32,000 nt of DNA from Propionibacteriaceae bacterium (lineage in GTDB: Bacteria > Actinomycetota > Actinomycetes > Propionibacteriales > Propionibacteriaceae): contig JAIRQE010000014.1 in NCBI GenBank assembly GCA_031256725.1, forward strand, positions 1 through 32,000. Reading direction: 5' to 3'. Positions 1 to 32,000 of this stretch are shown here, piece by piece. The position numbers and the translations under genes were made by a program. The notes under the pieces are model-generated. The model was not told where the DNA came from. It did not search any database and worked only from the letters and a program-made list of their open reading frames with translations. How positions within the stretch are numbered: position 1 is the first letter of the stretch; the number at the start of each line of letters is the position of its first letter.

Positions 1-231
1 GACTTTGAACTGGGCACACACACCGCCACACTCACTGGTAAAGAATCCGGTCAGGTTTCCGCAACCTTCCAGGTTATTCCAACCCCAGTGAAGGCACCAA
101 CAGGCGGTACCGCACTACCTCAAGCACAATTCCCAATTGGATTGATGATGCTTGGGTCACTTATGGCAATATCTGGCGTGTGGGTTCTCCCACGTGTCGG
201 ACGTAACAAGAGGGAGAGAGTATTCTCCTGA
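1..231 (+). CDS. C-terminal fragment of a probable cell-surface protein with a sorting-signal-like tail (5' end outside window)
   Basis: Frame 1 is open from the window edge to TGA at 229-231. The tail reads ...VKAPTGGTALPQAQFPIGLMMLGSLMAISGVWVLPRVGRNKRE: a short motif, an ~18-residue hydrophobic stretch, then a basic tail. A hairpin terminator follows. Confidence 0.55.
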   Translation, partial: DFELGTHTATLTGKESGQVSATFQVIPTPVKAPTGGTALPQAQFPIGLMMLGSLMAISGVWVLPRVGRNKRERVFS

Positions 232-269
232 AAGGTTATTTTGAGTAATTCCACTCAAAAATAATCCCA

Positions 270-295
270 AGCCGTCCCCCGAAAGGGGGGCGGCT
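270..295 (+). terminator. Stem-loop terminator candidate after the surface-protein gene
   Basis: AGCCGTCCCCC GAAA GGGGGGCGGCT forms an 11 bp GC-rich stem (one G-U pair) with a GAAA tetraloop, followed by TTT. It sits 39 nt after the stop codon. Confidence 0.55.
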
Positions 296-339
296 TTCAC
301 ATCTGGGCATCCGGAAATACGGAACTGAGATGCGACAAG

Positions 340-445
340 GAGAGGGTGGGGTACATCTACTGTGGACCGTTTTCCCGAACGGAGGAATTGTTTCCACAGG
401 AAACAACTGCGCGAGTGCGTCCAGAAAGATGTACCCCACCCTCTC
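340..445. repeat. Palindromic repeat element, copy A (106 bp, perfect 19 bp terminal inverted repeat)
   Basis: GAGAGGGTGGGGTACATCT (340-358) is the exact reverse complement of AGATGTACCCCACCCTCTC (427-445). The inner hairpin is TTGTTTCC-ACA-GGAAACAA. By eye it is ~80 percent identical to 13415-13518. Confidence 0.85.
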
Positions 446-542
446 ATCCAGAATAGAACTCTGGGTTCTGCGGTTTCACGCAGAATGACGAAGGGGAAAG
501 CGAACTATGCCATGATTGACATGTGAACTAAGGAGGGAACCA

Positions 543-1712
543 ATGTCCATCGTGAGCACAGTACTAAACGAATTCCAGGCCCAATTCACGGGTGAGCCTG
601 AAGGGATCTGGGAGGCACCAGGCAGGGTCAATCTCATTGGTGAACATACCGACTACAACGCTGGATTGGTACTCCCGATAGCTTTACCACAACGTACCTA
701 TGTTGCCATCCGCCGACGTGAGGACAGGAAACTACGCTTCGTTTCAGTAGGAATGGAAGCCTCACAGCCACTCAACTTAGATGAGGTTGAGCCAGGGAAA
801 CCCTCATCCTGGGAACGCTATCCAGTCGGAGTCATCTGGGCCCTAGAGGAGGCTGGCTATCCGATGCCAGGAGTAGAGGCAGCCTTTATTTCCGAGGTGC
901 CTGTTGGCTCAGGATTATCCAGTTCAGCGGCCATTGAGGGTGCCATTGCAGCCGCAATGTCTGACCTGTGTAACCTCGGATTACTGGCCGATGATGAAGG
1001 TCGTGCGACCCTCGCAAACATCTGTCAGCGGGCAGAGAACCACATCGCACAGGCACCCACAGGTGGGATGGATCAGGCAGCCAGTCTCCGCTCACATGAG
1101 GGGTACGCGCTGAACCTCGACTGCTCAGATGCCTCAGTGCGCCACGTACCCTTTCAGTTGGAGGAAGCAGGTTTGGCCCTGCTCGTTATCGACACACAGG
1201 CCCCACACTCCCACACGACAGGGGAGTACGGGCGACGTCGTGCAGACTGTGAACAAGCCTGTGCCCAGTTAGGGTTCGACACGCTGCGGGAGATTACTCC
1301 CGAGATGCTGGAGCCCCTGTTACCCCGCCTAAGCAATGATCGGCTGCGAGCACGGGTACGCCACGTGGTCACCGAAACTGAGAGGGTACGCCTAGCTGTA
1401 CTTGCGATGGAAGCCAATGATTTCGCAGAACTGGGTCGGTTGTTTGTCGACTCCCACGCCTCAATGAGGGATGACTATGAGATCTCCTGCCCAGAATTGG
1501 ACCAGGCAGTAGTCACAGCCTTGGAGTGTGGGGCACTGGGGGCACGGATGACGGGGGGAGGGTTCGGGGGATCCGCCATAGCGTTGGTGTACACCCAATC
1601 CTTGGACTCGACTAGGGCGGCCATTGGGGAAGCCTTTGCCGCGAGGGGGTTTTCGGCGCCGCAGTTCCTCATTGCTCAAGCAGGTCCCCCAGCTCAGCGA
1701 ACAGAGTACTAG
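543..1712 (+). CDS. galK: Galactokinase
   Basis: Has the GHMP kinase signatures GRVNLIGEHTDYN, PVGSGLSSSAA and GARMTGGGFGGS. I chose ATG 543 over ORF start 516 because AAGGAGG lies at 530-536. Confidence 0.93.
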   Translation: MSIVSTVLNEFQAQFTGEPEGIWEAPGRVNLIGEHTDYNAGLVLPIALPQRTYVAIRRREDRKLRFVSVGMEASQPLNLDEVEPGKPSSWERYPVGVIWALEEAGYPMPGVEAAFISEVPVGSGLSSSAAIEGAIAAAMSDLCNLGLLADDEGRATLANICQRAENHIAQAPTGGMDQAASLRSHEGYALNLDCSDASVRHVPFQLEEAGLALLVIDTQAPHSHTTGEYGRRRADCEQACAQLGFDTLREITPEMLEPLLPRLSNDRLRARVRHVVTETERVRLAVLAMEANDFAELGRLFVDSHASMRDDYEISCPELDQAVVTALECGALGARMTGGGFGGSAIALVYTQSLDSTRAAIGEAFAARGFSAPQFLIAQAGPPAQRTEY

Positions 1713-1762
1713 AATAGTTGTAAGCAGTTCACAAGAACTGGTGAGTCAGAGAGGATCCCGTC

Positions 1763-1939
1763 ATGGCTGCACAATTTGAGGTTTACCAAGACAAAGCAGG
1801 CAAGTATCGTTTCCGTTTGAAGGCTGCCAACGGCCAAGTCGTCGCCGTAGGTGAGGCATACGAGTCGAAGTCATCAGCAATCAAAGGTTGCGAGGCTGTA
1901 CAAAGGGCCGCCAAGGACGCCAAGGTCGTCGAGGCCTAA
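1763..1939 (+). CDS. YegP/DUF1508-family small protein (58 aa, below the ORF-track cutoff)
   Basis: My own translation is MAAQFEVYQDKAGKYRFRLKAANGQVVAVGEAYESKSSAIKGCEAVQRAAKDAKVVEA. The pattern F..Y.D..G.yRfRLkA.NGe.va.gegY is typical of a single DUF1508 repeat. Confidence 0.72.
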   Translation: MAAQFEVYQDKAGKYRFRLKAANGQVVAVGEAYESKSSAIKGCEAVQRAAKDAKVVEA

Positions 1940-2229
1940 GCGCCATCCTGCAACCAAGCCAGAAGCGCAAGTACACGCCGATGTGAGTTCGTGTCCATCG
2001 GCAGGTCAGGCTTGGCAAAAATCGAGGAGATGTGTTTCTCAACCGACCCGGCTGAGAGCCACAGCGTTTCACAGATTGTCTGGTTGCTGAGTTCCTCGGT
2101 GATCGGGGCCAAGACTTCACGTTCGCGCGCAGTGAGGCGTTCCAAGGGTGATGTAGGGGAGTGGATCTCCACATAGGCTGAGAGTGCAAGTACCCTCAGA
2201 TCATCGCGTGTACAACGAAGCTCCGTCAT
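1936..2229 (-). CDS. LuxR/GerE-type helix-turn-helix protein with no receiver or sensor domain (solo, or remnant of a larger regulator)
   Basis: LTAREREVLAPITEELSNQTICETLWLSAGSVEKHISSIFAKPDL matches the GerE HTH layout. The C-terminal RRVLALLAWL resembles actinobacterial LuxR tails. The ORF is only 97 aa. Confidence 0.68.
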   Translation of the reverse strand: MTELRCTRDDLRVLALSAYVEIHSPTSPLERLTAREREVLAPITEELSNQTICETLWLSAGSVEKHISSIFAKPDLPMDTNSHRRVLALLAWLQDGA

Positions 2230-2257
2230 CCTGCGCGCAGATATGGCAGGGCAAACC

Positions 2258-2328
2258 GAGCGAGGAGTCGTTTCCTCTCAGGGAAACTGCGTGAGCATGT
2301 TCGCAACAGATGTACTACCCCAGCACCC
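2258..2328. repeat. Partial, degenerate copy D of the palindromic repeat family (right ~70 nt)
   Basis: GAGCGAGGAGTCGTTTCCTCTCAGGGAAACTGCGTGAGCATGTTCGCAACAGATGTACTACCCCAGCACCC aligns with the right two thirds of copy A. Shared parts are GGAGGA, the GTTTCC/GGAAAC hairpin, CTGCG.GAG and the AGATGTAC..CCCA.CACCC arm. I see no convincing left arm. Confidence 0.5.
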
Positions 2329-2415
2329 GTGATAGGTATAGTCTAAATCTGTACACAATGACGTGTGATCCCGACTGAGTGACAACCCAGGAGGTCCCGA
2401 CATAGAGGGAGTGGT

Positions 2416-3147
2416 ATGACCAAGGTATATGCCCACCGTGGTGCTAGTGGCTATGCTCCAGAAAACACACTTGCGGCCTTTGATCTGGCACGTACCATGG
2501 GTGCCGATGGCATTGAAATCGATATTCAGATGACCAGTGATGGGGAGGTCGTCGTCATCCATGATGAAACCCTGGAACGAACCACTGATGGTATGGGATG
2601 GGTCAAGGATCACACCCTCGCTCAGATCAAGAAACTCAAGGCATCCATGGGTTCCGCTGACTATCCTGACGAGCAAATACCCACCCTTGATGAAGTCTTC
2701 GACCTGCTTGACGACACCCAGATGACGGTCAACATCGAGCTCAAGGATTCCCGTATTCCCTACCGGGGGATGGCAGATAAGGTACTCGCAATGATCGATG
2801 AACGTGACTGGGAACACCGCGTGATCATCTCAAGCTTCAACCACATCACCTTGGCTGAGATTCGGCAGATGGGCTCCCTGATTGCCACCGGCGTACTCTT
2901 CTCTGACGTCCTGTATGAACCCTGGGCCTATGCCCATCATGTCTGGGCTACGGCCATGCATCCGCATTTTAGGTACGTTGATGCTGTGCCACACTTCATG
3001 GATGAGGCATGCAATTCTGTCCTGGAAGTCAACGTGTGGACTGTTAACGACGAGGCTGACATGGATCGAATGCTGGCCCGAGGGGTGGACTCCATTATCA
3101 CGAATTATCCTGATCGTGCCTGTGAACGCCGAGCCTTGCTAGAGTGA
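2416..3147 (+). CDS. Glycerophosphodiester phosphodiesterase (GDPD family)
   Basis: The N-terminus YAHRGASGYAPENTLAAF...GADGIEIDIQMTSDGEVVVIHDETLERTTDG is the canonical GDPD signature (HRG, E.D, HD). GGAGG lies upstream. Confidence 0.9.
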   Translation: MTKVYAHRGASGYAPENTLAAFDLARTMGADGIEIDIQMTSDGEVVVIHDETLERTTDGMGWVKDHTLAQIKKLKASMGSADYPDEQIPTLDEVFDLLDDTQMTVNIELKDSRIPYRGMADKVLAMIDERDWEHRVIISSFNHITLAEIRQMGSLIATGVLFSDVLYEPWAYAHHVWATAMHPHFRYVDAVPHFMDEACNSVLEVNVWTVNDEADMDRMLARGVDSIITNYPDRACERRALLE

Positions 3148-3228
3148 TCCTTGAACTGTGAGATCCCACTGGGGACACGGATTAGCCCCAAGCTTCCATG
3201 GTGGTAATCGATGTTGATAGGAGCCGGA

Positions 3229-4362
3229 ATGACATTAATAGAATCCCCTTTGGCTGAGGTACACACCAGTCTGGGCGCCAAGTTTTCACCTTTCGGTGGG
3301 TGGGCGATGCCCGTACAGTACGCTGGCATCCTCCAGGAACACAAGGCGGTACGCGAAGCAGTTGGTCTCTTCGATGTCTCCCACCTGGGTACCTTCCTCA
3401 TCGAAGGCGAGGCAGCTGCGGACTACCTCAACACACGGGTCTCCAATGATCTGAACAAGATCACTCCCGGACATGCACAGTACACCCTCCTTCTGGATGC
3501 CAGTGGGGGAGTCGTCGATGACATGATCGTGTACCTTTTCGCCCCAGACCATGTGATGGTGATCCCGAACGCTTCGAATGCAGATGAGGTATTGAGTCGA
3601 TTGATGGATTCAAGTCCCGATCATCTGCGCTGGACGAACCGGCACACAGCAGATGGGATTATCGCTATCCAGGGGCCGCGAAGCGCGGAAGTCATGGAGG
3701 CAGCCTTCGGACACAACTCCTCTGTTCGGGGGCCTGATCTGTCCCATGGAATGGGGTACATGAGTTTTGAACGGGCTGACCTGGTCGCTGAGTCCGTCTC
3801 CGTCTCGTTGACAGTGTGCCGCACGGGGTACACCGGAGAGCTTGGGTACGAACTCGTCGTACCAGCCGCCGACATGAAAACTGTGTGGACCTGGCTCATG
3901 GAACGAGGCGAGGCATATGGGATCCAACCCTGTGGTCTGGGAGCCCGTGACACCCTCCGTACGGAGATGGGATACCCCCTTCACGGGCAGGATCTTTCCC
4001 TAGAGATCTCTCCAGTTGAGGCACGAGTGGGGTGGGCTGTTGGCTGGAAGAAGGATTCCTTCGATGGTGATGAGGCGGTACGTACCCAACGCCGTCATGG
4101 GGTAAGTCGTACCCTGATGGGCATTCGTGCCTGTGGTCGGGGGATTCCGCGAGCGCACATGTCAGTCATCGACGAGAATGGGGAAAAGATCGGCGAGGTT
4201 ACCTCTGGCACCTTCTCCCCAACCCTCAATGTGGGAATCGGGCTCGCCTTCCTACCGCCTGAAACCCAGATCGGTGACAAGGTCACAGTTGAGGTACGCA
4301 GCCGCCACGAAGAGTTTGAAGTGGTCAAGCTCCCATTCGTACCCAGCCATGTGAGTAACTAA
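3229..4362 (+). CDS. gcvT: Aminomethyltransferase, glycine cleavage system T protein
   Basis: Contains GWAMPVQY, FDVSHLG, CRTGYTGELGYEL and SGTFSPTL motifs. I preferred ATG 3229 (MTLIESPL) because AGGAG lies 6 nt upstream, rather than ORF start 3211. Confidence 0.9.
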   Translation: MTLIESPLAEVHTSLGAKFSPFGGWAMPVQYAGILQEHKAVREAVGLFDVSHLGTFLIEGEAAADYLNTRVSNDLNKITPGHAQYTLLLDASGGVVDDMIVYLFAPDHVMVIPNASNADEVLSRLMDSSPDHLRWTNRHTADGIIAIQGPRSAEVMEAAFGHNSSVRGPDLSHGMGYMSFERADLVAESVSVSLTVCRTGYTGELGYELVVPAADMKTVWTWLMERGEAYGIQPCGLGARDTLRTEMGYPLHGQDLSLEISPVEARVGWAVGWKKDSFDGDEAVRTQRRHGVSRTLMGIRACGRGIPRAHMSVIDENGEKIGEVTSGTFSPTLNVGIGLAFLPPETQIGDKVTVEVRSRHEEFEVVKLPFVPSHVSN

Positions 4363-5099
4363 GACTGGGGAGTCCTGGGGGCGTATTCAACGGTAGCTCG
4401 GCTGAGACGAGTTGTAGATTGGCTGAATTCAACCTCGCATTTGTGGGCAAGGTCATGGGTAAGTACCCGTGTCACCCTGTAGCAGGACTTCATCTCCTCC
4501 AAGGAACCGTTGACCATGCCGACATGCAACTGGCATAGAACCTTGTGGCGTCGTGTGGAATCCCAGAATGGGCAGTGATGGAGTGTGAGACGCGGAGGGT
4601 CACCGCTTTCCTTCTCGGGAGCGAACCACAGAGCATCCAATTTGTCGATGAGTCGCTCAAGAATCTCGGCCTCGTCCACTGGGTCACCCGGATCGGTGCG
4701 AGGGGCCAGGAAGCGCCCCCATTCCGAACCGACCTGGTACATCCACTCGTCAGCTTCGCAATTGGACTGGGCAACAGTGATAGCCATGATCTCTGCGAGA
4801 AGGCGAAAACCTTGAGCCCTCTCGTGGGTCTGGTTTGGAAGGGTACCCGTGTAGGCAACCTTCGGACGTCCAGGTGTGGAACGGCTTTGTGCCTCTCGAG
4901 TGGCGAAGCCAGAATCAACAAGGGATTCAAGATGGAACCGGGCCGTATTCGACGGCAATCCGACTCTTTTAGCCACCTGTTCAACGGTGAGAGGTTCTTT
5001 GGTATCCCGCAGCAACCTAATGATATGTGTACGGCGCCCCCCATGTTCTGTACGACCTGTTGTTCCATCAAACACAGAATGGTCAACCCTTACAGCCAA
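4359..5099 (-). CDS. Winged-helix transcriptional regulator, ArsR/SufR-like, with a Cys/His-rich C-terminal domain
   Basis: The N-terminal HTH is IIRLLRDTKEPLTVEQVAKRVGLPSNTARFHLESLVDSGF...GRPKVAY. The C-terminal LTLHHCPFWDSTRRHKVLCQLHVGMV...KSCYRV...HKCEV resembles the HHCP...LC region of SufR-type Fe-S regulators. TTG start at 5099 has GGGGG 5 nt upstream. It is divergent from nrfH. Confidence 0.75.
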   Translation of the reverse strand: MAVRVDHSVFDGTTGRTEHGGRRTHIIRLLRDTKEPLTVEQVAKRVGLPSNTARFHLESLVDSGFATREAQSRSTPGRPKVAYTGTLPNQTHERAQGFRLLAEIMAITVAQSNCEADEWMYQVGSEWGRFLAPRTDPGDPVDEAEILERLIDKLDALWFAPEKESGDPPRLTLHHCPFWDSTRRHKVLCQLHVGMVNGSLEEMKSCYRVTRVLTHDLAHKCEVEFSQSTTRLSRATVEYAPRTPQS

Positions 5100-5325
5100 T
5101 GCAGCCCCCTACTTATTCAATAATTATGGTTAATACTATAAAGGTTGAATAACCGTTCAGCAAAACGGGATCTACTCGGCATCCTTGGCTCCCTCCACTA
5201 AAAATCCTCGTTTTGATATCTAATGTTTATTAGGGAATAAACAACGTGCCTTCATTGTTTTCCCTAGTCAGAGCGAATATGATCACTCTCTATGCGTGTG
5301 TATTCTCATAGTAATCATCTGGGTA

Positions 5326-5354
5326 TTGACCCTTGTTTTAACCCGTGATACTTT
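5326..5354 (+). promoter_or_regulatory. Candidate nrfH promoter (-35 TTGACC, extended -10 TGATACTTT)
   Basis: TTGACC at 5326-5331, a 17 nt spacer, then TACTTT at 5349-5354 preceded by TGA. It sits ~33 nt upstream of the nrfH ATG, with GAAAGGTGAG as the RBS. Sequence pattern only. Confidence 0.35.
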
Positions 5355-5386
5355 CGCATTACCTGTTACACACTGAAAGGTGAGCC

Positions 5387-5869
5387 ATGGCCTCAGCAAA
5401 GAAGCCCTCGCCACGGCTGCGTCGCGTACTCGGAATCGCAGCGGCCGCGTTAAGCGGAACCGCAATCGGGATAGCAATCTTTGGGATCGGATATTCCGGA
5501 CTCCCATCGTATTTCGGGTCTAACCCCGAAACCTGTGCGCAATGTCACGTGATGCAGGACCATTATGATGCATGGTCGCGAGGATCACACGCCAATGTCG
5601 CAACCTGTAACGACTGTCACCTGCCGCATGACAACATCATTCGGCAATATGGGGTGAAAGCCGAAGATGGTGTGCTACATGCACTTGCATTTACTACGGG
5701 GAGTTACCCCGAAAATATTGTCATCAGAGATAAGAGTAGGGCCATCGCTAATGAGCTATGTCTCAACTGCCATGACATGATGACTTTCCCGATGCGTTAT
5801 ACCGTGGGTGTCACAGGTGAAGACCCACAGTGTACACATTGCCATTCCACTATTGGACACGATATCTAG
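5387..5869 (+). CDS. nrfH: Tetrahaem membrane quinol dehydrogenase NrfH (NapC/NirT family)
   Basis: An N-terminal TM helix is followed by four CXXCH motifs (CAQCH, CNDCH, CLNCH, CTHCH) in 160 aa. It lies immediately upstream of nrfA. Confidence 0.9.
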   Translation: MASAKKPSPRLRRVLGIAAAALSGTAIGIAIFGIGYSGLPSYFGSNPETCAQCHVMQDHYDAWSRGSHANVATCNDCHLPHDNIIRQYGVKAEDGVLHALAFTTGSYPENIVIRDKSRAIANELCLNCHDMMTFPMRYTVGVTGEDPQCTHCHSTIGHDI

Positions 5870-5880
5870 GAGCCGGACTG

Positions 5881-7545
5881 ATGACAGACCAGAACGAAGC
5901 CAAGACTCGCAAAAGCGTTCCCATCTGGGCCCTCGCTGTAATTGCGATCGCGGCAGCCGCGATCGGGTTCCTTCTCGCTGCCCTCATTGCAAATATGGGG
6001 GAGAAGAAGGGCGAATCCGCTACGCAATATACACAGGTAGTCGAAATGAACGACACAAACCAGTACGATCCGAGCGCATGGGGACAAAACTTCCCATCTG
6101 AGTTTGAGGGATGGAAGGCTACTGCTATCTATAAGTCCTCAGATCATAAGCCGGATACCCTGGTAGCGAACGTTGACCTTGTGACAGCAGGGACACCGAT
6201 TAACCCAGACTTCGATACTCGTACCGAAGTTGCAGGATCAAAGATTGAGGAAGACACCCGAGTCAAGAGACTGTGGCAGGGATTCGCCTTCTTCATCGAC
6301 TATAGGCATGCCCGCGGTCACGCCTACATGTTGGAAGACCAGTTGACCACCAAGCGCGTTACTGAAAGAAATCAGCCGGGTGCTTGTATCCACTGTCATG
6401 CTTCCACTGTGCAGATGTGGGCGGCGGCAAGCACTGCCGGGCCGAATGCGAGCTTCAATGAGACTATGAATTCCGGGTTCGTAGCTTTGAACTCAATTCC
6501 GTACGACTGTGAGGCCACATCCGTGACCCCAGAGTGGCAAGCAGCTCAGAAAGAGGGCAAAGATTGCACGGATATTGAAGCAGACATGGAATCCATGATC
6601 AAGAAGCATTCCATGGATCAGGTGAATGGTGACCCCATCGGCTGTGTCGACTGCCATGATCCCGCAACCATGAAGCTGCGCATCTCCCGCCCAGGCCTGA
6701 TCAATTCATTCGCTGAATACAAGGCTGGCCAGGGAATCGCCAACTATGATGTGAACAAGGACGCCACCAATAATGAGCTTCGCGCTCTGGTGTGTGCACA
6801 GTGTCACATCGAGTACTACTTCGCAGGTGCCAACAAGGATGTCGTCTTCCCATGGGCCAAGGGCCTGGATATCGACGATACCCTTGAGTACTACAACGAG
6901 CCACGCTTCACCTTCAATGGTGTCGAGAATGTTGGATTCTCTGATTATGCGAACCCGCGTGCTCAGGTTGGCTCCATCAAGGCTCAGCATCCTGAGTACG
7001 AAGTATGGTCCTCGTCCATCCACGCCGCCAACGGTGTGACCTGTGCAGATTGCCACATGGCCTACACTCGCGACGGTTCACAGAAGATCACCAATCACGA
7101 TATCCGGAATCCTCTGTATGACGTGAACGCCACCTGTGGTCAGTGCCACACTGCCTCTGAGCAGGTTCTCAGGGATCGTGTGACAACGATCAACAACCGC
7201 TTCAAGATTACTCGCGACGCGGCTCTTGATTCCGCCATGGTACTCCTCGACATGCTCGAAGCAGTACAGGCTGAAGACTCGACGATCCAGGTCCCCGAGG
7301 CCACCATGGCCAAGGTCAAGGAACTGTATCGCAAGGGTGGATACTATGCAGACTATGCATACTCCGAGAACTCCTATGGTTTCCACAATCCTGACTATCT
7401 CCAGCGCGTTCTGGGGCAGTCACTCGACGCTACTCGCCAGGGCCAGTTGCTCCTGTCGCAGCTTGGTGTTGAGGTTCCGGATCTTGGCCCATCAGAATTC
7501 ACGGCTAAGAATACCGCTCATATCGAAGAGGTCGGTCTTAAGTGA
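5881..7545 (+). CDS. nrfA: Pentahaem cytochrome c nitrite reductase (ammonia-forming) NrfA, CXXCH variant at the first haem
   Basis: Five CXXCH motifs (CIHCH, CVDCH, CAQCH, CADCH, CGQCH) with NrfA-like spacing, and [13 protein letters not shown] before haem 1. ATG 5881 has AGGAG overlapping the nrfH stop. ORF-track start 5830 is rejected because it overlaps nrfH. Confidence 0.9.
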
Positions 7546-8105
7546 CCGAACTCTACGATGACGAACTACTCAAAGAAGTAGACGACGACATCGTAAGACC
7601 AAGGAATGCCCCATCCCGACCTGGTTCGGGGTGGGGCAAACCATCCATCGTGGTGGCGATCCTGGTTGGTGTCATCTTTGGGGCAATGATGGGTGCCTGG
7701 CTGAGGCCAGGCCAGTCTCCTGGGCCCTCACACCCCACGATGGGTGCGACTATTGATGGTGATTCGGTAGTCAGAATGTCGGAGCTTGAAGCACATGTTG
7801 AAGAAAATCCTGAGGACGTGGAGGCTCGTCTTGAGCTTGGGGAACTCTACTGGGGGATCGGGAACCTCGGGATGGCCAAAGAGCAAATCGATGAGGTGAT
7901 TAACCTTGATCCTGACTCGGCCGATGCTTGGTTCATGCTGGGGATGTACTACTGGTTTATTGAACCGCCAGACTGTGACAAGGTTGAAGAATCCTGGATA
8001 CGGTACATGAAACTCGATCCCGAAGGAGACCACGCTAAGGTTCTGGCTCACATGGATGAATGTAAGCTCATCCAAGAGTCCTCAGATAGCGAAACAGGCC
8101 GATAG
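7542..8105 (+). CDS. Membrane-anchored TPR protein, NrfG/CcmI-like
   Basis: The GTG start overlaps the nrfA stop (GTGA). It has one TM helix (IVVAILVGVIFGAMMGAWL). TPR-like repeats follow: NPEDVEARLELGELYWGIGNLGMAKEQIDEVINLDPDSADAWFMLGMYY. Confidence 0.72.
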   Translation: MTELYDDELLKEVDDDIVRPRNAPSRPGSGWGKPSIVVAILVGVIFGAMMGAWLRPGQSPGPSHPTMGATIDGDSVVRMSELEAHVEENPEDVEARLELGELYWGIGNLGMAKEQIDEVINLDPDSADAWFMLGMYYWFIEPPDCDKVEESWIRYMKLDPEGDHAKVLAHMDECKLIQESSDSETGR

Positions 8106-8172
8106 GGTAAGGCCGGATTCCTTTCTCGGAAACCGACACCTTATACACTGATATACACATGAGGTGATGATA

Positions 8173-8940
8173 ATGGTTGATCCGTCATTGACGGTCGCTA
8201 GCATCCTCGTCGTCTTCGGGGCGGGGCTGCTTGCTTTTGCGTCCCCCTGCTTCCTGCCCGTGGTACCTGTCTTCGTCGGATATCTTGCAGGCAAACCAAA
8301 CGTCGATCACATGGTGGATCCCCTTGGCTCATCCACGTGTCACGAGATACATCCCCCTGGCTCATCCAAATTGGATTGGTCTGGGGCAGCCCAAGCCCTT
8401 GTGTTCATCGTGGCCTTCTCAGCTGTCTTCATCAGTTTGTGGGGCCTTGTTGGTCTCATCGGATGGGTTGTTGGTGGTTTCAGGACCTGGCTCAGGATTG
8501 TTGGTGGGATTGTCCTTGTCATCATTGGTCTCCACGCATCTGGACTCATCTCTATCTCTGTTCTTGATCGTATACTTCAGCCTCGGTACTCGCCCGACCG
8601 TACTGAAGCCCCCAACCTGCGCCGATCCCTCTTGCTTGGGCTGGCCTTTGGGGCCGGGTGGACACCATGTATTGGTCCCATCCTTGGTGGAGTCTTGGGG
8701 CTCGCCACCACCTCCGACTCCCTGGTTCAAGGGATCATCCTCATGGTGGTCTTCTCACTGGGGTTAGGGCTTCCCTTCGTACTCGTGTGTGCAGGAGCCA
8801 CCTGGATTCTCAGCAAATTCAAGTGGTTTACTGCACACCGAAAGGGTGTCAATCTCGTTATTGGCATCTTTTTGATCATCGTGGGATTCCTGATGATCGC
8901 TGATCTTTTCTCACGCCTGGCCGCCTTGTTTTCAATCTAG
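8173..8940 (+). CDS. ccdA: Cytochrome c biogenesis thiol:disulfide electron transporter CcdA (DsbD-core family)
   Basis: A polytopic membrane protein with the two conserved Cys motifs FASPCFLP and GWTPCIGP. Alternative in-frame starts are GTG 8164 and ATG 8167. ATG 8173 has the best spacing from GAGG. Confidence 0.87.
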   Translation: MVDPSLTVASILVVFGAGLLAFASPCFLPVVPVFVGYLAGKPNVDHMVDPLGSSTCHEIHPPGSSKLDWSGAAQALVFIVAFSAVFISLWGLVGLIGWVVGGFRTWLRIVGGIVLVIIGLHASGLISISVLDRILQPRYSPDRTEAPNLRRSLLLGLAFGAGWTPCIGPILGGVLGLATTSDSLVQGIILMVVFSLGLGLPFVLVCAGATWILSKFKWFTAHRKGVNLVIGIFLIIVGFLMIADLFSRLAALFSI

Positions 8941-8949
8941 GAGAATGAA

Positions 8950-10416
8950 ATGACCGACCAAAAAACCACCGACCTCCCTGTCGAGGACGACCTTCCTGTA
9001 CAGGAGGCTGTCCCCCTTGTTGAGGGCGATGGACTTCCAGATGTATCCGTTGGCGAGTTTTTCCACCGCCTATACCAGGTGACCTACTCAAAGACTGTTG
9101 GGTTGATCATCATCCTCATTGTGACAGTCTACGTACTTCTTGGGGTGCTTTTCCCGCAGGCGAGTTCTTCAGTGTGGAATGACCCAGTCAGTAAGGCTGA
9201 TTTCTTGGAAGCCATGGAGACTAGATTTGGGGGATTCTCCTCCATCTTGAGTTTCCTGGGTCTCTTCCACGTCTTCACCTCCATAGGTTTCCTGGTCGCC
9301 ATAGGCGCACTCATGATCTCGATTCTTGGATGTACCACCCACCGCATTCCTCAGTTGTGGAAGAGATACAAACACCCACGGGTACAGGTCAGCGATCGTT
9401 TCTTTAGCGCAACTCGATATCAAGGATCAGTCGATGCTGATTCCAATGAGACCCAGGCAATCAGTGCGGCCAAGGAGAAACTTGCGGCTGCCCGGTACAG
9501 AGTCATCGAAGGGGAGGGCAACCTTCTTTATGCCGACAAGTACTCCTGGGGTGGTGTAGGTACGGTCATCGCCCACCTAGCCTTCATCTTGATTATCGTG
9601 GCCTACATCATCACGAGCCTCACAGGTTATGAGTCCATCATCACGGTACCTGCTGGTGGAGGTAAGCAGATTGCTGTTGGAGCTGGTACAAACTTCACCC
9701 TTGAGGCGACAAGCTTCGTTGCCACCTTTGATGACGAAAGCGGACGCCCACTTGACTATGTCTCAAACCTCATCTTGCGTGATGGGGGAGTACAGGTAGC
9801 TGAGAAGGAGATCAGAGTCAATGAGCCACTGTCCTATGGTGGGTACACCTTCCACCAAACCACCTATGGTTTAGCTGTCGAGGTCACCATCGTTTCCCGA
9901 GGTGAAGTAGTCTTCGAAGGAGGCGTCTCACAGGACTGGAGCGGTTCCTGGAATGGTGGGGAGATCGTCGGAGGTACAGTTGAACTTCCCGAACTTGGAC
10001 TTTACGTTGATGTGATTTCTCCCAGATCCGGGGTGAGCCACCCCACTATTCAACCAGGCCAAGTGCTTTTCTCTCTCATGGCTGAGGATAATACTCCAAT
10101 GTCTAAGGTCATTGTGAACCAGGGCGAATCCGACAAGATCGGTGATATGACCCTGAGCTTTGACCGTGAAGGAAATTACACAGGCATCATGGTACGTAAA
10201 GACCCAGGTGCATTGTGGATGCTTATCGCATCAATCCTGCTCGTGACAGGAATGATGATCACATTCATGTGCCGCCACAAGCGGCTTTGGGTGCGTGCTC
10301 AGGATGGGAAGCTGATGCTCGCCTCACCCGATAAGGAGGACTCCGGTTTCCGCCGCGAGTTCAACGAACTTCTCACCCAGGCTGAAACCTGGTCTACCCC
10401 CCAAAGGAGGAAATGA
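8950..10416 (+). CDS. resB: System II cytochrome c biogenesis protein ResB/Ccs1
   Basis: 488 aa. TM helices at the N-terminus and near the C-terminus flank a large extracytoplasmic domain. It sits between ccdA and ccsA. AGGAG RBS. Confidence 0.85.
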   Translation: MTDQKTTDLPVEDDLPVQEAVPLVEGDGLPDVSVGEFFHRLYQVTYSKTVGLIIILIVTVYVLLGVLFPQASSSVWNDPVSKADFLEAMETRFGGFSSILSFLGLFHVFTSIGFLVAIGALMISILGCTTHRIPQLWKRYKHPRVQVSDRFFSATRYQGSVDADSNETQAISAAKEKLAAARYRVIEGEGNLLYADKYSWGGVGTVIAHLAFILIIVAYIITSLTGYESIITVPAGGGKQIAVGAGTNFTLEATSFVATFDDESGRPLDYVSNLILRDGGVQVAEKEIRVNEPLSYGGYTFHQTTYGLAVEVTIVSRGEVVFEGGVSQDWSGSWNGGEIVGGTVELPELGLYVDVISPRSGVSHPTIQPGQVLFSLMAEDNTPMSKVIVNQGESDKIGDMTLSFDREGNYTGIMVRKDPGALWMLIASILLVTGMMITFMCRHKRLWVRAQDGKLMLASPDKEDSGFRREFNELLTQAETWSTPQRRK

Positions 10417-10796
10417 TGACACCGACCCAAGAATCACTCTTGCAGATCGCTGAGATTCTCTTAATCGCAGCAATCGTATGCATCATCTTGGCGATGATCA
10501 CCGCTCTCGTCACCCTATCCGCAGGACGCAAGTCGGCTAAAACAGTGGTACGAAAAGCCCGTCCATCCAAAGACGCAGACGAGATTGACGACATCTTCGA
10601 TGATGCCGATAACGAGGATGAGATCACGGAAGTCCACGAAGTTACTGAGGTGGTTGAAGAAGCCAAAGAGAGCACAGTCGAGACAGCTGAGGCTGTCGAA
10701 AAGACTGCGAAGAAGGTAACAACCACCAAGAAGGCTGTAACCACGAAGAAGCCGACGACTGTAAAAAAACCAGCGGCATCTAAGGCAAAGAAGTAG
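10413..10796 (+). CDS. Small single-pass membrane protein with an acidic then Lys/Thr-rich disordered tail (unknown function)
   Basis: ATGA overlap with the resB stop, and its own stop sits inside the ccsA RBS. One TM helix (ILLIAAIVCIILAMITALVTL) is followed by RK residues, then DADEIDDIFDDADNEDEITEVHEVTEVVEE, then KKVTTTKKAVTTKKPTTVKKPAASKAKK. Confidence 0.65.
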   Translation: MMTPTQESLLQIAEILLIAAIVCIILAMITALVTLSAGRKSAKTVVRKARPSKDADEIDDIFDDADNEDEITEVHEVTEVVEEAKESTVETAEAVEKTAKKVTTTKKAVTTKKPTTVKKPAASKAKK

Positions 10797-10804
10797 GAGT
10801 AGAT

Positions 10805-11545
10805 ATGACTGACACCAAAGACACCGTGAAATCCAAGTCAACGCTCAACGTTGGATCCTTTGCAACCGGTTTCACGCTCGTTGCATTTATCCTGGTCACC
10901 GCCTATCTCGGCATCCGTATGTCCATCACAGGCCATGGCCCATTCTCCAACCAACATGAGTTTGCCGTCAGCTTCGTGTGGGGAATCCTGGTTGCGTACC
11001 TTGTTGCCCTGTGGCGCTTCAAGATCCGTATGCTTGCCCTCGTTGTTCTTCCTGTTGCTGCCTGCCTGCTTTTGTACGCCTTCCAAATGGGTACAGAAGT
11101 GGAGCCGCTTGTTCCTGCACTCCAGAACAACCTCTTGCTCACGGTACACGTCGGCTTCGCAATCCTTGCCTATGGTGCCGCCTGCGTCTCCTTCGGCGCG
11201 GCGGTGCTGTACCTGCTTTATCCGAAACTGAAGCTGAAGACCCCGCGTGAAACCTTTGACGAGATGGGGTACAAAGCCGCTGTGGTGACCTTCCCCTTGT
11301 TGACCATCATGATCCTCTTGGGTGCCCTGTGGGCCAAAACTGCATGGGGGCGCTACTGGGGCTTTGATCCTAAGGAAACTGCTGCCTTGGTGACATGGCT
11401 TCTCTATGGTGCCTTCCTGCACGCCCGCGTTGCTCGTGGGTGGAGGGGTACGAAGTCAGCCTGGTTGCTGATCATCGGTTTTGCCGCTGTATTGTTCGCC
11501 TACTTTGGTAACCACTTCTTTGGTGGCCTACACTCCTACGGGTGA
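10805..11545 (+). CDS. ccsA: System II cytochrome c biogenesis haem-handling protein CcsA/ResC
   Basis: A polytopic membrane protein with the Trp-rich WWD-type motif WAKTAWGRYWGFDPKETAALVTWL and conserved His residues in flanking helices (LTVHVGF, GAFLHARV). Confidence 0.87.
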   Translation: MTDTKDTVKSKSTLNVGSFATGFTLVAFILVTAYLGIRMSITGHGPFSNQHEFAVSFVWGILVAYLVALWRFKIRMLALVVLPVAACLLLYAFQMGTEVEPLVPALQNNLLLTVHVGFAILAYGAACVSFGAAVLYLLYPKLKLKTPRETFDEMGYKAAVVTFPLLTIMILLGALWAKTAWGRYWGFDPKETAALVTWLLYGAFLHARVARGWRGTKSAWLLIIGFAAVLFAYFGNHFFGGLHSYG

Positions 11546-12102
11546 TGAAATCTAACCTTAGGACCGCGCTGGTCCTCGTTGTTACAACGATCCTGATCAT
11601 CGGTGGGGTCATCCTGGTGAAGCAGCCATGGAATAATTCCGCCGGTGTTTCAGATATTGATGTTGTCATTGATCCCGACCAACCTGCGCCAGCAGTAGGG
11701 AGTCTTGCACCCGATTTTGCTGGGGTGACCATTGATGATGAGGTCATCCGTTTGAGTGACCTTGCTGGGAAGCCAGCCTGGCTCATCTTTGGTGCCACCT
11801 GGTGTACAAACTGTCGGGCTGAGGCTCCAGATGTGGAAGCGGCTGCCCAGGAGTATGACGGGCAGGTGCGCGTTCTATCAATCTATGTTGGTGAGAGTGT
11901 TGACACTGTGTCAGGCTATGCCTCCAGGTTGAAAATGACCCACACGCAGATCCCTGATCCGGTCAAAGAGATTGCCTCCACTTATGGTGTCATGGGGCTG
12001 CCCACTCATGTGTTCATTGATTCTCACGGAGTGATTCAAAAGATCACCATGGGTTCGATCAGCAAGAAGGCTGCATCCGAGGTACTGGATTCATTGTTGT
12101 AG
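11542..12102 (+). CDS. resA: Membrane-anchored thioredoxin-like thiol-disulfide oxidoreductase (ResA/TlpA family)
   Basis: An N-terminal TM helix precedes a thioredoxin fold with the active site GATWCTNCRAEAP. The start overlaps the ccsA stop (GTGATG). Confidence 0.85.
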   Translation: MMKSNLRTALVLVVTTILIIGGVILVKQPWNNSAGVSDIDVVIDPDQPAPAVGSLAPDFAGVTIDDEVIRLSDLAGKPAWLIFGATWCTNCRAEAPDVEAAAQEYDGQVRVLSIYVGESVDTVSGYASRLKMTHTQIPDPVKEIASTYGVMGLPTHVFIDSHGVIQKITMGSISKKAASEVLDSLL

Positions 12103-12185
12103 GGGCCATCCGCAGTTTTCCGCCTCGCAGAACTTCTCTGTACGGGCGGTAGAATGACTTGGGCCACTATAGAAAGAAGGATGCC

Positions 12186-12773
12186 GTGGGACTGTTTAAG
12201 CCGTACGATGCGGAGCCGACCAAAGAGGTACAAACTCCTCCCAAGCCCAATGCAACCGCAAAGAAGAGTATTCCTACTCCAACGCGCAAGCAGGCTGAGC
12301 AGGCTCGTCGTCAACGGCTCCAGCCTGTACTAACCCGCAAGCAAGCCAATGCTATCGAGCGGGAGGCTAGGTACAAGTCTCGTGATGAGCAGTTAGCGAA
12401 AACCCATGCACTTCCCTACAACGCCTTGATTCGCGACTGGGTCGATCATCGTTGGAATCTGGCTGAGTTCGCTCTGCCAGGGATGCTCCTGGTTTTTGTC
12501 GGAACCATGGTGGGTGCCTACTTCCTTCCCTCCCTCATGATGGCTACCAGCTATATCATCTGGGGTATCTTCCTTCTGCTGATCATTGATACCTTCCTCA
12601 TGTGGTTTGGGTGTCGTACCAATCTCAAGCTCTATTTCCCAGGGGAACCCCTCAAAGGCAAGTTCAGCTATGCCATGTCGCGGTCCATGCTCATGCGCCG
12701 CTCACGTATCCCCGCACCCAGGGTCAAGCGTGGATCCCGGTTCCAATGGCCGTACACTGAGGGCAACTCATGA
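12186..12773 (+). CDS. DUF3043 family membrane protein
   Basis: Basic N-terminus (GLFKPY...KKSIPTPTRKQAEQARRQR), then IRDWVDHRWNLAEFALPGMLLVF and a second TM helix. This layout is typical of actinobacterial DUF3043. GTG 12186 with GAAGGA upstream is preferred to TTG 12159. Confidence 0.78.
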   Translation: MGLFKPYDAEPTKEVQTPPKPNATAKKSIPTPTRKQAEQARRQRLQPVLTRKQANAIEREARYKSRDEQLAKTHALPYNALIRDWVDHRWNLAEFALPGMLLVFVGTMVGAYFLPSLMMATSYIIWGIFLLLIIDTFLMWFGCRTNLKLYFPGEPLKGKFSYAMSRSMLMRRSRIPAPRVKRGSRFQWPYTEGNS

Positions 12774-12970
12774 GGTACACCTGGCAGTTGCCAACACAGA
12801 TCGATGACCCCTATCTCCAAGATGAACTCATAAAGGGATGGGATACCCAAGATCTGGCCGAGATTTGGCTAAGAGCAGCCTACGAGGATCTCCGTGAAGA
12901 GGGCGTGACCGAAGTGACCCTCACCTGCGACGAGACCCCCATATACACCATGTCCCTAGACGCTGAGTAG
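12770..12970 (+). CDS. Small acidic hypothetical protein (66 aa)
   Basis: ATGA overlap with the DUF3043 stop suggests translational coupling. I recognise no motif. Confidence 0.5.
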   Translation: MRYTWQLPTQIDDPYLQDELIKGWDTQDLAEIWLRAAYEDLREEGVTEVTLTCDETPIYTMSLDAE

Positions 12971-13009
12971 ATCCTGGTCATCCCACGCGAAGCTCCAGAA
13001 AAGGTACAG

Positions 13010-13402
13010 ATGCAGATCCTGCTGGTTTATACGCCCACTGCCATCCACCTGATAGACAACGTACTCCAAGGTTTCAAAGATCGTGGCGCAAACCTTGTAG
13101 CAGTAGAGCTTCCTAAGGTGGCTGAACAAGACTTCGAGAATCAACTAGAAGGTCACAACCTTCTCATTTATGTCACCACCGAAGTGGAGGGATTCTCAGC
13201 CCCAGACCCTCGATTGATCACGATCACCCGAAAAGCCACCGACCACCTAATCCCTGTGATCCTCATAACCTCCCAATGCCGTATCTCCACCCGTGAACTA
13301 AGAACCTGGGGCATTGAAGCTGCCTACGAAATAACCTCCCCCCAAGAAGCCCAAAAAGTAGCCCAGACCTGGGTTGCTAAACTACCACGTCATGATTCAT
13401 AG
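13010..13402 (+). CDS. Hypothetical protein (130 aa) with an alternating beta/alpha pattern
   Basis: A clean ORF on the same strand as its neighbours. Hydrophobic strands (MQILLVYT, NLVAVEL, LLIYVTT, IPVILITS) alternate with helical segments. I recognise no catalytic motif. Confidence 0.55.
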   Translation: MQILLVYTPTAIHLIDNVLQGFKDRGANLVAVELPKVAEQDFENQLEGHNLLIYVTTEVEGFSAPDPRLITITRKATDHLIPVILITSQCRISTRELRTWGIEAAYEITSPQEAQKVAQTWVAKLPRHDS

Positions 13403-13414
13403 AATGCAATAAGG

Positions 13415-13518
13415 CAAGGGTGGGGTACATCTGTTCAAAACCGCTCCCTGAACGGAGGAGTTGTTTCCAAAGGAAACAACTGCGCGAGTATGTTTTGAAT
13501 AGATATATCCCACCCTTG
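13415..13518. repeat. Palindromic repeat element, copy B (104 bp)
   Basis: CAAGGGTGGGGTACATCT (13415-13432) pairs with AGATATATCCCACCCTTG (13501-13518) with 2 mismatches. The inner hairpin is TTGTTTCC-AAA-GGAAACAA. It shares GAACGGAGGA and GGAAACAACTGCGCGAGT blocks with copy A. Confidence 0.85.
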
Positions 13519-13640
13519 TCCTACCTAAGCGGAATTTCAAAATAGATGTATCCCGTACCCAAGTGGAAAAGTTGTTGAGGAACTGTGCGAGAGCATTCGA
13601 GATAGATGTACTTGTACAAGAAGAGCAAGGTATACAAAGA
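13519..13640. repeat. Degenerate tandem partial copies of the repeat's right half
   Basis: AATAGATGTATCCCGTACCC (about 13541-13560) and ACTGTGCGAGAGCATTCGAGATAGATGTAC (about 13590-13620) echo ACTGCGCGAGTATGTTTTGAATAGATATATCCCACCC from copy B. Confidence 0.45.
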
Positions 13641-13644
13641 CCGA

Positions 13645-13650
13645 TAGAAT
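13645..13650 (+). promoter_or_regulatory. TAGAAT -10 box 6 nt upstream of the erpA ATG (probable leaderless transcript)
   Basis: TAGAAT at 13645-13650 and ATG at 13657, with no Shine-Dalgarno between them. This geometry is typical of actinobacterial leaderless genes. Confidence 0.35.
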
Positions 13651-13656
13651 ATAGGA

Positions 13657-13998
13657 ATGACTGAAACTGCAACACAGGGTCTGATGCTGACCCAAGCCGC
13701 TATAACGAAGATTTCTCAACTGCTAGCCAATGAGGAACAGGAACTGTTCCTGAGGGTGGCGGTACAACCGGGTGGCTGTGCTGGGCTGCGTTATGAACTG
13801 TACTTTGATGATCAGCATTTTGATGGTGACATGGAGATGTCCTTTGGTGAGGATGTCATGGTTGTCGTGGATGAGAAGTCGGCTCCCTATCTCAGTGGGG
13901 CGACCATCGATTTTGCAGACACTATCTCCAAGCAGGGTTTCGTGATCGATAATCCTAATGCCCAGGGTTCTTGTGCATGCGGTGACTCCTTTAACTGA
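13657..13998 (+). CDS. erpA: Iron-sulfur cluster insertion protein, HesB/IscA/ErpA family
   Basis: 113 aa. Contains LRVAVQPGGCAGLRY and the C-terminal CACGDSF, the three conserved A-type carrier cysteines. Confidence 0.9.
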   Translation: MTETATQGLMLTQAAITKISQLLANEEQELFLRVAVQPGGCAGLRYELYFDDQHFDGDMEMSFGEDVMVVVDEKSAPYLSGATIDFADTISKQGFVIDNPNAQGSCACGDSFN

Positions 13999-13999
13999 C

Positions 14000-14803
14000 G
14001 TGTACACCCATCGGCCTCAGGCTTTTTTCGACGCATATCTTTTCGATCTGGATGGGACAATCTATCTGGGAGACGAGGTACTTCCTGGGGTCCGTGAAAC
14101 CATGACCGCATTGAGGGAAGCTGGCAAGGTTGTACGATTCCTGTCGAATAACCCGACGAAATCCCCTGAACAGTATGCCGAGAAGTTGACAGCGATGGGG
14201 ATTGAAGCCCAGGTCTCGGAGATCACGAATACGATCGTGACAACACTGTGGTGGCTTCGTACCCATCACCCTGGGGCGACGGTGTACCCCATTGCGGAGG
14301 TTCCCCTCATGACGGCACTCAGCGAAGCTGGGTTCACGATCAGTGAGGACCCCAGTCGTATTGACGTCGTGATTTCTTCCTATGATCGTGGGTTTGGGTA
14401 CTCGAAACTCCAGATTGCCTTTGATGCCCTGTGGTTTTACAAGCGGGCCATTCTCATTGAGACGAATCCTGATCGGTACTGCCCCTTTCCGGGGGGACGC
14501 GGTGAACCGGATGCTGCCGCGATTACTGCGGCTATCGAGGCATGTACCCAGGTGAAATGTGTTGCGTCTATGGGGAAGCCTTCGGAACTCATGGTGAGGG
14601 CGGGTCTTGCCGGGCTGGATATTCCTCTTGATCGATGTGTGATGGTGGGGGATCGACTTGCGACAGATATCCGCATGGCACTCAATTTGGGGATGCCTGC
14701 TGCTGTGGTTTTCACGGGGGAAACCAAGCCTCAGGATGTGACTGTGGATTATGCTAATGCCTATAGATTGGATACCATCGATCAGTTGATTCCCCTGTCC
14801 TAG
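14000..14803 (+). CDS. HAD-IIA (NagD-like) sugar phosphatase
   Basis: Contains YLFDLDGTIYLG, FLSNNPT, MGKP and MVGDRLATDI. The start is uncertain: GTG 14000 lies just after the erpA stop, while ATG 13958 would overlap erpA by 41 nt. Confidence 0.85.
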   Translation: MYTHRPQAFFDAYLFDLDGTIYLGDEVLPGVRETMTALREAGKVVRFLSNNPTKSPEQYAEKLTAMGIEAQVSEITNTIVTTLWWLRTHHPGATVYPIAEVPLMTALSEAGFTISEDPSRIDVVISSYDRGFGYSKLQIAFDALWFYKRAILIETNPDRYCPFPGGRGEPDAAAITAAIEACTQVKCVASMGKPSELMVRAGLAGLDIPLDRCVMVGDRLATDIRMALNLGMPAAVVFTGETKPQDVTVDYANAYRLDTIDQLIPLS

Positions 14804-14930
14804 GGGATTCAATTCAGATGGGGTCCTTGCAGGTCAGCATTTTCTTAGAGTTTCTTTCAGGAGGCGCTGGTAACATGGTACTGATCACCATCTGTGGGAA
14901 TGATGGATTGACAAGAAGGCGAGTCTAATA

Positions 14931-15815
14931 ATGGCATCAGATGATTTGACACCGAATGTGAATGACCCCGAGGAAGGGGACACATCTAGTCGATCCTCTT
15001 CACGTTCCTCCCGTTCATCGCGACGTACTACTGGGGAGGGATCCTCCAAACCTTCTTGGACTCCACGCAGTGACACCGACATTGAGAGAACTCTCTCAGG
15101 TGATGACTCCGCGCCTACGGACACTTTTAGGATGATTGGCCCTGATGGTGATGAGGACGTGGAGGAGGAGCCCAAGAAGAAAAAGAAGGGTGGGTTACTC
15201 ATCCTCCTTCTCTCTTTGGCGCTCATCATTGGTGGTGCAACCATCGGCGTACTTTCTTTCATGCCTAAGCCGAATCAAGCCGATGCTCCACGCGATATGG
15301 ATGGCAATATCGTGGTCCCTGATGACCCGAGGGCTCTGTCTTCAGAGTTCCTTGAGGCTGCTGATATGAGGGTTGATGATGGTGGCAAGGGGTTCAAGAT
15401 TCCTGCAGTACAGTTGAACGTACCCCTCGGTTCTGTTAACGCTGTTGATGGCGAGATGAATCCCCCGAATTATTCTTCCTCATTCGTCATCCGCAACATG
15501 GGGGTTCCCCTCACCGATGCCCAAAATGGAACGGTCTACATGGTTGCCCACGCCACAGCCAGGGGCAGGTCTCCAGGGAACTATATCCAGAAGGATTCTG
15601 AGGTACTCCTGAAACCTGGTGACTTCATTGAGGCCAACAATCGCGTGTACTCCTATGTGAGGCATGTGATTGTGAATAAGAATGTCATTGCAGACGTACC
15701 AGACCTCTGGGATGCTTCTATCCCTGGTCGCCTGGTTTTCATCACCTGTCAGGTGCGTCCGACAGGCGGCATAGCGGTCAATAACATTGTTATCATCGCT
15801 GAGTTGGTTTCCTAG
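14931..15815 (+). CDS. Sortase-fold transpeptidase candidate (class F-like) with a long disordered cytoplasmic N-terminus
   Basis: Ser/Arg and acidic low complexity, KKKKK, one TM helix, then an extracellular domain. That domain carries TVYMVAHATARG (His), LKPGDFIE...YSYV and GRLVFITCQVR (TC Cys) in the usual sortase order. Confidence 0.62.
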   Translation: MASDDLTPNVNDPEEGDTSSRSSSRSSRSSRRTTGEGSSKPSWTPRSDTDIERTLSGDDSAPTDTFRMIGPDGDEDVEEEPKKKKKGGLLILLLSLALIIGGATIGVLSFMPKPNQADAPRDMDGNIVVPDDPRALSSEFLEAADMRVDDGGKGFKIPAVQLNVPLGSVNAVDGEMNPPNYSSSFVIRNMGVPLTDAQNGTVYMVAHATARGRSPGNYIQKDSEVLLKPGDFIEANNRVYSYVRHVIVNKNVIADVPDLWDASIPGRLVFITCQVRPTGGIAVNNIVIIAELVS

Positions 15816-15829
15816 TATCAAGCATTAAC

Positions 15830-15859
15830 AGCGCCCTGGCCATATCCGGTCAGGGCGCT
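15830..15859 (+). terminator. Stem-loop terminator candidate
   Basis: AGCGCCCTG - 12 nt loop - CAGGGCGCT forms a 9 bp stem followed by TGTCTTT. It lies 15 nt after the stop at 15815. Confidence 0.6.
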
Positions 15860-16074
15860 TGTCTTTACCGAAGAGCGAATACCTCAGGGTTTCCCCTCTG
15901 AGCGAGATGAGAATATGGGAGTTCGAGGGGTTGTTGCGGCAAGGTTTAGGGCTGATCTGACGAGGTCTCTCGCATTGATCACGAACTACTAGGCGTTACG
16001 GAGATGCTAGAAACGCAAGTAACGTTGGATGACTATGAGAAGCGGATTGCTCCGGTTGCCGACCTTCCCCCTCG

Positions 16075-17916
16075 TTATGAGAGGGTACGACGCGCAGCAC
16101 CTTTGTCTGCTGACTGGGCTAGGGCGGCATAGACCTTCAACGCATTAGAAACAGGGCGTACACGAGTGGCTGGGTTCCACCCTTTCGCATCCTGTTCTGC
16201 TCGACGTTCGGCTAGTTCCTCGTCGCTGACCTCAACTGTGATGGATCTTTCGGGGATCGAAATGGAGATGATGTCCCCATCGTGAATCAGGCCAATGGCG
16301 CCACCATCTGCAGCCTCCGGGGAAATGTGACCGATGGAGAGTCCCGAGGATCCGCCAGAGAAACGACCGTCAGTGATGAGCGCGCATTGCGGGCCAAGGC
16401 CCATACCTTTGAGGTACGCCGTGGGGTAGAGCATCTCTTGCATTCCCGGGCCGCCCTTGGGGCCCTCGTACCGGACCACAACCACATCCCCAGGTTTGAT
16501 ATGCCCACCGAGGATGGCATCGACCGCATCCTCTTGGGATTCCATGACCCGTGCGGGTCCAGAGAAACTCCATTGGGCTTCTGGTACCCCTGCTGTCTTG
16601 ACGACTGCCCCGTCAACAGCGATATTCCCGGTGAGGATAGCGAGGCCGCCATCCTTGCTGTAGGCGTGGGCCATGTCACGGATACATCCCTCGGCTGAAT
16701 CAGTGTCAAGGGTCTCCCATCTGGCTGAGGTTGAGAAGGGTTCAGTGGTACGAACGCGCCCCGGGGCGGCATGGAAGAGTTCAATGGCGACCGGATCGGG
16801 ATTGGTGGAACGGATATCCCAGGTGGTCAGCCAGGATTCAAGGTTGGGAGAGTGGATGGAACTCACATCAGCATTCAGGAGGTTTCCACGCTGGAGTTCA
16901 CCCAGGATCGCTGGGATACCACCTGCGCGGTGAACATCCTCCATGTAGTAGACCCTGGAATTGGGTGCCACCTTCACAAGACAGGGGGTTTGACGTGAAA
17001 GTTCATCAATGTCGGCTTGAGTGAAATCGACTCGGGCCTCCTGGGCGGCAGCCAGAAGATGGAGAATCGTATTCGTTGAGCCACCCATCGCGATGTCCAT
17101 TGTCATCGCGTTGAGGAAGGCCTCCTTCGTGGCGATCGACAGGGGGAGTACCGAAGAGTCGTCCTCGTCGTACCATTTCTTGCACAGATCCACGATGAGG
17201 GCTCCGGCTTGCTCGAAGAGGGCGCGCCTTGATGTGGATGTGGCGAGGGTGGAACCATTGCCGGGCAATCCAAGACCGAGAGCTTCGACGAGGCAGTTCA
17301 TGGAGTTCGCAGTGAACATTCCTGAGCAAGACCCACATGTGGGACAGGCCGCCTGCTCAATTTGGGCAACCTTGTCATCGTCGATGGTGGAATCCACAGA
17401 GGTGATCATGGCGTCGATGAGGTCTAAAGCGGTCTCGGTTGTCTCGCCAGCAAAAGAGGTACGTCCTGACTCCATGGGCCCACCGGAGACAAAGACGCTG
17501 GGGATGTTGAGTCGAAGGGCTGCCAGGAGCATCCCGGGGGTGATCTTGTCGCAGTTCGAGATGCAGACGAGGGCATCGGCTTGATGGGCATTGACCATGT
17601 ACTCCACCGAGTCGGCGATGATTTCGCGGCTGGGAAGGGAGTACAGCATCCCTGAGTGACCCATGGCTATCCCGTCATCAATCGCGATGGTATTAAACTC
17701 TCGACCGACCCCGCCAGCCTTGGCGATGGCATCGCATACGAGGGTGCCCATATCTTTGAGATGGACATGGCCTGGTACGAATTGGGTGAAGGAGTTCGCC
17801 ACCGCAATGATCGGCTTCCCGAAATCTGACTCCGTCATTCCTGTGGCCCGCCATAGTGCGCGGGCGCCAGCCATGATACGACCTTCAGTCGTGGTACGAG
17901 AGCGAAGCTTGGGCAT
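16075..17916 (-). CDS. ilvD: Dihydroxy-acid dehydratase
   Basis: [13 protein letters not shown]..., [17 protein letters not shown] and TDGRFSGGS signatures. ATG 17916 is preceded by AAGGAGG. The ORF-track start 17940 is 8 codons upstream. Confidence 0.95.
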
Positions 17917-18064
17917 GTAATCCTCCTTGGATGAAGTCATGTGTATTCAAGAATACGCGATCCGAGGCGAATACCATGTCATCCTGTGTACAGTCGCAGG
18001 ATGCAGATTCTGAAGACAATATGATAGTAGGTGATTGTGGCAAGGGTGCCACCTGGATAGGAAT

Positions 18065-18298
18065 TTACGGGACCACAGGCCCAGATGATAGTGGTTGACC
18101 AGAATATAGAAGTGCAGGAAGTGCGATCACTAGCGCCCATGCAGGTTTTTCCCAGGATTTATTGATCAGTAGGTAGGGTATGGATGTACAACCAGCCCAC
18201 AGGATCACGTGAAGAAAAGTAGCAAGACCTAGGTTCAAATCAGACGAGCATAATATAAAGATAGTATATCTAATTCCAACTTCCAGTTGGGGGAGCAC
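18065..18298 (-). CDS. Possible small two-helix membrane protein (77 aa) in an AT-rich spacer
   Basis: An ORF with a GTG start and two hydrophobic segments. Codon usage is atypical (ATA, TTA, AGA), and there is no RBS or recognisable motif. It may be spurious. Confidence 0.3.
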   Translation of the reverse strand: MLPQLEVGIRYTIFILCSSDLNLGLATFLHVILWAGCTSIPYLLINKSWEKPAWALVIALPALLYSGQPLSSGPVVP

Positions 18299-18324
18299 CC
18301 GACACCTAGAAACTCCGACTGCCG

Positions 18325-18330
18325 TACAAT
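18325..18330 (+). promoter_or_regulatory. TACAAT -10 box 6 nt upstream of the tatD ATG (probable leaderless transcript)
   Basis: TACAAT at 18325-18330 and ATG at 18337, with no Shine-Dalgarno. Confidence 0.35.
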
Positions 18331-18336
18331 GACACC

Positions 18337-19194
18337 ATGATCGACCTCGCTGAACTCAGGTTGCCCGCACTGCCTGAGCCACTGCCAGTGCCAACTATTG
18401 ACGCGCACACCCATCTGGATTCTGTAGAGGAACGTACTGGCTTGTCAGCCGAGGATTCTTTGGCCCTGGCTGACCAGGTGGGGATCCATTGGGTCATTCA
18501 GGCTGGGGATACTGTTCAGGATTCTCAATGGGGGGAGGCCTTAGCACAGCGCCATCCGCAGGTGATCGCGTGTGTGGCCTTGCATCCCAATGAGGTCGGA
18601 CGTCATCCTGAGCGCTACGAAGAGGGGTTCGCCGAGATCACGAGGCTCGCTCAAGCCGGGGATCATGTACGCGCCATCGGGGAGACTGGGTTGGATTACT
18701 ACAGGATCACTGGCCCTGAGGCCCAGGCCCGCCAGCGGGAGGCTTTTGCTCGACACATCAGGTTGGCCTGTGATCTGGGGCTGACTTTGATGATCCACGA
18801 CCGTGATGCCCATGAGGATGTACTAGCGATCCTTGATGATTGCCCGAAACCTGAGCGAGTTGTTCTCCATGCATTCTCGGGGGATTCCGACTTTGCTGTG
18901 GAGTGTACGCAACGGGGCTACTGGCTGAGTTTCCCGGGTGTCATCACCTATCCCGCGAACCATCATCTTCGTCGGGCATTGGCTATGACTCCTGCTGAGA
19001 AGGTACTTGTGGAAACCGATGCCCCCTATCTGACGCCTGTACCGGCGCGAGGTAAAGCCAATGGCCCCTATCTTACGCCGTACACTGTACGGTTCATTGC
19101 TGAGCAGCGACAGTGGGATCTCGAAGAAACCTGTGTACGTCTGCGTGAGAACGCCTTCGCCGCTTATGGTGGTCCCTGGGGTAGCGATGCCTGA
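18337..19194 (+). CDS. TatD-family metal-dependent hydrolase/DNase
   Basis: IDAHTHLD near the N-terminus, plus GETGLDYY, LMIHDRDAHED and ETDAPYLTP motifs. Confidence 0.9.
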   Translation: MIDLAELRLPALPEPLPVPTIDAHTHLDSVEERTGLSAEDSLALADQVGIHWVIQAGDTVQDSQWGEALAQRHPQVIACVALHPNEVGRHPERYEEGFAEITRLAQAGDHVRAIGETGLDYYRITGPEAQARQREAFARHIRLACDLGLTLMIHDRDAHEDVLAILDDCPKPERVVLHAFSGDSDFAVECTQRGYWLSFPGVITYPANHHLRRALAMTPAEKVLVETDAPYLTPVPARGKANGPYLTPYTVRFIAEQRQWDLEETCVRLRENAFAAYGGPWGSDA

Positions 19195-20023
19195 ATATCT
19201 TGACGCGAAAAGAATCCGAGCCCTCGCCAACGAACTCGACCTCAAGCCCTCCAAGGGACGGGGTCAGAACTTCCTCTTCGATGGAAACACGGTACGCCGG
19301 ATCGTCGGATTTGCTGGAGTCACCGAGGCCGACACAGTCCTCGAAGTGGGGCCTGGGCTGGGGTCTTTAACTGTTGGTTTGCTTCATATGGGCGCCCACG
19401 TTGTCGCAGTAGAAATTGAGGAATCCCTGGCCCACAGACTACCTACGACCATGGGTGAACTAGTGCCCGACAAGGTATCAAACCTCACAGTCGTCGAAAC
19501 CGATGCCCTCAGGATGACCAGCCTCACTCCCGAACCCACAGCCCTAGTCGCTAACCTTCCCTACAATATTTCTGTCCCAGTGATCCTCCATATCCTGGCA
19601 ACCTTCCCATCGATCACCCGGGGTCTAGTGATGGTACAGCTTGAGGTAGCTGACCGTTTAGCTGCCCCCCCAGGATCCAAGGTCTACGGAGTACCCTCAG
19701 CAAAACTAGCCTGGTACGCCTCCTCATCCAGAGTAGCCACTGTCCCAGCAACCGTCTTCTGGCCAGCCCCCAATGTCGAATCCGGTTTGGTCAGCTTCGA
19801 GCGCCGTACCCCCCCAGAAGGTGCCGACCGACAAGCCACCTTCACCCTCATAGATGCCGCATTTTCCCAACGAAGAAAGATGCTCCGCTCCGTACTGTCA
19901 AAGAAATACGGCCCACAAATCCACGAAGCCCTAGCCCAAGCCGGAATCCCCCCCGAAGCCCGAGGAGAAACCCTCTCTATACATGACTTCGCCCGACTAG
20001 CAACCCTGTTGACCCAGGAATGA
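19187..20023 (+). CDS. rsmA: 16S rRNA (adenine1518/1519-N6)-dimethyltransferase
   Basis: GQNFL, EVGPGLGSLT, NLPYNIS and FSQRRK motifs. ATG 19187 overlaps the end of tatD by 8 nt. The ORF-track start 19061 lies inside tatD. Confidence 0.92.
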   Translation: MPEYLDAKRIRALANELDLKPSKGRGQNFLFDGNTVRRIVGFAGVTEADTVLEVGPGLGSLTVGLLHMGAHVVAVEIEESLAHRLPTTMGELVPDKVSNLTVVETDALRMTSLTPEPTALVANLPYNISVPVILHILATFPSITRGLVMVQLEVADRLAAPPGSKVYGVPSAKLAWYASSSRVATVPATVFWPAPNVESGLVSFERRTPPEGADRQATFTLIDAAFSQRRKMLRSVLSKKYGPQIHEALAQAGIPPEARGETLSIHDFARLATLLTQE

Positions 20024-20042
20024 TGAGGGAAGTGATGCAGGG

Positions 20043-21338
20043 TTATGGCTTTGCAGGGTCTTGCGGGTTAGGCTCTGGGGCGTACAACTGACTGGCTGGA
20101 CCACGATCTAGGGCAGTGATCCCGACAAAGATCACGCCAATGATTCCGCAGACAACGCACAGGATGCGGAGGTCTACGATGTCTGCCAGGGGGCCGAAGA
20201 TGAGCATACCAATGGGCACAGCCATAGCTAGCATGAAGTTGATGATCCCCATGGTACGACCCAGGAGATTCTCGGGGATGAGTTCCTGTACCGAGGTCAT
20301 ACCAGCGATGTTGAACCCGGGCACAGTGATCCCAAAGAGGATCATCACGGCCAAGAAAACCCAGATATTGGGTGAGAGACCCAGCCCGATAGAACAGACA
20401 CCCCACAGGGCGGTGGTGACCAAGGCTAGGGTCATACGGTTCTTGGGGCCACCCCAGACGGCGAGGATTCCACCACCGACAATCATGCCGATACTCCAAC
20501 CCATCTCAACAGCCGCCAGCATCCACTCCTCCGGGCCGAAGAAACGTACCACCATCACGGGGCTCATATTGGCGGGTGCGAGAACGATCACGAACATGAA
20601 CAGCATGAGGATCGCCAAACGTCGAAGGGGTGGGATCGCCATGGCATAACGCCCAGCCTCCATCATGTGGGTGACGTATCCCTTGAGTCCTTCAGGTGCA
20701 GCGATGGCATTCTTGATCTTTGGGATGGTGATGAGTGCCACACATCCGATCCCAATCAGTGCAGTGAATGCGTCAACGAAGAGGATGTACCCCAAAGGAA
20801 TATAGACAAGCAGCAAGGCCCCAACCGCTGGGCCCGCGATATAGGTCAGCCCTGTGAGTGTGGCCGAAATCGAGTTGACTCGAAGAAGTTTGTCTGGTGG
20901 TACCAACTGCGGAATAGCAGCACTCACCGCAGGAGTTTGGATGCCCCCTGCAAGTCCACGAAGACATAGGACCGAGGCGATGATCCACAGTTTGTCGTAG
21001 CCAGACAGGAGTACGAAAGCCAGGACGACCGTCCATAAGGCGACAAAGAGGTCAGCTCCGATCATCAATGCCTTGCGTGAATACCGATCAGCCCAGACCC
21101 CACCAGGGATGGTCGTGATCGCCAGCGCCAGTTGCGAGGCGATGAAGAGCAAGGCGTACTGCCACCCCGAGCCTGTCTTGAGGGTGACGTACCAGATCAC
21201 CGCATAGCCCACCACAGCCGACCCAAACAACGACAGTGTCTGTCCTGTTAGAAAGATCGCTATCGTACGCATCCAATGGGGGTACTGCGTATCCTCGGGT
21301 CCAAAATGGGTCTCGAAACTGGTTGGCGGGGTAGTCAT
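20043..21338 (-). CDS. MFS transporter (12-TM drug/siderophore-exporter-like)
   Basis: 431 aa and highly hydrophobic. The loop motif GGVWADRYSRK between TM2 and TM3 is typical of the MFS. Confidence 0.87.
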   Translation of the reverse strand: MTTPPTSFETHFGPEDTQYPHWMRTIAIFLTGQTLSLFGSAVVGYAVIWYVTLKTGSGWQYALLFIASQLALAITTIPGGVWADRYSRKALMIGADLFVALWTVVLAFVLLSGYDKLWIIASVLCLRGLAGGIQTPAVSAAIPQLVPPDKLLRVNSISATLTGLTYIAGPAVGALLLVYIPLGYILFVDAFTALIGIGCVALITIPKIKNAIAAPEGLKGYVTHMMEAGRYAMAIPPLRRLAILMLFMFVIVLAPANMSPVMVVRFFGPEEWMLAAVEMGWSIGMIVGGGILAVWGGPKNRMTLALVTTALWGVCSIGLGLSPNIWVFLAVMILFGITVPGFNIAGMTSVQELIPENLLGRTMGIINFMLAMAVPIGMLIFGPLADIVDLRILCVVCGIIGVIFVGITALDRGPASQLYAPEPNPQDPAKP

Positions 21339-21421
21339 CGCTACAGGCTATCTTAGAAACCGGTACTTGTCGTCATACATTGTCATTCTGCACGAAGTTG
21401 CATCGTGATGTCTTTGTTGTG

Positions 21422-21437
21422 GATGTACCCCACCCTC
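21422..21437. repeat. Isolated terminal arm of the palindromic repeat family (copy C)
   Basis: GATGTACCCCACCCTC matches the right arm of copy A 16 of 16. A possible degenerate partner, GGCGGGGTAGTCATC, lies at about 21325-21339. Confidence 0.55.
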
Positions 21438-21638
21438 CGCTTGATGCTAGGCCCATCGTTATCGGTCAGCGTAGTTCTTCACCTAGAAGTCGTGTTCCCA
21501 CACTCCGCTCAAGTACGAAGAAACTGCTGTGATTCTTAACGGTGGCGGAGTTTAGACGGTTTTAGGGATAGGAATGGCTGCCAAAGTCTGCACCGTGAGA
21601 AGAATCCATTGATGAGGGTTTGGTAGCGGAGTTGTACT

Positions 21639-22115
21639 TTAGGAGTTCTCTTTGATCCAGTCAAGTACCCCAGGCATGGCAGTTTCAAGCTCTTGGCGGG
21701 TCACCTCGAAACCGGAGGCAGGGCCGTACCATGGGTCGTCGATGCCGGATCCTGGGGTTGCCTGGGGATTAAAGTCAGTCATGAGTGCCAGGTTGTTGGC
21801 GTCAGGGGTGATTCGACGAATGCGGGTCGCATGGAGTTCCTCCATGCACACAATCAGATCGGCATCGGCAATCTCTTGGGGAGTGATCAGGTGGGCTCGA
21901 TGGTTGGAGAAACGGTACCCAGCCGCCTGAAGTACCTTCGCAGCTCGTGGGTCGATGGGGTTGCCTAGCTCATCTGTGGCTGTCGCAGCAGAGGTGAACA
22001 CCACATTGGTGATGCCTGCATCGGCGGCCATCTTTTCGGCGATCCGCTCAGCCATGGGCGACCGGCAAATATTGCCCCAACACACGAAGATGACCTGAAG
22101 ATCCTTTGTACTCAT
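21639..22115 (-). CDS. Low-molecular-weight protein-tyrosine phosphatase
   Basis: The P-loop [16 protein letters not shown] (CX5R-S) lies near the N-terminus and a DP motif (IDDPWYG) near the C-terminus. 158 aa. Confidence 0.9.
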
Positions 22116-22189
22116 CCATCGATTCTCTCATAAGTACCCCCACCAAGGCAGAGACTGCTACCATGAGTCTTTTCCCGGAAAGGAAAGCC

Positions 22190-23185
22190 ATGAATCTCAA
22201 GGGGCGTCACTATCTTAAGGAACAGGACTTCACGCACGAGGAGTTCACGTACCTCATCAACCTTGCCAAGGATCTCAAAGCGGCCAAGAAGGCTGGGACG
22301 GAATCCAGACAATTGACAGGCAAGAATATCGCATTGATTTTTGAGAAGACCTCCACGCGTACCCGATGTTCTTTTGAGGTGGCGGCCTATGATCAGGGTG
22401 CCCACGTGACCTACCTGGATCCGGTGTCGAGCCAGATCGGGCACAAGGAATCCATCGCTGATACTGCACGGGTTTTGGGTCGCTTCTATGACGGAATAGA
22501 GTACCGCGGTTTCGGGCAGATCATTGTTGAGGAACTCGCCAAGTATGCTGGCGTTCCAGTGTGGAACGGGCTGACCAATGAATGGCATCCCACCCAAAGC
22601 CTCTGTGACCTGCTCACCATGAAGGAGCACTGCAACAAGGATTGGAACGAGATCTCCTTCGCCTATGTGGGTGACTCCCGTTACAACATTGGTAACTCCC
22701 TTCTTGTCAGTGGAGCGCTCATGGGAATGGATGTACGCATCGTGGCCCCACAGGGACTCCAGAACTGGCCCCATATCCAGGAGCAAGCCCAAGGGTTAGC
22801 CGCCGAATCTGGGGCACGAATCACCATCACTGACAATGTTGATGAGGGGGTACAAGGGGTCGACTTCATTTATACCGATGTGTGGGTCTCCATGGGTGAA
22901 CCCAAGGAGGTTTGGATGGAGCGCATCCCCATGCTGATGCCCTACCGGGTCACCACCGAAATGATGGAGAAGACCGGCAATCCCAACACAAAGTTCATGC
23001 ACTGTCTACCCGCATTCCACGACCAGAAGACCACCATGGGTGGTGATATCTTGCGCATGGCCGGGATAGAGGATGGCCTCGAAGTCTCCCACGATGTCTT
23101 CGAATCTGACGCCTCCATAGTCTTTGACCAGGCCGAAAACCGGGTACACACGATCAAAGCCGTCATGGTGGCAACCCTGGTTTAA
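22190..23185 (+). CDS. argF: Ornithine carbamoyltransferase
   Basis: [13 protein letters not shown], and HCLPAFH motifs. ATG 22190 (MNLKGRHYL) has GGAAAGGAAAG upstream. The upstream in-frame ATG 22163 is possible. ORF-track start 22106 overlaps the PTP gene. Confidence 0.92.
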
Positions 23186-23219
23186 CGAAAAGGCGACAAT
23201 ATTGCGTCGTCTTAGGTAG

Positions 23220-24476
23220 CTAGACCGTGGAAGGCCACGTACTCACTCCCTGTACTAACCTGGTCAGCCCATCATCAAGGATGGACTGTGGGCATGCAAG
23301 ATTGATGCGGATGAACTGGGGGGAGTTGGCTCCGTACTTAGCCCCAGGGTTGATGACAAGGCCGGTGGTTTGGCGCAGATGAGTAGTGAGTTTGGTGGCA
23401 TCTCTGGTCAACCCAGAGCAGTCAACCCATGCTAGATATGTTGACTGACTTGGTACAACGCTGAGTTGTGGAAGCTTATCTGCGATGAAGGATTCCAGAT
23501 GGGCACGGTTGGCCCAGACGTAGTCTCTCATCTGATCTAGCCATTCCCCAGATTCGTTATAGGCGGCGATGGTTGAGACTGCCGCGAAGGTACCAGGCTG
23601 GTGGATTCCGTCACGGTGGAGACCTGTTGCCACTCGGGTCCTCAAAGATGGGGAGGGGATGATGAGAGCGGCCCCCTGCAATCCTGGGATGTTGAAGGAT
23701 TTGGAGGGGGAGATGACCGTAATCGATTCGGGATCAATCTGCACATAGGGGGTATAGGTCACCCCGGGTTCGGTGATGTCGCAGTGGATCTCGTCGGAGA
23801 TCACGAGTACATCATGGGTCCGGCTGAGATCGCGGATGCGGGTAAGCTCGTCCACGGTCCACAGTTGCCCGGTCGGGTTATGGGGGTTGCACAGCAGGAA
23901 GACCTTTGTACCAGGGTCAGCGAACTTTGCTTCAAGGTCATCCCAGTCGACCTCATATCGGGGATGGCAGTTTTCTGGATTCTGCGACTGCGCTTCGCTT
24001 CGCGCAGAATGACAAGAAGGATCACCGCTCCCGTCATGCTGCGCGTTAGTCGCAGTATCCACAGGTACATACCTCAACTCATTGATCACCAAGTTTCTCT
24101 CGGATTCACGGATCAGGATGTAGAAGCAGTCATAGACCGGAGACTGAACGAGTATCCCATCCCCGGGTTCGGTCATTGTACTAACAGCACTTGTCACCCC
24201 TGGTATGACACCGTCACAGAAGCAGATCCATTCCCTCTCCACGTGGGTTCCATAGCGTGTACCCCACCAAGAGATGATCGAGTCAGCAAACTCTGGGGGT
24301 ACAACCTCGTACCCGAAAACACCCAAGCGAAGCTTAGCCTGTACCGCTTCAAGAATGGCTGGAGCGGACGGGAAATCCATATCGGCAACCCACATTGGTA
24401 GTTCATCGGCGCCAATAGACCATTTCATTGAGTTGGTACCCCTGCGGTCAATGACGGTAGCGAAATCATAGAACAT
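23220..24476 (-). CDS. PLP-dependent C-S lyase / aminotransferase, PatB/MalY family
   Basis: IDRRGTNSMKW and WVADMDF are present, and the PLP lysine lies in ISPSKSFNIPGL. ATG 24476 is preceded by AGGAGG. It contains an extra ~36 aa segment (see findings). Confidence 0.88.
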   Translation of the reverse strand: MFYDFATVIDRRGTNSMKWSIGADELPMWVADMDFPSAPAILEAVQAKLRLGVFGYEVVPPEFADSIISWWGTRYGTHVEREWICFCDGVIPGVTSAVSTMTEPGDGILVQSPVYDCFYILIRESERNLVINELRYVPVDTATNAQHDGSGDPSCHSARSEAQSQNPENCHPRYEVDWDDLEAKFADPGTKVFLLCNPHNPTGQLWTVDELTRIRDLSRTHDVLVISDEIHCDITEPGVTYTPYVQIDPESITVISPSKSFNIPGLQGAALIIPSPSLRTRVATGLHRDGIHQPGTFAAVSTIAAYNESGEWLDQMRDYVWANRAHLESFIADKLPQLSVVPSQSTYLAWVDCSGLTRDATKLTTHLRQTTGLVINPGAKYGANSPQFIRINLACPQSILDDGLTRLVQGVSTWPSTV

Positions 24477-24716
24477 GGAGCCTCCTGTTGCTGATGCCAA
24501 GTTGGGGTGGACAGAAGAAAATTCTGCTCAAGAGCCTATCTCGCTTCATGGGGCGAAGGGAAGCCGTCTCAGGGGTGCATCTAGTCAGTCGCCACCCCCT
24601 GTAACCTCGTCTAAAGTCAACACCAATGAAGAGTGTCAACACCTAGGTAAGCCATCACAGGTGTGGGGGTGTGGCACAAGTTTGCGTACAGACGCTGATC
24701 TCAAAAAGGAGATGAA

Positions 24717-26123
24717 ATGGCCCTTTGGTCCTTGCATGGAAATGGATCACTGACTCCGGGTGGAGTCGTCAAACCCAATGAACGTCTGTCCTGGGACAAG
24801 ACAATTGGGATCGGTGCCCAACACGTTATTGCGATGTTTGGTGCCACCTTCCTCGTACCTCTGTTGACCGGGTTCCCACCTGCGACAACCCTATTCTTCT
24901 CGGCGATTGGTACAGTGACCTTCCTGCTGATCACTGGCAATCGCCTTCCCAGCTACCTGGGTTCATCCTTCGCCTTTATCGCCCCGATTGCTGCGGCCAC
25001 CTCCGGGCCTGATGGTTCCCTGGGTAAGGCCCTCTTCGGCGTTCTCGCAGCCGGTTTGCTCCTGGCTCTTGTGGGTCTCTTGGTACACTTCGTGGGTCCA
25101 GGATGGATCGAGAAACTCATGCCATCTGTGGTGGTGGGTACTATCGTGATGCTGATTGGCTTCAATCTTGCGCCCGCTGCATGGAACAACGTTGCTCAGG
25201 CCAGGCTCACTGCGTTGATCACCATCCTCGCTATCTTGTTAATAACGGTCTTCTTTAAAGGGTTGATCGGGCGACTATCTATCTTGTTGGGTGTCATCGT
25301 GGGTTATATTGCTGCCCTACTCCAAGGGCAGGTCGACTTCACAGCAGTGAAGGAAGCAGCATGGTTCGGGCTCCCACAGTTCCAAGCCCCTGAGGTGGAC
25401 TTCGCAATCCTGGGTCTCTTCCTTCCAGTGGTACTCGTGTTGGTTGCTGAGAATGTTGGTCACGTGAAGTCGGTTGCTCTGATGACGGACACCGATTTGA
25501 ATCCACTCATGGGTCGCGCCCTGTTCGCTGACGGTTTGGCGACCATGTTCGCTGGTGCCGGTGGCGGTTCGGGTACGACAACCTATGCCGAGAACATTGG
25601 TGTGATGGCTGCGACCAAGATCTATTCAACGGCTGTCTACTGGGTTGCTGCCGCCTTCGCTTTGGCTCTATCACTGATCCCGAAGTTCGGTGCACTGATC
25701 TTCACGATCCCTGCCGGTGTTCTTGGTGGGGCTGGTACTGTCCTCTATGGCATGATCGGAATGCTAGGTGCTCGCATCTGGGTCGAGAACAAGGTGAACT
25801 TCTCCTCCCCAGTGAACCTACTGACTGCGGCGGTCGCCCTGGTTGCTGGTATCGCCAACTTCTCCTTCGAGGTTGGTGGAGCAGCCTTCGAGGGTATCGC
25901 CATTGGTTCTATTGGTGCCATCGCTGTCTACCACCTTATGCGTGTTATCGCTAAGTGGAGGGGTACGGATCTGGTCGAGCCAGCATCCCCGACCTCCCAC
26001 TGCGGGAAGTACGCCCCTGATGAGTTTGCAGCATCGAAGTCGAAGGAAGCCAAACCCAAGACGGAAGCAAAGAAGACACAGACCAAGTCGGGTTCCAAGT
26101 CTTCCTCCAAGAAGAAGAGCTAA
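24717..26123 (+). CDS. NCS2-family nucleobase (uracil/xanthine) permease with a Lys/Ser-rich C-terminal tail
   Basis: AQHVIAMFGATFLVPLLTG and TTYAENIGVMAATKIYS motifs. AAGGAG RBS. The tail reads KSKEAKPKTEAKKTQTKSGSKSSSKKKS. Confidence 0.88.
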   Translation: MALWSLHGNGSLTPGGVVKPNERLSWDKTIGIGAQHVIAMFGATFLVPLLTGFPPATTLFFSAIGTVTFLLITGNRLPSYLGSSFAFIAPIAAATSGPDGSLGKALFGVLAAGLLLALVGLLVHFVGPGWIEKLMPSVVVGTIVMLIGFNLAPAAWNNVAQARLTALITILAILLITVFFKGLIGRLSILLGVIVGYIAALLQGQVDFTAVKEAAWFGLPQFQAPEVDFAILGLFLPVVLVLVAENVGHVKSVALMTDTDLNPLMGRALFADGLATMFAGAGGGSGTTTYAENIGVMAATKIYSTAVYWVAAAFALALSLIPKFGALIFTIPAGVLGGAGTVLYGMIGMLGARIWVENKVNFSSPVNLLTAAVALVAGIANFSFEVGGAAFEGIAIGSIGAIAVYHLMRVIAKWRGTDLVEPASPTSHCGKYAPDEFAASKSKEAKPKTEAKKTQTKSGSKSSSKKKS

Positions 26124-26149
26124 AACACCCTTGAGGTGACTAACCGCCA

Positions 26150-26176
26150 GCCGGACATCCACGAATGGGTGTCCGG
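26150..26176 (+). terminator. Stem-loop terminator candidate
   Basis: GCCGGACATCC ACGAA TGGGTGTCCGGC forms a stem of about 10 bp, 27 nt after the permease stop. T-rich runs follow within 25 nt. Confidence 0.5.
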
Positions 26177-26217
26177 CGCGGCGCGTTTGTCAGGTTTTGG
26201 AACTCAAATAGGTTAAC

Positions 26218-26928
26218 GTGGAATCCGTGGACGCCTCTGGACCTCTTCTTGCGGTACTTGTCGTGGCATGTCTGTTCTATCTCGTGCCCCGACAGTTGAA
26301 GTGGCGTATCCCCACACAGGAAGAGGTCGAACAGCAGACCCCTCTACATCTGTCGATGAAAACCGTACACTCGGGCACACCAAACACCCCCGAGAATGTG
26401 CAGGTTTCCACCATCCTTATGCGTCGCGCTGGTCGTCGACTTGCCCATCGTCTCGCTCGTAAAGCAGAGAAGAGACGCCGCGGGGTTTTCCTTGCATTGC
26501 TGCTGATTACCCTAGCCACAGTGCCTGTTGTCATCCTTGGATGGATGGGTTGGTGGGTGCCTGTGGGTGGATTGGGTGTCATTATTGCATGGGCGGTCTT
26601 CTCCCATATCGAGGCTAGGCGTACACAGAAACAGCTTGATGCAATCGTCGCAGAAACCGAATTGGGTGACGCCGAGAAGACCATCGCTGTACAGATCCAT
26701 ACAGTCCCTGAGGTCGGTCTTGGTAATGATGAGCCCGGTTCTGTAGTCGGCCCCAATGGTGATGTTCAACTGTCCTTGTGGGATCCGATCACGGTCGTAC
26801 CCGCCACCTATATTTCGACTCCAACGGCTGCGAGGACTGTGCGAACCATCGACCTGGGAGCACCCAAGACCAAGCTTCCAGTCACCGACGACCGTCGTAA
26901 TGAAGAAGGTCAGGCTATCGCCGTTTGA
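26218..26928 (+). CDS. Hypothetical membrane protein (236 aa)
   Basis: GTG start, with an alternative GTG at 26227. An N-terminal hydrophobic helix, a basic segment (RRAGRRLAHRLARKAEKRRRG), two TM helices, then a soluble tail. I recognise no motif. Confidence 0.6.
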   Translation: MESVDASGPLLAVLVVACLFYLVPRQLKWRIPTQEEVEQQTPLHLSMKTVHSGTPNTPENVQVSTILMRRAGRRLAHRLARKAEKRRRGVFLALLLITLATVPVVILGWMGWWVPVGGLGVIIAWAVFSHIEARRTQKQLDAIVAETELGDAEKTIAVQIHTVPEVGLGNDEPGSVVGPNGDVQLSLWDPITVVPATYISTPTAARTVRTIDLGAPKTKLPVTDDRRNEEGQAIAV

Positions 26929-26936
26929 GATCCGTT

Positions 26937-27710
26937 CTAGGGGTTTGCAGGTTTCTGGGAGTCATCACCATGCTCAGCCGGGTTTTCAGTCTCATTATTC
27001 TTGGTACGGCGATTGCGTACCCACCATCCGATGATCATTGATACAAGGATTCCGGCGACGACGTACCACATGAACTGGGCGTAGAGGTTGACGATCTCCA
27101 CGGCCGGTTCGCCGATCCACCATCCCAGTGCCAGGTACCCTGCCTGGAAGATGGCCGAGACCACGAGTACGGGGGGAAGGAACTTTTTCAGAGGAGTACC
27201 AGCCGCCCCAATGGCAGCATAAACGATGGGCATGGGGAAGGGGATCGGTAGAAAGGTGAGGAATATTGCGAGCAACCAATAACGGTTTGTGATGCGTACG
27301 GCCCGCTCAGCTCGTTTCTTGGCTCGCTCGGATTGACCAGCAAGAAGATCAATAATGTTCGTACCCCAGAGTTTCCCGGCCCACCAGTACACCCATGAAA
27401 ACTTGATCAGGGAAATGCTTGCGATAAGCCAGTACACGAGAATAGGCCCACCATGTACGAAGACCCATGCGCCTGTGGCGACCACTGAGGTACGACCTCC
27501 CGTGATCATCGCGGCAGCTGGGGGACTCCACCCAATCAGGATCGCCCTCAATGGAAGAAGTGCTAACCCATAGATTCCGACAACGGCGATCCACGTCCAG
27601 CAAGCCAGATCAGATCGTGTTGGTTTATGTTTCCATGGCAGGGAGGGATCATCCCACCACGGCTTCTCCTCGTCGGTAGCCTCAGTGTCTTTGATCTCGG
27701 TCATACTCAT
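26937..27710 (-). CDS. Integral membrane protein, possibly DedA/VTT (TVP38-like) superfamily
   Basis: Several TM helices. LPIPFPMPIVYAAIGAAGTPLKKFL resembles the VTT re-entrant loop. I chose ATG 27710 (MSMTEIK), because the 333-aa ORF-track version runs across the intergenic inverted repeat and overlaps the msiK start. Confidence 0.68.
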   Translation of the reverse strand: MSMTEIKDTEATDEEKPWWDDPSLPWKHKPTRSDLACWTWIAVVGIYGLALLPLRAILIGWSPPAAAMITGGRTSVVATGAWVFVHGGPILVYWLIASISLIKFSWVYWWAGKLWGTNIIDLLAGQSERAKKRAERAVRITNRYWLLAIFLTFLPIPFPMPIVYAAIGAAGTPLKKFLPPVLVVSAIFQAGYLALGWWIGEPAVEIVNLYAQFMWYVVAGILVSMIIGWWVRNRRTKNNETENPAEHGDDSQKPANP

Positions 27711-27740
27711 CCCGTCTTGATCATCACATTTTACCGTACT

Positions 27741-27804
27741 GTTAGTTGGGGTCGGTTCGTTTTTGAGATGAAAATGTATCAAAAACGAACCGGCCCCACC
27801 TAAC
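27741..27804. promoter_or_regulatory. 24 bp near-perfect inverted repeat with a 16 nt spacer in the divergent region upstream of msiK
   Basis: GTTAGTTGGGGTCGGTTCGTTTTT (27741-27764) pairs with AAAAACGAACCGGCCCCACCTAAC (27781-27804). 22 of 24 positions are complementary, and one mismatch is G-U only in the plus-strand RNA. Confidence 0.7.
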
Positions 27805-27917
27805 ACATAAATTGGGACTTGACGTATCGCAGAAACATGGAAAACTGTTAGGGAAGGGATTTCACCCTCCACTAAGGATCGTCGGGCACGTACCGCCCGT
27901 GGAAAGGTTATATCGCT

Positions 27918-29009
27918 ATGGCTACAGTCAAGTTCCAAGGCGCAACACGCATCTATCCCGGTTCAGATCATCCCGCTGTCGATAAACTCGATTTGGAAAT
28001 CGGCGACGGCGAATTCATGGTCTTGGTCGGACCTTCCGGATGCGGCAAGTCAACATCTCTACGTATGCTCGCAGGCCTCGAAGAGGTCAACGAAGGCAAC
28101 ATCTTTATCGGTGAACGCGACGTCACCGATCTTCCCCCCAAGGACCGCGACATCGCAATGGTCTTCCAAAACTATGCTCTGTACCCCCATATGACTGTCG
28201 CTGACAATATGGGCTTTGCACTCAAGATGCAAAACGTACCCAAGGCTGAACGTGAACAGCGTGTCATGGAGGCAGCCAAGCTGCTTGGTCTCGAAGAGTA
28301 TCTTTCTCGCAAGCCGAAGGCTCTTTCCGGTGGCCAGCGCCAGCGTGTTGCCATGGGTCGTGCCATCGTACGTCAGCCTCAGGTCTTCCTCATGGACGAG
28401 CCGTTGTCGAACCTTGATGCGAAATTGCGTGTGTCGACCCGTACCCAAATTGCGGCACTTCAAACCCGTTTGGGTGTCACAACGGTGTACGTGACCCACG
28501 ACCAGGTTGAGGCTATGACCATGGGTCATCGTGTTGCGGTTATGAAGGACGGCCTTCTTCAGCAGGTCGATTCCCCGTTGACTTTATACCACCAGCCCGC
28601 CAACCTCTTCGTTGCTGGCTTCATCGGTTCCCCGGCTATGAACCTTCTTACTGGAAGGATCGTTGAGGGTGGAGTCCAGATGGGTGATTACGTCGTACCG
28701 GTCTCCCGTGAGGTTCTTGAGAAGGCCAAGGGTGAGGAGACTCTGACCCTCGGTATTCGTCCTGAGACCTTCTCGGTGGCAGACAAGGGTATTGCTGTGG
28801 ATGTTTCCGTGGTTGAGGAACTGGGTTCCGATACCTACCTGTATGCAACCCAGTCCGGGTTGGCTGATGACGAGAAATTGAAGGCAGCCCAGATTGTTGC
28901 CCGTGTCGCTACCGGGTCGCCTGGACGTCAAGGTGGCGCAGTACGACTGGGCGTTGACCCCGAGAAGATTCACATCTTCTCCAACGAGTCGCAGTTGCGT
29001 CTATCGTAA
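27918..29009 (+). CDS. msiK: Carbohydrate ABC transporter ATP-binding protein, MsiK/UgpC/MalK type
   Basis: Walker A GPSGCGKST, Q-loop, signature LSGGQRQRVA, Walker B VFLMDEPLSNLD, and a MalK-type C-terminal regulatory domain. Confidence 0.92.
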   Translation: MATVKFQGATRIYPGSDHPAVDKLDLEIGDGEFMVLVGPSGCGKSTSLRMLAGLEEVNEGNIFIGERDVTDLPPKDRDIAMVFQNYALYPHMTVADNMGFALKMQNVPKAEREQRVMEAAKLLGLEEYLSRKPKALSGGQRQRVAMGRAIVRQPQVFLMDEPLSNLDAKLRVSTRTQIAALQTRLGVTTVYVTHDQVEAMTMGHRVAVMKDGLLQQVDSPLTLYHQPANLFVAGFIGSPAMNLLTGRIVEGGVQMGDYVVPVSREVLEKAKGEETLTLGIRPETFSVADKGIAVDVSVVEELGSDTYLYATQSGLADDEKLKAAQIVARVATGSPGRQGGAVRLGVDPEKIHIFSNESQLRLS

Positions 29010-29090
29010 AGGCGAAATTCTTGTCCCACATGTGCCCATTCCCAAATCGACACCGCAATCGAAGATGGCCGCTATATTGTGGAGGTACCT

Positions 29091-29121
29091 CCAGGGCGAC
29101 GATACCCTATCGTCGCCCTGG
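29091..29121 (+). terminator. Perfect 14 bp stem-loop after msiK
   Basis: CCAGGGCGACGATA CCC TATCGTCGCCCTGG lies 82 nt after the stop. There is no U-tail, which is common in Actinobacteria. Confidence 0.6.
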
Positions 29122-29186
29122 CTGACGGATATGAGAACAGTTGGTACGCAGGCTATACCGGCACATAGTTCAACTCTTTCACTTGT

Positions 29187-30434
29187 GTGGCATGGAAGAA
29201 TGGAAGGGTGCCCAAGTTCATCTCTGCAACGCCGGACTCGCGTTTACTGCCCTTTCCGTGGGATACCGCTCTAGAAGAGTGGCCTGCGGATCTGTTGGTT
29301 GCTCTTCCGAGGGGATTGTCACGTCACGTTGTTCGATTCATTCAGGTGGGGGATAGCGTCTATGCGGCCAAGGAAGTGATTGAGCATCTCGCTGACCATG
29401 AGTACCGCCTCCTCCAGGACCTGAAGAGGTTGGGCTGCCCTGCCGTGGAACCCATTGGAATCATTACTGGGCGTCGGGACAAGAATGGGGAAGATCTTGA
29501 CCCCATCCTGTTGACTCGCCACCTTGAGTTCTCACTGCCCTATCGATCCTTGTTCACCCCAGGGGTACGACAGGAGACAGTCTCAAGGTTGCTAGATGCC
29601 ATGGTTGTCCTCATTGCTCGCCTTCATCTCATTGGTTTCCAATGGGGGGATGTTTCCCTGTCCAATATCCTTTTCCGTCGTGATGCAAGCGCTTTTGCGG
29701 CCTACCTGGTTGATGCTGAGACCGGGAGAATGCATCCCCAACTCACCGATGGGCAACGCGAACAGGATCTCGACATCGCTCGTACCAATATCTTCGGGGA
29801 CTTCCTGGATCTCCAGGCGGCAGGAATGCTTCTGGATCCCTTCGATCCTTTACAGCTTATCGATAGTACGATCCGGCGCTATGAGGAACTGTGGAAGGAA
29901 CTCACAGGTGTTGAAGAGTTCGCAGGTACCCAACGTGAAAGAATTGAGGGGAGGGTACGACGGCTCAATGCGCTCGGATTCGATGTCGCAGAAATGGACA
30001 TCGAGACCGATAGTGGTGGGGCAACAATCAGGATCCAACCCAAGGTCGTGGACGCAGGACACCATCAGCGCCGCCTCATGAGGCTCACTGGTCTTGATAC
30101 CGAAGAGAATCAGGCTCGAAGGATTCTCAATGCACTCGACTCTTACCGCTTTCGCTCCGGTCAATCCCAGGTCGCGGAGGCTGTGGTCGCCCACAAGTGG
30201 CTCACAGAGGTTTTCGAGCCCGTCATGGCATCAGTACCACCCGAGCTGGGGGCCAAACGCGAACCTGCTCAGGTCTTCCATGAACTCCTCGACTACAGGT
30301 GGTATATGTCCCAGCGTGAAGACCGTGATGTACCCCTCCTGGAAGCTGTGAACGGCTATGTTGACGAGGTCTTGCAGGAGCTTCCCGATGAGGCTCTTGG
30401 TACCGAGAACTGGGATGAGTCCGAAGACAGGTAG
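29187..30434 (+). CDS. DUF4032 family protein (protein-kinase-like fold, uncharacterised)
   Basis: 415 aa. [14 protein letters not shown] is at the N-terminus, followed by YAAKEV..., [15 protein letters not shown] and AYLVDAETG (kinase catalytic-loop and DFG-like arrangement). The GTG start is uncertain. Confidence 0.78.
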
Positions 30435-30444
30435 GATTGCTTTC

Positions 30445-31839
30445 ATGACTCTCTCTTTGTATGACACTGCCCGTCGGGCCCAGATCCCCTTTGTGCCCTT
30501 GATTCCCGGAGAGGTCTCAATGTACTGTTGCGGACTCACAGTTCAGTCTGCACCCCATCTCGGTCACGTCCGCAAGGAACTCGTTTTCGATGTACTGCGC
30601 CGGTGGCTGACCGCCTCAGGCTACAAGGTCACCCAGGTCACCAATGTCACCGATATCGATGATAAGATCCTCGCAAAGTCAGCCGAAGCGGGGGTTGAAT
30701 GGTTCGCCCATGCCTACACCTATGAACTGGAACTCCATCGCGCCTATGTTGCCTTGGGGATGCTGCCTCCCACCTATGAGCCCCGTGCCACGGGCCATAT
30801 CCCTGAGATGATCGAACTGGTTCAGGAGATCATTGACAAGGGTCACGCCTACCCTGCCACGGATGGTTCCGGGGATGTCTACTTCGATGTACGTTCCTGG
30901 CCAGAATATGGCGCACTGTCAGGCCAGAAGCTCGACGAGATGGAACCCGCCCAGGACGCTGACCCGCGAGGCAAGCGTGATCCCAGGGATTTCGCCCTCT
31001 GGAAGGGGGCTAAAGGAGGTGAGCCACTTACAGCATCCTGGAACTCGCCCTGGGGGAGGGGACGCCCCGGTTGGCACCTGGAATGCTCTGCCATGGCCGG
31101 GAAGTATCTCGGTGACTCTTTCGACATCCATGGTGGTGGAATTGACCTGAAGTTCCCCCACCACGAGAACGAGATGGCCCAATCCAGGGCTGCTGGACGA
31201 GGCTTCGCCCAGTACTGGCTCCACAATGCCTGGGTCACTGCTGCTGGTGAGAAGATGAGCAAATCACTCGGCAACGGTCTCATCGTCACCGAGGTCACCA
31301 AGCGTTGGCCGGCCAGGGCTGTACGTCTTTACTTAGTCGGTCCCCACTATCGCTCCATGATTGAGTACTCGGAAGCCTCCCTTGAGGAAGCCGTGACCGC
31401 CCTAGCTCGAATCGATTCCTTCGTCAATCGAGCCCTGGAGGTAGTCTCAGAGACTCCCACGACTGTGCCTGACCGTTTCGCTATCGCCATGGATGACGAC
31501 CTGGGTACCCCTGCCGCGCTCGCTGTACTCCACGAAACAGTACGCGAAGGCAACCGAGCCCTAGAATCCGCCGACAACACTGGAGCCGCCCAAGCCCTCT
31601 CTCAGGTACAAGCAATGCTCGATGTCCTAGGCCTAAGAGCCGACGATCCCATCTGGGGCAACCAGGCCAGTTCCGACCTTGAGCCCGTAGTAGACGGCCT
31701 GGTGAGCGCCCTCTTGGAACAACGTACTGCCGCTCGTGAGCGCAAGGATTACGCCGCCTCCGACGCTATCCGTGACCACCTAGCCAACCTTGGTCTCACC
31801 ATCGAGGACACCCCCTCCGGCCCCAGATGGACACGATAA
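30445..31839 (+). CDS. cysS: Cysteine--tRNA ligase
   Basis: [16 protein letters not shown] (HIGH), KMSKS, and WHLECSAM zinc-site region. The 464 aa length fits CysS rather than MshC. ATG 30445 is preferred to ORF-track start 30358, which overlaps the previous gene. Confidence 0.93.
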
Positions 31840-31886
31840 CTAGTTTCCCCAAGGAGTTCTAGCCTCATAATTACGAATACATGACG

Positions 31887-32000
31887 TTATTCGTCGGTGT
31901 AGTCGATGGTACCTTCGCGGGAGAGTTCATAGAGGGCAATGGCCGTGGCTACTGAAGCGTTCAAGGATTCCACACTCCCCTCAATGGGGATACGTACTAG
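31887..32000 (-). CDS. rlmB: C-terminal fragment of a SpoU/TrmH-family rRNA 2'-O-methyltransferase (RlmB-like); 5' end outside window
   Basis: The reverse-strand translation is ...VRIPIEGSVESLNASVATAIALYELSREGTIDYTDE followed by a stop (TAA, complement of 31887-31889). IP..G..ESLN.S.A..I.LYE is SpoU motif 3. Confidence 0.8.
   Translation of the reverse strand, partial: LVRIPIEGSVESLNASVATAIALYELSREGTIDYTDE

Follow-up and report, generated by a model that had tools for sequence, protein, structure and literature searches.

What maintains a palindrome of about 105 bp that recurs between unrelated genes of an uncultured actinobacterium, its arms changing from copy to copy while staying complementary? 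Such a repeat could be a small mobile element, a family of structured RNAs or the residue of a purely mutational process. The stretch of 32,000 nucleotides analyzed here (the window) is chromosomal DNA of a Propionibacteriaceae-like lineage. The nearest relative of its GalK is only 74% identical, and the best named relatives carry the label 'MAG: Propionibacteriaceae'. The genes around the repeats have housekeeping functions: galK, a glpQ-like gene, gcvT, nrfHA with cytochrome c biogenesis genes, DUF3043, erpA, ilvD, ksgA, argF and cysS. Between 5387 and 12102, the window encodes a cytochrome c nitrite reductase cluster (nrfH-like and nrfA-like genes) followed by DsbD-like, ResB, CcsA-like and thioredoxin-like genes, a set that is, to our knowledge, uncommon in Propionibacteriaceae. 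Additional DNA of the same genome came from Logan contigs of sequencing run SRR14710887, which match the window without any difference in the regions that overlap. One of these contigs, L118, continues for 4.3 kb past the window end, bringing the total surveyed to ~36.3 kb.

We confirmed that the repeat family is real and consists of dispersed, palindromic, non-coding units of ~105-120 bp (Table 1). The original prediction described two full copies with common arms, sequence blocks and an inner hairpin, and both are present in the window where it placed them (copies A and B). It had also anticipated further copies, and a third full one (copy C) lies ~0.9 kb past the window end on L118. The surveyed 36.3 kb contain three full copies plus about five fragments. 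In its general architecture, the element is a stem of 28-34 bp that closes an asymmetric core of ~50 nt. The core carries an invariant hairpin of 8-10 bp, TTGTTTCC-loop-GGAAACAA, which lies between the motifs GAAYGGAGGA and CTGCGYGA and reaches 10 bp in copies B and C. Copies A and B have in common the block GAACGGAGGA, the hairpin TTGTTTCC-N3-GGAAACAA and the block CTGCGCGAGT. As originally proposed, the inner stem is kept while its loop varies, reading ACA, AAA or ATGT depending on the copy.

Table 1. Full copies, fragments and component parts of the repeat family. Positions refer to the window unless a contig is named.
Feature	Position	Strand	Evidence or remark
Copy A, full	340-445	+	inverted-repeat call; fold; covariance model, 133 bits on +, 42 on -
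Copy A arms, GAGAGGGTGGGGTACATCT / AGATGTACCCCACCCTCTC	340-358 / 427-445		complementary at 19/19 positions
Copy A inner stem segment, TGGAC / GTCCA	363-367 / 419-423		past a small internal loop
Copy A asymmetric core	368-418		
Copy A inner hairpin, TTGTTTCC-ACA-GGAAACAA	388-406	+	stem identical in A, B and C (16/16, all pairs)
11-mer TCCAGAATAGA, two bases past copy A	447-457	+	read by eye; statistically unsupported
Left-arm-less copy (core and right arm; inner stem shortened to 6-7 bp)	2256-2328	+	nhmmer E 3e-7
Core fragment in gcvT (3211-4362, +)	3704-3735	-	nhmmer E 0.003-0.008
Copy B, full	13410-13523	+	inverted repeat; fold; covariance model, 132 bits on +, 51 on -
Copy B arms	13410-13441 / 13492-13523		32 nt each, 84% complementary
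Copy B inner hairpin	13461-13479		
Solo remnant (right inner stem and right arm), TTTCAAAATAGATGTATCCCGTACCC	13535-13560	+	nhmmer E about 2; by eye
Degenerate core and right arm (left arm missing), GGAAAAGTTGTTGAGGAACTGTGCGAGAGC...GATAGATGTACTTGTAC	13565-13617	+	nhmmer E 0.02-0.05
Solo arm, GGATGTACCCCACCCTC	21421-21437	.	1 mismatch to the arm 15-mer
Copy C, full	L118, 3896-4019	+	nhmmer E 2e-25; covariance model, 140 bits
Copy C arms, GTGGGAGGAGTGGGATATGTCTGTTCTGGAC / GTCCAGAATAGACATATCCCACTCCTCCCAC	L118		32 nt, 97% complementary

The three copies differ in how the stem is built and in where they sit. Copy B has an uninterrupted stem of ~32 bp, with one C.A mismatch plus G.T pairs, and begins 8 nt past the stop codon of the ORF at 13010-13402. 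Copy C differs from A and B at many arm positions, each of which is matched in the opposite arm. By eye, its arms are extended by a GTGGGA-type unit that is duplicated in both. It lies on the + strand, flanked by two minus-strand genes and antisense to both. Flanking sequence is unconserved between copies, apart from 11 nt directly to the left of the palindrome that are common to A (330-340, ATGCGACAAGG) and B (13404-13414, ATGCAATAAGG; consensus ATGCRAYAAGG) and absent at copy C. These 11 nt may be part of the element or a favored target site. The 11-mer TCCAGAATAGA beside copy A has the same letters as the junction of right inner stem and arm in copy C, and is possibly a tiny right-end remnant.

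Arm pairing was assessed in an alignment (A1) of copies A, B and C, in which columns 13-40 form the outer helix with columns 93-120; every statistic on the family rests on these three full copies. Across the 28 pairs of the outer helix, 96% of cells are paired and 10/28 pairs are altered on both sides, a covariation reached by none of 500 shuffles. Sliding the partner columns by one to three positions lowers the pairing to 41-58%. Independent decay of the arms would be expected to leave 74% paired (sd 5%), and the observed 96% was reached in 0/20000 simulations. Sequence conservation is distributed in the opposite way: between copies, the arms are ~69% identical, the core ~83% (Fisher p = 0.006) and the inner hairpin stems 100%. 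Over the whole element A and B are 77% identical, slightly below the 80 percent first estimated. From the excess of arm pairing over expectation and the higher identity of the core, the element can be described as an asymmetric center of conserved sequence, carried by a stem whose shape is kept while its sequence varies. This variability extends to the tips. The copy-specific closing pairs of the original prediction, GAGA/TCTC in A and CAA/TTG in B, are as it reported, and the outermost 4-9 bp are unlike in every copy (GAGA, GCAA, GTGGGAGGA). Arm-like sequences are too frequent for chance: the arm 15-mer has five sites at two mismatches or fewer, a number reached in 0/100 shuffles, with ~1.1 expected even when three mismatches are allowed. 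The full copies also fold far better than shuffled controls, with z-scores between -8 and -14 whichever strand is folded (-8 to -9 for A and B, whether as RNA or DNA).

Covariation of this kind had been taken to argue for selection on a folded structure. The strength of the covariation stands, with 10 of 28 pairs changed on both sides and 96% pairing against 74% expected, but selection is not the only process that could produce it. Template switching during replication can make and keep perfect stems, including multibase compensatory changes (PMC8794818). Consistent with such a process, the arm changes are clustered, as in AAA/TTT versus TGG/CCA at columns 36-38/95-97 and again at columns 13-16/117-120. 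Together with the two-arm duplication of copy C, this clustering suggests that template switching contributes to the family. It suggests a contributing mechanism rather than a full alternative, a point to which we return below.

Alongside the full copies are truncated and decayed ones. The partial copy originally marked at 2258-2328 is indeed a truncated member of the family, although its left arm is missing and its inner stem is shortened, and its fold is no better than that of shuffled sequences. This truncated copy sits at the junction of a deletion that is specific to the lineage and took out a sensor kinase along with the receiver domain of a response regulator. What is left of the response regulator is its C-terminal GerE domain, a 97-aa ORF (1936-2229, minus strand) that matches residues 173-249 of a protein on L123, the contig of the most syntenic relative. 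At the position of window site 1936-2416, relatives keep the two-component system, with a response regulator of 213-250 aa and a HisKA_3 sensor kinase. The region 13519-13640, originally listed as one partial copy, does hold family remnants, in the form of two fragments (13535-13560 and 13565-13617), the second without a stable fold. Nested insertion, with A and B landing in older copies, was considered and dropped, as in-silico removal of a full copy gained no score. The solo arm at 21421-21437 lies between two minus-strand genes, for an MFS transporter and an LMW phosphatase, and, as the two arms are palindromic partners, it could be read in either orientation.

One fragment contradicts the original view that all copies are intergenic. 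It lies in frame within gcvT, on the minus strand, and is 28-30 nt long; its reverse complement, CCCCGAACAGAGGAGTTGTGTCCGAAGG, matches copy B at 24 of 28 positions (3704-3731). A match of such quality is expected 1.7e-4 times by chance across 36 kb. The fragment coincides with a lineage-specific, in-frame insertion of ten codons at 3706-3735, FGHNSSVRGP, which is absent from two relatives and from three solved homologues. Two other strings in gcvT downstream of the insertion, GGGGTACAT and GTTTTGAAC, were treated as chance, and their codons align with those of homologues.

Beyond this genome the family has no detectable relatives in the collections searched and is not in Rfam. Six loci that together span ~71 kb, from relatives whose GalK is ~72-74% identical, contain no copy. 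On L123 the intergenic DNA is unalignable with that of the window and yields no pair of empty and filled sites, because the intergenic DNA of these relatives is too diverged for such a comparison. A concatenated folE-folP-folBK query, aimed at genes left of the window, retrieved fused multi-domain proteins only. We scanned 185,579 species genomes for a 17-mer of the core and JGI metagenomes for an arm 14-mer followed by a gap and GGAGGA, both by exact match, so that diverged relatives would be missed; the 59-kb JGI contig from which the window comes was masked in the metagenome set. The genomes gave 87 single hits in unrelated taxa, by estimate about the chance number, none with an arm or inner hairpin, and the metagenomes gave 26 hits, none of them element-like. 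A scan of viral contigs with the inner hairpin returned three chance hits, and blastn against plasmid and phage collections returned zero matches. At gathering thresholds, an Rfam scan of the window finds msiK only, and permissive scans of copy A and L118 return only mir-9186, below threshold (35 bits against 73) and on both strands, in agreement with the original remark that the repeat could not be matched to a named element. Within the sample itself, the independent Logan assembly of SRR14710887 is interrupted exactly at copy B's inner hairpin (13460-13479, the end of L115 and the start of L001) and not in A or C. This break suggests that further copies with a B-type core exist in the SRR14710887 sample.

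The window and its relatives contain other structured sequences. The msiK RNA (RF01747, 42 bits against a threshold of 33) occupies 27857-27914, directly upstream of the ORF at 27918-29009; such a motif is usually found in front of a gene for an msiK-type ABC ATPase. Just upstream of it, at 27740-27805, is a 27-bp hairpin with 93% complementarity, TGTTAGTTGGGGTCGGTTCGTTTTTGA / TCAAAAACGAACCGGCCCCACCTAACA, whose GGGGNCGGTTC motif resembles the inverted repeats of a MITE-like family of the relatives. That family occurs on contig L122 (12668-12836, 13550-13696 and 20938-21121) and on L116 (13407-13490). It has inverted repeats of up to 37 nt (GGGGACGGTTCTTCTGTCTCA...TGAGACAGAAGAACCGTCCCC) around a center of 110-130 nt or as a bare hairpin, and is bordered by short repeats of the CCATGGCTCA type. 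Another palindromic repeat of the relatives, with GGAATGTTGG, is found at 895-954 and 7761-7820 on L122 and at 4830-4922 on L124, and is unrelated to the present family.

The reading that we favor, with about an even chance of being right, is that the repeats represent a non-autonomous hairpin element of the MITE/REPIN/ERIC type that is specific to this lineage and is recognized by its shape and its apical core. The fragments, the solo arms, the gcvT piece, the copy at a deletion junction, the absence from relatives and the assembly break all fit a non-autonomous repeat element, and the family has probably spread by mobility. Given that conservation is lower in the arms than in the core and that target duplications were not seen, recognition of a hairpin rather than of a terminal sequence would fit best. 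Such an element would be handled as a folded single strand, either as DNA during replication or transposition or, if transcribed, as RNA, and the agent that copies or maintains it would recognize the stem by its shape and the apical core by its sequence. Enzymes of the HUH/Y1 class (IS200/IS605-RAYT type) read hairpins in a similar way, and a DDE transposase would read terminal inverted repeats instead. A reading like that of HUH/Y1 enzymes would fit both the lack of duplications and the shared + orientation, including that of copy C. The structural requirement would then keep the arms complementary, helped or mimicked by template switching within the hairpin.

Several features that might have placed the element more directly were looked for. 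The original prediction proposed a check for target-site duplications, and no consistent one emerged: the flanking direct repeats are 3, 4 and 5 nt long and lie at inconsistent offsets, which is chance level over 289 boundary combinations. No transposase is annotated among the ORFs and called genes of the ~36 kb, and no gene for RAYT, TnpA or TnpB was noted in that stretch. The three copies have no conserved ORF. A candidate small ORF (GGAGGA followed by TTG) would encode 22 aa in A and 13 aa in B, is frame-shifted in C and has only 2-3 nt between Shine-Dalgarno sequence and start; its frame is not conserved because the loop is 3 nt in some copies and 4 nt in another. A tRNA-derived (SINE-like) origin was set aside, with no tRNA in the window.

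A tentative and, we think, fairly unlikely alternative is that the repeats form a multicopy structured-RNA family, whether as genes for small RNAs or as cis-acting modules such as processing, stability or termination hairpins. The apical core would then be the functional surface, the helix would be kept by selection on the RNA fold, and the fragments would be dead duplicates. The element is not a gene-specific riboswitch, in line with the original judgment that one is unlikely. A core that is more conserved than helices that covary is also the signature of a functional RNA. The orientation of the fold adds to this case. The + strand is more stable than the - strand in all three copies (-60.1 versus -59.7, -62.5 versus -56.4 and -83.3 versus -76.5 kcal/mol). 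Wobble-type pairs occur at four pair positions on the + strand (G.U at 32/101 in B and C; U.G at 45/57 in A, B and C; G.U at 13/120 and 24/109 in B) and at one on the - strand, and so favor the + strand only mildly. A covariance model scores the copies at 132-140 bits on + and 42-68 on -, a gap that is mostly due to the asymmetric core. A possible third helix, CUUCC/GGAGG, would form on the + strand alone; it depends on U.G pairs and is not backed by covariation. Each of the five copies that can be oriented is on the + strand, although the two-sided p is only 0.06 and most genes of the window are also on +. Taken as a whole, the strand evidence is weak but consistent in pointing to the + strand. 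The position of copy B just past a stop codon would also suit a terminator hairpin that lacks a U-tract.

Much else argues against an RNA. It is unusual for a functional RNA of bacteria to contain a near-perfect duplex of 28-34 bp, which would be a target of RNase III, and the stem described here is such a duplex, very long and nearly perfect. No consensus sigma-70 promoter or intrinsic terminator was found at a conserved position around A, B and C, and apart from the 11 nt to the left of A and B the flanks are unconserved. Copy C, on + between minus-strand genes, is antisense to both neighbors, which shows an orientation independent of local transcription. The truncated copies, the solo arms and the antisense fragment in gcvT resemble the debris of mobile DNA, and the duplication read by eye in both arms of copy C would be hard to obtain through selection at the RNA level. 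Finally, an Rfam match is absent and the nearest relatives are without the family.

A classical MITE, that is, a deleted IS derivative mobilized by a DDE transposase that binds terminal inverted repeats (GGGTGGGGTACATCT), with the covariation reflecting sub-families from different parents, appears quite improbable. Its size, inverted repeats, lack of an ORF, intergenic site and stem-loop fit the published description (PMC3184786), and the relatives hold other clear MITE-like families with 37-nt inverted repeats. DDE transposons, however, conserve their tips, and here the outermost ends are the least conserved part; arms at 69% against a core at 83% are the reverse of the usual MITE pattern. 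A consistent target-site duplication is missing, and the three copies would need three parents, with both ends of each changed in step.

We would give similarly little weight to a more speculative possibility, that of a hairpin-recognized mobile or RNA system of a type undescribed in Actinobacteria, in which a putative enzyme or the element's own transcript reads the apical core. A sequence-specific core (GAAYGGAGGA, the 10-bp hairpin and CTGCGYGA) would sit on a long stem free of sequence requirements, and each round of copying might rebuild the second arm from the first, for example through fold-back synthesis. Such regeneration of an arm would explain the near-perfect stems, the two-arm duplications, the abortive copies without a left arm and the missing target duplications. 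Least probable of all is that the repeats are old, functionless quasi-palindromes re-symmetrized by template switching or hairpin-directed repair, so that they may be inert leftovers or simple host structural palindromes with purely mutational compensation: the clustered arm changes and the two-arm duplication read by eye in copy C speak for such repair, but it would leave unexplained both an asymmetric core at 83-100% identity against arms at 69% and the family's arrival at several dispersed loci, and copy B retains unrepaired C.A and G.T positions.

If the family is mobile, as we favor, it would be an actinobacterial short repeat propagated by its shape and apical sequence rather than by a terminal sequence, and its conservation pattern, opposite to that usual for MITEs and REPINs, would point to a mobilizing enzyme in an uncultured lineage. 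The repeats are associated with changes to the genome: a truncated copy marks the deletion of a two-component system, and a core fragment became ten codons of GcvT. Two implications reach beyond this family. 'Compensatory' covariation could arise by templating at the DNA level and is, alone, no proof of a functional RNA, and repeats such as these break up metagenome assemblies, as in the Logan contigs.

The comparison with known systems shows a mixture of familiar and unfamiliar features. MITEs are described as being of ~105 bp in size, with terminal inverted repeats, no ORF, an intergenic location and a long stem-loop (PMC3184786). Our element agrees in that it is ORF-less, 105-120 bp long and folds as a long stem-loop, and departs in inverted repeats that are only 69% conserved with variable tips and in the missing target duplication. 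RAYT/REP systems are mainly proteobacterial. REPINs are REP doublets that form hairpins and are moved by RAYT transposases, with terminal REPs more conserved than a spacer that keeps just the hairpin (Bertels & Rainey; PMC3337134). They resemble the present family as intergenic hairpin units of ~90-110 bp whose halves stay complementary while their sequence drifts and whose singlets decay, and they too are described without target duplication, a folded single strand being the proposed substrate. The conserved part, in contrast, is the terminal REPs in REPINs and the center here (core 83%, hairpin 100%, arms 69%). REPs are also short imperfect palindromes themselves, often with a GTAG or CGTC tag (PMC3733652), and the arms here, by eye, are not: the only palindrome in GGGTGGGGTACATCT is GTAC, and a GTAG or CGTC head is absent. 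The two defining features of the REP/REPIN class that we tested, palindromic arms and a terminal sequence more conserved than the spacer, thus both fail, which speaks against the REP membership considered in the original prediction.

ERIC elements have a conserved central inverted repeat. ERIC/IRU, Correia, RUP, SPRITE, CIR and RU-3 are MITE-like repeats of ~105-130 bp (Delihas 2011; PMC3184786). The present family shares with these repeats its size class, a long imperfect palindrome, an intergenic location, long stem-loops, internal-deletion variants, partial copies and an abundance restricted to a lineage. It differs in having no TA or other target duplication, unconserved tips and an actinobacterial host, to which the reported hosts of those families are unrelated, and it has no sequence match in the plasmid and phage collections or in Rfam. 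The palindromic elements of Rickettsia (RPEs) can reportedly sit in frame within protein-coding genes, as Ogata and colleagues are said to have described in 2000, and the core fragment here is likewise a 10-codon, in-frame insertion, in gcvT. RPEs are palindromic repeats of about 105-146 bp (PMC3184786), and the present family differs from them in that only a 30-nt fragment lies in a gene, all full copies are intergenic, and the sequence and host are unrelated. PATEs, which derive from IS200/IS605 elements, have separate left and right subterminal hairpins and the present element has one central hairpin plus an end-to-end stem, and its copies share no evident tetra- or pentanucleotide target on their left side. 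It nevertheless resembles PATEs and the IS200-IS605 (HUH/Y1) group in the lack of a target duplication, in hairpins as recognition elements, in a strand-specific orientation bias, and in a small conserved hairpin of 8-10 bp with a loop of 3-4 nt, the size that those enzymes bind. As a class of element, dispersed short palindromic repeats are well known; what is unusual in this one is the reversed conservation pattern, the strong arm covariation among few copies and the in-frame core fragment in gcvT.

What the first reader, a model, noticed from the sequence alone, without database searches (positions are those of the whole stretch)
5387..12102. Nrf nitrite-ammonification genes and a complete System II cytochrome c maturation set form one tightly coupled eight-gene operon
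nrfH, nrfA, a TPR gene, ccdA, resB, a small unknown gene, ccsA and a resA-like gene lie on one strand.

The junctions are overlapping or minimal:
- the nrfH stop lies inside the nrfA RBS
- GTGA at nrfA/TPR
- ATGA at resB/small gene
- GTGATG at ccsA/resA
- gaps of 9 to 67 nt elsewhere

I see no hairpin terminator before 12102. In established systems, nrf operons carry only a dedicated lyase (NrfEFG in E. coli, NrfI in Wolinella), while the general maturation genes sit elsewhere. Here the thiol-reduction arm (CcdA, ResA-like) and the haem-delivery arm (ResB, CcsA) all appear subordinate to the nrf promoter.

This suggests a self-contained, possibly horizontally portable, DNRA cassette. The Nrf haem proteins may be the main or only c-type cytochromes in this organism. 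The flanking genes (gcvT, DUF3043, erpA) are ordinary actinobacterial core genes.
Basis: partly seen in the sequence, partly recalled or inferred. Interest (0 to 1): 0.7.

Follow-up and report, generated by a model that had tools for sequence, protein, structure and literature searches.

The report
Nitrite reductase operon with built-in cytochrome maturation
A termite-gut actinobacterium keeps the genes for its nitrite-to-ammonium enzyme (NrfHA) in one tight cluster with all the genes needed to attach haem to it, but this layout is common across related bacteria and so is ordinary rather than new.

Summary
In detail: eight same-strand ORFs (5387-12102) with overlapping or minimal junctions encode NrfH, NrfA, a membrane-anchored TPR protein, CcdA, ResB, CcsA and a ResA-like thioredoxin.

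Corrections:
- nrfA starts at ATG 5881.
- The "small unknown gene" is the detached N-terminal transmembrane segment of CcsA. The split is shared by four related lineages.
- A divergent regulator (4359-5099) belongs to the module. It shows the ArnR/SufR (COG2345) [4Fe-4S] hallmarks.
- NrfA has five CXXCH motifs and no CXXCK, as do its 120 nearest homologues, so no special haem lyase is expected.

The same order, nrfH-nrfA-TPR-(ccdA)-resB-ccsA-resA, recurs in at least 14 actinobacterial loci (Propionibacteriaceae, Tessaracoccus, Propioniciclava, Schaalia, Cellulomonas, Micrococcales, Bifidobacteriaceae). About 60 Firmicutes MAGs carry nrfA-resB-ccsA. A Bacteroides nrfHA-ccsBA operon and a Bacillus nrfHA-ccm linkage are published.

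I found no sign of recent transfer: composition is normal, and there are no mobile-element genes, tRNAs or plasmid relatives.

Whether NrfHA are the only c-type cytochromes could not be tested. The canonical ctaCDF-qcrCAB neighbours of erpA are absent here, which fits that idea.

Verdict: a new member of a known kind, of modest interest.

The parts
4359..5099 (-). Divergently transcribed ArnR/SufR-like (COG2345-type) regulator, 246 aa. It has a wHTH, a GRP AT-hook (TPGRPKV) and three conserved Cys (C176, C189, C221), with His at C2+3 (CQLH).
   Evidence: Pfam HTH_20/HTH_IclR. Alignment of five homologues. Hallmarks compared with PMC12343034 and bioRxiv 10.64898/2025.12.26.696629. Adjacent to nrfH in the window, L002-L004, L085, L090 and L091-L094.
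5100..5386 (.). AT-rich divergent control region. It has a conserved -35-like TTGACC (5326-5331) and -10-like TACTTT (5349-5354) 17 nt apart, the conserved block GGTTAATACTATA next to the regulator start, and an 18-nt imperfect inverted repeat at 5113-5152.
   Evidence: Alignment with L003 and L004, inverted repeat, sequence. Promoter and operator roles are inferred.
5387..5869 (+). nrfH: membrane-anchored tetrahaem menaquinol dehydrogenase with 4 CXXCH motifs; the first is CAQCHVM (CXXCHxM).
   Evidence: TIGR03153 at 141.2 bits (cutoff 134.2) and PF03264. Motifs counted.
5881..7545 (+). nrfA: pentahaem ammonia-forming nitrite reductase of the all-CXXCH type (CIHCH, CVDCH, CAQCH, CADCH, CGQCH), with an N-terminal membrane anchor or signal.
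   Evidence: PF02335, E = 1.4e-101. 100% identical to P0001. CIHCH aligns to the CWNCK of D. vulgaris NrfA, and the catalytic Arg/Tyr/His contexts are conserved. All 120 closest homologues have CXXCH at haem 1.
7542..8105 (+). Membrane-anchored TPR protein: acidic cytoplasmic N-terminus with DDELLKExDDDIV, one TM helix, and about 3 helix pairs of TPR outside the membrane. Proposed apocytochrome chaperone.
   Evidence: Generic TPR Pfam hits. Present between nrfA and ccdA/resB in every actinobacterial locus examined. Model pLDDT is 70-89 over residues 79-184. The function is inferred.
8173..8940 (+). ccdA: transmembrane thiol-reductant transporter with conserved Cys in ASPCFLP and WTPCIGP (alternative GTG start at 8164).
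   Evidence: PF02683 and PF13386. Gene call of 255 aa. Sequence.
8950..10416 (+). resB (ccsB): System II haem-handling subunit.
   Evidence: PF05140 at 211 bits.
10413..10796 (+).
   Evidence: 47% identity over 58 aa to the N-terminus of the fused 398-aa CcsA P0124 (E = 3e-15). Fused homologues are 295-398 aa. The same +2-frame split occurs in L002, L003 and L004.
10805..11545 (+). ccsA (resC) body: haem-exporting cytochrome c synthase subunit with the W-rich WWD region (WGRYWGFDPKE).
   Evidence: TIGR03144 at 198.9 bits (cutoff 187.6) and PF01578. Own RBS inside TAGGAG.
11542..12102 (+). resA-like membrane-anchored thioredoxin with a WCTNC active site.
   Evidence: AhpC-TSA, Redoxin and Thioredoxin hits. 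Best NCBIfam hit is ResA NF002854 at 81 bits, below the 170 cutoff.

Best explanation
Region 4359-12102 is a nine-gene respiratory module of a termite-gut Propionibacteriaceae bacterium. It combines a regulator gene with an eight-ORF operon.

What the operon makes (function follows from well-characterised families; not shown here):
- NrfH oxidises menaquinol and passes electrons to NrfA. NrfA reduces nitrite to ammonium on the outer face of the membrane.
- The two proteins need nine covalently attached haems. The operon supplies the complete System II machinery for that.
- CcdA carries reducing power across the membrane to the ResA-like thioredoxin. ResA keeps the CXXCH cysteines reduced.
- ResB and a two-piece CcsA export haem and form the thioether bonds.
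- The membrane-anchored TPR protein probably holds apo-NrfA or apo-NrfH for the synthase (inferred from position and topology only).
- All NrfA haem sites are CXXCH, so an ordinary synthase suffices.

Expression (inferred):
- Transcription most likely starts at one promoter about 35 nt upstream of nrfH.
- The divergent ArnR-like [4Fe-4S] regulator likely controls it. By analogy with ArnR, it would repress until nitric oxide from nitrate or nitrite turnover at low oxygen destroys its cluster.

The module is an old, widely distributed actinobacterial arrangement. It is not a recent acquisition.
For: - Gene identities. Junctions. No intergenic terminators.
- The conserved promoter-like element occurs only upstream of nrfH. 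The TPR/ccdA gap is absent in L003 and L082.
- The same order is found in 14 or more actinobacterial loci across at least six families or orders.
- 26 of the 120 best CcsA hits lie on contigs of the same length as contigs carrying one of the 120 best NrfA hits.
- NrfA is all-CXXCH.
- The CcsA split is conserved in four lineages and has its own RBS.
- Regulator hallmarks: GRP motif, Cys 176/189/221, and His at C2+3 as in ArnR.
- Regulator homologues at 53-59% identity sit beside NarK-family transporters and moeA/modA. This is the ArnR-type setting.
- GC and GC3 match the flanks. No tRNA or repeats flank the module.
- The module sits in the gcvT-DUF3043 interval also in L090, where NrfA is 48% identical.
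Against: - Co-transcription is not shown. A 58-67 nt gap before ccdA could hold an internal promoter.
- No terminator was found after resA, so the unit may extend into DUF3043. A TAGAAT -10-like motif in front of DUF3043 suggests otherwise.
- The TPR protein has no specific similarity to NrfG or CcmI.
- Sequence homology of the regulator to ArnR itself was not measured, and its model was unusable (pLDDT 44).
- Most regulator homologues are not next to nrf genes (29 loci).
- NrfA may serve detoxification rather than respiration.
Confidence: 0.75

Rival explanations
1. The ccs genes are simply the organism's general housekeeping System II that happens to lie next to nrfHA. They would serve other c-type cytochromes encoded elsewhere, and may be expressed from their own promoter in the TPR/ccdA gap.
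For: - An all-CXXCH NrfA needs no specialised synthase.
- A Cellulomonas MAG (L008) also carries ccdA in the cluster. From my own knowledge, that genus is aerobic and should have QcrC.
- A 58-67 nt gap precedes ccdA.
Against: - In every locus examined the ccs genes travel with nrfHA.
- The gap is not conserved.
- The window holds no other CXXCH gene.
- ctaCDF-qcrCAB flank erpA in L089, but are absent next to erpA in the window, L087, L088 and L090.
- Tessaracoccus and Propioniciclava clusters lack ccdA. That implies the reductant arm, and perhaps a second set, lies elsewhere in those genomes.
Confidence: 0.3
2. The cluster is a recently acquired, horizontally mobile DNRA island.
For: - The module sits at unrelated chromosomal sites in different genera. 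In Schaalia it lies between rne and rplU, and it occupies two different sites in two Tessaracoccus genomes. Propioniciclava and the Bifidobacteriaceae MAG differ again.
- The Bifidobacteriaceae MAG's proteins are closer to the window's than those of Propioniciclava. NrfA is 46% versus 41% identical, CcsA 72% versus 56%, and the regulator is 61% identical.
Against: - GC is 0.50-0.55 and GC3 0.52-0.66, within the range of the flanking genes.
- No integrase or transposase, no tRNA and no flanking repeats.
- The best plasmid NrfA relatives are below 32% identity.
- The same gcvT-DUF3043 interval is occupied in L003, L004 and L090 despite NrfA divergence down to 48%.
Confidence: 0.1
3. The module mainly detoxifies nitrite, NO or hydroxylamine and does not conserve energy.
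For: - NrfHA contributes to nitrosative-stress defence in other bacteria (cited in PMC3475470).
- ArnR also controls the NO-detoxifying hmp gene in Corynebacterium.
Against: NrfH is a quinol dehydrogenase, so the enzyme is wired to the respiratory quinone pool. The two roles are not exclusive, and nothing here separates them.
Confidence: 0.25
4. The split ccsA marks a decaying, non-functional synthase gene or an assembly error.
For: A stop codon and a frame change separate the first TM helix from the body of CcsA.
Against: - The same split, with the same +2 frame offset, is present in four lineages whose NrfA are only 66-69% identical.
- The second ORF has its own GGAG RBS and ATG.
- An independent Logan assembly gives the identical sequence.
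- All other genes are intact.
Confidence: 0.05

Closest known systems
Bacteroides thetaiotaomicron BT1414-BT1418 operon (nrfH, nrfA, ccsB, ccsA) (PMC10434189)
   Same: nrfHA lies directly with System II synthase genes in one co-regulated operon, in an organism with few c-type cytochromes.
   Different: It has no ccdA, no resA-like gene and no TPR gene in the operon. It is predicted to be under a Crp-like regulator. It comes from a diderm host. B. thetaiotaomicron also has further resB/ccsA pairs elsewhere.
Wolinella succinogenes nrfHAIJ (NrfI, a dedicated CcsBA-type haem lyase)
   Same: An NrfHA-type enzyme with a System II synthase encoded in the nrf cluster.
   Different: NrfI is a fused CcsBA specialised for the CXXCK active-site motif (PMC12285233). 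Here resB and ccsA are separate (ccsA is even split) and NrfA has no CXXCK.
Escherichia coli nrfABCDEFG (NrfEFG lyase with the TPR protein NrfG)
   Same: The nrf operon carries its own maturation genes, including a TPR protein thought to present apo-NrfA to the lyase.
   Different: It uses System I (Ccm-type) rather than System II, NrfBCD instead of NrfH, and a CXXCK haem 1. The window's TPR protein shows no specific sequence or fold similarity to NrfG.
Bacillus azotoformans nrfHA linked to ccmEFHABC (PMC3475470)
   Same: A Gram-positive nrfHA sits next to a near-complete cytochrome c biogenesis system.
   Different: That system is System I, and its NrfA has CXXCK.
Bacillus subtilis ResA-ResB-ResC plus CcdA (prototype Gram-positive System II)
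   Same: The same four functions, all present here.
   Different: In B. subtilis they are housekeeping genes not linked to any cytochrome gene (PMC12285233). The gene order differs, and there is no TPR partner.
Campylobacter jejuni / Anaeromyxobacter dehalogenans CXXCH-type NrfA
   Same: Five CXXCH motifs and NrfH as the redox partner.
   Different: They belong to a different phylum, and no ccs genes are reported in their nrf clusters in the review read here.
Corynebacterium glutamicum ArnR (COG2345, [4Fe-4S], NO-responsive repressor of narKGHJI and hmp)
   Same: wHTH plus GRP AT-hook. Three C-terminal Cys at almost the same positions (179/193/223 in ArnR; 176/189-190/221-222 here). His at the fourth-ligand position. 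Actinobacterial. Linked to N-oxide respiration genes.
   Different: The target here would be nrf-ccs rather than nar/hmp. Pairwise homology to ArnR, cluster binding and DNA binding were not tested.

Membership tests
[quoted passage not shown] | Score above the curated equivalog cutoff | tested here: met
   141.2 bits against a cutoff of 134.2
[quoted passage not shown] | Four CXXCH motifs, the first followed by Met (CXXCHxM), and an N-terminal membrane helix | tested here: met
   CAQCHVM, CNDCH, CLNCH and CTHCH. Hydrophobic stretch GIAAAALSGTAIGIAIFGIG.
NrfA (cytochrome c552, PF02335) | Pfam gathering score and five haem c motifs | tested here: met
   341 bits against a cutoff of 24.1. Five C..CH motifs.
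NrfA (cytochrome c552, PF02335) | CXXCK (Lys-ligated) active-site haem motif of canonical NrfA | tested here: not met
   CIHCH aligns to CWNCK of D. vulgaris NrfA. None of the 120 closest homologues has CXXCK. NCBIfam equivalog cutoffs are not reached: 245.6 bits against 595, and 193 against 692.5. It belongs to the known all-CXXCH subclass.
NrfA (cytochrome c552, PF02335) | Catalytic Arg, Tyr and His environment | tested here: met
   [17 protein letters not shown] and AQHPEYE align to the D. vulgaris enzyme.
System II cytochrome c synthase (CcsA/ResC plus CcsB/ResB) | CcsA equivalog score with a W-rich WWD region, and the ResB family | tested here: met
   TIGR03144 at 198.9 bits against 187.6. 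PF05140 at 211 bits. WGRYWGFDPKE.
System II thiol-reduction arm (CcdA plus ResA/CcsX) | CcdA with two membrane-embedded Cys, and a membrane-anchored thioredoxin with CXXC | tested here: met
   PF02683 at 40.6 bits against 27.1, with ASPCFLP and WTPCIGP. The ResA-like protein has WCTNC and Redoxin/AhpC-TSA hits. The ResA model NF002854 scores 81 bits, below its 170 cutoff.
NrfI-type dedicated CXXCK haem lyase | Fused CcsBA protein with a CXXCK-bearing NrfA substrate | tested here: not met
   resB and ccsA are separate genes, and NrfA lacks CXXCK.
NrfG/CcmI TPR apocytochrome chaperones | Specific sequence or fold similarity beyond generic TPR | tested here: inconclusive
   NrfG is absent from the listed PDB hits by sequence (all 74 hits for the single protein; best 60 for the profile) and from the best 50 fold matches shown. 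PF23914 TPR_CcmH_CycH hits 10 of 12 family members (best 2e-6), but generic TPR models score as well or better.
NrfG/CcmI TPR apocytochrome chaperones | Binds the C-terminal helix of apo-NrfA and is required for haem attachment | not testable with these tools
   Needs genetics or binding assays.
ArnR/SufR-like COG2345 Fe-S regulators | N-terminal wHTH plus a central GRP AT-hook | tested here: met
   HTH_20, HTH_IclR and HTH_5 hits. TPGRPKV is invariant in five homologues. The feature is defined.
ArnR/SufR-like COG2345 Fe-S regulators | Three conserved C-terminal Cys (spacing about 13-14 and 28-32) and a metal-binding residue at C2+3 (Glu in SufR, His in ArnR) | tested here: met
   C176/C189/C221 in the window, with spacings 13-14 and 32, and CQLH giving His at C2+3. 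Reference positions: ArnR 179/193/223, Mtb SufR 179/192/220 plus E195.
ArnR/SufR-like COG2345 Fe-S regulators | Direct sequence homology to ArnR or SufR; [4Fe-4S] binding; NO-sensitive DNA binding | not tested
NCBIfam gave no SufR hit at E <= 0.01. PDB by sequence matched only the HTH. The AF2 model was unusable (pLDDT 43.8).

The most novel reading that the evidence does not exclude
The actinobacterial nrf cluster may be a System II counterpart of E. coli NrfEFG. Its resB/ccsA/resA would be NrfHA-dedicated paralogues. The conserved membrane-anchored TPR protein would be a previously unrecognised System II accessory factor, an apocytochrome chaperone analogous to NrfG/CcmI, needed even though NrfA is all-CXXCH. 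The whole unit would be switched on by an ArnR-like [4Fe-4S] nitric-oxide sensor. That would couple cytochrome c maturation itself to an N-oxide signal.
Probability: 0.3. Interest if true: 0.55.

Novelty: new member of a known kind. Interest (0 to 1): 0.3.

Why it matters
- It shows that Gram-positive Actinomycetota of gut and oral habitats carry nitrite ammonification as a gene-complete package: enzyme, haem-attachment machinery and, in one branch, an NO-type regulator. These habitats include termite hindgut Propionibacteriaceae and Bifidobacteriaceae, and genera such as Schaalia, Actinomyces, Tessaracoccus and Propioniciclava.
- This helps when annotating DNRA potential in metagenomes. A lone nrfA call in such lineages is backed by its own maturation genes.
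- It also flags two testable side issues. One is a TPR partner of System II. The other is an ArnR-family branch dedicated to nrf.
- The co-localisation is already documented in other phyla, so it does not change current understanding of Nrf or of cytochrome c biogenesis.

Tried and rejected
1. I tried to read the rest of the 59-kb MAG contig through its end genes. cysS was not on record. The galK look-up returned only the 13-kb Logan contig. Other cytochromes or a second ccs locus in this genome could therefore not be checked.
The CcsA protein search lists only the 120 closest hits, all at 65% identity or more, and many of those are nrf-linked.
The single-sequence TPR model was adequate only for the TPR domain, and the fold search gave only generic TPR hits with E >= 0.02. 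The regulator model was unusable.
4. I considered the small ORF as a new accessory factor. I rejected this because it is the CcsA N-terminus.
5. I considered a pseudogenised ccsA. I rejected this because the split is conserved and translationally equipped.
6. I considered an NrfI-like CXXCK lyase role for the cluster's synthase. I rejected this because NrfA has no CXXCK.
7. I looked for a plasmid-borne relative and found none above 32% identity.
8. Kern et al. 2010 (PMC3414424) is not held.
9. A simple 'empty site' gcvT|DUF3043 was not found. L087 and L088 lack nrf but also have different right-hand neighbours.
10. Rfam found no leader or riboswitch in the region.

Full report
**1. What is there**

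The window is from a Propionibacteriaceae MAG. Its NrfA is 100% identical to P0001, named by NCBI 'MAG... Propionibacteriaceae bacterium'. The same sequence was assembled independently from SRR14710887. The closest relatives carry the names Nt197P3 and Emb289P3. These are hindgut (P3) MAGs of the humus-feeding higher termites Neocapritermes taracua and Embiratermes neotenicus (PMC7024585).

- NrfH: TIGR03153, 141 bits against a cutoff of 134.
- NrfA: PF02335, E = 1e-101.
- A TPR protein.
- CcdA: DsbD_TM.
- ResB: 211 bits.
- CcsA: TIGR03144, 199 bits against a cutoff of 188.
- A ResA-like thioredoxin-fold protein.

The junctions are as described. Three stop codons sit inside TAGGAG ribosome-binding sites (nrfH/nrfA, ccdA/resB, small ORF/ccsA). 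Three junctions overlap (GTGA, ATGA, GTGATG). The only sizeable gap is 58-67 nt before ccdA. No terminator-like site lies in any gap. The real nrfA start is ATG 5881, not the GTG 5830 of the mechanical ORF list.

**2. Corrections and additions to the anatomy**

(a) The 'small unknown gene' (10413-10796) is the first transmembrane helix plus the acidic, Lys-rich linker of CcsA.
- Close homologues are single proteins of 295-398 aa. Their N-termini match it: 47% identity over 58 residues to P0124, E = 3e-15.
- The break is a stop inside an RBS followed by an ATG in the +2 frame.
- The same offset is seen in L002, L003 and L004, whose NrfA are only 66-69% identical to the window's.
- It is therefore a maintained split gene. 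It is neither an error nor a new factor.

(b) NrfA has five CXXCH motifs.
- Its first motif, CIHCH, aligns to the CWNCK active-site motif of the D. vulgaris enzyme. The catalytic Arg/Tyr/His contexts are conserved.
- All 120 nearest homologues have CXXCH, not CXXCK, at the first haem motif.
- This is the known CXXCH subclass reported for C. jejuni and A. dehalogenans (PMC12285233). A CXXCK-specific lyase of the NrfI or NrfEFG type is therefore not expected.

(c) The TPR protein has an acidic cytoplasmic N-terminus, one TM helix and about three TPR helix pairs outside the membrane.
- It occupies the same slot, between nrfA and ccdA/resB, in every actinobacterial locus examined.
- By sequence and fold it is a generic TPR, with no specific link to NrfG or CcmI.

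(d) A divergent 246-aa regulator (4359-5099) belongs to the module.
- It accompanies nrfH in L002-L004, L090, the Bifidobacteriaceae MAG L085 (61% identity) and the metagenome contigs L091-L094.
- It shows the hallmarks listed for the COG2345 SufR/ArnR family: wHTH, an invariant GRP AT-hook, three conserved Cys (176/189/221), and His three residues after the second Cys. That last position is Glu in SufR and His in ArnR.
- ArnR's three Cys are at 179/193/223.
- Homologues at 53-59% identity lie beside NarK-family nitrate/nitrite transporters (L103, L123, L143) and moeA/modA (L105). This is the genomic setting of ArnR itself.
- Only the branch at 64% identity or above is nrf-linked. 29 homologue loci with both flanks readable have no nrf genes.

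**3. How common is it?**

Very common.
- tblastn of the window proteins on 79 NrfA-bearing reference loci, plus gene tables of cultured genomes, gives the order nrfH-nrfA-TPR-ccdA-resB-ccsA-resA in termite Propionibacteriaceae, Micrococcales, Cellulomonas, Schaalia sp. 19OD2882 and a Bifidobacteriaceae MAG.
- The same order without ccdA occurs in Propioniciclava coleopterorum, two Tessaracoccus genomes and further MAGs.
- About 60 Firmicutes MAGs carry nrfA-resB-ccsA on one strand.
- 26 of the 120 best CcsA hits lie on contigs of the same length as contigs carrying one of the 120 best NrfA hits.
- In the literature, the B. thetaiotaomicron operon BT1414-18 (nrfH, nrfA, ccsB, ccsA) is described and shown to be co-regulated (PMC10434189). 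B. azotoformans nrfHA is linked to ccmEFHABC (PMC3475470).
- I found no paper describing the actinobacterial version.

Its own refutation criterion of a common gene order is met.

**4. Portable cassette?**

Over long timescales the module does occupy unrelated sites:
- between rne and rplU, next to cydAB, in Schaalia;
- two different sites in two Tessaracoccus genomes;
- beside a two-component system in Propioniciclava.

The Bifidobacteriaceae copy is more similar to the window's than the Propioniciclava copy is.

Nothing indicates a recent event here:
- GC (0.50-0.55) and GC3 (0.52-0.66) of the cluster genes lie within the range of the flanking genes.
- There are no integrase or transposase genes, tRNAs or flanking repeats.
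- The best plasmid-borne NrfA relatives are below 32% identity.
- The module lies in the same gcvT-DUF3043 interval in L003, L004 and L090. The flanks are rearranged in L090, and NrfA identity there has fallen to 48%.

**5. Only c-type cytochromes?**

This was not testable, because the rest of the MAG could not be read.

Circumstantial support:
- NrfH and NrfA are the only real genes with haem c motifs in the 32 kb.
- A more distant actinobacterial contig (L089) has DUF3043-erpA followed by ctaC-ctaD-ctaF and qcrCAB. The window, L087, L088 and L090 have HAD, ilvD and similar genes next to erpA, and no cta/qcr.
- From my own knowledge, Bifidobacteriaceae are not known to make cytochrome c, yet one MAG carries the complete set including ccdA.

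Conversely, clusters lacking ccdA in Tessaracoccus and Propioniciclava imply another ccs-related locus in those genomes. That would make their nrf-linked synthase a second, dedicated set. This step is inference.

**6. Mechanism**

Shown:
- gene content;
- motifs;
- conserved order;
- a conserved TTGACC-17/18-TAnnnT element about 35 nt upstream of nrfH in three loci.

Inferred from family knowledge:
- NrfH takes electrons from menaquinol and passes them to NrfA. NrfA reduces nitrite to ammonium outside the membrane.
- CcdA passes reductant to ResA, which keeps the apoprotein CXXCH thiols reduced.
- ResB and the two-piece CcsA export haem and attach it.

Inferred from position only:
- The TPR protein chaperones apo-NrfA or apo-NrfH.

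Inferred by analogy with ArnR:
- The regulator represses the divergent promoter region until NO disrupts its [4Fe-4S] cluster.

The 3' end is open. No significant hairpin follows resA, and a TAGAAT motif precedes DUF3043.

**7. Verdict**

The locus is a well-preserved member of a widespread actinobacterial nrfHA-System II cluster type. Its general logic, a cytochrome encoded next to its own maturation genes, is already documented in Bacteroidota and Bacillus.

Three details are new but modest:
- the split CcsA;
- the conserved TPR partner of System II;
- the ArnR-family regulator branch attached to nrf.

Interest 0.3; novelty: new member of a known kind.

Noticed in passing
L022:7582-13250 (Oscillospiraceae MAG, goat jejunum): nrfA-resB-ccsA follows directly, on the same strand, after Rnf subunits rnfE, rnfA and rnfB. 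No nrfH was detectable. This could be an Rnf-linked NrfA. About 60 Firmicutes MAG loci carry the minimal nrfA-resB-ccsA cassette without nrfH, ccdA or resA detectable by tblastn.
   Followed up: partly
L096, L098, L099, L103, L105, L123, L143 (termite-gut metagenome contigs): The ArnR-like regulator family is expanded in termite-gut metagenomes: 312 stretches encode a relative. Some copies occur as tandem pairs (L096, L098, L099). Non-nrf members sit beside NarK-family transporters and moeA/modA genes.
   Followed up: partly
window 13657-18000, compared with L089:1-8938: In L089, erpA is followed by ctaC-ctaD-ctaF and qcrCAB. In the window and in L087, L088 and L090 this block is absent next to erpA. 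This suggests loss or relocation of the bcc-aa3 branch in this Propionibacteriaceae clade.
   Followed up: partly
window 5881-7545 (NrfA residues about 187-250): The window's NrfA subclade is about 554 aa, against about 485-500 aa for most actinobacterial homologues. An unaligned stretch of about 60 residues lies between haem motifs 1 and 2; it contains two extra Cys and is acidic.
   Followed up: no
window 8307-8368: An imperfect 29-nt direct repeat (79% identity, 33-nt spacing) lies inside ccdA. It encodes a duplicated 'DPLGSS / HPPGSS' loop segment between the first conserved Cys helix and the rest of the protein.
   Followed up: no
window 27857-27914: An msiK RNA element (RF01747, 42 bits against a gathering score of 33) lies immediately upstream of the MalK/MsiK-type ABC ATPase gene at 27918-29009.
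   Followed up: no
window 12102-12186: No significant terminator follows resA (z = -0.83). A TAGAAT -10-like motif lies in front of the DUF3043 gene, so the 3' boundary of the nrf-ccs transcript is undefined.
   Followed up: partly
window 4300-13000: The consensus scan found 13 terminator-like sites against 6.8 +/- 2.4 in shuffles. All lie inside coding sequence on either strand, and none lies in an intergenic gap.
   Followed up: no
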